In this document: positions 1 to 48,908 of the stretch, one piece after another
Layout: each line of letters begins with the position of its first letter
Numbering within the stretch: position 1 is the first letter of the stretch
Source of the DNA: a virus
Lineage: Duplodnaviria; Heunggongvirae; Uroviricota; Caudoviricetes
Virus record (IMG/VR): IMGVR_UViG_2897346870_000004
Location: 1-48,908 of that record
DNA: 48,908 nucleotides
Strand: one strand, 5' to 3'
Position numbers and translations under genes: made by a program
Notes under the pieces: generated by a model
Databases searched by the model: none
Seen by the model: only the letters and a program-made list of their open reading frames with translations
What the model was told of the DNA's origin: nothing

Positions 1-1236
1 CTACGATAACCGCGCATTCAACATAGCTACCTGTTCGTCGTTCATGTCATCAATCCACATACCGTAAATTTCATACACCATCTGCGCAGTTTCATGCCCC
101 ATCTGGCTGGCTATAAATGCCGGGTTCGCTCCTGCCGTCAACAACCAGCAGGCAAAAGTATGCCGCGTATGGTACGGATTACGGCGGCGAATACCAGCAC
201 GTTTTACTGCTGCATTCCATCTCGCCCCCAGACTGCTTACCGAGTAATAAGGTTTCTGTTTTCCGTTACACACCCTGGGCATGAAAACAAAATGCAGTTT
301 TTGCTTTTCGGTTCTGCCGTACTCCCGATGATAAAAAGTGATTTCGCTTTTGCGATGATGCCCGGTTAGTTTGTATTGCTCCTTCAGTGCTTCAATAGCA
401 GGCCGCAGTAGTGTTACCGTCCGAATCCCCGCATTTGTTTTTGGGGGACCGAACATATCAAGTATCGTCAGGTTTCTTCTGACATTCACAATTCCCTTCT
501 CGAAATCCACATCCTCCCACGCCAGAGCAGCCAGTTCCCCGTGACGAAGCCCGGAGTAAACGGCAAATTTCCACAAGTTCTGGCTCTGTCCTTTTTCACT
601 TTCCATTAATGCATTGAATTCTGTTTTAGATAACGGATCAGGCTTTATTCTGTTTCGCTGTAATTTTTTTACTCCTTCAAATGGTTTGGTTGATATAAAT
701 CCCGACTGATACGCAAAACGTAACAACGAACAGAGCAGGGCGATATAGTTATCAACTGTGCGCACGGTTCTTCCTTTTTTGTTGGATCTTGGATTATCCA
801 GGTAAAGCGTTTCTCCATGCAGCAGTTCATTCCGGTAGTTTAAGATATCGCTATAACGAATATGTGATATTGGGGTACTCTCACAAATTATTATCCTGAG
901 TGTTTTTAATTGTGATTTCGTTTTCTTCATTGTGTTTGTTGTTAACTCTGTCTCTTTAATTTTTGTCCAGATATCACAAAGCTCCCCGAACGTTTTTATG
1001 ACCCTCGTTGTCACCATTTTTGCCCCAGTGCTGGACTGGGGGAAACGTCTTAAATACTCAAATTCACCGGAATTGATTTCATGAACTATCAACGCTCTTA
1101 AATTCCCGGCTTTTTTAATGTTACTGTTAGTAACCTCCCAGCCTTTCAATGTTTCCCGACATCGTTTTCCTCGAAACATGAACCAGATGCGAATGTATTT
1201 ACCTCGAATCTCGACACCTGTTGGTAATTTAGACAT
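1..1236 (-). CDS. intR: Phage integrase (tyrosine recombinase)
   Basis: 411-aa ORF ending at a stop at the window edge; C-terminal H-x-x-R ... Y catalytic region (HTRHTFACWLL ... YEIYGMW) typical of lambda-type integrases; sits at the prophage end next to an excisionase. Confidence 0.9.
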   Translation of the reverse strand: MSKLPTGVEIRGKYIRIWFMFRGKRCRETLKGWEVTNSNIKKAGNLRALIVHEINSGEFEYLRRFPQSSTGAKMVTTRVIKTFGELCDIWTKIKETELTTNTMKKTKSQLKTLRIIICESTPISHIRYSDILNYRNELLHGETLYLDNPRSNKKGRTVRTVDNYIALLCSLLRFAYQSGFISTKPFEGVKKLQRNRIKPDPLSKTEFNALMESEKGQSQNLWKFAVYSGLRHGELAALAWEDVDFEKGIVNVRRNLTILDMFGPPKTNAGIRTVTLLRPAIEALKEQYKLTGHHRKSEITFYHREYGRTEKQKLHFVFMPRVCNGKQKPYYSVSSLGARWNAAVKRAGIRRRNPYHTRHTFACWLLTAGANPAFIASQMGHETAQMVYEIYGMWIDDMNDEQVAMLNARLS

Positions 1237-1237
1237 A

Positions 1238-1453
1238 TCATGAGTCTTTGATAAACTGATTTATCTTTGGATAGTTGTACCAGATAATCCCTCGCTTACT
1301 GTCTGGCTTCCCTAAAGGAGATACTCGTTTGAAGTGGAAGCCTTCCACCCAACAGTTCTGGCGGTATGCTTCAATTTGTCTGGCCCCCAGACCAGTGCGA
1401 AGCATCAGGCCGTATTCAACCATCCACTCTTCATTAAAGATTACTTGTGCCAT
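1238..1453 (-). CDS. xisR: Excisionase-like protein (start at internal Met MAQVIF)
   Basis: Small ORF immediately upstream of int; sequence matches my recollection of Rac YdaQ/XisR ([15 protein letters not shown]...). Confidence 0.75.
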
Positions 1454-1552
1454 CGCATCACCTCTGGCAGGCGCCAATGTTAGACTGAAATTGACGCCCG
1501 ATGTTGATTATTAATAATCAGCTATGAAGTTTTAATTTGAATACAATGCAAT

Positions 1553-1741
1553 TCACGAGGACTGAAGTTGCTCGCAATTAAAATTTATCAGTTTTACTTT
1601 CTGCTCTCTGGAAACGCCTGCTTCTTTTTTACCTGAGAGCATTTTTTCGCATTCTGATTTGGTTAATTTTGTTTTTGAGTACCTTGTCCAGTTAGTAGGA
1701 GTGCCACCTTCCTTTTCAATAGTGGCGGTAATTTTATACAT
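1553..1741 (-). CDS. Hypothetical small early protein (62 aa)
   Basis: ORF with GGAGGTG RBS upstream of ATG at 1741; lies between lar and xis in the leftward operon. Confidence 0.4.
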   Translation of the reverse strand: MYKITATIEKEGGTPTNWTRYSKTKLTKSECEKMLSGKKEAGVSREQKVKLINFNCEQLQSS

Positions 1742-1928
1742 GAACACCTCCATTATTATTTCCAGTGGTTCGTTTATTCCATCGTTCGAGTGCTTCTTTT
1801 TCACTTCCACCATAGCCGGTTCGGGATTCGCATCCGTTACACTTCGCGCGGTAATATCCTGAAATGGCTTTCACCGTTACTGATGGACAACCACAAAAAG
1901 GGCATGGTTTGACTTTTTCATACCGCAT
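1734..1928 (-). CDS. ralR: Restriction alleviation protein Lar/RalR
   Basis: 64-aa protein MRYEKVKPCPFCGC...CNGCESRTGYGG with paired Cys motifs; matches recalled Rac RalR. Confidence 0.8.
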   Translation of the reverse strand: MRYEKVKPCPFCGCPSVTVKAISGYYRAKCNGCESRTGYGGSEKEALERWNKRTTGNNNGGVHV

Positions 1929-1991
1929 TGTCTTTTCTCTCATAAAATAAAATTTTGTGATGGCGGTGAGGCTACACCGCCAAAGTCAATA

Positions 1992-3044
1992 TCAGGAGCC
2001 GATATATTCTGGTTTCATATCTGTCAGTGTCGTTTTATACGCCTCATATAATTCACCCAGATGTGGCCGGGCAGCATTCAGCGTATTTTCCAGAGCAGTA
2101 AATTTTTGTTCTGCTTCTGGATCACCTGAAGAAGGTAGGTCATTTATCATCTTCTCGATACGGGCAATAGCATTGAGACGGTGATGACGCTGAACCACTT
2201 TTCCTTTAAGTTCCGTATAGAGAGCGCCAAGTGTATTTTTATGATCTTCCACTTCCTGGCGAAGTGCTGTTGTTTCCCCGGTGCTTTGTGCCTGCTCAAT
2301 ACGTTCACGGAAAGCATCGATCCAGTTTTCCCCGGCATCCTGCTCAATAATTGTTGTTTCACGTTCCGCGCGGCAAGCGGAAGTGTTTTTATGTTCCTGA
2401 ACCGGATTAATGATTTTTTCCTGTGGCTCGTCCAGTTCGTCCCTGGTGTACACTCCAAGAATCACTTCGGGGCAATAAAGGCGCGCCCAGCGTTTCAGCG
2501 CTAGATAGGCAAGCTGCTGGCGAGGATCGTCGGCCCATAGCGTTGAGTTACGTGTTCTGGCCTGCGCCAGAAGTAATTCCAGTACGCGTGGTTTACTTTC
2601 GCCGCGTAGTGTTGCCTGGACACGAACACCGATCCCGTTTTCATCGGCCAGCTTCCAGCCAGGTACACGATATTCTTTCCCTTTGTCGCTCTTCCTGATT
2701 TCAAATTTCCCGATAATTTTTTCCCACGGCCCGAACCAGTCATATTCAATACGCCCGGTTAGCGGCCCACGAGTACTGATTACGGCATTAACCAGTTGCG
2801 CTTCATATCCGAGCACACCATTCACAACGAAAGTTTTCTGAGCTACTGCGTAAGGGTTCATTTGCCACTGCATCGCCTGCATGGTGATGGCCATGCAGTC
2901 TGATGGATTTCCCCGGAGGTGTTCCGGTACAGTAGCCATGCCGGAAGCCATTACCTGGGAAAATGTCTGAATTGCAGCCAGGGACTGAGGGCTGAAAACC
3001 GCAACATTAGAGTTAATATTTTCTTGTTGAGTTAATTCGTTCAT
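1992..3044 (-). CDS. Putative single-strand annealing recombinase (partner of RecE-like exonuclease; not K-12 RecT-like)
   Basis: 350-aa ORF with GAGGAAGG RBS, directly downstream of the RecE-like gene in the position occupied by recT/bet; sequence does not match my recollection of RecT or lambda Bet. Confidence 0.5.
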   Translation of the reverse strand: MNELTQQENINSNVAVFSPQSLAAIQTFSQVMASGMATVPEHLRGNPSDCMAITMQAMQWQMNPYAVAQKTFVVNGVLGYEAQLVNAVISTRGPLTGRIEYDWFGPWEKIIGKFEIRKSDKGKEYRVPGWKLADENGIGVRVQATLRGESKPRVLELLLAQARTRNSTLWADDPRQQLAYLALKRWARLYCPEVILGVYTRDELDEPQEKIINPVQEHKNTSACRAERETTIIEQDAGENWIDAFRERIEQAQSTGETTALRQEVEDHKNTLGALYTELKGKVVQRHHRLNAIARIEKMINDLPSSGDPEAEQKFTALENTLNAARPHLGELYEAYKTTLTDMKPEYIGS

Positions 3045-3055
3045 TGTGTCCTTCC

Positions 3056-6000
3056 TCAGATGCTCAGTGCTTCAAGACGACGAAGATCAAAGTCGTTTAA
3101 TTCGTCGGTATAACTTTCGGTAATCGGTGCTGGCCAGTTGTTTGTCTCCAGGGCTTCGTTTATCTGGCGTAGCGTCCGGCGATATTCCTGTCGACCAAGT
3201 TCCAGGAGTTCCTGCGAGGCTTCCACGACTGCCACCCAGTGATAGCCAGCATCTTTGTTGACGAAGATCCAGAAAAATTTGTCCAGGTTTGCCACATCGC
3301 AATACATTGCGGCGCTGAGGTGATAATCACGCTCAATAATTTCACGGTGCAGGCGATCTTTAAGTCGTTCCTGTCGCACATAACCGAGGCTGACTGACTT
3401 CACGTCAGCGCAAATGCTTTCGTATGGCAGCCGGATTTCGATATCAGGACGGACCCTGATTTCCAGCCCGGTTTCTTCATCAAACCCGAAATAGCTGATT
3501 TCAGATTTGCGATCCGGGTGGTTGAGTAGCCTTGCTGCATCGGTATTGTTTTGCAGTGCCGCGTGAATATTTTTTGCCTGTTCATACATCTCCGGACTGA
3601 TAAACGTTTTCCCGGCATTTTCTTCTTGCTGGCGTTTTTGCCAGTCCTCCAGTGTCACCAGTTCCGGGCGAATTTTCCGTGCGATTTCGGTTAATTGCTC
3701 TTTTGTGCCACTGATGTTGTAAGGCAAAGATTTAGCACGTTCTTTTTTTGCCAGTTCTGGGTCTACAGTTTCAATTTGATCCAGAAGCTGCTCCCGTGCT
3801 CCACTGGTTTTCAACAGAGGAGGGAGGCTTGCGTTGTATTCTTTAATACAGGCTTTCATTGCTGATGCTGTGTGTTTTTCCCCCTCAGGAATACGCCGAA
3901 ATTCCACCGGAAGCGAACCGTAAAGGATGCCTGTTTCTTCGGCCCCGGCACTTACAGACAGTGGCTGTATAAGAGTGCTGTTGTAGCTTTCGATCCACTC
4001 TTTCATCTGCTCTGGTGTCATCAGTGCTGGCAGACTGGCATTGTGTTTTTTAATGATGGCGATCAGTTCGCTAGAAGTAGTAACCACATATTCAGGAACC
4101 GGTACCGGAATGGCATATTCATCAGCGAATTTATCCGTTTCCAGAACATAGCTGTGAATGATCCGCCCACGCAGCAGTGCATCACTTTCCTCGTTCGGAA
4201 TAGTTCCGGCAATGTGCCGTCCGTGGTAATACATCAGGCTGATACGGGCATCCTTCAGCATCGTGCTGCTTATTCCGTTGGCGGAGTGATAAACCTCGTT
4301 CGGGAGGTTTTCATAGCGGCCAGGCTCGAAATATGACGGCCACATGATTTCAGTTGCTACAGGAGCTGACGCTTCACCAGTTTCATCACTGCAATCACGA
4401 TGCGGATCGCTGCCAGCATTCTCATTGTGCGGATGTTCAGCGCCTTCCATTTCCACCGGATCTTTTTCCTTAGCTTCAACCTGATTCTCTTCATCGAATG
4501 TTTCCTGGTATGTTGCGTCGCCCGTCACCGCCCCACAGTCAGGGCAGTTATCTCCGCCAGTCTGACCGCAGGCATTGCAGACTATTTCCGGTTCCTGTTG
4601 CACTACTGCCTCAGGTTGTTTCACATCCGGGCTGGTTTTTTCCGTTTCTGGCTGGTTCTGGTACACAGAATCGCGAGTCTGGATCCCCTTAACCCATTTC
4701 GGATCGTTCGGGTCGCTAATTCCGTCAACAAATTCACCACGTGATGCAGCAAGCAATTTATCGGCATCGACAGGATTTTTTGATGGAATGTTTTTCCGGG
4801 CTTCATGGAGTTCTGCCCGCAGTTCCTGATATTTCGCATCAACAGAATTTACCTGTGACTGAGCATCCAGCGGCTGCGTGTCCTGATGATGTTCAGTTGC
4901 GTCCGGTTCCATTGTTTCAGCCTCTCCCTGTTCATCTGCCGTTGTTTCAGATGGTTGCGGTTTTTCTTCATCATCCTGTTTTCCTTCTTCTGTTACACGC
5001 TGCGGCATCGGGGCAGAGGAGCGACCGCAGGCAATATCCACGATTTCCGGATCAGGGTTGGCATGATCGGTTTCAGTCAGTACTTTGTTCAGATATTCAG
5101 TGACGTGCGCGGGGATGACCTCGATCCCAATTGGTGCTTCTTTCACGGACGCAACCACGATGGCGCGTGAATAATCCAGCCCGCCAGGCATGGTGATGAA
5201 TTTGTCGCGGAAAACAGAAAAGGGCGGTTTATTTTCAGCGATAATTTCCTCAATGCGTTTAGCGTGTGCCGGATGAAGGTTATAGATGTCCACGTCCATT
5301 GAACGGGCCAGTACGCCAGTGGCTACATCGCGCGCCAGTGACGTCAGATCGTGGACGAAACCTTCGCCGCGATCGGTGAGGTTCCCGCCGCCAGCATTAG
5401 CACCGGAAGCCGTGCGAGTGATGCGTGAAACACGATTCCCTTTTCGCCATTCTTTTGTCAGAAGACCGCGATCAATGTGTTCGGTATCCAGCCAGGCTGA
5501 AATGAAATTCTTAAATTCATAGGGCTGATGTTTTTTCGTGATAGAGAAAACCCCCTTAATTGCATCAGTCAGGCGGAGCAGGGCGGCATTATCCAGAGTT
5601 GTCGGTTCTGCCATGCCGCGTATGGCCAACAGCAGATTCTGGACATAGCTGTTTTCCTGATCCATCTCAAGAGCAGTAATGTGTTCGCGTTGTTCTCGGG
5701 TGGCATGATGCAGGTATTTCCGATCCCCGGCCGCATAGGTAAAAATGTGCAGAAGACGCTGTGTGAACCGCAAAGTAGATACAGAAACTTCGCAATCCTG
5801 GCAATCCCCGTGAGCGTCTGCCAGTGTGTTTTCTTCCTGCCCTCCCGTCAGTTCTTCGGTTTCCTGAGCATTCTCCTGATGGTGAACGTCGTCTGGCGCT
5901 GCTCCCGATTTTAGTTCCCAGGTCATGGAGTCTTTGCTGAGTTGATAGCGTTCACTCCAGGTAAAATCGATCTCACCTTCAGGGGGCAGGTCATTAACGA

Positions 6001-6178
6001 CAGGAAAATTCGTGGCAACAGCTTTAAAATAGCTGCTCAGTTTTTTACCTGACTTAACGATCAGGTAGTCCAGAGTGGCACAGGTCGATTCAAAATCGTC
6101 GCTTGCCCACAGGACGACGTCAGGTTCACCGGATGATTTTTTCGCTTTCCGTAACGGGAAGAGTGGTTTTGTGCTCAT
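3056..6178 (-). CDS. recE: Exodeoxyribonuclease VIII (RecE-like), 1040 aa
   Basis: N-terminus [46 protein letters not shown] matches recalled RecE; C-terminal region has a RecE/YqaJ-like PD-(D/E)XK pattern (RVRPDIEI ... DVKSV). Confidence 0.8.
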
Positions 6179-6308
6179 TGTTTTTTAACCTCAACTCAGA
6201 TTAAAATTCGTTTTGTTCAGTGAATGATCTTGCCGGATACACACTGTTCATAGCCTGCGCCATACGCAGGCTATTTCTTTCAGATTTCACCTTTTAATTT
6301 CATTGCAA

Positions 6309-6554
6309 TCAGAGTTGCCAGAAATTCGGCTTTTTTTCTGTGGGCAGATTCTTTCCGATATGCACCAGGCTCATTTTTTTGACACCTTCGTGAAGTGTTT
6401 TAACGTTGCCTGATGGACCGTCGATATCAACTACAGTGAATGGGGTTTCTTTATTTTCTGTTTTAATCACGTAGCCAATACGCTTTCCTTCCAGATTAAC
6501 CTCGTGAACAATGTCATCAGTAGTTACAATAGTGGTTTCATAATTAGTAATCAT
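6309..6554 (-). CDS. racC: RacC-like protein
   Basis: ORF starting MITNYETTIVTTDDIVHEVNLEGKRIGYVIKTENK with GGAG RBS; matches recalled Rac RacC. Confidence 0.6.
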   Translation of the reverse strand: MITNYETTIVTTDDIVHEVNLEGKRIGYVIKTENKETPFTVVDIDGPSGNVKTLHEGVKKMSLVHIGKNLPTEKKPNFWQL

Positions 6555-6628
6555 GTTTTTCTCCTTAATTAAGGTTGAGCGAATCCCTGCCATTGCTGGC
6601 ATGAATTCAGTTTCGCATAGTCAGTTAA

Positions 6629-6805
6629 TTAAAGTTCGTGTGCCATCTGGTCTTTTTCGGCACAGATTTCACTACAATATTTTTTCATTTCCGTCGTTGG
6701 TATAACTCCACGCATGAAATGAAGTGGTCTTTTAATGCTTTTGCTTTCTTCAACCCCTTTATTGCAAAGGTGGTAAGCACATTTTATTTTCTTAGTCATC
6801 ACCAT
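6629..6805 (-). CDS. ydaE: YdaE-like small Cys-rich protein (58 aa)
   Basis: Hand-translated [61 protein letters not shown]; below the length cutoff of the ORF track; lies between racC and kilR as in Rac. Confidence 0.55.
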
Positions 6806-7020
6806 GATTCCGCCTTTACAGGTAAACCATCACGACCGAGGAAAACTTTAATCATGCAGTCAGTAATGCATGTTTTTGTGGTCAGGTTACGAATATATAG
6901 TTTTCGCTTTTTAATATTGTTTGCCGAGGCAATATATGTCCGGCCTTCATGAAGAACATAATCGCCAGGAGTCACACACTGACGTGGTATTTCATCAGTT
7001 CCGAAGTGATGTGCAATCAT
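6799..7020 (-). CDS. kilR: Cell-division inhibitor KilR
   Basis: [46 protein letters not shown] matches recalled KilR; GGAG RBS 6 nt upstream of ATG at 7020. Confidence 0.8.
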
Positions 7021-7461
7021 AATTATCTCCATTTTTACAAATGAACTTTGTTGATGCGGTGCCTGGTGCCTCCAGGTGACTGCAACCAGTTAACAATTAC
7101 AGTCGGCTTTCCCACCCAAACCAATAAGGACTAACATGACTTTTAACTGTGCCACGTGCGCTTAGCCGCATTCACCGCATCACAAAATTCACTTTAAAAA
7201 GGGCGGACATCAGCCGAACTTCAAGAAAAAAACTGATGCCGCCAGGACTACACACAGCAATGTCGTTATTTACAACCGGAGGCGCACACCCACCATTTAA
7301 ATTTAACAGACAAGACCGACTCTTTATGGATATCGGAAATGCGCCTTCGTGTTGTGCCCGGTTTTATTTCACCACCTCCGGGCTTCGGTGGTCTCGGCTA
7401 TACCCCTACAGCGAGAGCTTGTGTTAACATTTCAATACCCTTACAGTTGAGAGTTATTGAT

Positions 7462-7950
7462 ATGTTGGATGTATTTACTCCATTGTTGAAACTTTTTGCT
7501 AACGAGCCACTCGAAAGACTTATGTATACGATTATCATTTTTGGTCTCACTCTCTGGCTGATACCGAAAGAGTTTGCTGTCGCATTCAATGCTTATACTG
7601 AAATACCTTGGCTCTTTCAGATTATCGTTTTTGCCTTTTCTTTCGTGGTCGCCATTTCCTTCTCAAGATTGCGAGCACATATTCAAAAGCATTATTCATT
7701 ACTACCAGAGCAACGAGTATTGCTTCGTTTATCTGAGAAAGAAATCGCTGTATTTAAAGATTTCCTTAAAACAGGAAATCTTATTATCACTTCTCCTTGC
7801 CGTAACCCGGTTATGAAAAAATTAGAACGGAAGGGCATCATTCAACATCAGAGTGATAGCGCAAACTGTTCTTATTATCTCGTCACCGAAAAATACTCCC
7901 ATTTTATGAAGTTATTCTGGAACAGCAGGAGTAGACGTTTTAATCGTTAG
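7462..7950 (+). CDS. sieB: Superinfection exclusion protein B
   Basis: MLDVFTPLLKLFANEPLERLMYTIIIFGLTLWLIPKEF membrane protein matching recalled SieB; true start at internal ATG 7462, not the ORF-track start 7339. Confidence 0.85.
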   Translation: MLDVFTPLLKLFANEPLERLMYTIIIFGLTLWLIPKEFAVAFNAYTEIPWLFQIIVFAFSFVVAISFSRLRAHIQKHYSLLPEQRVLLRLSEKEIAVFKDFLKTGNLIITSPCRNPVMKKLERKGIIQHQSDSANCSYYLVTEKYSHFMKLFWNSRSRRFNR

Positions 7951-8102
7951 CTTACTGTGTGCTTCTCCAACCATCGGCGCGCACCAGTTTCGGTTTTAAA
8001 TGTTTTGCTTTTGGTATACGTCATGGCAGTGAACGTTCCATCCTGGTTGGGGAACACGCCGCACACCAGGGATTCGTTGTTGCCGAGGTCGATTTTTTGC
8101 AT
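7947..8102 (-). CDS. ydaF: YdaF-like small protein (51 aa)
   Basis: Hand-translated MQKIDLGNNESLVCGVFPNQDGTFTAMTYTKSKTFKTETGARRWLEKHTVS; overlaps the sieB stop by 4 nt, convergent. Confidence 0.5.
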   Translation of the reverse strand: MQKIDLGNNESLVCGVFPNQDGTFTAMTYTKSKTFKTETGARRWLEKHTVS

Positions 8103-8112
8103 TTTGCGAATC

Positions 8113-8247
8113 TCACATCTTGTTGCTACGTATAGCGACTTCTGCCTGCCAGAGATCCCAGTCGTTGCTGCGTAAAGCCTGCACAGCCTGGTTGTAAGTG
8201 ATACCGCAACAATCCATCAAATACTGAACTACTTCGTAATGCACCAT
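8113..8247 (-). CDS. ydaG: YdaG-like small protein (44 aa)
   Basis: Hand-translated MVHYEVVQYLMDCCGITYNQAVQALRSNDWDLWQAEVAIRSNKM with GGGGAGAG RBS; first gene of the leftward operon downstream of the left operator cluster. Confidence 0.5.
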   Translation of the reverse strand: MVHYEVVQYLMDCCGITYNQAVQALRSNDWDLWQAEVAIRSNKM

Positions 8248-8425
8248 CTTATCTCTCCCCTTAACGCCGGGTGGCGGAACTAACTGCTGCACTGCAAAAT
8301 TTGAATCCCGCCGTCATGTTCATACGCCTCGGGCTGGCTACTTAACCCCTGACCACTGCCTGGTAACTCGAAGTATTGCCCTGCGTTCTGTGGGGCGGGG
8401 TGGGTGGTATGCTGGAACTATAGGT

Positions 8426-8480
8426 AATGCCTAATTGATTGTCAATAGGCTATGCCTAATGTTTTGGGCGTAACCTAATA
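8426..8480. promoter_or_regulatory. Left operator-like cluster: ATGCCTAAT repeats at 8427-8435 and 8452-8460 plus a degenerate copy at 8472-8480
   Basis: Direct reading; the 22-bp segment 8440-8461 is the exact reverse complement of 9083-9104 on the other side of racR. Confidence 0.45.
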
Positions 8481-8554
8481 GGTGATGGCGACAGCAGAAA
8501 GTGATGGGGGGTTAAATAACGGAATCCAGGAGTTTTCCGTCAGACCATATAAGT

Positions 8555-9031
8555 TTAAGTTCCAGTTTTTGTGATGTTCTGGCTTTTCCGTTCAGATTCT
8601 AGAGCTTTCAGATACTTACCCACTTTCATTTCCATCGCTGCTATATAGGCGCGAACATCGTGGTCAACCCAATCTGGTTCTGTAGCATTTCCAGATAACA
8701 GGAAAGCTACAATCGCTCTTATTTCATCAGAGGCTGCTTGATAAAGGTTGTTTATATCTAAAAGTTCACTTTTTGTATCTGAATTGGTGGGGGTTGGTAT
8801 GGGGTATTCGTTAAGCCCCCAATGCTCTGGACCAACAACATCAGAAAAGAAACGCCATAATTCTGGAAGTTTATCTTTACTTATAGAGCCTTTCTTAATC
8901 CAGTCATAAATTGATGGTGGTTGGACTTTGAAGTGGCGTGCGACCTCCGCCTTTGATTTGACGGATCCCGATGCGATTTTTTTGTTAATGGCCTGCTCTA
9001 TCGCTCGGCCTAAGTCTTTACCACTAAGCAT
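8555..9031 (-). CDS. racR: Prophage repressor RacR
   Basis: 158-aa protein MLSGKDLGRAIEQAINKKIASGSVKSKAEVARHFKVQPPSIYDWIKKG with N-terminal HTH; divergent from ydaS; matches recalled RacR. Confidence 0.9.
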   Translation of the reverse strand: MLSGKDLGRAIEQAINKKIASGSVKSKAEVARHFKVQPPSIYDWIKKGSISKDKLPELWRFFSDVVGPEHWGLNEYPIPTPTNSDTKSELLDINNLYQAASDEIRAIVAFLLSGNATEPDWVDHDVRAYIAAMEMKVGKYLKALESERKSQNITKTGT

Positions 9032-9058
9032 TGCTTAATATTCTCCTATGCTCATTGC

Positions 9059-9126
9059 ATTAGGCAATCCCTACCCTTACCGCATTAGGCATAGCCTATT
9101 GACATTTATATTAGGCGTCGCCTAAT
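9059..9126. promoter_or_regulatory. Right operator-like cluster: ATTAGGCA(T) at 9059-9066 and 9084-9092, and perfect palindrome ATTAGGCG-T-CGCCTAAT at 9110-9126
   Basis: Direct reading; lies in the divergent racR/ydaS intergenic region about 30 bp upstream of the ydaS start. Confidence 0.5.
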
Positions 9127-9154
9127 ATTTCTGTGTGTTTTTGGAGTTCATTCG

Positions 9155-9451
9155 ATGAAAAAAGAGAACTATTCATTCAAGCAAGCTTGTGCTGTTGTCG
9201 GTGGGCAATCAGCAATGGCTAGGCTTTTAGGTGTATCACCTCCAAGCGTAAATCAATGGATCAAAGGGGTACGTCAATTGCCTGCCGAGAGATGTCCAGC
9301 AATTGAACGTGCAACAAGAGGTGAGGTTCTGTGCGAAGAACTTCGTCCTGATATTGACTGGTCATATTTACGACGTTCGGCATGTTGTTCGCAGAATATG
9401 TCAGTGAAGCAACTAAATGACAGTAACAAATCCTCATTTGATCATACCTGA
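9155..9451 (+). CDS. ydaS: Cro-like HTH protein YdaS
   Basis: 98-aa ORF with GGAG RBS; HTH segment QSAMARLLGVSPPSVNQWIKG; matches recalled YdaS. Confidence 0.85.
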   Translation: MKKENYSFKQACAVVGGQSAMARLLGVSPPSVNQWIKGVRQLPAERCPAIERATRGEVLCEELRPDIDWSYLRRSACCSQNMSVKQLNDSNKSSFDHT

Positions 9452-9473
9452 AACATCAAGAGGCAAATGATTC

Positions 9474-9896
9474 ATGAAAATCAAGCATGAGCACATCGAA
9501 TCAGTGTTGTTTGCCCTGGCAGCCGAAAAAGGGCAGGCATGGGTAGCCAATGCAATTACTGAAGAATATCTGCGCCAGGGGGGCGGCGAATTGCCCCTGG
9601 TTCCAGGCAAGGACTGGAATAATCAGCAGAATATCTATCACCGTTGGTTGAAAGGTGAAACGAAAACGCAAAGAGAAAAAATTCAGAAGCTGATCCCAGC
9701 AATTCTGGCAATCCTTCCGCGCGAGCTGCGTCACCGACTCTGCATCTTCGATACCTTGGAACGCCGTGCATTACTGGCGGCGCAGGAAGCGTTAAGTACG
9801 GCAATTGATGCGCATGATGATGCAGTCCAGGCCGTTTACCGGAAAGCGCATTTCAGCGGTGGCGGGTCTTCCGACGATTCTATCATTGTTCATTAA
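9474..9896 (+). CDS. ydaT: YdaT
   Basis: 140-aa ORF immediately downstream of ydaS; matches recalled YdaT. Confidence 0.8.
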   Translation: MKIKHEHIESVLFALAAEKGQAWVANAITEEYLRQGGGELPLVPGKDWNNQQNIYHRWLKGETKTQREKIQKLIPAILAILPRELRHRLCIFDTLERRALLAAQEALSTAIDAHDDAVQAVYRKAHFSGGGSSDDSIIVH

Positions 9897-9908
9897 GCAA
9901 AAGTTTTC

Positions 9909-10766
9909 ATGCTGTTTGTGCTTATTCTAAGCAACCGGGCAGCATCATACGGGGCAATTATGGCCGCATTACCATACATGCAACTGTACATAGCTGATTA
10001 CCTGGCTGACACCATGCATTTGTCAGCAGAGGAGCACGGTGCGTATTTGTTGCTGATGTTCAATTACTGGCAAACAGGAAAGCCAATACCCAAAAACAGG
10101 CTGGCAAAAATTGCCCGTCTGACTAACGAGCGATGGGCTGATGTTGAACCATCCTTGCGGGAGTTTTTTTGCGATAACGGCGAGGAATGGGTGCATCTTC
10201 GGATTGAGGAAGATCTGGCATCAGTCAGGGAAAAATTAACCAAAAAATCAGCCGCAGGAAAAGCATCTGTTCAGGCCAGAAGAAGCAGAAAGGAAGCAGA
10301 TGTTCAAACAAAACAAGAGAGAAATTTAACAGGTGTTCAAACAGATGTTGAAGTGGTGTTTGAACATGATGCCAACACAAAGGCAACTAATAAAGATACA
10401 GATAAAGATCTAAAAACAGATCCCCCCCTAAATCCCCCCCGGGGGAATCGAGGTGTCAAAAAGTTTGACCCTCTGGATATTGTTTTGCCGAACTGGATTT
10501 CTGTCTCGCTTTGGCGTGAGTGGGTTGAATTTCGCCAGGCATTGCGTAAACCGATTCGAACGGAGCAGGGCGCTAACGGGGCGATACGGGAACTGGAAAA
10601 ATTCCGCCAGCAGGGTTTTACCCCTGAGCAGGTGATTCGACATAGCATCGCCAATGAATACCAGGGCTTGTTCGCGCCGAAAGGTGTTCGGCCTGAGACG
10701 TTGCTCAGACAGGTTAACACCGTCTCGTTGCCGGACAGTGCGATCCCGCCAGGCTTCAGGGGGTAA
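9909..10766 (+). CDS. ydaU: Replication-module protein YdaU (DUF1376-like)
   Basis: 285-aa ORF upstream of the DnaC-like loader; conserved opening MAALPYMQLYIADYLADT. Confidence 0.75.
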   Translation: MLFVLILSNRAASYGAIMAALPYMQLYIADYLADTMHLSAEEHGAYLLLMFNYWQTGKPIPKNRLAKIARLTNERWADVEPSLREFFCDNGEEWVHLRIEEDLASVREKLTKKSAAGKASVQARRSRKEADVQTKQERNLTGVQTDVEVVFEHDANTKATNKDTDKDLKTDPPLNPPRGNRGVKKFDPLDIVLPNWISVSLWREWVEFRQALRKPIRTEQGANGAIRELEKFRQQGFTPEQVIRHSIANEYQGLFAPKGVRPETLLRQVNTVSLPDSAIPPGFRG

Positions 10767-10772
10767 CGAACC

Positions 10773-11519
10773 ATGAAAAATATTGCGACAGGCGGCGTTC
10801 TGGAACGCATCCGCCGACTGACCCCGCCACATGTAACCGCCCCATTCAGAACGGTAGCGGAGTGGCGCGAGTGGCAACTTGCTGAAGGCCAGAAACGTAG
10901 CGAGGAGATCAACCGCCTGAATCGCCAGTTGCGGGTGGAAAAAATTCTGAATCGCTCAGGCATCCAGCCGTTGCACCGTAAATGCTCGTTTGCGAATTAC
11001 CAGGTGCAGAACGACGGCCAGCGATACGCGTTAAGCCAGGCGAAATCCATCGCCGATGAACTGATGACCGGGTGTACAAATTTTGCGTTCAGCGGAAAAC
11101 CTGGTACCGGGAAGAATCACTTAGCGGCAGCTATCGGGAATCGCCTGCTGAAAGACGGTCAGACAGTGATTGTGGTTACCGTGGCTGATGTTATGAGTGC
11201 CCTCCACGCCAGCTATGACGACGGGCAGTCAGGCGAAAAATTTTTGCGGGAACTGTGCGAAGTGGATCTGCTGGTTCTTGATGAAATTGGCATTCAGCGC
11301 GAGACGAAAAACGAGCAGGTGGTACTGCACCAGATTATTGATCGACGGACAGCGTCGATGCGTAGCGTGGGAATGCTGACAAACCTGAACTATGAGGCCA
11401 TGAAAACATTGCTCGGCGAGCGGATTATGGATCGCATGACCATGAACGGCGGGCGATGGGTGAATTTTAACTGGGAGAGCTGGCGTCCGAATGTCGTCCA
11501 GCCAGGAATTGCGAAGTAA
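10773..11519 (+). CDS. ydaV: DnaC/IstB-like AAA+ helicase loader YdaV
   Basis: Walker [11 protein letters not shown] and Walker B LLVLDEIG motifs. Confidence 0.85.
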
Positions 11520-11541
11520 TTTTTACCGGGAGAAAAATTTA

Positions 11542-12114
11542 ATGGAGACTGTTTTTGACGCACTGAAAGCAATGGGGAAAGCTACGTCGGTAGAACTGGC
11601 TGCGCGACTTGATATCAGTCGTGAAGAAGTGCTGAACGAGCTGTGGGAACTGAAAAAGGCTGGCTTCGTTGATAAAAGCGTATACACCTGGCGCGTGGCT
11701 GATAACAACGTTCAGCAGGAACAGCCAGAGCAGGCAGAACTGCCGGAAGAAACCACCACGGCAACAGTCGCAAAAATTTCGGAGTGCGATTTAACTGCGA
11801 CGATTGAACAACGTGGCCCACAAACGGCGGATGAACTGGCTACGTTTTTCGGCATCACATCACGCAAAGTGGCTTCAACGCTGGCAATGGCAATCAGTAA
11901 AGGTCGTCTGATTCGCGTTAATCAGAACGGTAAATTTCGTTACTGCATGCCGGGCGATAATTTACCAGCAGAGCCGAAAGCTGCATCGGTAGCGGAAACT
12001 GATGGTAAAGCCTTTCCTCAGCCAGCCGGTGTTGCGTTACCAGTACAGGAAGCGGCAACACAGGAAGATATTAAAACAGAAACTGTGGCGGACATTGTGC
12101 AGTCGCTGCCATAG
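11542..12114 (+). CDS. ydaW: YdaW-like protein (DUF1627-like), apparently full length
   Basis: Start at ATG 11542 with GGGAGA RBS just after the ydaV stop; [33 protein letters not shown]-like N-terminus. Confidence 0.55.
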
Positions 12115-12318
12115 TTTACTGAAACGCAAGCGGATGACCTGGTTTTACCATCGCTGCATATGGCAAACCGCGAACTGCGTCGGGCGAAAAATCATGTCCA
12201 GAAGTGGGAGCGAGTCTGCGCCGCGCTGCGGGAGCTGAACAAGCACCGGGATATTGTCCGACAGATTGTCGATTCCTCCAGTCGTATTGTGTCGGAAAAG
12301 TGATTGCCGGAGGCGCTT

Positions 12319-12735
12319 ATGGCAAAAGTTTTTACACAGGAAGAGCGTGAAAAAATTAAGGAGCAGGTTGTTGAGTTGGTACGCCAGAGTGGGCGCGAGA
12401 CGTTAAGTCAACTGGAGGCCAAGACAGGTGCGACAAGATATCTGATGAGCATTCTTGCCAGAGAGTTGGTTGCCAGTGGCGATGTATACAACTCTGGCTA
12501 TGGGTTATTCCCGTCTGAACAGGCTCGTAAGGATTGGAAAAACGCCCGCAAAAAACTATCCAGGGCAAAGGTGAAAAAAACGGTTGTGGTTGATCCTGAC
12601 CTTATCTGGTCATTACCAGACGGAGAAATACGCCGCTATGACAGGCGTCAGAACATAATCTGTCGCGAGTGCCGGAAGAGTGAAGTTATGAAACGTGTAC
12701 TGGCATTTTATCAAGGAAATCTTCGGTATTTATAG
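12319..12735 (+). CDS. Hypothetical protein (about 138 aa)
   Basis: GGAGG RBS 5 nt upstream of ATG 12319; MAKVFTQEEREKIKEQVVELVRQSGRETLSQLEAKTGATR; no family recognised. Confidence 0.5.
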   Translation: MAKVFTQEEREKIKEQVVELVRQSGRETLSQLEAKTGATRYLMSILARELVASGDVYNSGYGLFPSEQARKDWKNARKKLSRAKVKKTVVVDPDLIWSLPDGEIRRYDRRQNIICRECRKSEVMKRVLAFYQGNLRYL

Positions 12736-12781
12736 ACGTTACTAGATCAAAGAGCATTAGTTCATATGTAAATTGACATTT

Positions 12782-12828
12782 TTCTGGCACAGGGGAGAGC
12801 TAGCGTGGTTGTCCGCTTTGTGCCAGAA
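12782..12828. repeat. 10-bp perfect inverted repeat TTCTGGCACA / TGTGCCAGAA separated by 27 nt
   Basis: Direct reading; at the left boundary of the AT-rich island, no following T-run. Confidence 0.5.
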
Positions 12829-12942
12829 GCGGAAGTTGCTAAAACGGTTTACCGTGTCCAAAGGAGTCAGGGGCAACAACGCGATATTGCTGACTGAGGT
12901 TTGGATCTAATCCTAGGACATGTCAGGAGCAATGCTAATCTA

Positions 12943-12971
12943 TTCATTAAAGCAGAGTATATGCCTATAAT
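12943..12971 (+). promoter_or_regulatory. Candidate sigma70 promoter (TTCATT, 17-nt spacer, TATAAT)
   Basis: Perfect -10 hexamer with a 17-nt spacer to a weak -35, about 84 bp upstream of the 13055 start. Confidence 0.3.
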
Positions 12972-13054
12972 TTAGAACCTTGCTATGGACATGAAAATGT
13001 GTAACATGCAATAGATCTCTACACACAGCAGGATTCCTACACCAAGGAGTGTTT

Positions 13055-13456
13055 ATGATTAACGAATCCAGTCCTTTCCCAGACAACGAAATTATATCCT
13101 TCTATGACTGTACTGGCATGTCCATTTTTTATCTACATAGTGATGGTGAAAGTTTTTATCACTATGACGGAACCCCACTAGCCTATTTATATAATAATGA
13201 ATATATGGTTTCATATTCAGGTCAGTATTTAGGTTGGCTATATAATGGGAGTATTATAGATTATAAAAATGGGGCTTATGTTTTTTTTACAGCTTATAGT
13301 TCTGGTGGGCCATCGCGACCAAGCCGAAAGTCTCGACCAAGTCGATTATCAAGAAGGAGCAGACCTGCTAAATTAATTCGTAATAGTCGACCGTCACGAC
13401 CTTCAAGACAAACCAGATGGAGCGAGCGAAGCAACATGAGTTTTTTCAGTAGTTAA
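13055..13456 (+). CDS. Hypothetical 133-aa protein: fourfold beta-hairpin-like repeat domain plus Ser/Arg/Pro-rich tail (cassette gene 1)
   Basis: AAGGAG RBS 5 nt before ATG 13055; four repeats of Y-x-x-x-G-x-x-[LIV]-x-[YWF]-[LF] (YDCTGMSIFYL, YDGTPLAYL, YSGQYLGWL, YKNGAYVFF); C-terminal SRPSR repeats; AT-rich. Confidence 0.6.
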   Translation: MINESSPFPDNEIISFYDCTGMSIFYLHSDGESFYHYDGTPLAYLYNNEYMVSYSGQYLGWLYNGSIIDYKNGAYVFFTAYSSGGPSRPSRKSRPSRLSRRSRPAKLIRNSRPSRPSRQTRWSERSNMSFFSS

Positions 13457-13534
13457 ATTCTCGTTGTATTAAAAAATAGATTGATTTGAAAGTTAGCATA
13501 TTTACCTACTATCAAATAATGAAAAGGGTTAAAG

Positions 13535-14950
13535 ATGAGTAATCTTCCTACTACAGTAAATACAACCGCAGTAACCACTGGTGTTGATAATTTCACGACG
13601 TCATTAACTACTTACCTCACCGATTTGAATCTTCCGGCAAACGGCGTTTTAGTCGGCAATGATCAGAGGTACACTGTAATTGATAACTTCCCAAAGGTTA
13701 TTGGTGGTATTGACAGTGCAAGGCTTTCAGATTCGTTATATCTATCAAAGTTTATTGCAGCGTGCGGCGCTGGCCTTTTTGATGCAGCACTAAATTTTTT
13801 ATGGAATGAAACAGTAGTAAATTTGAGATGGAAGGTTTCCCTTAACGATATAGACTATTTTTATGACAGTATTGTCACTGACACAAAAAGAAGAGATAAG
13901 CTTAAAACTGTAGATGATTTAGTTAATATAGAGGAGTGGGAGCTTGTTAAGGGTTGCCACTTAACGGGATTACTTTCGGATATAGGTTTTAAACATCTTG
14001 ATTATATAAGAGATATGAGGAACTGGGCTAGTGCAGCACATCCTAACCAAAGTCAGCTAACAGGATTCATGCTCATCTCATGGCTTGAAACCTGCATCAA
14101 AGAAGTGATTGCGAAAGAACCAGAACCTTCTGCATTACAAATAAAGAGAGTACTATCTAACATCAGAGGCGCTAACTTAGAAGGCGATGACTTAGCCCAT
14201 ATAAAATCTGCGATGGAAAACCTACCTCAAGATGTTGTTGATTCTTTCTTAAGAACTATATTTGGGATGTATACTAATGATAACGCGGCTGTACAGGTTA
14301 AGAATAATATAAAAGGAATTGCAAAAAAATGTTGGGATCTTTCGTCAGAAACTACGAAGTATAGTTGTGGTATAAGATATCAATCTTTTGCAGCTAACGG
14401 AGAGAGAGCTAGGAAAGATGCGGCTAATGAGTTTTTAACTACTGTATCTGGTCTTCCATATCTTCCATCAGACTCTTTGGCTGTTGAAATATCAATCAGA
14501 GTGACAAATTTATACCAAGCCCATTTTGGATGGAATAATTTCCATAATGAACCTGCTCATGCATCCTCTTTGGCAGCATATATCTCCTCTGCTGGGAATG
14601 TCCCTGACTCAGTTCGATTTGAATATGTTAAGACTATAGTTTTGTGTTATTTGGGCAACAGCTATGGAGTGTCTAATATGGCCGTTTCTTACTATGAAGA
14701 AATGATTGGTAAGTTCGGCGAGGCAGAGTTAAAAGAGTTCGTAAAAATAATTTATGATAAAGACGTGATATCTAGGCTTGCAACTCAAACATGTGCTTCT
14801 CGATATAAACATATAGCATCCAATTTTGTTAGCAGAACTACCAATCAAATAACCTCGCAAGCTCTTAATGCGATCATAGCATCGACTGCTCTCCAGTTAC
14901 CGAACCTATCGAAAGCAACGGCCTACGATAAACTTATTCGCTCATACTAA
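13535..14950 (+). CDS. Hypothetical 471-aa protein with HEPN-like R-x6-H motif (candidate abortive-infection effector; cassette gene 2)
   Basis: AAAGGG RBS; co-oriented 78 bp downstream of gene 1; followed by a strong terminator; motif RDMRNWASAAH at residues 159-169; no Walker A; AT-rich. Confidence 0.7.
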   Translation: MSNLPTTVNTTAVTTGVDNFTTSLTTYLTDLNLPANGVLVGNDQRYTVIDNFPKVIGGIDSARLSDSLYLSKFIAACGAGLFDAALNFLWNETVVNLRWKVSLNDIDYFYDSIVTDTKRRDKLKTVDDLVNIEEWELVKGCHLTGLLSDIGFKHLDYIRDMRNWASAAHPNQSQLTGFMLISWLETCIKEVIAKEPEPSALQIKRVLSNIRGANLEGDDLAHIKSAMENLPQDVVDSFLRTIFGMYTNDNAAVQVKNNIKGIAKKCWDLSSETTKYSCGIRYQSFAANGERARKDAANEFLTTVSGLPYLPSDSLAVEISIRVTNLYQAHFGWNNFHNEPAHASSLAAYISSAGNVPDSVRFEYVKTIVLCYLGNSYGVSNMAVSYYEEMIGKFGEAELKEFVKIIYDKDVISRLATQTCASRYKHIASNFVSRTTNQITSQALNAIIASTALQLPNLSKATAYDKLIRSY

Positions 14951-14987
14951 ATACTGTGAGACAAAAACAGGCTTAGATCAGATAACA

Positions 14988-15012
14988 GCCCTCTCTATTC
15001 GAGGGCTTTTTT
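14988..15012 (+). terminator. Rho-independent terminator (GCCCTC stem, 7-nt loop, GAGGGC, TTTTTT)
   Basis: Direct reading, 38 bp after the stop of the 471-aa gene. Confidence 0.65.
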
Positions 15013-15102
15013 GTAGGAATGCTTAATTGAATATCCGCTTTTCGCTCAAAGAGGACTAAAATGTTGGCTTGTTTCTGACTTAGAGCATTTAAGGAAGTGC
15101 TG

Positions 15103-15321
15103 GTGGTGACTGGTTGTTGTGTTCCATTTCTACAGAATAAAATCACAGAAACTATACCCAATAGTTGTATTGAATCACTGACGAGACAGCCTCATATTTA
15201 TCAGGACTGGTGTGCGTCTAATACAGGGGGTTGTCGTGCTGGTTCTCAAATGTGCGCTGGCTATTGCGGCTGTAATGGCAATTTATTGTCTTGCTGTTGT
15301 TCTTATGGAGCGGCTTTCTGA
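15103..15321 (+). CDS. Candidate cysteine-rich small protein (about 72 aa, GTG start)
   Basis: AAGGAA RBS 6 nt before GTG 15103; 11 Cys in about 72 residues (GCC, CAGYCGCNGNLLSCCCS); weak support, possibly spurious. Confidence 0.25.
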   Translation: MVTGCCVPFLQNKITETIPNSCIESLTRQPHIYQDWCASNTGGCRAGSQMCAGYCGCNGNLLSCCCSYGAAF

Positions 15322-15473
15322 TTGATTACATACTGGCTAGAAAAAAGGTGTTACCTTGGTTTATCTTTGTCCGGCAAGGTGCGCTCATTAATCTTAAGTA
15401 AATTTATTGCTCAAGTATTCAGATTACTTCTTATGGTTGAAGTCTCCTGTCAATGTAGAACCAATATATTTAC

Positions 15474-15510
15474 AAAAATGAGACCCGTCGGGGATAGCCC
15501 TGCCGGGTCT
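15474..15510 (-). terminator. Hairpin plus T-run terminator for the YeaR-like gene
   Basis: AGACCCG / CGGGTCT stem followed on the minus strand by CATTTTTG, about 30 nt after the stop. Confidence 0.45.
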
Positions 15511-15539
15511 GACTGTTAAAGCATTTTTAATATGATCAT

Positions 15540-15878
15540 CTATTTTTTGGTGCTATAGACTTTTTCGCCCGAGAAGTCTGGAGCGACCCAAAAGTTAATA
15601 TTAAACTGAGCATCATCGCTTAGTTCAACACGGTGCCAGTATTGTGGTGGGCTTGTTGCAAAAGCGCCAGCATTAATGACTACTTTTATCTCCGGTTCAG
15701 TAGCATTCTCATCAGTAAAACCATAATATGTTACAGTGCCTTCCATTACGCACAACTGCCCAAAAACACCTGCTGCTGTATTATGATGTGTTAATAACGC
15801 TGAAGGTACGTTCTCTTTTGTGAAGAACGGAGTTGAGCGTTTGATTACCCAATCTTTAGGAATTCTCTTGTGTGTCAT
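15540..15878 (-). CDS. YeaR-like (DUF1971 / TehB C-terminal-like) protein, 112 aa
   Basis: AGGAGG RBS; motifs RSTPFF, VMEGTVTYYG, EPEIKVVINAGAFATSPPQYWH, FNINFWVAPD resemble my recollection of YeaR; AT-rich moron on the opposite strand to neighbours. Confidence 0.7.
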   Translation of the reverse strand: MTHKRIPKDWVIKRSTPFFTKENVPSALLTHHNTAAGVFGQLCVMEGTVTYYGFTDENATEPEIKVVINAGAFATSPPQYWHRVELSDDAQFNINFWVAPDFSGEKVYSTKK

Positions 15879-15893
15879 AACCACCTCCTCAAA

Positions 15894-15916
15894 AACATGC
15901 ATTATAAATGCGTGTT
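15894..15916. promoter_or_regulatory. NsrR-like 11-1-11 inverted repeat AACATGCATTA-T-AAATGCGTGTT with a TATAAT at its centre on the minus strand
   Basis: Direct reading; 16 bp upstream of the YeaR-like start; resembles the NsrR operator consensus as I recall it (AAnATGCATTT-n-AAATGCATnTT). Confidence 0.4.
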
Positions 15917-16203
15917 TTTGAGGGTTATGTCAAGCTGTTATGAAACACATAATTGATATGTTGATTAGAGGAGAAGATATAATAAATATGGTTGTTTTTC
16001 GTATAACTATTTGTTTTACTTTTAGTTTATGCATTCTGTGTGTTAGGAATAAGTTATTAAAGTTTAATCAAAAAATCTCGATGTAGTCCACATAGATTAT
16101 TGTTACTGAACCTTATTGTGTGTATTAGTTGTGTTCTGAAATTTCAGCTTAATTATTTATGATGTATTTTTTAACGATAAATATTTTCCCAGGATACCTT
16201 TAC

Positions 16204-16230
16204 TGTGTATATAAATAAATTATATACACA
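16204..16230. repeat. 27-bp palindrome TGTGTATATAA-ATAAA-TTATATACACA
   Basis: 11-bp perfect arms with 5-nt spacer inside a roughly 790-bp AT-rich non-coding stretch. Confidence 0.6.
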
Positions 16231-16691
16231 TAAATAATGTAAAGGCGTCCTTTTAGATATATCTTATCAAATGTTAATGACTTGAGTGGGAAATATGATT
16301 CCAGCAACTTATCATGTGGCTACTTTATAAAAATAATGCCCATATAAAACAACAAGCGAAAAGGATTACGGATAAAAAAGGAGCGAGATGTGCGAACTTG
16401 TTATTTTCCATGTTTAACCACCTTAAATAATTGATGATGACGGGATGATTGCATCTGTAATGCTTTTATTGAAATGTTATGATAAAAAAGAACTTTTGCA
16501 TAACATTAAAATGTAATTTATCTAATCGTTTTTAATAATAAATGTCGTATTTCTATCCTTGTACCAGCTATTTGATATGTAGTGTTTGTTCATGCTATGT
16601 GGGGCTTTACACCATAGCCAGTTTATTTATACTTTATTCGTCAGCCTGAACAACTGGCATCTGCTGCGCTGCGCCATCGAGAGATTGAGAA

Positions 16692-17291
16692 ATGGCGCAT
16701 ATACAACTGGTCAAACAAACCTCTTCTGGTTTACTTCTCCCGGCGACGCCGGAGAGTTGCGATTTTCTGCATCAAATCAAAATAGGTGAGTGGATACACG
16801 CAGACTTTAAGCGTGTGCGTAACTACGCATTCCACAAGCGTTTTTTCAAACTCCTGCAACTGGGATTCGATTACTGGACTCCGGTCGGTGGGGCGATCAC
16901 ACCTCGCGAACGAGAACTGCTGTCTGGTTTCGTGGATTACTTGTGCGAATCAGTTGGTCGGGAACACACACCAGCCCTGAGTGATGCCGCAGAGCAATAT
17001 CTAAATACAGTTGCGACACGCAGAACTCGGGATACGGCATTGCTAAAGTCGTTTGAGGCTTTCCGCGAGTGGGTAACCATTCAGGCCGGATTTTACACCG
17101 AGCATATTTATCCGGACGGTAGCCGTGGGCGCAGGGCGAAATCCATCGCGTTTGCGAATATGGACGAAACCGAGTTTCAGCAGGTTTATAAATCTGTTCT
17201 GAATGTGCTGTGGAACTGGATTCTGTTCCGTAAATTCTCCTCTCAGGAGGAAGTTGAAAATGTGGCCGCACAACTACTGGAGTTTGCGTAA
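16692..17291 (+). CDS. Nin-region protein (DUF1367-like)
   Basis: 199-aa ORF at the start of the nin/Q module; family call from recollection. Confidence 0.5.
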   Translation: MAHIQLVKQTSSGLLLPATPESCDFLHQIKIGEWIHADFKRVRNYAFHKRFFKLLQLGFDYWTPVGGAITPRERELLSGFVDYLCESVGREHTPALSDAAEQYLNTVATRRTRDTALLKSFEAFREWVTIQAGFYTEHIYPDGSRGRRAKSIAFANMDETEFQQVYKSVLNVLWNWILFRKFSSQEEVENVAAQLLEFA

Positions 17292-17581
17292 TGGTGAATT
17301 TACGTAAAGCGGCTAAAGGCCAGATGTGCCAGATCAGAATCCCTGGCTACTGCAATCACAATCCCGAAACCTCTGTGCTGGCGCATTACAGGCTGGCGGG
17401 GACGTGCGGAACAGCGACAAAACCACACGATATGCAGGCAGCGATTGCCTGTAGCTCATGCCACGATTTAATCGACGGGCGGGTAAAAACCAGCGATTAC
17501 ACCAAAGAAGAATTACGCCTGATGCATGCAGAAGGTGTTTTTCGCACACAAGAAATCTGGAGAAAGGAAGGTTATTTATGA
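17291..17581 (+). CDS. YbcO-like protein (DUF1364, Cys-rich)
   Basis: 96-aa ORF, TAATG-coupled to the upstream gene; Cys motifs CQIRIPGYCNHNPETSVLAH and ACSSCHD. Confidence 0.55.
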   Translation: MVNLRKAAKGQMCQIRIPGYCNHNPETSVLAHYRLAGTCGTATKPHDMQAAIACSSCHDLIDGRVKTSDYTKEELRLMHAEGVFRTQEIWRKEGYL

Positions 17582-18120
17582 TTTACCCAACAAATACAGG
17601 CAAAAGCGGGGAACACCTTCGTCTCACCACGCTGGAAAGTGTCTGGATTCAGGGAAAACTGCGCATGTGGGGGCGCTGGTCGTATATTGGCGGCGGTAAG
17701 ACGGGAAATATGTTTAACCAGTTGCTGGCATCCAAAAAATTGACGAAAACAGCCGTCAATGAAGCCCTGCGCAGGATGAAAAAAGCGGGAATAGAGAAAC
17801 CTGAGCTGGAAGCGTTTTTGCGAGAGATGATCAATGGCAAGCAAAAGACCTGGCTGGCGCATTGTACTGATGCAGAGGCGTTATGTATTGATAGAGTCAT
17901 AAGTGAGGTGCTGGCAGAGCATCCTGGATTGATTAGTGTCCTCCGGCAACGGTATGAAGGACGGGGGATGACTAAGCGCAAAATGGCTGAATTGCTAAAT
18001 GATGCACATCCTGAGTGGTGTTTTAGCACATGCGAAAAGCGAATTGCTAATTGGTTGGCTGTTGCTGAGTATGCCCTATATATTCCCATGCGAGAATCAT
18101 TTGCTCAAAAAATAGCTTGA
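17578..18120 (+). CDS. Putative late-gene antiterminator Q (phage 82-type family)
   Basis: ATGA-coupled start at 17578; LRMWGRWSYIGGG motif resembles Q82-type antiterminators as I recall them; position immediately upstream of the lysis region. Confidence 0.55.
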   Translation: MIYPTNTGKSGEHLRLTTLESVWIQGKLRMWGRWSYIGGGKTGNMFNQLLASKKLTKTAVNEALRRMKKAGIEKPELEAFLREMINGKQKTWLAHCTDAEALCIDRVISEVLAEHPGLISVLRQRYEGRGMTKRKMAELLNDAHPEWCFSTCEKRIANWLAVAEYALYIPMRESFAQKIA

Positions 18121-18204
18121 TTTTTTACGCATAAACTGCTTCAATTCCGGTATGCTTCGCAAAGCTGTATCGCGAGGCGAACCAAGCGCATGAACTTTAC
18201 CAGA

Positions 18205-18232
18205 ACCCGCCATTGAGCGGGTTTTGTTGTTT
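18205..18232 (+). terminator. tR'-like intrinsic terminator (ACCCGC-cattga-GCGGGT-TTTGTTGTTT)
   Basis: Hairpin plus T-rich tract about 85 bp downstream of the Q stop. Confidence 0.5.
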
Positions 18233-18341
18233 CTGGTACTGGCGAACCTGATGTTTCATTTCTGGAGCGCGATTCCTGGCGGAATACCTAGAATCGAGAC
18301 ATTCTGGTAAAATTGTTTTCAGTACAGGATGTGGAGGTGAG

Positions 18342-18911
18342 ATGAGAGAACTACCTAAAGATTATTTTTTAGGAGTAGATGATGAGCTCGTCGATTATCT
18401 TGAAAAACAAGGGGAAGAGACGATACGAGAGATTCATCTTTCTAACAAAACCAATGTTGAGAATGGATACAAACTTCTGAACATTCAGATTGTTGGAATT
18501 GGTTCATCTTTTTTATTGCTGACACAGAAAACTAATTTCGATTTTCTCACCGCCGGAATTACCACATTTACATTACTATGGACATGGTGCGCCATTTACT
18601 TGGTATGTACTGGTTTATCTGTGAAGGTTAGGGGCCTGATCAATGCCCCTCCTGATCATCTATATCATGAAAAATATAAGGATATGGAGCCCTCGAGCTT
18701 TAAAATATTCGCTGATGCAGGATATTTAGGACCTGATAAGTTATTGCCGCTTATACGAAGGTATCGCCTTGTTGACTTGAGTGATACAGCAAGAGAGTTA
18801 CTGTTGGAAAATGAGAAAATCCGCACGAGTCTCGATAAAGCAAGGATGTATACCATCCTTGCTCCGGTAGCGGCGATGTTTATCTCGGCTGTTTTTTTAT
18901 ATGTTCAATGA
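18342..18911 (+). CDS. Hypothetical membrane protein (189 aa) inserted between Q and holin
   Basis: Strong GGAGGTGA RBS; three hydrophobic segments (one C-terminal); AT-rich. Confidence 0.5.
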   Translation: MRELPKDYFLGVDDELVDYLEKQGEETIREIHLSNKTNVENGYKLLNIQIVGIGSSFLLLTQKTNFDFLTAGITTFTLLWTWCAIYLVCTGLSVKVRGLINAPPDHLYHEKYKDMEPSSFKIFADAGYLGPDKLLPLIRRYRLVDLSDTARELLLENEKIRTSLDKARMYTILAPVAAMFISAVFLYVQ

Positions 18912-19041
18912 CTGAGTCGGCAGAATCTCCAACAAAAACACGACGTGTAGCAAAGTCTGTAGTACTTTGTATTGGAGTTGGTTTTGGTGCCACGGGTTGC
19001 TGAGGTTTATTTTCACCTTGTGGTTTGTTTTTTTCAGACAT
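18880..19041 (-). CDS. Hypothetical small protein (53 aa), convergent and overlapping the 3' end of the membrane-protein gene
   Basis: AGAGGA RBS before ATG 19041; low-complexity Pro/Gln-rich N-terminus. Confidence 0.3.
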   Translation of the reverse strand: MSEKNKPQGENKPQQPVAPKPTPIQSTTDFATRRVFVGDSADSVIEHIKKQPR

Positions 19042-19258
19042 AAAAATCCTCTTTGTTTGAATTGTTACTTTTGGCGATTTAACGATATCAAACACGAGTA
19101 TATACCGCCAGAAGCTTAATCTGGCACTCCATCTGGCCCCGGCATGTCCCGGGGCTTTTTCGTTGTTAGGCTCCGGAAACATCCTCGACTTCTTGTTAGC
19201 AAGCCTGAGAGCCTGAATCTTACACTTAGCACCATCCGAACTCTCGGAGGTGAGGCTT

Positions 19259-19600
19259 ATGAAAATGCACAATGCCCCTCATTCCTGGCCTGACTTACTG
19301 GAACTCTTACAAAGTTGGTGGCGTGGAGATACGCCGCTGGGTGCAGTGGTTATGTCAATTATTATGGCTGGTTTGCGCATTGCCTATTTTGGCTGTGGCG
19401 GCGGCTGGAAACGAAAAACGCTTGAGATTCTGCTTTGTGGTGCTCTGACGCTGACCTTTGCATCCGCGCTTGAGTATGTCGGATGGCCTAAATCACTTTC
19501 TGTTGCCATTGGTGGTGGGGTGGGGCTGATTGGTGTTGATGCTATTCGTGGTGCGGCAATGAGGGTCATCGGTAACAAGTTCGGTGCCCATAAGGAGTAA
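19259..19600 (+). CDS. Putative class I holin with MKM dual-start motif
   Basis: GGAGGTGAGG RBS; three predicted TM segments; immediately upstream of the endolysin; lambda S-like Met-Lys-Met start. Confidence 0.65.
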   Translation: MKMHNAPHSWPDLLELLQSWWRGDTPLGAVVMSIIMAGLRIAYFGCGGGWKRKTLEILLCGALTLTFASALEYVGWPKSLSVAIGGGVGLIGVDAIRGAAMRVIGNKFGAHKE

Positions 19601-19603
19601 TTA

Positions 19604-20080
19604 ATGCAGACACTTAATTCCCAGCGTAAAGCTTTCCTTGATATGGTGGCATGGTCAGAAGGAACAGATAACGGACGGCAGAAAACCAGAAATCACGGTT
19701 ATGATGTTATTGTCGGTGGCGAACTGTTCACTGATTACTCCGATCACCCCCGCAAACTTGTCACGCTAAATCCGAAACTCAAATCAACAGCCGCTGGACG
19801 TTACCAGCTTCTTTCACGCTGGTGGGATGCCTACCGCAAGCAACTTGGCCTGAAAGATTTTTCTCCAGAAAGTCAGGATGCTGTAGCGCTGCAGCAGATT
19901 AAAGAGCGTGGCGCTTTGCCGATGATTGATCGCGGTGATATCCGTCAGGCTATCGACCGTTGCAGCAATATATGGGCTTCACTGCCGGGCGCTGGTTATG
20001 GTCAGTTCGAGCATAAGGCTGACAGTCTGATTGCAAAATTCAAAGAAGCTGGCGGAACGGTCAGAGAGATTGAGGTATGA
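19604..20080 (+). CDS. R: Endolysin (lambda R-type lytic transglycosylase)
   Basis: [47 protein letters not shown] matches recalled lambda R almost throughout. Confidence 0.9.
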
Positions 20081-20541
20081 GCAGAGTAACCGCGATTATC
20101 TCCGCTCTGGTTATCTGCATCGTCGTCTGCCTGTCATGGGCTGTTAATCATTACCGTGATAACGCCATTACCTACAAAGCCCAGCGCGACAAAAATGCCA
20201 GAGAACTGAAGCTGGCGAACGCGGCAATTACTGACATGCAGATGCGTCAGCGTGATGTTGCTGCGCTCGATGCAAAATACACGAAGGAGTTAGCTGATGC
20301 GAAAGCTGAAAATGATGCTCTGCGTGATGATGTTGCCGCTGGTCGTCGTCGGTTGCACATCAAAGCAGTCTGTCAGTCAGTGCGTGAAGCCACCACCGCC
20401 TCCGGCGTGGATAATGCAGCCTCCCCCCGACTGGCAGACACCGCTGAACGGGATTATTTCACCCTCCGGGAACGACTGGTAATGATGCAGGCCCAACTTG
20501 AAGGTGCTCAGCAATACATAACCGAGCAGTGTTTAAAGTAA
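20077..20541 (+). CDS. Rz: i-spanin Rz
   Basis: [55 protein letters not shown] matches recalled lambda Rz. Confidence 0.9.
20297..20482 (+). CDS. Rz1: o-spanin Rz1 (lipoprotein, embedded in the +1 frame of Rz)
   Basis: Lipobox LVVVGC followed by a Pro-rich segment; entirely inside Rz. Confidence 0.85.
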
Positions 20542-20678
20542 AATCTTAACTACAATATGATTCATTTTGATGATTGTTTCATAAGGAACAGTGAAGTAAG
20601 ATCTAAGAGGAGTTAAATTTTATACAGTATAATCATAATATTGCAGCAAGGTGGTTATAATTGAAAGAATATTTAGAT

Positions 20679-22136
20679 ATGAATACATCTCATGTAAGAG
20701 TTGTTACTCATATGTGTGGGTTCTTGGTTTGGCTCTATAGTCTTTCAATGTTGCCACCAATGGTTGTAGCATTGTTTTATAAAGAAAAAAGCCTGTTCGT
20801 TTTCTTTATAACTTTCGTTATATTTTTTTGCATTGGTGGCGGAGCGTGGTATACAACTAAGAAATCTGGCATTCAATTACGTACCCGTGATGGGTTTATT
20901 ATAATTGTAATGTTTTGGATTTTGTTTTCTGTTATTAGTGCATTCCCTTTATGGATTGACTCAGAACTTAATTTAACGTTCATTGATGCTCTGTTTGAAG
21001 GGGTTTCTGGAATAACAACAACAGGAGCAACTGTAATTGATGATGTTAGTTCATTACCTCGGGCATATTTGTACTATCGGTCACAGTTAAATTTTATAGG
21101 TGGTTTAGGAGTTATTGTTCTGGCGGTTGCAGTATTGCCATTATTGGGTATTGGTGGTGCAAAGCTTTATCAGTCAGAAATGCCGGGGCCATTTAAGGAT
21201 GACAAACTCACTCCCCGCCTGGCCGATACGTCACGGACACTGTGGATAACTTATTCTTTATTAGGTATTGCTTGTATTGTCTGTTATAGACTTGCAGGAA
21301 TGCCTTTGTTTGATGCTATTTGTCACGGGATTTCCACAGTTTCGCTTGGTGGTTTCTCAACTCATAGCGAGAGTATCGGATATTTTAATAACTATTTGGT
21401 TGAGCTGGTGGCTGGTTCTTTTTCCCTGCTATCGGCTTTCAACTTCACTCTTTGGTATATTGTTATTAGCAGAAAAACGATAAAACCTTTAATCAGAGAT
21501 ATTGAACTTCGTTTCTTTCTGTTAATAGCCTTAGGGGTGATCATTGTTACCTCTTTCCAGGTCTGGCATATAGGTATGTATGACTTGCATGGAAGTTTTA
21601 TTCATTCGTTTTTTCTTGCCAGCTCCATGCTCACTGATAATGGTTTAGCTACGCAGGATTATGCAAACTGGCCCACGCACACGATAGTGTTTTTGCTGTT
21701 GTCAAGTTTCTTTGGGGGATGTATAGGTTCAACCTGTGGTGGAATTAAGTCACTTCGATTTCTTATACTTTTCAAACAAAGCAAACACGAGATAAATCAG
21801 CTTTCTCATCCCAGAGCGTTGTTGAGTGTAAATGTAGGAGGGAAGATAGTTACAGATCGTGTAATGAGGTCTGTATGGAGTTTCTTTTTTCTTTATACTC
21901 TCTTCACGGTGTTTTTTATACTGGTGTTAAATGGTATGGGATATGATTTTCTTACATCATTTGCAACAGTGGCTGCATGTATTAATAATATGGGATTAGG
22001 TTTTGGGGCTACTGCATCGTCATTCGGAGTGCTTAATGACATTGCAAAATATTTAATGTGCATAGCTATGATTCTTGGTCGCCTTGAAATTTATCCTGTT
22101 ATTATATTGTTTTCAGGTTTTTTTTGGCGCTCCTAA
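20679..22136 (+). CDS. trkG: Potassium uptake protein TrkG
   Basis: MNTSHVRVVTHMCGFLVWLYSLSMLPPMVVALFYKEKSLF matches recalled Rac TrkG; polytopic membrane protein; AT-rich. Confidence 0.9.
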   Translation: MNTSHVRVVTHMCGFLVWLYSLSMLPPMVVALFYKEKSLFVFFITFVIFFCIGGGAWYTTKKSGIQLRTRDGFIIIVMFWILFSVISAFPLWIDSELNLTFIDALFEGVSGITTTGATVIDDVSSLPRAYLYYRSQLNFIGGLGVIVLAVAVLPLLGIGGAKLYQSEMPGPFKDDKLTPRLADTSRTLWITYSLLGIACIVCYRLAGMPLFDAICHGISTVSLGGFSTHSESIGYFNNYLVELVAGSFSLLSAFNFTLWYIVISRKTIKPLIRDIELRFFLLIALGVIIVTSFQVWHIGMYDLHGSFIHSFFLASSMLTDNGLATQDYANWPTHTIVFLLLSSFFGGCIGSTCGGIKSLRFLILFKQSKHEINQLSHPRALLSVNVGGKIVTDRVMRSVWSFFFLYTLFTVFFILVLNGMGYDFLTSFATVAACINNMGLGFGATASSFGVLNDIAKYLMCIAMILGRLEIYPVIILFSGFFWRS

Positions 22137-22273
22137 TATATGGCTGATTTATAATTGTGAGTTTAATATTATGTTGACTCACTCATTGATCCAATACCTA
22201 ACTTTACCAGCAACACCTCCGCCCCCAGTAGCACTGGCTGCTGGGGTGCGTTTTATTCATAAAGCAAGGCTGT

Positions 22274-23065
22274 ATGAGCGAGAAATTAAAGATAGTCTAT
22301 CGCCCATTACAAGAATTGTCACCGTATGCGCACAACGCCAGGACGCACAGCCCTGAGCAGGTGGCACAACTGGTAGAAAGTATTAAGCAATTCGGCTGGA
22401 CTAATCCGGTGCTGATTGACGAAAAGGGCGAAATTATTGCGGGTCACGGTCGTGTTATGGCGGCTGAAATGCTCAAAATGGATTCTGTTCCGGTCATTGT
22501 TCTGTCTGGCCTGACGGATGAGCAGAAAAAGGCGTACCGCCTGGCAGATAATCGCCTGCCGATGAATGCTGGCTGGGATGAAGATCTGTTGCGGATGGAG
22601 CTGTCGGACCTAATCAATGCTGATTTTGATGTCTCCCTGACAGGCTTCATCCCGACAGAAATTGATGAACTGTTGACGGATGTTTTGCCCGGTACAGGAA
22701 ATGAGGAGGAGCCGTATACGACGAAAATTGATACGCCTGTTTATGAGCCGTCGGGCGGTAAACCGGATATCAGTGAACTGTACGACGATACGAAAACTCA
22801 GGAGCTGATCAGCCGGATACGTTCGGCGTCCCTTGAGCCTGATATTGAGAAATTCCTCCTGTGTGCGGCAGAACGTCACACGGTGTTTAATTTCAGCAGA
22901 ATTGCGGACTATTACGCTCACGCCCCCGCTGAAATTCAGTGTTTTTTCGAGGAGTCGGCGCTGGTGATCATTGATTATCAGCAGGCTATTGAAAATGGAT
23001 TTGTCCGGATGACGCAGCGCATGGTGGAGATCATGCATGGTGGTGAGGAGGAGGAATATGCGTGA
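22274..23065 (+). CDS. ParB-like nuclease-domain protein
   Basis: N-terminal ParB/Srx-like block LIDEKGEIIAGHGRVMAAEML ... KKAYRLADNRL; C-terminal about 160 aa unassigned. Confidence 0.7.
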   Translation: MSEKLKIVYRPLQELSPYAHNARTHSPEQVAQLVESIKQFGWTNPVLIDEKGEIIAGHGRVMAAEMLKMDSVPVIVLSGLTDEQKKAYRLADNRLPMNAGWDEDLLRMELSDLINADFDVSLTGFIPTEIDELLTDVLPGTGNEEEPYTTKIDTPVYEPSGGKPDISELYDDTKTQELISRIRSASLEPDIEKFLLCAAERHTVFNFSRIADYYAHAPAEIQCFFEESALVIIDYQQAIENGFVRMTQRMVEIMHGGEEEEYA

Positions 23066-23990
23066 TGATTTTTGCGCCTTTATTCTGACTCACGGGCGAC
23101 CAGACAAAGTTCTGACTTACCGGACGTTGCGTCGTGCTGGCTATACCGGGAAAATTTTTATCGTTGTTGATGATGAAGATAAGACACGGCATCAGTACAT
23201 GGCTGAATTTGGTGAACAGGTGCTGGTGTTTTCCAAAGCCGATATCGCCAGTCGTTTTGACGAAGCCGATAATTTCTGTGACCGCCGCTCAATTTTTTAC
23301 GCCCGTAATGCCTGTTTTGACCTGGCAAAACTGGTCGGGTGTAAATACTTCATTCAGCTCGATGATGATTATCACGAGTTCCAGTTTCGGGTGGATCGCA
23401 ACTATGACCAGGCCTATTTTCCGATAAGGAAACTGGATGCGATCCTTTCTGAAATGCTGGCGTACTACGAATCAATACCTGCTCTTTCCATCGCTATGTC
23501 GCAGGGCGGGGATTTTCTTGGTGACAATGGCGGCCATGCTTCGTGGGTGAAACGCAAGGCAATGAACAGCTTTATCTGTTCGGTTGATCGACCGTTCTCA
23601 TTCATGGGGCGCATTAACGAGGATGTGAATACGTACACGAATCTCGGTCGCTGTGGTGAATTGTTTATGACGATCGGTGCTGTCCAGTTAGGGCAGAAAC
23701 AGACGCAGAAAAACAGCGGCGGAATGACCGAGCTGTATCTGGATTCCGGAACCTACGTTAAAAGTTTTTACTCCGTCATGTATGCGCCGTCGTGCGTAAA
23801 AATTTCACTGATGGGTGCCAGCCATAAACGCATTCACCATCAGGTCACCTGGAACAACGCTGCAGTAAAAATCCTTCACGAAAAATACAGGAAGAAGACA
23901 CCCTGCATATCAATGGGGGTGACAAATGATTCCGTATTCGAAAGTCGAGTCTCTGGCAGCGTGCCGGATGACTGCACAACAAATCGCTGA
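23058..23990 (+). CDS. Hypothetical protein (about 310 aa), coupled to the ParB-like gene
   Basis: GAGGAGGAG RBS; start overlaps the upstream stop by 8 nt; acidic IVVDDEDK and QLDDDYHEF segments; function unknown. Confidence 0.5.
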   Translation: MRDDFCAFILTHGRPDKVLTYRTLRRAGYTGKIFIVVDDEDKTRHQYMAEFGEQVLVFSKADIASRFDEADNFCDRRSIFYARNACFDLAKLVGCKYFIQLDDDYHEFQFRVDRNYDQAYFPIRKLDAILSEMLAYYESIPALSIAMSQGGDFLGDNGGHASWVKRKAMNSFICSVDRPFSFMGRINEDVNTYTNLGRCGELFMTIGAVQLGQKQTQKNSGGMTELYLDSGTYVKSFYSVMYAPSCVKISLMGASHKRIHHQVTWNNAAVKILHEKYRKKTPCISMGVTNDSVFESRVSGSVPDDCTTNR

Positions 23991-24177
23991 CGTTCTGGAT
24001 GTTGATCTGAACCGACTGAAAGAAAATCGGGAAGCAATGACAGATTTTTATGCGGCCATCCGTAAGGGCAGAGCGAAAGGTGAAGCCGAGTTACGAGCGG
24101 CATTGTTTAAGCTTGCCAGAAAAGGGGATGCCTTTGCTCTGCGCGAACTACTCAGGGTGGATAAAAATCAGGACTAA
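23926..24177 (+). CDS. Small putative DNA-binding protein upstream of terminase
   Basis: GGGGGTGA RBS; MTAQQIADVLDVDLNRLKENREAM HTH-like segment; overlaps the preceding gene by 65 nt, start uncertain. Confidence 0.4.
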   Translation: MIPYSKVESLAACRMTAQQIADVLDVDLNRLKENREAMTDFYAAIRKGRAKGEAELRAALFKLARKGDAFALRELLRVDKNQD

Positions 24178-24180
24178 CTG

Positions 24181-25275
24181 ATGAGCAGACCGGACTGGGG
24201 GGCGTTGCAGCAGGAGTATATTGCTGAATACACCCGCTCCGGTATATCTCCGGTGGCATGGTGTGAAGCAAGGGGACTGAATTACGCAACAGCCCGTCGT
24301 TACATCAAAAAAACTCCGAAAAATGCGCAGACAGAAATGCGCAAAACTGCGCAAAAAAGTGCGCAGAAAAAATCTGCGCAGACTGCACAAAAGCGGAACG
24401 AAAAATCTCAGGAAAAAAAGCCAGTATTCGATGCGGGCCTGAATGAGGGCGACGCGGAGGAATTTTCGTTCTGTCCCGATGAATTCGGCATTTCTGACCA
24501 GCAGGCTAAGTTTGCGATGCTTGTTGCTCAGGGTAAAAAGCCGACAGAGGCGTACCGACTAGCCGGTTATGAGGGGCAAGGTGCGACAGCTAACAGCAAC
24601 GCCAGTCGTATGCTTAGAAATGCCAGGGTTTTTCGCGCTATCAGCTACTTCCGCAATCAGTACCAGAAACGCTATACCGCAGACCTGGATTTACTAGTGA
24701 GTCAGTTGATGGCCATTGTCCTGGCCGACCCCAATCAGCTTGCACAATTTCGCCGTGTTAACTGCCGTTATTGCTGGGGCGAGAATCATCTCTACCAGTG
24801 GCGCGATATAGCAGAATTCGACAAGGCAGCGGCGCAGGCTTCCAGAGATGGCAAACCCGAACCGGAATATGGAGGCCTCGGCTTTGTTGATAACGCCATA
24901 CCCAATCCGGACTGCCCGAAGTGCTGCGGTGAGGGAACGGGACAGCTTTATATGGCTGATACCACTCTGCTTGATGGGGATGCGCGGCAATTATATGCAG
25001 GGGCAAAATTCGGAAAATTCGGCGTTGAGATCCTGCTGGAGGATAAGGCTGCCGCCCGGCGTGAATTGTTGCGTTTGCTTTCTGCTGGCGGGGCTTTATG
25101 TGCAGATAAGCGGCTACAGGAACTGGAAATTGAACGGCGCAGAATGGAAAACCAGAAGCTGCGCAAAGAGATCGAAACGGTGGAAGATAATGAACATCCC
25201 CAGCCTGTGGCGATCAATATTAATGTGGTTGATGCCAGAGTAAGGAGTGATGAAGATGATCTCTCCGACGCTTAA
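24181..25275 (+). CDS. Terminase small subunit
   Basis: FGISDQQAKFAMLVAQGKKPTEAYRLAGYEG motif as I recall it from small terminases; precedes the large subunit. Confidence 0.65.
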   Translation: MSRPDWGALQQEYIAEYTRSGISPVAWCEARGLNYATARRYIKKTPKNAQTEMRKTAQKSAQKKSAQTAQKRNEKSQEKKPVFDAGLNEGDAEEFSFCPDEFGISDQQAKFAMLVAQGKKPTEAYRLAGYEGQGATANSNASRMLRNARVFRAISYFRNQYQKRYTADLDLLVSQLMAIVLADPNQLAQFRRVNCRYCWGENHLYQWRDIAEFDKAAAQASRDGKPEPEYGGLGFVDNAIPNPDCPKCCGEGTGQLYMADTTLLDGDARQLYAGAKFGKFGVEILLEDKAAARRELLRLLSAGGALCADKRLQELEIERRRMENQKLRKEIETVEDNEHPQPVAININVVDARVRSDEDDLSDA

Positions 25276-26557
25276 TGTGCCTCAGGCGCGATTTCTTTCA
25301 ATGCCCCATAAATTTAAAGCCTATATTGCTGGTTTTGGCTCGGGCAAAACATGGGTTGGGTGTGGCGGCATATGCAAGGGGATTTGGGAGCATCCAGGTA
25401 TAAATCAGGGATATTTTGCGCCAACGTATCCCCAAATTCGCGATATTTTTTACCCTACAGTGGAAGAAGTTGCTGCTGACTGGGGATTGAACGTAAAAAT
25501 TAATGAGGGAAATAAAGAGGTTCACTTTTATTACGGACGCCAGTATCGGGGAACCACTATCTGCAGATCGATGGAGAAGCCACAAACGATCGTCGGTTTC
25601 AAAATTGGTAATGCGTTGGTGGATGAACTGGACATTTTGCCGAAGGAAAAAGCCAGAACGGCGTGGCGCAAGATAATTGCACGTATGCGTTATAAGATTG
25701 ATGGACTTCGCAACGGTATTGACGTTACAACCACGCCGGAAGGATTCAAATTTGTCTACGAGCAGTTTGTTAAAGCCGTGCGTGAAAAAACAGAGCTGGC
25801 CTCACTGTATGGTCTGGTGCAGGCATCTACTTTCGATAATGAAAAGAACCTGCCAGCAGATTACATTCCTTCGCTTCTTGAATCATACCCTCCAGAGCTG
25901 ATTAAAGCCTATCTGCGAGGACAGTTTACTAACCTGACAAGTGGTACTGTTTACCATCAGTTTGACCGGAAACTGAATAATTGCGAAGAAGTGGAGCAGC
26001 CAGGGGAGCCGATTTATATTGGGATGGATTTTAACGTTGGAAAGATGGCGGGAATCGTCCATGTGCTGCGTTTGGGGCTTCCATGTGCGGTAACTGAAAT
26101 CATCAATGCCTACGATACGCCGGATATGATCCGCATCATTAAAGAACGCTTCTGGCTGTATGATGGGAATGATTACCGGAAAGTGAGGGAAATTTATATT
26201 TATCCAGATGCTTCCGGGGATTCCAGAAAATCAAGTAACGCAAGTACGACGGATATAGCCCAGCTTAAGCAGGCTGGTTTTAACGTTGTGGTGAACAGCT
26301 CGAACCCGCCAGTAAAAGATCGCGTTAACTCAATGAATGCAATGTTCTGCAATGCCAATGGTGAGCGTCGCTATAAAGTTAATGTGAAGCGTTGCCCGTT
26401 ATATGCCGAATCTCTGGAGCAACAGGTCTGGGATGAGAAGGGGGAGCCTGATAAAAAATCTGGCAATGATCACCCGAATGATGCCGGAGGTTATTTCATC
26501 GTTAAGCAATTCCCTATTGTCAAACCGACCGGAAGAGTCACATCACTTCGGATTTAA
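25247..26557 (+). CDS. Terminase large subunit
   Basis: Walker A AGFGSGKT near the N-terminus; C-terminal nuclease-like region; followed by portal. Confidence 0.85.
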   Translation: MMKMISPTLNVPQARFLSMPHKFKAYIAGFGSGKTWVGCGGICKGIWEHPGINQGYFAPTYPQIRDIFYPTVEEVAADWGLNVKINEGNKEVHFYYGRQYRGTTICRSMEKPQTIVGFKIGNALVDELDILPKEKARTAWRKIIARMRYKIDGLRNGIDVTTTPEGFKFVYEQFVKAVREKTELASLYGLVQASTFDNEKNLPADYIPSLLESYPPELIKAYLRGQFTNLTSGTVYHQFDRKLNNCEEVEQPGEPIYIGMDFNVGKMAGIVHVLRLGLPCAVTEIINAYDTPDMIRIIKERFWLYDGNDYRKVREIYIYPDASGDSRKSSNASTTDIAQLKQAGFNVVVNSSNPPVKDRVNSMNAMFCNANGERRYKVNVKRCPLYAESLEQQVWDEKGEPDKKSGNDHPNDAGGYFIVKQFPIVKPTGRVTSLRI

Positions 26558-26559
26558 TT

Positions 26560-27966
26560 ATGGCTGATATATCAACACCCAACCTCGACTATAACGATAT
26601 GCTGGAGGCGTGGGATATTAACGACGCACTGATGGGCGGTACGCTTGAAATGCGCAGGCAGGGGGAAAATTATCTCCCAAAATGGCCTAACGAAGATGAA
26701 GACGCTTATAAAAAACGCCTGTCTGTGGCTACGCTACTTCCTGTGTATGAAGAAAGCATCAAGCAAAATATTGGGCGCATATTTGCAGAGCCGACAGTAT
26801 TGAGTGAGGAAACGCCGGCAAAAATCAGGGAATATGCAGAAAATATCGACATGGAGGGGAGCCGACTGGATGTGTGGGCGCAGCAATTTTTCAGCCTCGC
26901 ATTTCAGTATGGTGTGGCACATGCGCTGGTGGACTATCCACGAACGGATATGAAAGAGATTCGGACAAAAGCCGATGAAAACGCGACCGGTGGTCGTCCG
27001 TACGTTACGATGCTGAATCCACGCCAGGTTATTGGATGGAAATCGAAAGTTGAAAAAGGGAAAGTTGTTCTCACTGATTTGCGTATAAAAGAGGTCATCA
27101 TTATTGATGGTGATGATTTCGGGCAGAAGAAGGTGGAGCAGATCCGCCATATTATGCCCCGTCGAGTTGAAATTTATCGACGTAGCGAAGGCACTAATGG
27201 CGAATCTGTCTGGACGCTTCATGAGTCATGGAATACCAGCCGTGATGATATTCCTCTGGTAACACTGTACACGAAGAAAACAGGATTTATGCGTGGTACA
27301 CCGCCATTGCTTAATCTTGGCTTGCTGAATATCAAGCACTGGCAAAGCCAGAGCGAGCAGGACAATATTCTTCATGTTGCCCGCGTTCCATTGCTGGTGG
27401 CCTACGGGCTGGACAGGAATGAAGAACTGACGGTTGGTGCATCCACCGCTACGATTTTTGAGGACAGAACAAAAAATGGCCTCGAATATGTTGAACATAG
27501 TGGCGCAGCGATAGAATCTGGCGAAACATCACTTGAGAAGCTGGAAAATCAGATGCGTCATGCCGGCGCTAAACTTCTGCGTGCTGAAAATACATCCACC
27601 AAATCTGTTGATCAGACTAATGAAGAGCGAATGCAGGAAAACTCGCCGCTTTATACAATGGCGAACTCCCTCGAAGATGCTCTCGATAATATTCTCCAGA
27701 TAATGGCGGAATGGATCGGAGAGAGTTGCGGTGGCAATGTGGATGTGCGCACTGAACTGGATGTATCTGCCCAGGTGTTTGACTCATCCTCCGCGCTGGC
27801 TGTTCAGTCATTGCGTCAGGGCGGTGATATACGTCAGATTGATGCGGTTCGGGTGTTGCAGGCGTTGAAATTTATCGATCAGGATTCCCGTCCAGAGGAA
27901 GTGATCGATGAATTAAAAAATCAGAGTGTAATGCTGATGGAAATCAATGATGCAAACCGTGAATGA
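26560..27966 (+). CDS. Portal protein
   Basis: 468-aa ORF immediately after the terminase large subunit. Confidence 0.7.
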   Translation: MADISTPNLDYNDMLEAWDINDALMGGTLEMRRQGENYLPKWPNEDEDAYKKRLSVATLLPVYEESIKQNIGRIFAEPTVLSEETPAKIREYAENIDMEGSRLDVWAQQFFSLAFQYGVAHALVDYPRTDMKEIRTKADENATGGRPYVTMLNPRQVIGWKSKVEKGKVVLTDLRIKEVIIIDGDDFGQKKVEQIRHIMPRRVEIYRRSEGTNGESVWTLHESWNTSRDDIPLVTLYTKKTGFMRGTPPLLNLGLLNIKHWQSQSEQDNILHVARVPLLVAYGLDRNEELTVGASTATIFEDRTKNGLEYVEHSGAAIESGETSLEKLENQMRHAGAKLLRAENTSTKSVDQTNEERMQENSPLYTMANSLEDALDNILQIMAEWIGESCGGNVDVRTELDVSAQVFDSSSALAVQSLRQGGDIRQIDAVRVLQALKFIDQDSRPEEVIDELKNQSVMLMEINDANRE

Positions 27967-29062
27967 ACGGCTGCGTGATGAATCAATTGCTCATGCAGTC
28001 TGGATATCCCGCTATAGCACTGGCGTGGCTGCCAGAATGGTGAAAATACTGAATGACAGCGATGCGGAACTTACTGCTCGCCTGCTGATAGCACTGGACA
28101 GCCTCGATCCAGGTAATTTTACCGTTAAGCGCCTGGAGTCACTTCTGGCGAGCGTCAGAGAGGTTAACCGCACTGCTATTAACAGCATGTTTACCAGTCT
28201 CTCCGGAGAGCTGAACGAGCTGGCAATTTATGAGGCTGGTTATCAGTTAAGTCTGTTTGATTCTATGCTACCTGATTTTGTTGCTGATGTTCACCCTCTG
28301 GTTGGTATCTCTCCTGATGCACTTTATGCCGCTGCAATGGCGCGACCATTCCAGGGACGACTGCTCAGTGAGTGGGCCTCAGATCTTGAGGCGGATCGGC
28401 TCAGACGCATAACAAATACAGTGCGTCAGGGTTTTTTGCTGGGGGATACCAATGAGCAGATCGCAAGAAAAATTCGGGGACATGTCAGTAAGGGATTTCA
28501 GGATGGTGCATTGCAGATGAGCCGGGCTAATGCGGCCAGCATTGCAAAAACAGCGGTTGGACATCTTGCTGCTACTGCCCGTGAGAGTTTTGCCAGCGCG
28601 AATAATGATTTGATTAAGGGTAAGCAATGGTTATCAACGCTTGATAATCGTACTACGCCACAATGTCGAATCAGGGATCGCCTCAAATATACGCTGAATA
28701 ATAAACCTGTAGGTCACAGCGTGCCTTATTTGCAGGGGCCGGGAAAAATTCATTTCTGCTGCCGCTCAACGGAAACGTTCATTCTGAAATCAGCGAAGGA
28801 ACTGGGTATTGATGTTCGCGATATTTCCCCGGCTGAGCGGGCCAGCATGGATGGCGTGGTGGCCGGAGATACAACCTACAGGGAATGGTTTTTGCGTCAG
28901 CCTTACACCAGACAAAAACAGATTGTGGGGGAAACCCGAGCAAAGCTGATTCGGGATGGTGGTATGTCGCCAGATGAATTTTACACCGATAAAGGCGAAT
29001 GGCTGACGCTGAAGCAGCTCCGTGAGCGTGATGCACAGGTATTCAGAAAAGCAGGGATTTAA
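27947..29062 (+). CDS. Head morphogenesis protein (Mu F / SPP1 gp7-like)
   Basis: Position after portal; family call from recollection. Confidence 0.65.
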   Translation: MMQTVNERLRDESIAHAVWISRYSTGVAARMVKILNDSDAELTARLLIALDSLDPGNFTVKRLESLLASVREVNRTAINSMFTSLSGELNELAIYEAGYQLSLFDSMLPDFVADVHPLVGISPDALYAAAMARPFQGRLLSEWASDLEADRLRRITNTVRQGFLLGDTNEQIARKIRGHVSKGFQDGALQMSRANAASIAKTAVGHLAATARESFASANNDLIKGKQWLSTLDNRTTPQCRIRDRLKYTLNNKPVGHSVPYLQGPGKIHFCCRSTETFILKSAKELGIDVRDISPAERASMDGVVAGDTTYREWFLRQPYTRQKQIVGETRAKLIRDGGMSPDEFYTDKGEWLTLKQLRERDAQVFRKAGI

Positions 29063-29166
29063 ATAAATCATTTATTACAACAGGCTACCTTCGGGTGGCC
29101 TTTTTTATTGCTGCGATCCGGATGGTGAGCAGCGTAACTGTCGGAAGACTTAAACCAGGTACTAAT

Positions 29167-29931
29167 ATGAAACTGAAAACGGTCGAGATTAACGGAAAAC
29201 AATACGCAGAAATTGATACTGCTGGCCTGCCAGTTTATGTGCACGACGATGGTAAAGAAATTGGCTTCGATGCACCGCTGGCGACAAAAAAAATTACAGA
29301 GCTTAATGGCGAGGCAAAAAATCATCGCCTGGCTAAAGAAGCTGCAGAGGAAAAACTGGCTAAGTTTGCCGCTATCGAAGACCCGAAGAAGGCGATCGAG
29401 GCACTGGAAATGCTGTCAAAAATCGACCAGAAAAAGCTGCTCGATGCGGGACAGGTTGACCAGGTTAAGGCAGAAATTACGAAAAATTTTCAGCAGCAAT
29501 TAGATGAAGAAAAGCAACGCTCTCAGATGCTGGAGAAGCAGCTTTACGATTCTATGATTGGCGGTAGTTTTGCGGGTTCAAAATATATTGCCGATAAAAT
29601 TGCGATCCCGGCAGATTTATTACAAGCCCGCTTCGGGCAGGCATTCAAAGTGGAAGAAGGGAGGATCGTTGCTTATGACGCTTCCGGCAACAAAATTTAT
29701 TCCCGCGCGAAGCCTGGCGAACTGGCGCAGTTTGATGAGGCGCTGGAGTTCCTTGTCGAAAATTACCCTCAGAAAGACTACATCCTGAAAGCCAGTGGCA
29801 ACAATGGCGGCGGCTCCCGTCCGACACAGCATGATATTGGTCAGAAAACGATGAAACGCTCTGCTTTTGATGCACTGGATGTTGCAGGTAAGCAAAACGC
29901 ATTGAAAGACGGTATCACAATCGTTGATTAA
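29167..29931 (+). CDS. Putative scaffolding protein
   Basis: Helical, charged protein between head-morphogenesis and capsid genes; start at ATG 29167. Confidence 0.5.
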   Translation: MKLKTVEINGKQYAEIDTAGLPVYVHDDGKEIGFDAPLATKKITELNGEAKNHRLAKEAAEEKLAKFAAIEDPKKAIEALEMLSKIDQKKLLDAGQVDQVKAEITKNFQQQLDEEKQRSQMLEKQLYDSMIGGSFAGSKYIADKIAIPADLLQARFGQAFKVEEGRIVAYDASGNKIYSRAKPGELAQFDEALEFLVENYPQKDYILKASGNNGGGSRPTQHDIGQKTMKRSAFDALDVAGKQNALKDGITIVD

Positions 29932-30029
29932 CACATTTGTCAGCTTCCGGATGGGAGCTGGTGTCAGGGCTGGATAGCTCATTACTCCATCTATTCACAA
30001 TTACGCAAATTTTTAAGGAATATTTAATT

Positions 30030-31169
30030 ATGGCTGGAAATACCCTGACCGGGTTGATCCCGACTATTTATACCGCCCTGGATGTTGTATCCCGTGAGCA
30101 GGTAGGTTTTATCCCTGCGGTAGCAAAAAACGCAAAAGCTGACGCCGCAGCAAAAGATCAGACGGTAACCGCGCCAGTTGCGCCTGAGGCGAAAACCGAA
30201 GATATCGTACCGGGGCCGTCAGCTCCGAATACCGGTGATCAAAATATTGGCACTGTTGATGTAAAAATTACTAAATCCAAAATGGCACCGGTTAAATGGA
30301 ATGGTGAAGAACAACTGGCTCTTGGCCCTTCAGGGACTTACAACACCATTCTGGCTGATCAGTTCAAGCAGGCTTTTCGCGCCCTTGCAAACGAGGTTGA
30401 GGCTGATCTTGGTGCGTTGTATTTCGGTGCTTCCCGCGCCGTGGGAACCGCAGGGACAACGCCGTTTGGTGTTAAAGATGATCTTTCTGATGCTGCTCTG
30501 GCTCGTCAGGTTCTGGAGGATAACGGCGCACCGACAACCGATCTGCAGATGGTGCTTGGCTCCACTGCCATTGCTAATTTGCGCGGAAAACAGTCTGTAT
30601 TGTTTAAAGTGAATGAATCCGGCACTGAACAGCTACTGCGTGAGGGCGTGTTGGGGCGTCTGGAGGGATTCAATATTCACAGTTCGGCAGGTGTGAAACG
30701 AGCGCCAAAGGTTGCTGCAACTGGTTATCTCGTGAATGGAGAGAAAAAAGAAGGCGATGTTCTTATTTCCATTGATACTGGTTCGGGGAGTATTTCTGCA
30801 GGTCAGATTGTTACGTTCGCTGGTGATCCGAATCAGTATGTTGTGGCAGCAGCGACCAGCAATCTGATTACTCTTGCAGCGCCCGGACTGCGTCAGGATC
30901 TGGCCGATGATACTGCCATCACAGTTGTTGGGGCCTTTACTGCAAATATGGCGTTTGATCGCAACGCGTTTCTGCTGGCATCCCGTACTCCGGCAATGCC
31001 GGAAGGTGGCGATAATGCTGATGATGTAATGAATGTTACGGACCCGATTTCAGGGATTACGTTCCAGATTGCACTGTATCGTCAGTATCGCCAGGTGCGC
31101 TATGAAGTTGGACTGGCATGGGGTGTTTCATCAGTGAAGCCGGCACATGGTTGTCTGATTCTTGGTTAA
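30030..31169 (+). CDS. Major capsid protein
   Basis: AAGGAA RBS; 379-aa ORF followed by a hairpin terminator, the usual arrangement after a major capsid gene. Confidence 0.65.
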   Translation: MAGNTLTGLIPTIYTALDVVSREQVGFIPAVAKNAKADAAAKDQTVTAPVAPEAKTEDIVPGPSAPNTGDQNIGTVDVKITKSKMAPVKWNGEEQLALGPSGTYNTILADQFKQAFRALANEVEADLGALYFGASRAVGTAGTTPFGVKDDLSDAALARQVLEDNGAPTTDLQMVLGSTAIANLRGKQSVLFKVNESGTEQLLREGVLGRLEGFNIHSSAGVKRAPKVAATGYLVNGEKKEGDVLISIDTGSGSISAGQIVTFAGDPNQYVVAAATSNLITLAAPGLRQDLADDTAITVVGAFTANMAFDRNAFLLASRTPAMPEGGDNADDVMNVTDPISGITFQIALYRQYRQVRYEVGLAWGVSSVKPAHGCLILG

Positions 31170-31179
31170 ACATTCAAAC

Positions 31180-31200
31180 GGGGCTTCGGCCCCATTTTTA
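31180..31200 (+). terminator. Hairpin GGGGC-TTCG-GCCCC followed by ATTTTTA
   Basis: Direct reading immediately after the capsid gene stop. Confidence 0.5.
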
Positions 31201-31211
31201 ATGGAGGGCAT

Positions 31212-31388
31212 ATGGCCGGATTAACTAAAGAGCAAAGAGCACAGCGTGAAGCCGCACAAAAAACGCAAATTGAGTTAGTGGTTATGGTGACCGATTATCA
31301 GATGTTTCCCGGCGCACCAACTATCGCTAATGTTCATCCTGATGAAGTTGACAACTGGAAGGCTATGGGCTGGAAAACTCAGGAGTAA
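31212..31388 (+). CDS. Hypothetical small protein (58 aa)
   Basis: GGAGGG RBS; MAGLTKEQRAQREAAQKTQIELVVMVTDYQ; below the ORF-track cutoff. Confidence 0.35.
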   Translation: MAGLTKEQRAQREAAQKTQIELVVMVTDYQMFPGAPTIANVHPDEVDNWKAMGWKTQE

Positions 31389-31391
31389 CAC

Positions 31392-31787
31392 ATGATCACT
31401 TACGTGACCTGTGATGACGTTGATAATGCGTTTGGGAACGCCTGGACGAGTGAGAACGCTAAAAATAAAGCTGTTTTAATGGCTAATGCCTGGCTTAATG
31501 GCTTCAACCTGAAAATTAACCCATCCCGTATTCCGGAAGAGGTAAAACTTGCGGGAGCATATGCAGCCAGAATTGCCTCATTCGGTAAGTTGTTTCAGCA
31601 GAAAAATGATTCTGGCGTTGTTATCAGTAAAGCCGTGTCGGCTGACGGGGTCAGTGTATCGAAATCATTTGCTGAGTTGCCAGCAAACAGCACTGTATTG
31701 CTTGAACCCGATTTACAGCTTGCGATAGCACTGCTGAAACCGTACGGACTTAGTCGCTCACAAGTCAGGGTTGTGAGGGGGGGATAA
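31392..31787 (+). CDS. Putative head-tail connector or head completion protein
   Basis: 131-aa ORF in the head-tail joining region; assignment by position only. Confidence 0.4.
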   Translation: MITYVTCDDVDNAFGNAWTSENAKNKAVLMANAWLNGFNLKINPSRIPEEVKLAGAYAARIASFGKLFQQKNDSGVVISKAVSADGVSVSKSFAELPANSTVLLEPDLQLAIALLKPYGLSRSQVRVVRGG

Positions 31788-31981
31788 TGGGGCTTCGTGA
31801 AGAGATTCAGTCAGAGGTTGCCGCTGCTTTTGATGAGGATTTAGCGGACGCCGTGAGTGATTTTTCTGGTTCTTACGTTACGCACCGGCACTGGGATCCT
31901 GTGACGGAAACTGGCGGCGAATCCACGGTGATGCTGCCAACTTACTGATTTAGTGTATGATGGTGTTTTTGAGGTGCTCCA

Positions 31982-32257
31982 GTGGCTTCTGTTTCTATCA
32001 GCTGTCCCTCCTGTTCAGCTACTGACGGGGTGGTGCGTAACGGCAAAAGCACCGCCGGACATCAGCGCTATCTCTGCTCTCACTGCCGTAAAACATGGCA
32101 ACTGCAGTTCACTTACACCGCTTCTCAACCCGGTACGCACCAGAAAATCATTGATATGGCCATGAATGGCGTTGGATGCCGGGCAACAGCCCGCATTATG
32201 GGCGTTGGCCTCAACACGATTTTACGTCACTTAAAAAACTCAGGCCGCAGTCGGTAA
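31982..32257 (+). CDS. insA: IS1 InsA
   Basis: [43 protein letters not shown] matches recalled InsA. Confidence 0.9.
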
Positions 32258-32679
32258 CCTCGCGCATACAGCCGGGCAGTGACGTCATCGTCTGCGCGGA
32301 AATGGACGAACAGTGGGGCTATGTCGGGGCTAAATCGCGCCAGCGCTGGCTGTTTTACGCGTATGACAGTCTCCGGAAGACGGTTGTTGCGCACGTATTC
32401 GGTGAACGCACTATGGCGACGCTGGGGCGTCTTATGAGCCTGCTGTCACCCTTTGACGTGGTGATATGGATGACGGATGGCTGGCCGCTGTATGAATCCC
32501 GCCTGAAGGGAAAGCTGCACGTAATCAGCAAGCGATATACGCAGCGAATTGAGCGGCATAACCTAAATCTGAGGCAGCACCTGGCACGGCTGGGACGGAA
32601 GTCGCTGTCGTTCTCAAAATCGGTGGAGCTGCATGACAAAGTCATCGGGCATTATCTGAACATAAAACACTATCAATAA
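32176..32679 (+). CDS. insB: IS1 InsB reading frame (expressed as InsAB' by -1 frameshift at the A6C run 32233-32239)
   Basis: Matches recalled InsB; A6C slippery run in the insA/insB overlap. Confidence 0.85.
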
Positions 32680-32946
32680 GTTGGAGTCATTACCGAATCC
32701 ACCGCAATCTATACCGGGCGAGGCGTGTTGACACGTTATAAGCTGGGCAGAATTGATGGGATTAATATTTTGCATGGTGACCTTAAATTAACCGCTCTGG
32801 TATGCGAGGTTACGGATAAACCCGCTGTCGACCATATTATTGAGATTTATGATCCTGTATTAAGGCAGTTACAACGATACGAGGTAATTACAGCGAGTGT
32901 AGATCCTTCCGCATCAGTTTACTCTATCCAGTTAAGGAGAGCGTAA

Positions 32947-33327
32947 ATGGCAAAGGCATGGGATATAGAACCGTCAATATTTGCCGGGATGATTGAGGAA
33001 GATGTGGGGCTGAAAATTCGCTACATCGCTATGCAGATTCTTACTGCTATTGATATTGCTGCTCCGGTTGATACCGGACGTTTCAGAAATAACAACCTGG
33101 TGTCGTTACAGCATCCCGATTTTGGTATATCTGATAACGTGGATCCGAACGGTACGATTGCGGTTCAGCGTGGGATCGGGGTTATTTCGAAAGCTGCAAA
33201 TTACGGAGTTATTTATATCCAGAATAACCTTCCTTATGCAGAGGCTCTTGAAAACGGTCATTCACAACAAGCGCCAACTGGCGTGTATGCCAACGCTTTT
33301 CATGGTGTTTTACAGGCTTACAAATGA
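32947..33327 (+). CDS. Putative tail completion or head-tail adaptor protein
   Basis: 126-aa ORF between the head-tail joining gene and the tail tube gene; assignment by position. Confidence 0.45.
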   Translation: MAKAWDIEPSIFAGMIEEDVGLKIRYIAMQILTAIDIAAPVDTGRFRNNNLVSLQHPDFGISDNVDPNGTIAVQRGIGVISKAANYGVIYIQNNLPYAEALENGHSQQAPTGVYANAFHGVLQAYK

Positions 33328-33716
33328 CGTTTACTGAAATCAGAAATACGGTTATTTCCAGAATGACGGCACAGACGATTATTGATGGAAAAGACGTATT
33401 GTATCCGAACGCGCCAACGTTCGATCCTTCCGGTAAGTTAATCTGGGCGCGGTTAAGTAATATTCCCGGGCAGGCTGGAGTTAATGAAATTGGCGCGGGG
33501 CCGATTGTTTATCGCACGGGGATAATCATTATTCAGTTATTTGTCCCCGCAGGTTCTGGTTCAAAACTCATTACTGAGACAGCCGATAAATTGCGGGAAC
33601 TGTTTGAGTTTCAGGATGACGATCGTCTCAGTTACCAGGCTGTTTCCTCAATAGCCGTTGGCGAAAAGAATGGCTGGTTCCAGCTTAATCTTCAAATTCC
33701 ATATCGCGCGCTCTAG
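33324..33716 (+). CDS. Putative tail terminator or completion protein
   Basis: 130-aa ORF, translationally coupled, directly upstream of the major tail gene. Confidence 0.45.
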   Translation: MTFTEIRNTVISRMTAQTIIDGKDVLYPNAPTFDPSGKLIWARLSNIPGQAGVNEIGAGPIVYRTGIIIIQLFVPAGSGSKLITETADKLRELFEFQDDDRLSYQAVSSIAVGEKNGWFQLNLQIPYRAL

Positions 33717-33742
33717 CGCAATTAATGACATAGGAGGCTCCT

Positions 33743-34705
33743 GTGAGTTCAGGTGCAAAGGTTATCTCGGCATTTATCCGGGAGACGGTTGCAGGCACTA
33801 CGCCAGCAAGTGGTGACTGGAGTTTATTAAAACGCACAAGCTGGGGAGTAAAACCCACCCAGAATAAAGGCGAAAATAATGAGATTGGTGGCTCCCGGAT
33901 GGCTCAGGGGGCGACGCCTGGCACTGTGGATGTCGGCGGTGATGTTGGTACCAAATTTCGCTGGGGTCAACATGATGATTTTCTTGCATCCTGTTTCGGC
34001 GCGGAATGGTCAGGCGATTCTCTGACAATGGGGAATGAGCGAATAACATTTTCTCTGGCGACCTATGCGTCCGATGTCGGAATTGCCTCTGTCGTCAGAG
34101 GAGCGCAGGTTGGCTCATGGAAAATGCAGATCCCTAACGACGGCGATATTACAGCGACCGTAACCTTTGCCGGACTGGACTGGGAATCAAAGGCCGATGA
34201 TACGAATTTTATCAAAGGCGAACCTGTGGATAGTGCAGGAAAGCTACGTTATTCGTTTAAGGAGGTTTCAGCAGTAAGCCTGAATGGTGTTGCCGGAGGT
34301 AACGGTTTTTGTATCGACAGTTTTGATATTCAGTTCGATAACAAACTCCAGACACAGCGTTGTATCGGGACTGGCTCGCCTTATGCAGGAGCAAATATTC
34401 CGACTACTTTTACACCGTCCGGTACGGTGACGCTTTCATGGTCTAAAGCCGCGTGGGAAATCTGGAGTAAAACACTGACTGGAGAAACAGTTCCGTTCAG
34501 CTTCACGCTTTCGAATGGAGAGGGGGCATACACTTTCAGTTTCCCGAAGGTTCAGGTGTCAGGTGAATGGCCTGATGGGGGTAATAGCGACATTATCCAG
34601 GTTCAATTGAGCATTACCGCAGCAGATGAAGCACCTACGATAACCAGAAAAAAAAATTCCCCGGCTGCCGTGATCGCAAAAGCCAGTGCTGAGGCGATTA
34701 GTTGA
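33743..34705 (+). CDS. Major tail (tube) protein, GTG start
   Basis: AGGAGG RBS 5 nt before GTG; 320-aa protein directly upstream of the G/GT chaperone genes. Confidence 0.6.
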   Translation: MSSGAKVISAFIRETVAGTTPASGDWSLLKRTSWGVKPTQNKGENNEIGGSRMAQGATPGTVDVGGDVGTKFRWGQHDDFLASCFGAEWSGDSLTMGNERITFSLATYASDVGIASVVRGAQVGSWKMQIPNDGDITATVTFAGLDWESKADDTNFIKGEPVDSAGKLRYSFKEVSAVSLNGVAGGNGFCIDSFDIQFDNKLQTQRCIGTGSPYAGANIPTTFTPSGTVTLSWSKAAWEIWSKTLTGETVPFSFTLSNGEGAYTFSFPKVQVSGEWPDGGNSDIIQVQLSITAADEAPTITRKKNSPAAVIAKASAEAIS

Positions 34706-34753
34706 TTTTCCGTTATTCCTCCTGTGGTACTGCCCTACAGGGGGACGCATTGA

Positions 34754-35215
34754 ATGAGGTTATGGATGTTTATTCTTAATCAGAAAATTATCATTGGTGG
34801 AGAACGCTGGTTTACGCCAATGAAGGACTTAAAACCTGTAGACGGGTTAAAACTGTTGGTGGTAAGCAGCGATAACGATCAGTATCGCTCCCGTAATGCA
34901 TTAATCCGTCGCCACATTGAGAAAATGGATGCCAGTTTGCACGTCGGAACGAAGGAGTTTGATATTTCAAAGGTTTCCGAGGTGGATTCTGTTGATGATT
35001 TACTCATTGATAATGCCGCTCGTTATCTGCTGAAAGACTGGAAAGGGGTTGGTGAACTGGTTAATGGTGTTGAGGTTGCACTGGAATATACGGCAGAACG
35101 AGGGATCGCGCTGCTTAAGCAGAATCCAGAGTTGTACTGGCAGATCCTTGCAGAAGCAGCCAGCATCGCCCAGGGTAAAGAGCAGCAGAAGCAGGATACG
35201 ATAAAAAAGCCATAG
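34754..35215 (+). CDS. G: Tail assembly chaperone G
   Basis: Position between tail tube and tape measure genes; slippery heptamer near its 3' end. Confidence 0.65.
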   Translation: MRLWMFILNQKIIIGGERWFTPMKDLKPVDGLKLLVVSSDNDQYRSRNALIRRHIEKMDASLHVGTKEFDISKVSEVDSVDDLLIDNAARYLLKDWKGVGELVNGVEVALEYTAERGIALLKQNPELYWQILAEAASIAQGKEQQKQDTIKKP

Positions 35216-35523
35216 CTGCCCAGCGGTGGTTATCGGAGTTCGGGGGAGAAAGGGGGGAAAAGGCAAGATGGAAGCGAGAAAAACTCAGGTTGCCACCGAT
35301 ACCGGAACCAGAAATAGACCCGGTGCTTAAGGAGTTGTTGTACGCCTATTCGGTAATATCCCGTGCCCGACGTTATGCTGGAATGGCTGGGGTGCCTTTG
35401 CCTTTATCTCTGACAGAGATAAATGAATATTTAGCCACTCATCCGGTATTGATTGAGCGCGATGAATTTGAAGCAGTGATCTTTGCACTGGATGACCAGT
35501 ATTTTCAGGAGCAGTGTGTGTAG
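35203..35523 (+). CDS. T: Tail assembly chaperone T segment (made as a G-T fusion by -1 frameshift at A AAA AAG, 35203-35209)
   Basis: -1 frame stays open from the slippery site to 35523. Confidence 0.55.
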   Translation, partial: KKAIAAQRWLSEFGGERGEKARWKREKLRLPPIPEPEIDPVLKELLYAYSVISRARRYAGMAGVPLPLSLTEINEYLATHPVLIERDEFEAVIFALDDQYFQEQCV

Positions 35524-35645
35524 TTGTTAATTACGTACACTCTGTTACAGAGATGTGATTGTGTCTTTAATTAAATCGATGATGCTCCTGGAGAAAAGCA
35601 TTGCGTGGCCTCGTAATCGCTATATCTACTATTATGTCGCCTGAA

Positions 35646-35669
35646 ACCCACTTCGCGGTGGGTTTTTTG
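35646..35669 (+). terminator. Hairpin ACCCAC-ttcgcg-GTGGGT followed by TTTTTT
   Basis: Direct reading between the GT stop and the tape measure start. Confidence 0.5.
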
Positions 35670-35688
35670 TTGTCAGGAGTTTTAATAA

Positions 35689-38600
35689 ATGGCAGAGCAA
35701 ACCTCGCGTCTCGCAATAATTATTGATAGCACTGGAGCGAAAAATAATGCTGACAATCTGACCTCCTCATTAGTCAAAATGACGCAGGCTGGGGAAACTG
35801 CTGCAAATAGCGCAGGGAAAGTGACTAAGGCAACAGAAGATGAGAAGAACGCGCTCGCAAAATTAAAAGCAGCTATTGATCCAGTTGGTGCCGCAATTGA
35901 TACTGTCGGTCGACGCTATTCTGAATTAAAGAAATTTTTCGATAAAGGGCTTATTGATAAAGAAGAATATGAATTTCTTGTCCGTAAACTTAATGAAACC
36001 ACAGAGGAATTGAGCGGGGTTGCGCAAGCGCAGAGAGAAGCCGAGAAGGCCGGAAAACTTGCTGCCGCCCAGCAGGAAGCGCAGGCTCAGGCCTTTCAAA
36101 GAATGCTGGACAAGATCGACCCTCTGGCTGCGGCGCTAAGAAATCTTGAACAACAGCATGATGAACTTAATGCTGCGTTTGCATCCGGGAAAATAAATGG
36201 TTCTCAGTTTGAGAATTATAGCCGAAAAATACAGGAAACACGGCGAGAGCTTACCGGAGAGGCTCAGGCAGAGCGAGAAGCAGCAAAAGCGCATGATGAA
36301 CAGGTTGTTGCTTTGCAACGTCTGATTGCTCAACTTGATCCTGTCGGAACTGCTTTTAATCGTCTGGTAGAACAACAGAAACAGCTCAATGAAGCAAAAG
36401 CTAAGGGGATGCTTTCTCCTGAAATGTATGAGGAGCTTTCTGGAAAACTTCGTGCTATGCGGAGTGAGCTTGAGGTTACTCAATCACAATTAAGCAAAAC
36501 CGGAATGTCGGCAAAACAAACGGCTTTTGCTATGCGCATGTTGCCTGCACAAATGACGGATATTGTTGTTGGGTTGTCCACTGGTCAGTCGCCATTTATG
36601 GTGTTAATGCAGCAGGGCGGCCAGCTAAAAGATATGTTCGGTGGGATTGGCCCGGCGATCAAAGGTGTAGGTTCTTATGTGCTGGGATTAATTAATCCTT
36701 TTACCCTGGCCGCAGCAGCCGTTGGGGTCTTAGGACTGGCTTACTATAAAGGCTCTCAGGAGCAGGACGAATTTAATAAATCTCTTATTCTTACCGGAAA
36801 TCAGTTGGGGACAACCAGCGGGCAATTGGGCGATATAGCTCAACGTGCCGGGAATGCGGCTGATTCGACAACTGGTGCTGCGGCGGCAGTATTAAATCAG
36901 CTTGTGCGTTCGGGAAAGGTAGCGAGCAGTTCGCTGGAGCAAGTGACGACAGCGATAGTAAAAACGAGCGAAGTAACAGGAATATCAACCGAACAACTGG
37001 TTAATGACTTCAATGAAATTGCAAAGGATCCTGTCAGTGCCATATCAAAACTTAATGATCAGTACCATTTTCTGACACTTGCGACTTATAACCAGATTAA
37101 GGCGCTACAGGATGAAGGGAACCAGCAGGAGGCCGCCCGCATTGCGACAGAAGAATACTCATCCTCAATGATCCAGCGCACCAACCAGATTAAAGAAAAT
37201 CTTGGTTATCTTGAGACTGCATGGAAAGCTGTCGCAGACTCCGCAAAATGGGCATGGGATTCCATGCTGGATATTGGCCGTGAGGCCTCCCTTGATCAAA
37301 AAATCTCAGATGTTCTCCGTCAAATTGATGAAATAGAAAAAAATACCCGACCCGGAGTTTTCGGGTTAGGTGGCATTGGAGATGGCGGAGCTCAAAATAA
37401 AAGGCTGGCACGATTAAAGCAGCAATTGGGCGTACTTCAAGCAGAAAAAATTGCTCAGGACGTACTAAATTCATCAATAAACGATTACAACAAGCGACAA
37501 CAGGAAGGAATTGAACTCAGACAGAGAGCAGATGCCTTTTCAAAACAATATCAGACCCGGGAGCAGCAGAGAGCTAGTGAACTTGCAAAACTGGAAAAGC
37601 TAAAGAATCAGTATTCAAAGGAAGAATATAATAATCTTATCGCTCAAATAAATGAGCGTTATAAAGATCCAAAGCAACCAAAGGCGAAAGGTTATTCTGA
37701 TGATGCAGCCCAACGAATGATTGATCATCTGAATCAACAGAATGCGTTACTAAGTTCACAAGCTGAGTTGACCGTTAAATTAAGTTCCTCTGAACAGGAA
37801 CTGGTTAAGTGGCGTCAGCGGATTGCCGACCTAGAGTCACGACCATCATCGAAATTAACCCAGGATCAGAAATCGCTTCTCTTACACCGGGAAGAAATAA
37901 CCGCGTTGATGGAGAAAAATGTTGCGATTGAAAAGAATAACAGGCTAATCAAGGAATCCGCCGAAATAACAGCATGGCGTGATTCATTGCAGGCTTCGAT
38001 TGATAATCGTCAGCAGGGGTATGATATTCAGATTGCTGGTTATGGGGTTGGCGATAAAAATCAGCAACGCCAGCAGGAATTACTGCGGATTGAACATGGA
38101 TATAACAATCAGCGTCTGCAACTTGAACGTGACTATGCAGATAAATCCCGTGGAATGTCAGATCATGTTTTTCAAGAGAAAATGCAGGCTCTGAATGATG
38201 CTCTGGAACGGGAAAAAGAAATTGTCAGACAGAAAAACGAGCAGCTCGATATTCAGGCAGGAGACTGGGTTAGTGGTGCCTCCCAGGGATTCAATAACTG
38301 GCTGGATGACACTAAGGATATCAGTGAGCAGATAAAATCAACCACGACTCAGATGTTTGATGGGATGACCGATGCGCTGGGTGATTTTGTCACGACAGGC
38401 AAGGCAAATTTTCGTTCTTTCGCTACTTCCGTGATTTCGGATCTTAGTCGAATAGCATTAAAGGCTTCAATTACTGGGATTTTCGACAGCATTAGTAACA
38501 GTTCTTCTGGGGGGATTTTAGGAACTATCGGGAGTGCTATTAGTAAATTTATTCCGAATGCAAAGGGCGGTGTTTATGAGTCTCCGTCATTGAGCACGTA

Positions 38601-38922
38601 TTCGAACGGTATTTATGATTCCCCGCAATTTTTTGCTTTTGCAAAAGGGGCTGGTGTTTTTGGTGAGGCTGGACCGGAAGCCATTATGCCATTAACACGA
38701 ACTTCCGATGGTTCTCTTGGTGTCAGAGCTATTAATAGTAAAAGTGGTAATGGAGGCGGAGATATTACCTATGCCCCTGTATACCAAATCACTATTCAAA
38801 ATGACGGCCAGAATGGAGAGATTGGCCCTCAGGCAATAAAAGCACTTATGGGGATGGTTGATCAGCGGGTGCAGGGCACTCTGTTAAATATGCGACGTGA
38901 TGGGGGAATGTTAAGTGGCTAA
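35689..38922 (+). CDS. H: Tail tape measure protein (lambda H-like)
   Basis: 1077 aa; [38 protein letters not shown] resembles recalled lambda H. Confidence 0.9.
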
Positions 38923-39253
38923 TACGGAAGAATTTCACTGGTTACCAGAGGATGGAATGAAAACAGAAAATAAACCATCGATAAAAACTGTAAGATTTGG
39001 CGATGGTTATGAGCAACGAAGTCCAAATGGACTTAATCATTCTCTGCGCGTTTTCACCTGTGATTTCAAAGTTGAGGCGAATGAACGTGATTCATTTGAA
39101 AAATTTTTAGCCCGGCATGAAGGCTATAAATCTTTTTTTTGGCGCCCGCCGGGTATTAACAGAAAAATCAGAGTGGTGTGTCGAACGTGGTCAGCGACAG
39201 AACATATCACCTATACCGATTTTTCGTGTCAGTTTGACGAAGTGGTGATCTGA
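38915..39253 (+). CDS. M: Minor tail protein M
   Basis: [16 protein letters not shown] and [14 protein letters not shown] resemble recalled lambda M. Confidence 0.85.
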
Positions 39254-39951
39254 TGCAGGACATACAACAGGAAACACTGAATGAATGCATTCGGGCGGAG
39301 CAGTCGGCCAGCGTGGTGCTCTGGGAAATCGACCTGACAGAGGTTGGCGGGGATCGCTACTTTTTCTGCAATGAGCAGAATGAAAAAGGTGAGTCTGTCA
39401 CCTGGCAGAGTCGGCAGTATCAGGCCTATCCCATTCAGGGGAGTGGATTTGAGATGAACGGCAAAGGTGCCAGTGCAAGGCCAACACTGAAAGTATCTAA
39501 CCTGCACGGCATGGTCACCGGGATGGTGGAGGATTTACAGAGTCTGGTCGGCGGAACAGTCGTCCGGCGTAAGGTCTACGCCCGTTTTCTGGATGCGGTG
39601 AACTTCGTCAACGGAAACAGTGACGCCGATCCGGAGCAGGAGGTGATCAGCCGCTGGCGCATCGAGCAGTGCAGCGAACTGAGCGCGGTCAGTGCCTCCT
39701 TTGTGCTCTCCACACCGACGGAAACGGATGGTGCTGTTTTTCCGGGACGTATCATGCTGGCCAACACCTGCACCTGGACCTATCGCGGTGATGAGTGCGG
39801 TTATAGCGGTCCGGCTGTCGCGGATGAATATGACCAGCCGACATCCGATATCACGAAGGATAAATGCAGCAAATGCCTGAGCGGTTGTAAGTTCCGCAAT
39901 AACGTCGGCAACTTTGGCGGCTTCCTTTCCATTAACAAACTTTCGCAGTAA
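39253..39951 (+). CDS. L: Minor tail protein L
   Basis: Matches recalled lambda L, including the C-terminal Cys cluster. Confidence 0.9.
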   Translation: MQDIQQETLNECIRAEQSASVVLWEIDLTEVGGDRYFFCNEQNEKGESVTWQSRQYQAYPIQGSGFEMNGKGASARPTLKVSNLHGMVTGMVEDLQSLVGGTVVRRKVYARFLDAVNFVNGNSDADPEQEVISRWRIEQCSELSAVSASFVLSTPTETDGAVFPGRIMLANTCTWTYRGDECGYSGPAVADEYDQPTSDITKDKCSKCLSGCKFRNNVGNFGGFLSINKLSQ

Positions 39952-39956
39952 ATCCC

Positions 39957-40700
39957 ATGACACAGACAGAATCAGCGATTCTGGCGCACGCCCGGCGATG
40001 TGCGCCAGCGGAGTCGTGCGGCTTCGTGGTAAGCACGCCGGAGGGGGAAAGATATTTCCCCTGCGTGAATATCTCCGGTGAGCCGGAGGCGTATTTCCGT
40101 ATGTCGCCGGAAGACTGGCTGCAGGCAGAAATGCAGGGTGAGATTGTGGCGCTGGTCCACAGCCACCCCGGTGGTCTGCCCTGGCTGAGTGAGGCTGACC
40201 GGCGGCTGCAGGTGCAGAGTGATTTGCCGTGGTGGCTGGTCTGCCGGGGGACGATTCATAAATTCCGCTGTGTGCCGCATCTCACCGGGCGGCGCTTTGA
40301 GCACGGGGTGACGGACTGTTACACGCTGTTCCGGGATGCTTATCATCTGGCGGGGATTGAGATGCCGGATTTTCATCGCGAGGATGACTGGTGGCGTCAC
40401 GGTCAGAATCTCTATCTGGATAATCTGGAGGCCACAGGGCTGTATCAGGTGCCGTTGTCATCAGCACAACCGGGCGATGTGCTGCTGTGCTGTTTTGGTT
40501 CATCGGTGCCGAATCATGCCGCCATTTACTGTGGTGATGGCGAGCTGTTGCACCATATTCCTGAACAACTGAGCAAACGAGAGAGGTATACCGACAAATG
40601 GCAGCGACGCACACACTCCCTCTGGCGTCACCAGGCATGGCACGCATCTGCCTTTACGGGGATTTACAACGATTTGGCCGCCGCATCGATCTTCGTGTGA
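39957..40700 (+). CDS. K: Tail assembly protein K (MPN/JAB plus NlpC/P60 domains)
   Basis: HSHP metal-binding motif; matches recalled lambda K. Confidence 0.9.
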   Translation: MTQTESAILAHARRCAPAESCGFVVSTPEGERYFPCVNISGEPEAYFRMSPEDWLQAEMQGEIVALVHSHPGGLPWLSEADRRLQVQSDLPWWLVCRGTIHKFRCVPHLTGRRFEHGVTDCYTLFRDAYHLAGIEMPDFHREDDWWRHGQNLYLDNLEATGLYQVPLSSAQPGDVLLCCFGSSVPNHAAIYCGDGELLHHIPEQLSKRERYTDKWQRRTHSLWRHQAWHASAFTGIYNDLAAASIFV

Positions 40701-41245
40701 AAACAGGGGCCGAAGCCATCCGGGCGCTGGCCACACAGCTCCCGGCGTTTCGTCAGAAACTGAGTGACGGCTGGTATCAGGTACGGATTGCCGGGCGTGA
40801 TGCAGGTGAAACCGAATTGTCTGCCCGTCTTAATGAGCCGCTGGCAAATGGTGCCGTGATCCACATCGTTCCGCGTCTGGCGGGTGCCAAAAGTGGCGGT
40901 GTGTTTCAGGCGGTGCTGGGTGCGGCGCTGATTGCGGTGGCATGGTGGAACCCTGTGGGCTGGCTGGGGGCCGCGGCTGTATCGGGTATGTATGCAGCAG
41001 GGGCCAGTATGATCCTGGGTGGTGTGGCGCAGATGCTGGCACCGAAAGCCAGGACGCCCACGGCAGCAAGTACAGATAACGGCAAACAGAACACCTATTT
41101 CTCCTCACTGGATAACATGGTTGCCCAGGGCAATGTTCTGCCCGTTCTGTACGGTGAAATGCGCGTGGGGTCGCGGGTGATCTCTCAGGAGATCAGCACG
41201 GCAGACGAAGGGGATGGTGGTGAAATCGTGGTGATTGGTCGCTGA
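40598..41245 (+). CDS. I: Tail assembly protein I
   Basis: MAATHTLPLASPGMARICLYGDLQRFGRRIDLRV matches recalled lambda I; overlaps the K 3' end. Confidence 0.85.
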   Translation: MAATHTLPLASPGMARICLYGDLQRFGRRIDLRVKTGAEAIRALATQLPAFRQKLSDGWYQVRIAGRDAGETELSARLNEPLANGAVIHIVPRLAGAKSGGVFQAVLGAALIAVAWWNPVGWLGAAAVSGMYAAGASMILGGVAQMLAPKARTPTAASTDNGKQNTYFSSLDNMVAQGNVLPVLYGEMRVGSRVISQEISTADEGDGGEIVVIGR

Positions 41246-41305
41246 TGCAGAATGTTTTATGTGAAACCGCCTCCGGGCGGTTTTGTCGTTTATGGAGCAT
41301 GACGA

Positions 41306-44300
41306 ATGGGTAAAGGCAGCAGTAAGGGGCATACCCCGCGCGAAGCGAAGGACAACCTGAAGTCCACGCAGATGCTGAGCGTGATAGACGCCATCAGTGA
41401 AGGGCCGATTGAAGGTCCGGTGGACGGATTAAAAAGTGTGCTGCTGAACAGTACGCCAGTGCTGGACAGTGAGGGGAATACCAATATCTCTGGTGTCACG
41501 GTGGTTTTCCGGGCAGGTGAGCAGGAGCAGACACCGCCGGAGGGATTTGAATCCTCCGGCTCCGAGACGGTGCTGGGTACGGAAGTGAAGTACGACACGC
41601 CGATTACCCGGACCATCACGTCTGCAAACATCGACCGTCTGCGCTTTACCTTCGGTGTGCAGGCACTGGTGGAAACCACCTCAAAGGGGGACCGGAATCC
41701 GTCGGAAGTCCGCCTGCTGGTTCAGATACAGCGTAACGGTGGCTGGGTGACGGAAAAAGACATCACCATTAAAGGCAAAACCACCTCACAGTATCTGGCA
41801 TCGGTGGTGGTGGATAACCTGCCGCCGCGCCCGTTTAATATCCGGATGCGCAGGATGACACCGGACAGCACCACAGACCAGCTGCAGAACAAAACGCTCT
41901 GGTCGTCATACACCGAAATCATCGATGTGAAACAGTGCTACCCGAACACGGCACTGGTCGGTGTGCAGGTGGACTCGGAGCAGTTCGGCAGCCAGCAGGT
42001 GAGCCGTAATTATCATCTTCGCGGGCGCATTCTGCAGGTGCCGTCGAACTATAACCCGCAGACGCGGCAATACAGCGGTATCTGGGATGGAACGTTAAAA
42101 CCGGCATACAGCAACAACATGGCCTGGTGTCTGTGGGATATGCTGACCCATCCGCGCTACGGCATGGGAAAACGTCTTGGTGCGGCGGATGTGGATAAAT
42201 GGGCGCTGTATGTCATCGGCCAGTACTGCGACCAGTCAGTGCCGGACGGCTTTGGCGGCACGGAGCCGCGCATCACCTGTAATGCGTACCTGACCACACA
42301 GCGCAAGGCGTGGGATGTGCTCAGTGATTTCTGCTCGGCGATGCGCTGTATGCCGGTATGGAACGGGCAGACGCTGACGTTCGTGCAGGACCGACAGTCG
42401 GATAAGGTGTGGACCTATAACCGCAGTAATGTGGTGATGCCGGATGATGGCGCGCCGTTCCGCTACAGCTTCAGCGCCCTGAAGGACCGCCATAATGCCG
42501 TTGAGGTGAACTGGATTGACCCGGACAACGGCTGGGAGACGGCGACAGAGCTTGTTGAAGATACGCAGGCCATTGCCCGTTACGGTCGTAATGTCACGAA
42601 GATGGATGCCTTTGGCTGTACCAGCCGGGGGCAGGCACACCGCGCCGGGCTGTGGCTGATTAAAACGGAACTGCTGGAGACGCAGACCGTGGATTTCAGC
42701 GTGGGTGCTGAAGGGCTTCGCCATGTACCGGGCGATGTCATTGAAATCTGCGATGATGACTATGCCGGTATCAGCACCGGTGGTCGCGTGCTGGCGGTGA
42801 ACAGCCAGACCCGGACGCTGACGCTCGACCGTGAAATCACGCTGCCATCCTCCGGTACCACGCTGATAAGCCTGGTTGACGGAAGTGGTAATCCGGTCAG
42901 CGTGGAGGTTCAGTCCGTCACCGACGGACTTAAGGTGAAAGTGAACCGGGTTCCTGACGGCGTTGCAGAATACAGTGTGTGGGGGCTGAAGCTGCCGACG
43001 CTGCGCCAGCGCCTGTTCCGCTGTGTGAGTATCCGTGAGAACGATGACGGCACGTATGCCATCACTGCCGTGCAGCATGTACCGGAAAAAGAAGCCATCG
43101 TGGATAACGGGGCGCACTTTGACGGCGACCAGAGCGGCACGGTGAATGGTGTCACGCCGCCAGCGGTGCAGCACCTGACCGCAGAAGTCACTGCAAACAG
43201 CGGGGAATATCAGGTGCTGGCGCGCTGGGATACGCCGAAGGTGGTGAAGGGTGTGAGCTTTATGCTTCGCCTGACCGTGGCAGCGGATGACGGCAGTGAG
43301 CGGCTGGTCAGCACGGCCCGGACGACGGAAACCACATACCGCTTCACGCAACTGGCGCTGGGGCGGTACACGCTGACAGTCCGGGCGGTAAATGCGTGGG
43401 GACAGCAGGGCGATCCGGCGTCGGTATCGTTCCGGATTGCCGCACCGGTAGCACCGTCGCGGATTGAGCTGACGCCGGGGTATTTTCAGATAACCGCCAC
43501 GCCGCATCTTGCCGTTTATGACCCGACGGTACAGTTTGAGTTCTGGTTCTCGGAAAAGCGGATTGCGGATATCAGGCAGGTTGAAACCACAGCCCGCTAT
43601 CTTGGCACGGCGCTGTACTGGATAGCTGCCAGTATCAATATCAAACCGGGCCATGATTATTATTTTTACATCCGCAGTGTGAACACCGTTGGCAAATCGG
43701 CATTTGTGGAGGCTGTTGGCCAGCCGAGTGATGATGCATCCGGCTATCTGGATTTTTTCAAAGGCGAGATAGGGAAAAGCCATCTGGCTCAGGAGCTGTG
43801 GACGCAGATTGATAACGGTCAGCTTGCGCCTGACCTGGCTGAAATCAGGACGTCCATTACGGATGTCAGCAATGAAATCACGCAGACCGTCAATAAGAAA
43901 CTGGAAGACCAGAGTGCGGCAATTCAGCAGATACAGAAGGTTCAGGTTGATACAAATAATAACCTGAACAGCATGTGGGCTGTGAAGCTGCAGCAGATGC
44001 AGGACGGACGCCTTTATATCGCGGGTATTGGTGCCGGTATTGAGAACACCCCTGACGGCATGCAGAGTCAGGTGCTGCTGGCGGCGGACAGGATTGCGAT
44101 GGTTAATCCTGCGAATGGCAACACAAAGCCGATGTTTGTTGGTCAGGGCGATCAGATATTCATGAACGAAGTGTTCCTGAAATATCTGACGGCTCCCACC
44201 ATTACCAGCGGCGGTAATCCTCCGGCATTTTCCCTGACACCGGACGGGCGGCTGACGGCGAAAAATGCCGATATCAGCGGTAACGTGAATGCGAACTCCG

Positions 44301-44785
44301 GGACGCTCAACAACGTCACGATTAACGAGAACTGCCGGGTTCTGGGAAAACTGTCCGCGAACCAGATTGAGGGCGATCTCGTTAAAACAGTGGGCAAAGC
44401 TTTCCCCCGGGACTCCCGTGCACCGGAACGGTGGCCATCAGGGACCATTACCGTCAGGATTTATGACGATCAGCCGTTTGACCGGCAGATTGTTATTCCG
44501 GCGGTGGCATTCAGTGGCGCTAAGCATGAGAGAGAGCATACTGATATTTACTCCTCATGCCGTCTGATAGTGCGGAAAAACGGTGCTGAAATTTATAACC
44601 GTACCGCGCTGGATAATACGCTGATTTACAGTGGCGTTATTGATATGCCTGCCGGTCACGGTCACATGACACTGGAGTTTTCGGTGTCAGCATGGCTGGT
44701 AAATGGCTGGTATCCCACAGCAAGTATCAGCGATTTGCTGGTTGTTGTGATGAAGAAAGCCACTGCAGGCATCACGATTAGCTGA
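41306..44785 (+). CDS. J: Host specificity protein J (central tail fiber)
   Basis: 1159 aa; [53 protein letters not shown] matches recalled lambda J along its length. Confidence 0.95.
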
Positions 44786-44804
44786 ATTTTATAACCCAGA
44801 TACG

Positions 44805-44828
44805 GGCGCCAGAAATGGCGCCTTTTTT
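44805..44828 (+). terminator. Hairpin GGCGCC-agaaat-GGCGCC followed by TTTTTT
   Basis: Direct reading after the J stop. Confidence 0.6.
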
Positions 44829-44852
44829 ATTGCAGAAAAGCGAGAGGTAATT

Positions 44853-45452
44853 ATGCGTAAATTATGTGCTGTTATTCTGTCCACAGTAGTCTGGCTGGTC
44901 GCCGCTGGTACGCCAGCGAGCGCAGCAGAGCATCAGTCCACACTAAGCGCCGGGTATCTTCAGACCCATACTGATATGCCAGGCAGTGATGACCTGAAGG
45001 GCATTAACGTGAAATACCGTTATGAATTTACGGACACGCTGGGGCTGGTGACGTCATTCAGTTATGCCAATGCCAAAGATGAGCAAAAAACGCATTACAG
45101 CGATACCCGCTGGCATGAAGATTCCGTGCGTAACCGCTGGTTCAGCATGATGGCGGGGCCATCTGTACGCGTGAATGAATGGTTCAGTGCTTATGCGATG
45201 GCAGGTGTGGCTTACAGCCGTGTTTCGACTTTTTCCGGGGATTATCTCCGCGTAACTGACAGCAAGGGGAAAACGCACGATGTGCTGACCGGAAGTGATG
45301 ACGGTCGCCACAGCAACACGTCTCTGGCGTGGGGGGCTGGCGTGCAGTTTAACCCGACCGAATCCGTGGCCATTGATATTGCTTATGAAGGCTCCGGCAG
45401 TGGTGACTGGCGCACTGACGGTTTCATCGTGGGTGTCGGTTATAAATTCTGA
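44853..45452 (+). CDS. lom: Outer-membrane protein Lom (Ail/Lom family)
   Basis: Signal peptide MRKLCAVILSTVVWLVAAGTPASA; C-terminal GYKF beta-barrel ending; matches recalled lambda Lom. Confidence 0.9.
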   Translation: MRKLCAVILSTVVWLVAAGTPASAAEHQSTLSAGYLQTHTDMPGSDDLKGINVKYRYEFTDTLGLVTSFSYANAKDEQKTHYSDTRWHEDSVRNRWFSMMAGPSVRVNEWFSAYAMAGVAYSRVSTFSGDYLRVTDSKGKTHDVLTGSDDGRHSNTSLAWGAGVQFNPTESVAIDIAYEGSGSGDWRTDGFIVGVGYKF

Positions 45453-45478
45453 TTAGCCAGGTAACACAGTGTTATGAC

Positions 45479-45506
45479 AGCCCGCCGGTTCAGGCGGGCT
45501 TTTTTG
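45479..45506 (+). terminator. Hairpin AGCCCGCC-ggttca-GGCGGGCT followed by TTTTTT
   Basis: Direct reading after the lom stop. Confidence 0.65.
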
Positions 45507-45516
45507 TGGAGTGGAT

Positions 45517-47916
45517 ATGGCAGCAGTAAAAATCTCAGGTGTGCTGAAAGATGGTGCGGGAAAACCAATACAGAACTGCACTATTCAACTGAAGGCAAAG
45601 CGTAACAGCACCACGGTACTGGTGAACACGGTGGCCTCTGAAAATCCTGATGAAGCCGGGCGTTACAGCATGGATGTTGAGTATGGCCAGTACAGCGTCA
45701 CCCTGCTGGTTGAAGGTTTTCCGCCTTCACATGCCGGGACCATTACCGTCTATGAAGGCTCCAGACCAGGTACGCTGAATGATTTTCTCGGTGCCATGAC
45801 GGAAGATGATGTCATGCCGGAGGCATTGCGTCGTTTTGAGGAAATGGTGGAAGAAGCGGCACGCAACGCTGAAGCCGCCTCTCAGAGCGCAGCGGCGGCA
45901 AAGAAATCCGAAACTGCAGCGGCATCATCGAAGAACGCGGCGAAAACCTCAGAAACGAATGCAGCTAATAGTGCACAGGCGGCAGCGACCTCAAAGACTG
46001 CATCGGCAAACTCCGCGACAGCAGCCAAAAAATCAGAAACCAACGCGAAAAATAGCGAGACAGCCGCAAAGACGAGCGAAACCAACGCAAAGTCCAGCCA
46101 GACGGCAGCGAAAACCAGCGAAACGAATGCCAAAGCCAGTGAAACTGCGGCAAAAAACAGCCAGGTTGCAGCAGCCCAAAGCGAGAGCGCGGCAGCCGGT
46201 TCTGCGACTTCAGCAGCTGGATCAGCAACTGCTGCGGCTAACAGCCAGAAAGCTGCGAAGACGAGTGAAACTAACGCAAAGTCCAGCCAGACGGCAGCGA
46301 AGACCAGCGAAACGAATGCCAAAGCCAGCGAAACTGCGGCGAAAAACAGTCAGGATGCAGCAGCCCAAAGCGAGAGTGCTGCAGCTGGTTCTGCAAGCGC
46401 GGCGGCTGCTTCTGCCACTGCATCAGCCAACAGTCAAAAAGCAGCAAAAACCAGTGAAACCAATGCAAAGACAAGCGAGACTGCAGCGGCGAACTCGGCG
46501 AAAGCATCGGCAGCAAGCCAGACAGCAGCTAAAGCAAGTGAAGACGCAGCCAGAGAGTATGCAAGTCAGGCAGCAGAGCCGTATAAATATGTCTTACAGC
46601 CACTGCCTGATGTGTGGATACCGTTTAACGATTCACTGGATATGATTACGGGCTTTTCGCCGTCATATAAAAAAATTGTTATTGGTGATGATGAAATAAC
46701 GATGCCTGGCGACAAGGTTGTTAAGTTTAAACGCGCATCAACTGCCACATATATCAATAAATCAGGCGTATTTAGTGTTGCTAAAATTGATGAGCCACGA
46801 TTTGAAAAAGAAGGTTTATTGATTGAAGGACAGCGCACTAACTATTTTGTTAAATCCAATACTCCCGCTGAATGGACGAGTACCAGCAATATCGATAAAA
46901 CTAATAATGGTGTTGATGAATTTGGTTTTTCATATGCCAAAATGCGAACAAAAGATAATATGACAGGACAATCATCTGCACTTAGTCTGCATACATGCAG
47001 TGCATCCCGGGGGATTGATGTTAGTGGCGATAATAAGTATTGCACTGTTTCATGCAGGGTTAAAGCTCCTGATGGTCTTCGTTGTCGTTTGCGTTTTGAA
47101 AAATACGATGGGTCGGTTTATACATTTTTAGGAGATGCTTATTTAACTTTCGGAACTCTGATAATAGAAAAAACTGGCGGGGCAGCCAATAGAATAGCAG
47201 CTACTGCAACTAAAGATCCGGTTACAGGGTGGATTTTCTATGAGGCAACTATAGAAGCTGTTGAAGGTGAAACCTTAATTGGCGCAATGATTCAGTATGC
47301 GCCGAAAAAAGGTGGTATAACTGAAGCGGGAGATTATATTTACCTTGCAACACCACAATTTGAAAACGGCGGATGTGCTTCATCTTTTGTTATTACGACA
47401 ACTGCACCCGCAACCCGCTCCAGTGATATGGTGACGATCCCAACTGAAAATAATATCTATAATAGACCGCTTACGTGTCTTGTCGAGGTTAATAGAAATT
47501 GGGGCGATATTCCTCCTAATGTAGCACCGCGTATTTTTGATTTTTCTGGTGTGCCACCTATTGAGTCAATTACATACGCTTTTAACACAACTGAGAAATA
47601 TTACGGTCAGCTTTATATGCAAACTTATAAAGCGTCGACAAGTACTTACGTTTCTAGTGTGTTTGCTGGTCGAGCTGATGTTCGAAAATTCATTGGTGGT
47701 TTTAATATTTATTCTGATGGTACTAAACGAGTAGTTTCTAACGGTGAGGCTACTAAAACTATGAAAACGGAGTGGACGGGCGTAAAAACACGGACCTTTA
47801 TTCGAATTGGAGGTCAAGCCACATCGGGAACTCGTCATCTATTCGGCCATTTGAGAAATCTTCGTCTCTGGCATAAAGAATTAACTGATGCGCAAATGGG
47901 GGAGAGTATTAAATGA
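45517..47916 (+). CDS. stf: Side tail fiber protein (Stf-like N-terminus, Ala/Ser/Thr repeat shaft, divergent AT-rich C-terminal module)
   Basis: MAAVKISGVLKDGAGKPIQNCTIQLKAKRNSTTVLVNTVASENPDEAGRYSMDVEYGQYSV matches recalled lambda Stf N-terminus; internal tandem repeats; 3' half visibly AT-richer. Confidence 0.85.
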   Translation: MAAVKISGVLKDGAGKPIQNCTIQLKAKRNSTTVLVNTVASENPDEAGRYSMDVEYGQYSVTLLVEGFPPSHAGTITVYEGSRPGTLNDFLGAMTEDDVMPEALRRFEEMVEEAARNAEAASQSAAAAKKSETAAASSKNAAKTSETNAANSAQAAATSKTASANSATAAKKSETNAKNSETAAKTSETNAKSSQTAAKTSETNAKASETAAKNSQVAAAQSESAAAGSATSAAGSATAAANSQKAAKTSETNAKSSQTAAKTSETNAKASETAAKNSQDAAAQSESAAAGSASAAAASATASANSQKAAKTSETNAKTSETAAANSAKASAASQTAAKASEDAAREYASQAAEPYKYVLQPLPDVWIPFNDSLDMITGFSPSYKKIVIGDDEITMPGDKVVKFKRASTATYINKSGVFSVAKIDEPRFEKEGLLIEGQRTNYFVKSNTPAEWTSTSNIDKTNNGVDEFGFSYAKMRTKDNMTGQSSALSLHTCSASRGIDVSGDNKYCTVSCRVKAPDGLRCRLRFEKYDGSVYTFLGDAYLTFGTLIIEKTGGAANRIAATATKDPVTGWIFYEATIEAVEGETLIGAMIQYAPKKGGITEAGDYIYLATPQFENGGCASSFVITTTAPATRSSDMVTIPTENNIYNRPLTCLVEVNRNWGDIPPNVAPRIFDFSGVPPIESITYAFNTTEKYYGQLYMQTYKASTSTYVSSVFAGRADVRKFIGGFNIYSDGTKRVVSNGEATKTMKTEWTGVKTRTFIRIGGQATSGTRHLFGHLRNLRLWHKELTDAQMGESIK
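46066..46443. repeat. Two tandem 189-bp repeats (about 90% identical) inside stf, with shorter degenerate TSETNAK-type units on both sides
   Basis: Copies start at 46066 and 46255 by direct alignment. Confidence 0.7.
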
Positions 47917-48194
47917 AAGATTTAACACTCAAATTTGCAGACAGGGCCGACTTTTCGGCCTTTATGGAGAGCATTGGCTATTATGATGACGAGTCGATGC
48001 AGGATGATATTCTTATTGACGTGATAGGTAATGTGTACAAAGAAACCGGAGAACTTACTGAAGATGGCGAGCCGGTATGTGTTAAGGAGGACGGATATTT
48101 TGTAAATGTGCGCATCATTAATGATTCGCAAATATCGTCATTATTCGATGAACACGCGGTTGCTGTTGAGCATCAACTCCGTAGCTGGATGTGA
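47913..48194 (+). CDS. Hypothetical acidic protein (93 aa) downstream of stf
   Basis: Start overlaps the stf stop (ATGA); occupies the usual tail-fiber-assembly position but does not resemble Tfa as I recall it. Confidence 0.4.
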   Translation: MKDLTLKFADRADFSAFMESIGYYDDESMQDDILIDVIGNVYKETGELTEDGEPVCVKEDGYFVNVRIINDSQISSLFDEHAVAVEHQLRSWM

Positions 48195-48203
48195 GGAAGA
48201 AAA

Positions 48204-48908
48204 ATGGCTACATCGACAGTAATTCCTGATGACATCAAAACGCTAAAGGGAGATGTCAGTAAGGCAAAGGAAGATATTTCCTCAATTAACGTAAAAGTAT
48301 CAACGCTTCAGACTGATATGGACAGTGCAAAGCAGGATATCAGTACCAGATACACAAAAACTGAAGTTGATAATAAGCTGAAAAACAAACTAGAAGTGAA
48401 CGATCTGGAAAGCGGTCGTTATGGTGGAGATTTTTACCCGTTGACTGGCCGTGAAGCGTTTTATTTGTGGGGATTGGGCACGACTACAGCGGCGGCAAAC
48501 CTTTATCTTAATCCTGACCCCGCAATTTCGTCTGTGCTGCGGTCAACATCGTCTATCCGCTATAAACATTCAGTAGAGACAATAGATTCAGAGCACGCTG
48601 ATCTCATTTTCAGGATGCGCCCTGTGTGGTACAGGTCACAATGCGAAAATGACAGGCGTGACTGGGGATTCTACGGATTGATTGCCGAGGAAGTAGGAGA
48701 AATTGCCCCTCAGTTTGTACACTGGCGACCAGCTAACGAAGATGATGCACCGGAAGCTATTTCCAGCAATGGCCTTGTTGCCGAAGGTGTAATGTACGAA
48801 CGTCTGGTTGTTCCACTGATTCACCATATCCAGAAGCTGACTGAAAGAGTTGATGAACTTGAGTCAGAATTAAAGTTGTTATCAACTTCCCGAAGCGATA
48901 TCGGATAA
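48204..48908 (+). CDS. Fiber-like protein with N-terminal coiled coil and C-terminal intramolecular-chaperone (peptidase S74-like) domain
   Basis: C-terminal pattern SSIRYKHS ... WGFYGLIAEEVGEIAPQFV ... ERVDELESELKLL resembles S74 chaperone domains as I recall them; complete ORF ending at the window edge. Confidence 0.5.
   Translation: MATSTVIPDDIKTLKGDVSKAKEDISSINVKVSTLQTDMDSAKQDISTRYTKTEVDNKLKNKLEVNDLESGRYGGDFYPLTGREAFYLWGLGTTTAAANLYLNPDPAISSVLRSTSSIRYKHSVETIDSEHADLIFRMRPVWYRSQCENDRRDWGFYGLIAEEVGEIAPQFVHWRPANEDDAPEAISSNGLVAEGVMYERLVVPLIHHIQKLTERVDELESELKLLSTSRSDIG

Follow-up and report, generated by a model that had tools for sequence, protein, structure and literature searches.

A two-gene cassette between the Q-like gene and the lysis genes of a Rac-type E. 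coli prophage

An intact Rac-type E. coli prophage carries a two-gene insert between Q, its late-gene switch, and its lysis genes. Is this insert a late-expressed cargo gene, a component of lysis, or a unit of its own? The original prediction, made from the window (the whole 48,908-nucleotide stretch of DNA analyzed here), had been the first of these: a moron at the position that holds stx in Shiga-toxin phages, with a membrane protein as its late-expressed product. We refer to this 189-amino-acid protein as M189, to the 53-amino-acid product of the convergent gene as S53, and to the two genes with their flanking signals as the cassette.

The insertion site

The predicted gene order from Q to holin held (Table 1). 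The Q-like protein matched DUF1133 (E = 2.8e-109, 362.7 bits in Pfam) and scored 28 bits against Phage_antitermQ, above the curated cut-off of 26; it also belongs to the PHROGs family 'anti-termination protein Q-like', and DUF1133 is listed in a published table as a Q antiterminator by HHpred (PMC8136144). At the other border, the holin was assigned to the lambda family (Phage_holin_3_1, E = 5.9e-27; TIGR01594), and RefSeq annotation was available for a 99.9%-identical locus. M189 lies in the slot between them, 3′ of Q and of a promoter/terminator block linked to Q, 5′ of the holin gene, and on the same strand as the late operon.

In lambdoid phages the late promoter of the Q module follows the PR'/qut paradigm, and on that precedent we read the segment listed in Table 1 as the candidate late promoter region. 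This segment was nearly invariant in four DUF1133-Q loci with unrelated downstream DNA, and the consensus promoter scan did not pick it up. The last element of the Q-linked block is a hairpin whose AACCCGC/GCGGGTT stem spans 18204-18223 and can be lengthened to 18201-18226; TTGTTGTTTCTG comes next, and the fold of 18150-18245 had a z of -2.2. Because the consensus scan returned four terminator-like sites against 1.8 ± 1.3 expected, which by itself is not above chance, we accepted this previously proposed hairpin as a terminator on the basis of conservation: the block ending in it was present in >1,400 E. coli genomes. At another locus (L005), a hairpin of different sequence occupied the same position.

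When compared with other DUF1133-Q prophages, the window lost homology at ~18225-18235, beyond which those prophages carried different cargo (tRNAs, DUF6645, IS1 or TolA-like genes). Genes found as neighbors at the moron site include trkG, tRNAs and TolA-like genes. Thus the cassette is DNA additional to what closely related phages have at this junction, and whereas the Q block occurred in >25% of complete E. coli genomes, the cassette occurred in only ~4%. Its base composition also departed from that of its neighbors: GC content was 0.389 in M189 and 0.409 in the cassette, compared to 0.471 for Q and 0.494 and 0.507 for the flanks.

Table 1. Features from the Q-like gene to the end of the lysis genes, in window coordinates.
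Feature	Positions	Strand	Basis or remarks
Q-like late antiterminator gene	17578..18120	+	Upstream border of the insertion site; PF06576 DUF1133, PF06530 Phage_antitermQ, phrog_753
Candidate late promoter region of the Q module	18117..18160	+	TTGATT-17 nt-TTCAAT, then -10-like TATGCT at 18151-18156; inferred
tR'-like intrinsic terminator	18201..18236	+	End of Q-linked block and left boundary of cassette; scan, fold, homology break
Putative M189 promoter	18300..18313	+	Conserved CATTCTGG-TAAAAT block; TGgTAAAAT at 18305-18313 reads as an extended -10
M189, predicted inner-membrane protein, 189 aa	18342..18911	+	phrog_11870; Shine-Dalgarno GGAGG at 18333-18337, homologues, AF2, hydropathy
S53, hydrophilic Pro/Gln/Lys-rich protein, 53 aa	18880..19041	-	phrog_14506; Shine-Dalgarno, homologues, coding statistics
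Putative S53 promoter/leader block	19064..19090	-	TGATATCGTTAAATCGCCAAAAGTAAC; TG-n-TATCGT at 19082-19090 reads as an extended -10
Small inverted repeat	19108..19124		CCAGA-n7-TCTGG, between S53 promoter and second terminator
Second intrinsic terminator	19135..19166	+	Right boundary of cassette; GGCCCCGG...CCGGGGC and T run, hairpin at 19135-19156
Lysis cassette (context)	19259..20541	+	Pfam, NCBIfam, RefSeq annotation of the 99.9%-identical locus
Holin, lambda-family	19259-19600	+	Pfam, NCBIfam
GH24 endolysin	19604-20080	+	Pfam, NCBIfam
Rz	20077-20541	+	Pfam, NCBIfam

Two convergent genes and their signals

The membrane-protein gene proved as AT-rich and well signalled as had been described, with its ATG 4 nt past a Shine-Dalgarno sequence and three long predicted helices bearing hydrophobic segments in hydropathy and charge analysis. 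An AF2 model (pLDDT 82) placed the helices at residues 14-62, 68-92 and 134-188. In the predicted layout, an acidic N-terminal helix in the cytoplasm is followed by a Gly/Ser/Thr-rich TM1-TM2 hairpin; then come ~75 residues of basic, helical sequence in the cytoplasm, and TM3 lies at the C terminus. We collected 104 homologues, nearly all of ~189 amino acids; a search of 1.84 billion proteins gave 102 cluster representatives at E ≤ 0.001, and tblastn against a phage collection gave only 5 records. Among longer relatives, the apparent 'fusions' P0164, P0197 and others resolved into repeats or ORFs called too long and were not informative as domain fusions.

The homology search that had been suggested along with the topology check led, in PHROGs, only to families of 'unknown function' for both proteins. 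M189 had no match in Pfam or NCBIfam and hit 0 families in PADLOC-DB v2 at E ≤ 1, Pfam searches with 59 distant relatives gave just four sub-threshold matches to DUF/membrane families, and a sequence-profile search of the PDB gave a best E of 0.2. It showed no likeness to the SieA, SieB, Imm or gp15/YebO families. A literature search by protein accession found no match, and neither did a locus search for the distant relative P0149. For both M189 and S53, no lysis family (holin, antiholin or spanin) was matched in Pfam, NCBIfam or PHROGs, in keeping with the cargo gene originally proposed, and no toxin, antitoxin, defense or exclusion family was matched in these databases or PADLOC.

The convergent ORF, also as predicted, overlapped the 3′ end of M189 (by 32 nt), such that with convergent transcription the 3′ ends of the two mRNAs would be complementary. 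The S53 ORF is a genuine gene that constantly accompanies M189. Its ATG lies 6 nt past a Shine-Dalgarno sequence (AAGAGG, 19048-19053), homologues of 41-64 amino acids were found at every locus with an intact M189, and the frame, the Met start with its Shine-Dalgarno sequence, and the C-terminal motif (...DFxxxRxxVGDSA(D/E)...KK) were retained in ~30 loci, down to 37% identity. Indels were all multiples of three, variability at the three codon positions within the conserved motif was 0.23/0.14/0.48 (third positions varying two to three times as much as the others), and pN/pS was ~0.45-0.55. Against this conservation it is very improbable that the ORF is a chance one or merely a template for antisense RNA, despite its being short, low in complexity, often unannotated, traceable by protein search to close relatives only, and given a different start by PGAP. 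The 71-amino-acid PGAP call, which begins at GTG 19095, is too long because in several loci in-frame stops immediately precede the Met. Neither S53 nor this longer version hit any family in PADLOC-DB v2 (0 at E ≤ 1), and S53 had no match in Pfam or NCBIfam. Based on its Pro/Gln/Lys-rich composition, S53 is probably largely disordered. These results correct the annotation of a gene that is often missed or given the wrong start codon.

Each gene is preceded by a conserved promoter-like element. Most of the 31 loci that we examined had a TAAAAT-type hexamer 26-36 nt 5′ of the M189 start codon, and (C/G)ATT(C/G)AGG was conserved directly 5′ of the hexamer; we infer that this block acts as the M189 promoter, for which no -35 element was found. 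The S53 block occurred once in the window, with 0 occurrences expected by chance, and its TG, TA(T) and GT were invariant or nearly so in 18/18 aligned loci. At the equivalent position, a Pasteurella homologue had the near-consensus TTGTCA-17-TATAAT (11/12). The consensus promoter scan of the window detected neither element. RNAalifold found no conserved structure in the S53 leader (-1.1 kcal/mol), and Rfam searches over 17900-19400 at E ≤ 5 gave chance-level matches only. The small inverted repeat upstream of S53 was kept in most loci of one alignment (A6), its loop sequence varying. By reading the sequence we also noticed a hairpin at 18842-18860, inside M189; a role as the S53 terminator was considered and is not claimed.

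Beyond S53 lies a second, strong plus-strand terminator, with a stem of 8 pairs of which 7 are G-C in the terminator scan. In 17 loci a plus-strand terminator-like hairpin started 86-99 nt past the S53 ATG, with stems that differed, and plus-strand terminators were found upstream of the cassette in 24/29 loci and downstream in 20/29. With this second terminator and with S53 as a conserved gene, neither of which figured in the original prediction, the two genes are one cassette. The promoter-like elements and bracketing terminators point to possible expression from the repressed prophage as well as by late read-through. Of the earlier description of a late cargo gene, the AT-rich insertion co-oriented with the operon stands, but the unit is two genes with promoter-like elements and terminators of their own. 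These boundaries delimit 0.9 kb, with two putative promoters and two terminators, as a clean unit for experiments.

Co-inheritance and distribution

None of 70 distinct loci with an intact M189 lacked S53 (0/70 after manual correction, down to ~25% M189 identity), and at all loci examined the S53-type ORF was convergent and overlapped or abutted the M189 3′ end. Loci with a convergent S53 came from Enterobacterales, Pasteurella, an AT-rich IMG/VR phage contig and possibly high-GC phages. Pairwise protein distances of M189 and S53 were correlated (Mantel r = 0.76, a value reached in 0/5000 permutations). Moreover, M189 and S53 are exchanged as one block: at one locus (L081) the coding core, 18237-19044, was replaced by an allele whose products were 58% and 48% identical, while the flanks were 91.5% and 97.6% identical. 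As in toxin-antitoxin systems, the two genes of the cassette are therefore tightly linked and inherited together. M189 was broken with S53 intact at three loci (L002, L105 and L107), an asymmetry that is not significant given so few cases and a mutational target 3.6 times larger in M189.

The company that the cassette keeps was variable. On its 5′ side lay Q proteins of three unrelated families (PF03589, PF06530/DUF1133 and PF06323) or, elsewhere, KilA-N/Rha; on its 3′ side lay unrelated lysis proteins, namely Phage_holin_3_1 or Phage_holin_8 holins and lysozyme, GH108 or GH19 endolysins. In Enterobacterales it was nearly always co-oriented with, and directly 5′ of, the holin gene. In contrast to a gene tied to the lysis cassette, however, it adjoined cI and a RelE/ParE pair in Pasteurellaceae phages (L104 and L097), far from the lysis genes, and at a third site in the tail operon (L105, L065-type loci) it lay between the tail chaperone and tape-measure genes. 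Occurrence away from Q and the lysis genes implies that the stx-like position is not essential to the cassette's role. The original placement thus survives as an insertion 3′ of a Q-linked block and not as a general property of the cassette, whose hosts include prophages across Enterobacterales and Pasteurellales in addition to the E. coli genomes counted above, and whose two genes are both annotated 'hypothetical'.

The cassette resembles known morons, of which HK97 gene 15 is the lambdoid prototype (Juhala et al. 2000; Cumby et al. 2012; review PMC3594210). It is an extra segment of deviant GC content with its own promoter-like elements and terminator, co-oriented with the operon and encoding a small inner-membrane protein, and it occupies several classic moron sites, including the gap between chaperone and tape-measure genes. 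Unlike the HK97 moron, it has two genes, the second convergent with 3′ overlap, and no sequence relation to gp15/YebO. In the Stx phages described in PMC6266700 and PMC8136144, stx and other cargo lie downstream of Q/PR'/tR'. The slot of the cassette, between a Q-linked late promoter/terminator and the holin gene, is the same, read-through by Q-modified polymerase would be expected, and some relatives of Stx phages share its DUF1133-type Q. Unlike stx, however, the cassette is not a toxin operon, has insulated signals and an antisense partner, and also occurs outside this slot.

What the pair may do

The cassette looks like prophage cargo, a defense-like or toxin/antidote-like pair, and not like a lysis gene. 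The explanation that we favor, although only tentatively, is that 18237-19166 forms an autonomous moron whose two genes encode a cognate antagonistic pair, a membrane effector and its small inhibitor, which would serve the lysogen and be overridden by late transcription. This reading builds on the constant presence of S53, the co-divergence of the two proteins, their exchange as a block, the bracketing terminators, and movement between classic moron sites. M189 would be the membrane effector, and the S53 protein together with its antisense transcript would act as a small, labile inhibitor. With both genes expressed from the repressed prophage, the pair could work for the lysogen as an exclusion or abortive-infection unit of toxin/antitoxin-like character. 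During late lytic growth, Q-modified polymerase passing through tR' would over-express M189 and collide head-on with the S53 promoter, thereby shifting the balance to M189. If M189 and S53 are indeed a membrane effector and small inhibitor, they constitute a new family among prophage exclusion and abortive-infection systems; if not, the cassette is an ordinary moron.

This antagonistic wiring has a precedent in the phi80 taiEcA/atiEcA 'noncontiguous operon', in which an antisense gene lies within a Q-controlled operon and is lowered by late transcription (He et al. 2024, PMC11364771). There the antisense gene encodes a 26-kDa defense protein, TaiEcA, and the sense gene a small counter-defense protein (PMC11364771). 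The cassette likewise has an opposite-strand gene inside a Q-controlled late operon beside a co-oriented partner, and the functional antagonism of the phi80 pair is what we propose, by analogy, for M189 and S53. The arrangement of sizes differs, because in the cassette the membrane protein, which is the larger of the two, comes from the sense strand and the 6-kDa protein from the antisense strand; from the sizes (26 kDa for TaiEcA versus ~6 kDa for S53) homology between S53 and Tai is unlikely, and inhibition of tail assembly is not implied. The cassette would be a second natural antisense-wired pair in a Q-controlled late operon, with a logic that researchers of phage defense and lysis timing can test.

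Type I toxin-antitoxin systems offer another parallel, as membrane toxins of the hok/sok type and the Bacillus prophage pairs txpA/RatA and bsrG/SR4, in which the antitoxin RNA is convergent and overlaps the 3′ end. The cassette is likewise prophage-borne and tightly paired: the gene for a membrane protein faces a convergent transcript whose sequence is complementary to the 3′ end of that gene. However, type I toxins have <60 amino acids, and M189, with 189 residues and three helices, is far larger than the typical membrane toxins of antisense-controlled systems, its antisense partner is clearly protein-coding, and no family match links the two.

Prophages also encode membrane proteins for exclusion or abortive infection, among them lambda RexA/RexB and P22 SieA and SieB. 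PMC10883804 also bears on such proteins. Like rexAB, the cassette of Pasteurellaceae phages sits on the cI side, a prophage membrane protein beside the regulatory region; unlike RexA/RexB, SieA and SieB, to which no homology was detected, M189 has as its partner a tiny cytoplasmic protein encoded on the other strand. It is somewhat unlikely that M189 alone blocks the entry of phage DNA, as HK97 gp15 and P22 SieA do, with S53 only tuning its expression as an antisense RNA, a small regulator or both, and not neutralizing a toxic activity. A small inner-membrane protein encoded in a moron that carries signals of its own would suit such a role, the chaperone/tape-measure site is that of the HK97 gp15 moron (PMC3594210), and divergent alleles within near-identical flanks are what an arms race against incoming phages could produce. 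Yet M189 lacks similarity to the exclusion families named above, and S53, conserved as a protein with a motif and co-diverging with M189, exceeds the needs of a pure regulator of expression.

A bolder form of the antagonistic-pair reading, which we consider unlikely, is that the cassette is an unrecognized toxin/antitoxin-like exclusion system in which M189 is restrained by S53 and the antisense RNA, and loss of the S53 supply is the switch. That supply might be lost either through host shut-off by a foreign phage or, upon induction, through head-on Q-antiterminated transcription, such that the same effector would cut short infections by foreign phages and, for its own phage, bring lysis forward or ensure it. 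The divergent cognate alleles within identical flanks would then reflect specificity under diversifying selection.

Also quite unlikely is a modulator of lysis or the late cycle. M189 would then come chiefly from the transcript antiterminated by Q and would adjust the triggering of the holin, for instance through a lower membrane potential, or else shield the infected cell late in the cycle; S53 would guard the lysogen against leaky expression. The holin-proximal, co-oriented position in Enterobacterales is what such a modulator would have, the tail-operon site is likewise within the late operon, the three TM helices of M189 are holin-like in being rich in small and polar residues, and head-on late transcription would be expected to silence S53, as phi80 exemplifies (PMC11364771). 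However, the cassette matched no lysis family, was indifferent to the family of the neighboring holin and endolysin, was far rarer than the Q block in complete E. coli genomes, lay beside cI and RelE/ParE at a distance from the lysis genes in Pasteurellaceae phages, and has promoter-like elements and flanking terminators of its own.

Finally, M189 could be lysogenic-conversion cargo of another kind, altering host physiology (envelope stress, transport or colonization) with no part in phage conflict or lysis. The moron architecture, the trkG, tRNA and TolA-like neighbors at the same site, and the missing defense signature in PADLOC would all accord with this, but we judge it improbable: an obligate convergent partner and block-wise allele replacement are unexpected for a simple conversion gene, and the M189 family occurred only in IMG/VR viral contigs and prophage-type gene contexts.

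A convergent gene pair between Q and the holin

The window contains an intact Rac-type lambdoid prophage whose host is E. coli. The original prediction had described a hairpin, a 189-aa ORF and a convergent 53-aa ORF at the Q–holin junction, and we found each of these elements at the locus. The Q-like protein passed the Phage_antitermQ threshold only narrowly; DUF1133 was entered as Q by HHpred in a survey of Stx phages (PMC8136144). Compared with window 16692–20541, K-12 Rac (MG1655 1419000–1426500; order ydaW, rzpR pseudogene, rzoR, trkG) has lost the stretch with YbcO, Q, M189 (the membrane-protein gene), S53 (its convergent partner), holin and endolysin, and the cassette therefore cannot be studied in K-12.

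Features of the late region and the M189/S53 cassette
Feature	Position	Strand	Details
DUF1367 gene	16692-17291		
YbcO/DUF1364 gene	17291-17581		
Q-like gene	17578-18120		DUF1133 match, E = 2.8e-109; PHROG 'anti-termination protein Q-like'
Left terminator hairpin	stem 18204-18223, extendable to 18201-18226	+	T-rich tail after; terminator scan and fold
M189	18342-18911	+	189 aa; GGAGG 4 nt ahead of ATG; GC 0.389 (0.47-0.51 in surroundings)
S53	18880-19041	-	53 aa; 32-nt overlap with M189 3' end; AAGAGG 6 nt ahead of ATG
S53 upstream block	19064-19090	-	27 nt
Right terminator	19135-19156	+	terminator scan; stronger than left hairpin
Lambda-family holin gene	19259-19600		
GH24 endolysin gene	19604-20080		
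Rz	20077-20541		trkG next
trkG	20661-22136		GC ~0.32-0.43

At most loci retrieved by M189 similarity, tblastn placed S53 convergent with M189 and abutting its 3' end, even where M189 identity was only 50–75%, and more divergent versions were recognised in other loci by reading the sequence. The homologues are 41–64 aa long, with every length difference a whole number of codons, and share the consensus MSxxNKPxGExKPQ..., a variable Pro/Gln-rich part, DF(A/S)xxR(V/M)xVGDSA(D/E) and a basic tail. Within this motif, outside the M189 overlap, variability was 0.23, 0.14 and 0.48 at codon positions 1, 2 and 3, and in several loci a stop codon stands immediately 5' of the Met. These comparisons argue that S53 is a real gene, and that it should be a non-coding stretch is very improbable. 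The comparative data also indicate the ATG at 19041 as its start (53 aa), so that the 71-aa RefSeq/PGAP call from the GTG at 19095 extends into the putative S53 promoter; the annotation is missing in many genomes.

Collinearity with the related strain E. coli D3 was limited to 16183–31926 (99.1%). Outside it (window 1–16182 and 31927–48908), mosaicism affects the early region and some of the tail region, which are 84–97% identical or unmatched; the D3 annotation is not transferable to the window's early genes. D3 carries a Hok/Gef gene and a DUF1971 gene right ahead of its DUF1367 gene; the window sequence 5' of that gene (15900–16650) is very AT-rich (GC 0.26–0.32) and has no long ORF.

The Q-linked block and the cassette signals

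Because consensus scans for terminators alone were not above chance (4 sites versus 1.8 ± 1.3 expected), the argument for the left hairpin, whose predicted fold agrees with the stem as drawn, rests on conservation. Of 5,426 complete E. coli genomes, 2,201 matched the query 17900–19500, and only 224 of these contained most of it; in the remainder the Q end aligned to ~18225–18235 and no further. Four loci with the Q end carry differing cargo after it (tRNA-Met with DUF6645/DUF1378/DUF826, tRNA-Thr/Gly, or IS1 with TolA-like genes), and in a fifth, L002, an IS3 replaces most of M189. When four loci were aligned, ~65 nt past the Q stop codon were almost invariant, and one locus (L005) has a different hairpin sequence at the equivalent position. 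The conserved segment and hairpin fit a unit of late promoter and terminator linked to Q (PR'-tR'). The conserved unit spans 18107–18236 (the Q 3' end and ~115 nt, terminator last) and looks like the PR'-qut-tR' unit of a DUF1133-type Q, of which we know of no mapping so far; a candidate late promoter might be TTGATT, 17 nt, TTCAAT, with a −10-like TATGCT right after.

Ahead of M189, most of the 31 loci examined have a (C/G)ATT(C/G)AGG-TAAAAT block 26–36 nt 5' of the ATG, which in the window (TGgTAAAAT) is readable as an extended −10; no −35 was conserved among these loci, so we infer its promoter function. The block upstream of S53, TGATATCGTTAAATCGCCAAAAGTAAC, occurs once in the window and exceeds both coding regions in conservation across loci, and its TG-n-TAT-n-GT, (nearly) invariant in 18 of 18 aligned loci, would fit an extended −10 of S53. 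That element accounts for only the first 9 nt of the block. The putative first 17 transcribed bases are strongly conserved, and the Pasteurella homologue has TTGTCA-17-TATAAT at the promoter position. A search for Rfam families or conserved leader structure at the cassette returned none.

The right terminator had not been part of the original prediction. Terminator-like hairpins on the + strand precede M189 in 24 of 29 loci and lie beyond the putative promoter of S53 in 20 of 29; in 17 of those 20 they start 86–99 nt past the S53 ATG, with differing stem sequences. Hairpins and promoter-like blocks thus give the order terminator, putative promoter, M189, convergent S53, putative S53 promoter, terminator. 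With the right terminator placed past the latter promoter, the entire S53 mRNA would have its complement in the M189 transcript.

Pairing and co-divergence of M189 and S53

After correction for regex misses and one ambiguous base, none of 70 distinct loci had an intact M189 without S53. Pasteurella multocida (MSNQKPSQPKPQ...VFIGDSVD..KKK) and an AT-rich phage contig from IMG/VR retain the partner at only ~30% M189 identity, and two high-GC phage contigs have a Pro-rich convergent ORF at its position. Three loci have a broken M189 beside an intact S53: L002 carries IS3, L105 has a nonsense allele that is common in Klebsiella, and L107 is the third. This asymmetry is suggestive and statistically not significant. 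Pairwise divergences of the two proteins are correlated (r = 0.76; 0 of 5000 permutations). At locus L081 (1–2505; compared with window 18107–19800), 18237–19044 is swapped for an allele 58% (M189) and 48% (S53) identical, between flanks 91.5% (18107–18236) and 97.6% (19045–19800) identical to the window; with so divergent a core inside similar flanks, the two coding regions move as a single block. Together, these sequences identify S53 as a predicted obligate partner of M189.

Of the L081 breakpoints, one coincides with the tR' end and the other with the start codon of S53, and the conserved S53 leader may serve as a recombination anchor in such exchanges. Truncated M189 alleles of ~100–130 aa, ending past TM2, recur across several species (L105 from Klebsiella pneumoniae; proteins P0097, P0033, P0084, P0100 and P0104), some of them widely (P0097 in 40 contig-index blocks, P0033 in 37); S53 is intact in L105 and L107 and frameshifted in L106.

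Distribution and possible role of the cassette

In Enterobacterales the cassette nearly always has a late antiterminator on one side and lysis genes on the other, with neighbours that are unrelated between phages: PF03589 (lambda Q), PF06530/DUF1133 or PF06323 upstream, and downstream Phage_holin_3_1, Phage_holin_8 or unclassified holins with lysozyme, GH108 or GH19 endolysins. Another moron, for example a DNA methylase, sometimes intervenes. A tail-operon position, together with a Rha/KilA-N gene and immediately 5' of the tape measure gene, is seen in Klebsiella and in four IMG/VR loci; this is where the original HK97 gene 15 moron lies (PMC3594210). The immunity region, on its cI side, is the location in Pasteurella, where the cassette adjoins a RelE/ParE pair, and in a single AT-rich phage contig from IMG/VR. 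Isolated phages rarely carry it (5 records). At the protein level, two plasmid records were hit: an E. coli record, and a 260-kb one from Pasteurella whose cassette was placed in a prophage-like region.

On the latter record (NZ_CP113523.1, Pasteurella multocida 'plasmid'), the RelE/ParE pair and the cassette accompany cII, cro and cI of a lambdoid immunity region; it may represent a phage-plasmid, or else a chromosomal contig that was misassigned. 'Actinobacillus phage vB_Apl-pPE4' (PP818812.1), with Actinobacillus pleuropneumoniae given as host, has an E. coli-type Q-tR' block (95% nucleotide identity), a 53%-identical cassette and the gene order of an E. coli lambdoid prophage; its host assignment looks doubtful.

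The cassette fits the definition of a moron, being extra DNA of deviant GC with its own promoter-like signals and its own terminator, co-oriented with the host operon. What was originally described at the Q–holin junction is confirmed, and the original interpretation is supported in part: the insert is AT-rich and other cargo lies past ~18225–18235 elsewhere, and the unit consists of two genes. It is a well-defined, widespread, uncharacterised two-gene moron, notable because the partner gene is obligate and convergent and because of how the pair is wired into late transcription.

That the two genes are always paired, diverge together and are replaced as one block suggests that their products act on each other. 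Our leading, still tentative reading of these sequence patterns is that M189 would be a membrane effector restrained by S53, a small and probably labile partner, and by convergent transcription, both proteins being expressed in the lysogen and serving exclusion or abortive infection. At the Q–holin junction, Q-modified polymerase would be expected to pass both terminators; M189 levels would rise through this read-through, which would also run head-on into transcription of S53. In phi80, the antisense defence gene taiEcA lies inside a Q-controlled operon and its level falls when Q is supplied (PMC11364771); we propose the same logic for S53, as an antisense gene lowered by Q-driven late transcription.

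Exclusion by M189 alone is a less probable explanation. Still less likely is a late or lysis modulator, as the Enterobacterales position might suggest: the cassette is indifferent to the adjoining lysis genes, most phages with the same Q are without it, and it also occurs far from lysis genes. Nor does it match any lysis family, and a dedicated lysis role is thus unlikely. Slightly more doubtful again is some other conversion cargo. The same prophage carries a second moron, trkG, an AT-rich K+ transporter gene immediately 3' of Rz, as in K-12 Rac.

What the first reader, a model, noticed from the sequence alone, without database searches (positions are those of the whole stretch)
22274..23990. 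ParB-like nuclease-domain protein coupled to an unassigned 310-aa protein upstream of terminase
Seen: the N-terminus of the 263-aa protein has a ParB/Srx-like block. The next gene overlaps its stop by 8 nt and has a strong RBS. Its protein carries acidic IVVDDEDK and QLDDDYHEF segments that could be nucleotide- or metal-binding, but I cannot place it in a family. Inference: coupled ParB-like plus unknown-enzyme pairs next to terminases can act in DNA packaging, DNA modification or anti-defence; which, if any, applies here is open.
Basis: partly seen in the sequence, partly recalled or inferred. Interest (0 to 1): 0.45.

Follow-up and report, generated by a model that had tools for sequence, protein, structure and literature searches.

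The report
Prophage ParB-like activator plus orphan glycosyltransferase
The unassigned 310-aa protein is a sugar-transferring enzyme of a family whose phage and trypanosome members glycosylate DNA; it is welded to a ParB-like partner in a two-gene module found in phages of many phyla, but no gene here makes the hydroxymethylated base such enzymes normally need, so its target is open.

Summary
ORF 22274-23065 (263 aa) has a ParB/Srx N-terminal domain. ORF 23058-23990 (310 aa) overlaps its stop by 8 nt behind a strong Shine-Dalgarno run. The second protein can be placed: it is a GT-A glycosyltransferase of Pfam family TAGT (TET-associated glycosyltransferase, E 3.8e-35).

The window is a Rac-type lambdoid prophage of E. 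coli. The pair sits in the late operon between the trkG moron and the terminase genes.

The pairing is conserved: 80/80 viral loci and 77/77 species-level genome loci across many phyla carry the partner upstream of the TAGT. The most conserved part of the partner is an undescribed C-terminal domain of about 115 aa, which also occurs as a separate protein beside TAGT.

No hydroxymethylpyrimidine-making enzyme was found in the ORFs scanned in the window, in two annotated relatives of the prophage, or in the 31.8-kb phage c5.

Best reading (about 0.5): a late-expressed, two-component DNA glycosylation module. The ParB-like protein would act as activator or tether for the transferase, as shown in 2026 for ParB-dependent thymine dioxygenases. 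The acceptor is unknown.

The parts
22223..22246 (+). Terminator-like hairpin with T tail ending the trkG moron, 28 nt before the ParB-like start
   Evidence: Pattern scan: 10-pair stem, 7 G-C pairs. A consensus match only. It implies the pair is reached by read-through of the late transcript.
22274..22678 (+). ParB-like protein, N-terminal nucleotide-binding (ParB/Srx) domain plus short helical segment (residues 1-135). GHGR (57-60) replaces the canonical GERR.
   Evidence: Pfam ParB_N 1.2e-6. Profile against PDB: Noc/ParB 3e-5, with IIAGHGR aligned to IIAGERR. Foldseek of the AF2 model: M. xanthus ParB-CDP, Noc, KorB at 1e-6. N21, G57 and N93 are invariant in 58 diverse homologues.
22679..22783 (+). 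Predicted disordered linker (residues 136-170) holding the invariant motif Y148-T-x-K-I-x-x-P155-x-Y157-E-P
   Evidence: AF2 pLDDT below 50 for residues 136-170. Y148, P155 and Y157 are invariant in 58 sequences from many phyla.
22784..23065 (+). C-terminal helical domain (residues about 171-255) plus acidic tail and stop codon. This is the part most tightly linked to the glycosyltransferase and has no Pfam model.
   Evidence: L195, R201, A211, Y214, E226, L230 and D234 are invariant. The domain occurs as a stand-alone protein of about 130 aa beside TAGT. 1402 cluster representatives at E<=1e-3.
23045..23056 (+). Shine-Dalgarno run GAGGAGGAGGAA for the glycosyltransferase, lying inside the end of the ParB-like gene
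   Evidence: Read directly from the sequence.
23058..23990 (+). TAGT-family GT-A glycosyltransferase, 310 aa. Motifs: R14; D38-D-E-D-K42 (nt 23169-23183); DxD D102-D104 (nt 23361-23369); E188-D189 (nt 23619-23624); R258-x-H-H261. The last ~22 residues are an E. coli-specific tail overlapping the next ORF.
   Evidence: Pfam TAGT 3.8e-35. phrog_842 7e-104. AF2 model with GT-A matches SpsA, ColGalT1 and SunS. Viral TAGT models 4e-25. Invariant residues and start codon.
23968..24177 (+). Small ORF (69 aa from ATG 23968; 83 aa from 23926) between the glycosyltransferase and TerS. Context only.
   Evidence: phrog_309 (terminase small subunit, positions 145-218) 8e-23. No Pfam hit. RefSeq CDS 23968-24177.
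24181..26557 (+). Terminase small (24181-25275) and large (25247/25256-26557) subunits. Conserved downstream context of the pair.
   Evidence: Terminase_2 1.4e-8; Terminase_6N 3.7e-33; Terminase_6C 3.4e-10.

Best explanation
This is a late-expressed, two-component glycosylation module that most likely acts on phage DNA after replication and before packaging.

The 310-aa protein is the catalyst. It is a metal-dependent GT-A enzyme that would take a sugar from a UDP/NDP-sugar.

The 263-aa protein is its obligate partner. It has a ParB-type nucleotide-binding domain, a disordered linker with an invariant Y..K...P.YEP motif, and a conserved C-terminal domain. It has no DNA-binding domain of its own and is strongly acidic.

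I infer that the basic transferase docks on the linker motif and C-terminal domain, so that it supplies the DNA-binding surface. The ParB-like dimer would then hold or activate it on double-stranded DNA. This is how ParB-like proteins were shown in 2026 to activate cognate phage thymine dioxygenases.

Shown here: the family and fold of both proteins, the catalytic motifs, translational coupling, the cross-phylum pairing, and the absence of a recognisable hydroxymethylpyrimidine source.

Inferred: physical interaction, DNA as the substrate, the nucleotide dependence, and the biological payoff (protection from restriction or other defences). The acceptor atom is unknown.
For: Catalyst:
- Pfam TAGT 122 bits.
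- GT-A fold.
- The R...DDD...ED motif that bioRxiv 2023.12.21.572611 defines for DNA-modifying phage GT-A enzymes is present and invariant: R14, D102-104, E188-D189.
- Characterised phage and trypanosome relatives act on DNA: T2/T6 beta-glucosyl-HMC-alpha-GT (PMC13216743), phage 5hmC glycosyltransferases and JGT (bioRxiv 2023.12.21.572611).

Partner:
- ParB nucleotide-binding fold, closest to MxParB, Noc and KorB.
- Architecture of NBD, short helices, ~35-aa disordered linker and CTD, with no HTH. This is the architecture described for the 5mYOX-activating ParBs in PMC13229309.
- Conserved N21-x-R23, S36 and R60 have about the same spacing as N14, R16, S29 and R56 of ParB176 in that paper.

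Obligate pairing:
- 80/80 viral loci and 77/77 genome loci, 74 of them abutting.
- These span Proteobacteria, Bacteroidota, Firmicutes, Verrucomicrobiota, an archaeal MAG, halovirus HHTV-2 and Lactobacillus phage c5.
- Charge is complementary: transferase median pI 8.67, partner 4.58.

Link to DNA metabolism:
- Stand-alone CTD plus TAGT sit among DnaB, primase, PolA, sliding clamp, RecA and clamp-loader genes in 76-145 kb phage contigs.
- The NBD is the kind fused to phage DNA methyltransferases (phrog_498 1e-50; PADLOC MTase_II 2.5e-38).

Real sugar chemistry:
- Neighbours include UDP-galactopyranose mutase, a second TAGT, radical-SAM enzymes, and an NDP-sugar epimerase with a nucleotidyltransferase.

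Timing:
- The pair lies in the late operon just before TerS and TerL, ahead of several different terminase families.
Against: - The family members with a shown DNA activity glycosylate a hydroxyl on 5-hydroxymethylpyrimidine, or on a sugar already attached to one.
- No TET/JBP dioxygenase or thymidylate-synthase-like hydroxymethylase was found in the window ORFs scanned, in the RefSeq annotation of two close prophages, in the annotation of the complete 31.8-kb phage c5 with two of its larger unknown ORFs scanned, or recurrently among 300 flanking genes of diverse loci.
- Canonical DNA offers no hydroxyl on its bases.
- One family member, GREB1, glycosylates a protein (PMC7968844).
- In PMC13229309, mutating NTP-binding residues did not abolish ParB function, so the clamp picture is unproven even for the model system.
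- The AF2 model of the C-terminal domain has low confidence, and no complex was modelled.
Confidence: 0.5

Rival explanations
1. The transferase glycosylates a protein, not DNA. The acceptor could be the partner itself (the invariant Tyr/Thr/Lys motif in its disordered linker), or a host or virion protein. The ParB-like protein would be substrate or adaptor.
For: - GREB1, a TAGT-family member, O-GlcNAcylates ER-alpha (PMC7968844).
- The closest solved folds include peptide and protein glycosyltransferases: SunS/ThuS, GalNAc-T2, ColGalT1, and the self-glucosylating glycogenin.
- No hydroxylated base source was found.
- The partner carries an invariant Y148/P155/Y157 motif in a disordered stretch, is very acidic, and has no DNA-binding domain.
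- SPASM-type radical-SAM enzymes, often peptide modifiers, adjoin the pair in five loci.
Against: - The pair is embedded in replication modules beside a sliding clamp in large phages.
- The NBD is of the type fused to DNA methyltransferases.
- The transferase is basic in 90% of lineages.
- The fold hits are generic GT-A similarities with TM 0.3-0.45.
- The phage relatives with a shown activity act on DNA.
Confidence: 0.17
2. The module needs a hydroxymethylated base made by a component not recognised here. Candidates are a very divergent dioxygenase or hydroxymethylase elsewhere in the phage or host, or hydroxymethylated DNA of another phage. In that case it is an ordinary second step of a known hypermodification pathway.
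For: - Every phage TAGT with a demonstrated activity uses 5hmC, or glucosyl-5hmC (PMC13216743; bioRxiv 2023.12.21.572611); the trypanosome relative JGT uses 5hmU.
- PMC13229309 reports thousands of 5mYOX-like sequences that the Pfam TET/JBP model misses.
- The window has unassigned ORFs, for example 13535-14947 (471 aa), with no Pfam or PADLOC hit.
Against: - Phage c5 has only one unassigned ORF long enough (208 aa), and it has no Pfam hit at E<=0.1.
- The variable unknown ORFs of the Rac-type prophage are not conserved with the pair: strains H1 and SW07099 differ there.
- No recurrent third gene accompanies the pair in 77 diverse loci.
Confidence: 0.13
3. The pair is a DNA-packaging accessory. 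The ParB-like protein would mark or organise the pac/cos region for terminase, and the transferase-like protein would have a structural or regulatory role rather than a catalytic one.
For: - The pair lies immediately upstream of TerS and TerL in most small-phage loci, regardless of terminase family.
- In phage c5 the pair is the first two genes after the cos site.
- Aravind and co-workers suggested that ParB proteins direct modification machinery to DNA during packaging (as cited in PMC8256090).
Against: - The catalytic residues are invariant across phyla, so catalysis is under selection.
- Sugar-nucleotide genes are recruited next to the pair.
- The pair occurs away from any terminase, in replication modules and about 3 kb upstream of TerL in HHTV-2.
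- The partner lacks a DNA-binding domain.
Confidence: 0.05

Closest known systems
ParB-dependent phage thymine dioxygenases (5mYOX176/ParB176; O'Toole et al., PNAS 2026, PMC13229309)
   Same: - A phage ParB-like protein with NBD, short helical segment, disordered linker and CTD, and no DNA-binding domain, encoded next to a DNA-modifying enzyme.
- The closest structures are MxParB and related ParBs.
- Similar spacing of the N-x-R, S and R nucleotide-binding residues.
- Frequent terminase neighbours.
   Different: - The cognate enzyme here is a GT-A glycosyltransferase, not a 2-oxoglutarate dioxygenase, and no dioxygenase is present.
- I could not compare the C-terminal domains because the paper's sequences are not held.
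- The C-terminal domain here also exists as a separate small protein.
T2/T6 beta-glucosyl-HMC-alpha-glucosyltransferase and the phage 5hmC GT-A glycosyltransferases (Pfam TAGT, PF20691)
   Same: - Same Pfam family and GT-A fold.
- Same R...DDD...ED active-site pattern.
- Phage-encoded.
- Structural match to the PKO111 enzyme at 9e-8.
   Different: - Those enzymes act on glucosyl-5hmC or 5hmC made by a dCMP hydroxymethylase plus alpha/beta-GT, or by a methyltransferase plus TET. None of these is present here.
- tblastn at 1e-5 does not reach T-even phages.
- This clade is defined by its ParB/CTD partner.
- The PHROG label 'beta-glucosyl-HMC-alpha-glucosyltransferase' is therefore a family name, not a function, for this protein.
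ParB-domain/DNA-methyltransferase fusion proteins of prophages (phrog_498; PADLOC MTase_II)
   Same: - The same kind of ParB N-terminal domain (1e-50 and 2.5e-38) coupled to a DNA-modifying enzyme.
- Enriched in prophages (PMC12704722).
   Different: The coupling here is by a separate gene and a dedicated C-terminal domain, not by fusion. The enzyme is a glycosyltransferase.
Chromosome/plasmid partition ParB, Noc, KorB
   Same: [quoted passage not shown]
   Different: - No HTH or parS-binding domain.
- No parA.
- GHGR in place of GERR.
- pI 4.5.
- Encoded in a late phage operon.
- It is not a partition protein, despite the 'partitioning protein' labels in phage records.

Membership tests
TAGT / TET-associated glycosyltransferase (Pfam PF20691) | Sequence match to the family model above the curated cut-off | tested here: met
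   122.1 bits against a cut-off of 27.5, residues 15-229 covering model positions 4-205 of 205. Precomputed PF20691 on all 120 listed homologues.
TAGT / TET-associated glycosyltransferase (Pfam PF20691) | GT-A fold with the R...DDD...ED(Y/F) active-site motifs | tested here: met
   AF2 model with pLDDT above 90 over most of residues 1-150. Foldseek matches SpsA, ColGalT1, SunS/ThuS and GalNAc-T2 and viral TAGT models at 4e-25. R14, D102-D104 and E188-D189 are invariant; the residue after ED is V190 rather than Y/F. Motif definition taken from bioRxiv 2023.12.21.572611.
TAGT / TET-associated glycosyltransferase (Pfam PF20691) | Genomic association with a source of 5-hydroxymethylpyrimidine (TET/JBP-type dioxygenase, or thymidylate-synthase-like hydroxymethylase) | tested here: not met
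   None was found in the window ORFs scanned, in the RefSeq annotation of two relatives, or in the annotation of the 31.8-kb phage c5, where two larger unknown ORFs were also scanned. Neither family is among the 25 listed families for 150 downstream and 150 upstream neighbours. Singletons beyond the 25 shown cannot be excluded.
TAGT / TET-associated glycosyltransferase (Pfam PF20691) | Transfer of a sugar to DNA | not testable with these tools
   Needs nucleoside LC-MS or an in vitro assay.
T2/T6 beta-glucosyl-HMC-alpha-glucosyltransferase (label of phrog_842) | Acts on alpha-glucosyl-5hmC DNA; the genome also encodes dCMP hydroxymethylase and an alpha- or beta-glucosyltransferase | tested here: not met
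   No such genes in the prophage. The PHROG match (7e-104) reflects family membership only.
ParB/Srx N-terminal (CTPase-fold) domain (PF02195) | Match to the domain model and to the fold | tested here: met
   28.9 bits against a cut-off of 26.3, which is marginal. Profile against PDB: Noc/ParB 3e-5. Foldseek: MxParB-CDP 1.3e-6.
ParB/Srx N-terminal (CTPase-fold) domain (PF02195) | Box II arginine patch GERR with catalytic Glu | tested here: inconclusive
   GHGR aligns to GERR. G57 is invariant and R60 is kept in 80-90% of 58 homologues, but Glu is replaced by His. Nucleotide binding and specificity were not tested.
Partition ParB (TIGR00180) | HTH parS-binding domain, ParA partner, score above the NCBIfam cut-off | tested here: not met
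   38.4 bits against a cut-off of 58.45. No HTH domain in the Pfam scan or the model. No parA in the annotation of two close relatives of the prophage.
Activator ParB of phage DNA-modifying enzymes (PMC13229309) | Architecture of NBD, short helices, disordered linker and CTD without a DNA-binding domain | tested here: met
   AF2: helices to residue 134, pLDDT below 50 for 136-170, helical CTD 172-255.
Activator ParB of phage DNA-modifying enzymes (PMC13229309) | Encoded beside its cognate enzyme and required for that enzyme's activity on dsDNA | tested here: inconclusive
   Adjacency is met with a different enzyme class. The requirement for activity is not testable here.

The most novel reading that the evidence does not exclude
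The ParB-CTD/TAGT pair is self-sufficient and puts a sugar directly on DNA that carries no hydroxymethyl group. The acceptor would be a ring or exocyclic nitrogen of a canonical base, the backbone, or a DNA end. That would be a new DNA modification chemistry, present in about a sixth of complete E. coli genomes and in phages of many phyla. The undescribed C-terminal domain would be the universal coupling or activation module. The ParB domain, or in large phages the sliding clamp, would supply the hold on DNA.
Probability: 0.2. Interest if true: 0.85.

Novelty: new variant of a known kind. Interest (0 to 1): 0.55.

Why it matters
Two 2024-2026 papers left open what the many phage glycosyltransferases do that have no hydroxymethyl-base pathway nearby: 288 of 753 TAGT-bearing phages in PMC13216743, and about 65% of GT contigs in bioRxiv 2023.12.21.572611.

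This window places one such enzyme in a form that can be studied:
- It is intact in a Rac-type prophage of E. coli.
- The same stretch is carried at full length by 878 of 5426 complete genomes.
- It always comes with one defined partner.

That makes a two-gene expression experiment with nucleoside mass spectrometry enough to learn whether a new DNA or protein modification exists. It would also test whether ParB-like activation, so far shown only for a dioxygenase, is a general way for phages to switch on DNA-modifying enzymes. If DNA is modified, the module would affect restriction, type IV nucleases and sequencing-based methylome calls in many E. coli strains.

Tried and rejected
- **Partition protein.** Rejected: below the TIGR00180 cut-off, no HTH, no parA.
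- **Known defence system.** PADLOC gives only the methyltransferase-type ParB domain for protein 1 and nothing for protein 2.
- **Hidden dioxygenase or hydroxymethylase.** I scanned the integrase-to-lysis ORFs of the window and the larger unknown ORFs of phage c5 and found none. I also scanned unknown neighbours of the stand-alone CTD loci and found only a weak clamp match, an HTH protein and a resolvase-like PHROG.
- **Window identity.** I assumed the window was strain H1. That was wrong outside 17918-31926, so the early region was annotated directly.
- **Solved structure for TAGT by sequence.** None found.
- **Fusion of CTD to TAGT as proof of interaction.** None clear among the best 150 representatives.
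- **Other N-terminal domains fused to the CTD.** 13 of 150 have an unassigned N-terminus; one carries DUF3102. Not informative.
- **AF2 of the partner.** The C-terminal domain came out at low confidence, so no fold assignment was possible.
- **Unavailable resources.** The afdb50 library; Iyer et al. 2013; the supplement of PMC13229309.
- **Literature on ynaK or on Lactobacillus phages with the pair.** Nothing on function.
Full report
**1. What is at the coordinates**

The window is a Rac-type lambdoid prophage of E. coli. It runs from the integrase (1-1236, minus strand) through RecT/RecE and replication genes (DUF1376, DnaC-like), then the lysis genes, the trkG moron, the pair in question, terminase, head and tail genes.

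The stretch 22000-24200 is 100% identical to E. coli strain H1. It is present at 80% coverage or more in 878 of 5426 complete E. coli genomes. Outside 17918-31926 the window differs from H1, and it carries an IS1 insertion at 31927-32694.

- ORF 1 is 22274-23065, 263 aa.
- ORF 2 is 23058-23990, 310 aa. The start is fixed by homologues, which all begin MRDDF.
- The overlap is ATGCGTGA, preceded by GAGGAGGAGGAA.
- A terminator-like hairpin closes trkG 28 nt upstream of ORF 1, so the pair belongs to the late transcript that continues into TerS and TerL.

**2. The second protein is a TAGT-family GT-A glycosyltransferase**

Pfam TAGT (TET-associated glycosyltransferase, PF20691) matches at 3.8e-35 over the whole model. 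phrog_842 matches at 7e-104. Recent RefSeq annotation names the protein 'GREB1-related protein'.

An AlphaFold2 model (mean pLDDT 70, above 90 for most of the first 150 residues) has the alternating strand-helix order of a GT-A fold. In it, IVVDDEDK follows strand 32-38 and DDD follows strand 97-102. Foldseek finds:
- SpsA, ColGalT1, SunS/ThuS, GalNAc-T2 and glycogenin among solved structures;
- TAGT-domain proteins at 4e-25 among viral models, and the T4-like PKO111 beta-glucosyl-HMC-alpha-glucosyltransferase at 9e-8.

R14, D38, D41, D102-D104, E188-D189, R258 and H260-H261 are invariant in 23 homologues. R...DDD...ED is the active-site pattern described for DNA-modifying phage GT-A enzymes and trypanosome JGT (bioRxiv 2023.12.21.572611).

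**3. The first protein is a ParB-fold protein with an undescribed C-terminal domain**

ParB_N matches marginally in Pfam. The match is clear in profile and structure searches: Noc and ParB at 3e-5, with IIAGHGR aligned to IIAGERR, and M. xanthus ParB-CDP, Noc and KorB by Foldseek.

It is not a partition ParB. It falls below the TIGR00180 cut-off, has no HTH domain, and no parA is annotated in two close relatives of the prophage.

The model shows four parts:
- the nucleotide-binding domain and a few helices, to residue 134;
- a disordered stretch, 136-170;
- a helical C-terminal domain, 172-255;
- an acidic tail.

In 58 homologues from many phyla, the C-terminal half is better conserved than the ParB domain. 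Y148, P155, Y157, L195, R201, A211, Y214, E226, L230 and D234 are invariant. This region has no Pfam model.

A profile of the region finds 2710 proteins in the word-indexed search, and the best hits are stand-alone proteins of about 130 aa with no Pfam domain. In the exhaustive search it finds 1402 representatives at 50% identity. Of the best 150, 91 are ParB-fused, about 45 are stand-alone, and 13 have another unassigned N-terminus.

**4. The two genes form a conserved module**

- In 80 of 80 IMG/VR loci the partner ends at the transferase start.
- In one-genome-per-species GTDB contigs, 77 of 77 loci with at least 400 nt upstream carry the partner. It abuts the transferase in 74. In the other 3 it lies within 2 kb (in two of them a second TAGT paralogue sits between).
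- Hosts include Enterobacterales, Bacteroidota, Veillonella, Clostridia, Kiritimatiellae, Acidobacteriota, Patescibacteria and an archaeal MAG.
- Cultured examples are Lactobacillus phages c5, LL-Ku and phi jlb1, Nocardia phage NTR1, 191-kb Vibrio phages, and the halovirus HHTV-2.
- The transferase is basic (median pI 8.67; 90% above 7). The partner is uniformly acidic (median 4.58; range 4.11-4.97).

**5. Context**

In small phages the genes after the pair are TerS, TerL and portal, drawn from several unrelated terminase families: Terminase_6N 16, Terminase_3 12, T7-type 5, GpA 3-4. In phage c5 the pair is the first two genes after the cos site.

Upstream genes are heterogeneous.

In 76-145 kb phage contigs, the stand-alone C-terminal-domain protein and TAGT lie inside the replication module: DnaB, primase, PolA, RecA, clamp loader and dUTPase. 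They are usually next to a sliding-clamp homologue.

Lineage-specific additions argue for real sugar chemistry:
- a second TAGT (L130, L147, L136, L167);
- UDP-galactopyranose mutase (L135);
- radical-SAM/SPASM enzymes (L130, L131, L142, and by size and position L144 and L150);
- an NDP-sugar epimerase with a nucleotidyltransferase, the epimerase placed in L102.

**6. What is missing**

TAGT enzymes with a shown DNA activity put a sugar on the hydroxyl of 5hmC or 5hmU, or on a sugar already attached there (PMC13216743; bioRxiv 2023.12.21.572611). No TET/JBP dioxygenase or thymidylate-synthase-like hydroxymethylase turned up in any of these:
- the window ORFs scanned;
- the PGAP annotation of two related prophages;
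- the annotation of the 31.8-kb phage c5, whose only unassigned ORF above 200 aa has no Pfam hit;
- the 25 listed families for 300 neighbouring genes, where neither family appears.

The literature recognises this class without explaining it: 288 of 753 TAGT-bearing phages have a 'solitary' TAGT (PMC13216743), and about 65% of GT contigs lack a 5mYOX or ThyS neighbour (bioRxiv 2023.12.21.572611).

**7. Most likely mechanism**

The nearest experimentally grounded analogue is the ParB-dependent thymine dioxygenase system (PMC13229309). There, a phage ParB-like protein with NBD, short helices, a ~50-aa disordered linker and a CTD, but no DNA-binding domain, is required for its cognate enzyme to act on double-stranded DNA. 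Both NBD and CTD are needed. Structure predictions place the enzyme between NBD and CTD, where partition ParBs carry their DNA-binding domain.

The protein here has the same layout, the same closest structures, and conserved N21-x-R23, S36 and R60 at about the spacing of ParB176 N14, R16, S29 and R56.

I therefore propose the following, all of it inference:
- The basic transferase docks on the invariant linker motif and C-terminal domain of an acidic partner dimer.
- The transferase provides the DNA contact.
- The ParB domain keeps or activates it on replicated DNA late in infection, before packaging. In large phages the neighbouring sliding clamp may do this job.

Shown: families, folds, motifs, coupling, co-occurrence, charge complementarity, context. 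Inferred: the interaction, DNA as substrate, nucleotide dependence, and benefit against host nucleases. Confidence is about 0.5 because the acceptor problem is unsolved.

**8. Rivals**

- A protein acceptor (0.17). GREB1, a TAGT relative, O-GlcNAcylates a protein (PMC7968844). The invariant tyrosines in a disordered stretch of the partner recall glycogenin-type self-glycosylation. SPASM radical-SAM neighbours are often peptide modifiers.
- A missing first step supplied by an unrecognised enzyme (0.13).
- A packaging accessory without catalysis (0.05). Invariant catalytic residues and the terminase-free contexts contradict this.

**9. Novelty**

Both families are known, and ParB genes near phage glycosyltransferases have been noted in passing. 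I did not find the following in the papers available:
- the strict, cross-phylum two-gene module;
- the finding that its conserved core is an unannotated C-terminal domain that can stand alone;
- the consistent lack of a hydroxymethyl-base source.

I file it as a new variant of a known kind. The most novel reading not excluded is direct glycosylation of canonical DNA.

Noticed in passing
window 20661-22136 (+), hairpin 22223-22246: trkG (TrkH-family potassium transporter, E 1e-144) sits as a moron between the lysis cassette and the ParB-like gene. It is followed by its own terminator-like hairpin.
   Followed up: partly
window 31927-32694: A 768-bp IS1 copy interrupts the head-tail gene region relative to strains H1 and SW07099. 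This copy of the prophage is therefore probably defective, although the ParB/TAGT pair is intact.
   Followed up: partly
window 13049-14950 (+), in a low-GC stretch (about 38-39% GC at 13-17 kb): A '4-fold beta flower' protein (135 aa, Pfam Bflower 2e-26) is followed by a 471-aa protein with no Pfam or PADLOC hit (phrog_27609, unknown function). This looks like a variable cargo island between the replication and Nin-type genes. Strains H1 and SW07099 carry different genes there.
   Followed up: partly
window 23926/23968-24177 and 24181-25275 (+): A 69-83 aa ORF matches only the middle of a small-terminase PHROG (phrog_309, positions 145-218). It precedes an unusually long TerS (364 aa). This may be a split or two-part small terminase.
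   Followed up: no
window 23922-23990: The E. coli transferase has a ~22-residue C-terminal tail that is absent from homologues of 60-83% identity and has low model confidence. It overlaps the next ORF.
   Followed up: no
L130 7160-9816; L147 641-2331; L167 8498-10211; L136 6794-8906: Some lineages carry two TAGT paralogues in tandem with the partner. This suggests stepwise building of a di-sugar, as in the sequential-GT clusters of Pyle et al.
   Followed up: partly
L130 8830-9816; L131 2695-3627; L142 8864-9835 (L144 and L150 by size and position): A radical-SAM enzyme (a SPASM domain was detected in L131) lies directly after the transferase and before TerS in several Firmicutes prophages. 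Its substrate (sugar, DNA or peptide) is unknown and could bear on the acceptor question.
   Followed up: partly
L135 3340-4527; L102 5581-7244: UDP-galactopyranose mutase (E 1.7e-73) follows the pair in a Pseudobdellovibrionaceae contig. In a Virgibacillus plasmid an NDP-sugar epimerase-like gene (5581-6516, placed by a motif search) precedes the pair, and the next ORF (6516-7244) may be the nucleotidyltransferase seen in the family tally. This points to unusual donor sugars.
   Followed up: partly
L165 6335-9265; L167 6598-10211; L156, L158, L136, L141: Where the C-terminal domain is a separate ~130-aa protein, a sliding-clamp (DNA_pol3_beta-like) gene is adjacent or within a few genes of it. 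These loci seem to belong to a few lineages of large phages. This may be an alternative way of holding the transferase on DNA.
   Followed up: partly
window 39000-45000: GC content rises to 54-58% over the tail-tip gene J region, against 43-49% elsewhere. This is a mosaic boundary typical of lambdoid tail genes.
   Followed up: no

Follow-up and report, generated by a model that had tools for sequence, protein, structure and literature searches.

The window analysed here, a stretch of 48,908 nucleotides (positions 1 to 48,908 of IMG/VR record IMGVR_UViG_2897346870_000004), is a full-length lambdoid prophage of the Rac family. It carries the Rac backbone genes int, xisR, rcbA, ralR, recT, recE, racC, kilR, sieB, racR, ydaS/T/U/V and trkG in Rac synteny together with genes for a Q-like antiterminator (17578-18120), a lysis cassette, terminase, portal, capsid, neck and a lambda-like tail. 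When the genes of the prophage in E275a, which lacks the insertion described below, were compared with the window one by one using tblastn, most of them found a counterpart at 89-100% identity. The attachment sites of the prophage are located outside the window. Within the neck module, a complete copy of IS1 resides between two short open reading frames, and its features and those of the neighbouring genes are compiled in Table 1.

Table 1. Coordinates of the insertion element, the interrupted gene and the adjacent neck and tail genes in the window
Feature	Position	Strand	Evidence
Ad1 head-tail adaptor, intact; stop overlaps Hc1 start (TAATG)	31392..31787	+	phrog_493, E 2e-48
5' fragment of Hc1 head-closure gene, codons 1-46 plus 2 nt	31787..31926	+	
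Left target-site duplication copy, GAATCCAC	31919..31926	.	
Complete IS1, 768 bp; orientation that of the phage late operon	31927..32694	+	ends and Pfam
IRL of IS1, GGTGATGCTGCCAACTTACTGAT	31927..31949	+	script check
insA (31982-32257) and insB' frame (to 32679)	31982..32679	+	ORFs, Pfam
IRR of IS1; reverse complement GGTAATGACTCCAACTTATTGAT; 3' end of the element written ...ATCAATAAGTTGGAGTCATTACC / ...GTTGGAGTCATTACC	32672..32694	+	
Right target-site duplication copy, GAATCCAC	32695..32702	.	
3' fragment of Hc1 gene, last nt of codon 47 to stop	32703..32946	+	
Ne1/tail-completion gene (HK97 gp10 type), intact	32947..33327	+	phrog_169, E 2.8e-55
Tail terminator, intact	33324..33716	+	profile match, E 2.8e-41
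Tail tube, intact	33743..34705	+	

The terminal arms of the element match at 18 of 23 positions (script check) and thus form the imperfect terminal inverted repeats of some 23-30 bp, GGTGATG... and ...CATTACC, by which IS1 is recognized. InsA comprises 91 amino acids with the Pfam domains Zn_ribbon_InsA (1.3e-21) and HTH_Tnp_IS1 (4.7e-31), while the insB' frame matches DDE_Tnp_IS1 (E 5.9e-78). Both are connected in the manner of IS1 by an A6C motif at 32233-32239, where a -1 frameshift leads to a 232-residue InsAB' transposase. Only two of the 768 nucleotides differ from a RefSeq copy annotated as 'IS1A family', and the element looks functional. A promoter-like site at 31934-31961, within and beside IRL, is consistent with IS1's own insA promoter. 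An outward-facing promoter able to drive downstream genes was not detected in a promoter and terminator scan around the element.

The 8-mer GAATCCAC abuts both ends of IS1, and identity of an 8-mer at two fixed positions is expected by chance in about 1 of 65,536 cases. As is to be expected for a target duplication by IS1, it occurs as a single copy in the empty sites of FDAARGOS_1268, E275a and SPF_0923. The boundary and repeat check thereby bore out the earlier note, which had described a canonical 768-bp IS1 and a perfect 8-bp repeat from the letters alone. For IS1, a target duplication of 9 bp is more usual than one of 8 bp. The earlier note had added that the repeat extends to 9 bp when the final C is counted as target, and the arithmetic is right: the 9-mer CGAATCCAC is repeated only when C32694, the canonical last base of IS1, is assigned to the target. 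This assignment is less parsimonious and was rejected, as it would need a 767-bp IS1 without its canonical terminal C. A full 768-bp IS1 with an 8-bp duplication is the simpler reading. Published descriptions give a length of 768 bp for IS1 and target duplications of either 8 or 9 bp (PMC12428005).

At its left end the interrupted gene runs on into IS1 as far as a stop codon at 31946-31948, resulting in a chimera of 53 amino acids, 46 of which are native and seven encoded by the element. The 3' fragment is devoid of a start of its own except for an internal GTG at 32725. Accordingly, the ORF list of the interrupted window shows a 53-aa and a 73-aa frame where one gene had been. When 31787-31926 is joined to 32703-32946, an in-frame sequence of 384 nt is obtained that encodes 127 amino acids plus stop. 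For comparison with other genomes we used a repaired query, i.e. window positions 31300-33400 minus IS1 and one repeat copy (1,325 bp). It is matched exactly (1,325/1,325) in E. coli FDAARGOS_1268, in which the repaired ORF is annotated as a single 384-bp CDS, WP_000524259.1, precisely the intact gene of about 127 codons that the earlier note had predicted upon removal of IS1 and one repeat. The gene is likewise uninterrupted in ON032529.1 (Salmonella phage SPF_0923), with 99.9% identity over 8.4 kb spanning the site. In a megablast search with positions 31300-33400, the flanks were contiguous in many of 5,426 complete E. coli genomes, at least 12 records being 100.0% identical. The comparison with IS1-free relatives that had been proposed at the outset thus yields uninterrupted sites in E. 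coli genomes and in a phage record, and the identical empty sites carry one gene rather than two genes with an intergenic gap. IS1 splits one Hc1 gene at codon 47.

The module without IS is present in 754 of the 5,426 complete E. coli genomes (~14%), with a median of one place per carrier genome. At least 80% of it lies in one place in 722 of these 754 genomes (~96%), and among the rows listed nearly all are single uninterrupted 1,325-bp matches. Homologues of the repaired protein are single proteins of about 127 residues in 88 phage records, with identities down to ~40% in phages of Klebsiella, Erwinia, Pseudomonas and Acinetobacter, and more than 100 protein clusters also hold full-length homologues of about 127 residues.

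Several lines of evidence bear on the function of the split gene. The repaired protein matches phrog_161, 'head closure Hc1', with an E value of 1.4e-28 over residues 1-127 and profile positions 1-120 of 120. The gene order Ad1-Hc1-Ne1-terminator-tube in the window is that of a type 1 neck, with the split gene at the place of Hc1. The Ne1 gene possesses its own AAGGAG ribosome-binding site and is 100% identical to that of the relative. The disrupted gene is, judged by profile and gene order, an Hc1 head-closure (stopper) gene. The classical 'head-tail joining protein' is gpFII of phage lambda. With gpFII as the lambda member of the Hc1 head-closure/stopper class, the label 'head-tail joining' originally given to the gene proves right in kind. 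Lopes and co-workers give Ad1-Hc1-Ne1-Tc1 as the canonical order of type 1 necks and list SPP1 gp16 and lambda gpFII as Hc1 proteins (Lopes et al., 2014, PMC4362835). A Pfam scan of the repaired protein matched no family, and PDB sequence searches with the single sequence and with a 59-sequence profile returned chance hits only (E above 1).

An AlphaFold model of a 98%-identical homologue, of low confidence overall (mean pLDDT 54.7), has a helix at its N-terminus as well as beta strands, and is disordered across residues 56-85. With this model as query, the top four Foldseek hits were neck chains. The model exhibits a beta-barrel/beta-sandwich core with a long flexible loop like solved stoppers, a resemblance that in view of the low confidence is supportive only. 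Residues 56-85 (around 32728-32817 in the window) are the worst-modelled part, with pLDDT values of 29-47. It is also in this stretch that the invariant residues of the family lie closest together: Y59, R63, D65, G66, N68, H71, G72, D73, K75, L76, T77, L79 and E82. In SPP1, the loop of gp16 folds only upon assembly and plugs the channel (PMC9701221). Low model confidence combined with strong conservation fits a loop that may become ordered only in the assembled stopper ring, reminiscent of that of gp16.

Public annotation of this protein is misleading. RefSeq names it 'hypothetical protein' or, wrongly, 'glutamate 5-kinase'. Homologues are widely called 'glutamate 5-kinase' in NCBI, UniRef and phage records and 'pam3 tube protein' in some phage records. 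Genuine glutamate 5-kinase (ProB) has about three times the length of this protein, and the label looks like a propagated misannotation.

The insertion itself is rare among sequenced genomes. It was found in none of the 5,426 complete E. coli genomes, and an exact scan of the GTDB species representatives gave zero matches to the left junction. The only two records among the 5,426 genomes that reach at least 80% query coverage, PSJ-14 and EC529, were rejected as carriers because they represent a different IS1 event combined with a deletion. There, IS1 (4223-4990 of the compared PSJ-14 segment) is located just after the Ne1 gene and the downstream tail genes are lost. In strain 23CRST009 the HK97 gp10-family (Ne1) gene is split by IS1203, and TUM9803 features an IS3-family insertion in the same neck module. 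The 53-aa chimeric product is present in four contigs, one from NCBI and three from Logan. The NCBI contig, CATKIO010000002.1 of GCA_949766015.1 (960 kb), spans both junctions with a single mismatch in 20,162 bp. The difference is at position 41491 in the gpJ tail-tip gene, where the window has T and GCA_949766015.1 has C. Given one difference in 20,162 bp, both belong to the same clone, although the window apparently does not derive from that very record. The Logan contigs, SRR17027113 (seen in six samples), SRR17027105 and SRR26255011, are identical to the window and end just inside IS1. The occurrence of the same junction in GCA_949766015.1 and several SRA runs demonstrates that the insertion is genuine and inherited within a clone.

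The earlier note had considered the insertion recent on account of the perfect repeats, and this assessment now has broader support: the flanks differ from the empty site at 0 of 1,325 positions, the IS1 is intact, and carriers are limited to near-identical contigs, with none among the 5,426 genomes. Taken together, these observations indicate an event that is recent on an evolutionary scale, yet dates back far enough for several sequenced samples to have it in common.

The remaining late genes appear to be in good order, in agreement with the original statement that the lysis and tail genes look intact. Checked against the IS-free prophage of E275a, the following are full length and free of stops at 84-100% identity: holin, endolysin, Rz, terS, terL, portal, minor head protein, scaffold-like DUF6651 protein, capsid, Ad1, Ne1, terminator, tube, chaperones, tape measure and the M/L/K/I homologues. 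J, Lom and tail fibre are represented by long open frames in the window. Since the other late genes are full length without stops, Hc1 is, as far as reading frames tell, the only interrupted morphogenesis gene of the prophage. Two further lesions are apparent elsewhere in comparison with E275a. A premature stop at 1553-1555 cuts RcbA at residue 62 of 69, and a premature TAG at 12112-12114 in a DUF1627 early gene (11542-12303) cuts its product at residue 190 of 253. In view of these stops, IS1 may not be the prophage's only lesion. Phage records of the 'vB_EcoS-...' type were not accepted as proof of a viable phage, as their source locates them in genomes of clinical isolates and does not present them as demonstrated virions (bioRxiv 10.1101/2022.06.29.498070).

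Some other regions of the prophage deserve mention. The recT/recE genes (1992-6178, minus strand) constitute a divergent allele, with a RecT of 350 and a RecE of 1,040 residues as compared to 269 and 866 residues in E275a. RecE combines an Exonuc_VIII N-terminus with a DUF3799 PDDEXK C-terminal domain and shares 68% identity with the E275a protein over the N-terminal 734 residues. Between trkG and the small terminase gene (22274-23990), a ParB_N-domain protein and a TET-associated glycosyltransferase (TAGT, E 3.8e-35) are encoded. The former additionally has a hit to a PADLOC type II methyltransferase model, in the N-terminal part of that model, and both genes, which may constitute a DNA-modification module, are conserved in IS-free relatives. 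A variable island (12833-15034) between the replication genes and the Q region contains genes for a '4-fold beta flower' protein (13049-13456) and a 471-aa ORF (13535-14950) for which no match was found in Pfam or PADLOC. In E275a, the same slot is occupied by genes for TetR, adenosine deaminase, NTP pyrophosphatase and a SIR2 protein. The island looks like a cargo or defence hotspot.

IS1 insertions are polar, and this one may lower expression of the downstream neck and tail genes. The Q-like antiterminator and the ribosome-binding site of Ne1 itself would limit such an effect, and because the prophage encodes a Q-type antiterminator, polarity is probably partial. We are highly confident that an IS1 copy that looks functional inserted itself at codon 47 of the Hc1 gene of a full-length Rac-family prophage, thereby duplicating GAATCCAC and disrupting the stopper gene. 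The gene would now yield just a 53-aa N-terminal stub without most of the beta-sandwich and without the most conserved loop. Stoppers attach to the adaptor ring, seal the portal channel so that the DNA stays inside, and provide the surface on which the tail docks, and each stopper contacts its own adaptor and terminator in a specific manner (PMC9701221). Upon induction, the prophage should still excise, replicate, package its DNA, build tails and lyse the cell. A hexameric stopper ring would be unable to form on the adaptor, and the filled heads would be expected to leak DNA and/or fail to dock tails, such that few or no infectious particles arise. From the known role of stoppers and the disruption of Hc1 we infer that the prophage is probably non-infectious, a conclusion that we regard as sound. 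A second, compatible Hc1 gene of another prophage could complement the defect in trans, and on rare occasions a precise excision event between the repeats of 8 bp could bring back the intact gene.

It is conceivable, albeit rather unlikely, that a genuine insertion is not what decides the phenotype, either because the prophage was already non-viable or because a resident prophage supplies the stopper in trans. The premature stops in rcbA and the DUF1627 gene would be in line with the first possibility. As to the second, E. coli genomes often hold several lambdoid prophages, and Asadulghani and co-workers reportedly found (PLoS Pathog, 2009) that defective lambdoid prophages of O157 Sakai are still packaged and transferred through interactions between prophages. 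On the other hand, all recognized replication, lysis, packaging, head, neck and tail genes match those of the IS-free relative over their full length and contain no stops, which speaks against prior decay. The specific contacts that stoppers establish with their own adaptor and terminator imply that only a closely related neck module could complement, and the median for this module in the 754 carrier genomes is one place.

Selected domestication is a considerably less probable explanation. In this scenario, the clone would retain the prophage cargo (trkG, recET, lom, superinfection exclusion), and perhaps also the ability to shed free tails or heads, while it no longer makes transmissible phage. 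In its favour are the fact that several sampled genomes have inherited the insertion while otherwise hardly differing, and the independent IS events in the same neck module of the other strains named above. However, about 96% of the carriers keep most of the module in one place, the listed rows being single uninterrupted matches, and a handful of IS hits is what is expected under neutral decay; moreover, all carriers found may be one clone. We see the recurrent IS hits in the neck module as an illustration of ordinary prophage decay. A more specific version, to which we assign a marginally smaller chance yet, holds that the stopper knockout is a fixed and possibly selected state in which lysis of the induced lysogen sets free DNA-filled heads without tails as well as unattached flexible tails of the lambda type. 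If this were true, the knockout would mark the start of a path to an F-type tailocin or to a 'caged' prophage that carries cargo but is not transmitted, and the IS hits in the neck modules of other strains would be convergent instances of it.

Two further objections concern the insertion as such and carry hardly any probability. Multicopy IS1 often breaks or mis-joins short-read assemblies and three Logan contigs stop just within it, but a repeat copy mis-placed in a draft assembly would not bring with it a precise 8-bp target duplication, the signature of real transposition, nor would it recur at the left junction of four independent contigs from different projects, one of which covers both junctions over 960 kb of contig with one mismatch in 20 kb. 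Equally negligible is the idea that the 53-aa and 73-aa ORFs are separate small genes with IS1 in a harmless gap between them, because the identical empty site is a continuous 384-nt ORF annotated as one CDS, the HMM match extends across residues 1-127, even at 40% identity homologues remain single proteins of ~127 residues, and the last seven codons of the 53-aa ORF are contributed by IS1.

Disruption of the Hc1 gene by IS1 thus stays our preferred reading, and it has some practical implications. The IS1 and the two short ORFs termed 'hypothetical' should be re-annotated as one disrupted Hc1 pseudogene. A function can be assigned to a gene that is carried by ~14% of complete E. coli genomes and is there termed 'hypothetical' and often 'glutamate 5-kinase'. 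Predictors of prophage completeness would likely call this prophage intact, and it should be scored as probably non-infectious despite its complete-looking size and gene content. The IS1 junction offers a convenient marker of this lineage.

As a whole, the case is a textbook example of an IS1 insertion: the phage protein family and the prophage family that it affects are both known, and no new biology is entailed. The solved stoppers, i.e. SPP1 gp16, lambda gpFII, P1 gp7, phiXa gp6 and the Bxb1 stopper, share only 5-15% identity with the window protein. In the stopper gp7 of phage P1, a helix at the N-terminus is combined with a beta-sandwich and a long loop (PMC12810830), the same layout as seen in the AlphaFold model of the homologue. 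With IS1 of the IS1A/IS1E type from Escherichia coli, the window copy agrees in length, canonical inverted repeats and insA/insB' organization with the A6C frameshift; there is no substantial difference, and the duplication is 8 bp. The cryptic Rac prophage of E. coli K-12 shares the Rac backbone but has lost its structural genes, whereas the window copy keeps every one of them, with just one interrupted. Lambdoid prophages inactivated by insertion sequences include those hit by IS629 in O157:H7 Sakai, and the prophage described here has likewise been struck by an insertion sequence, in a morphogenesis gene.
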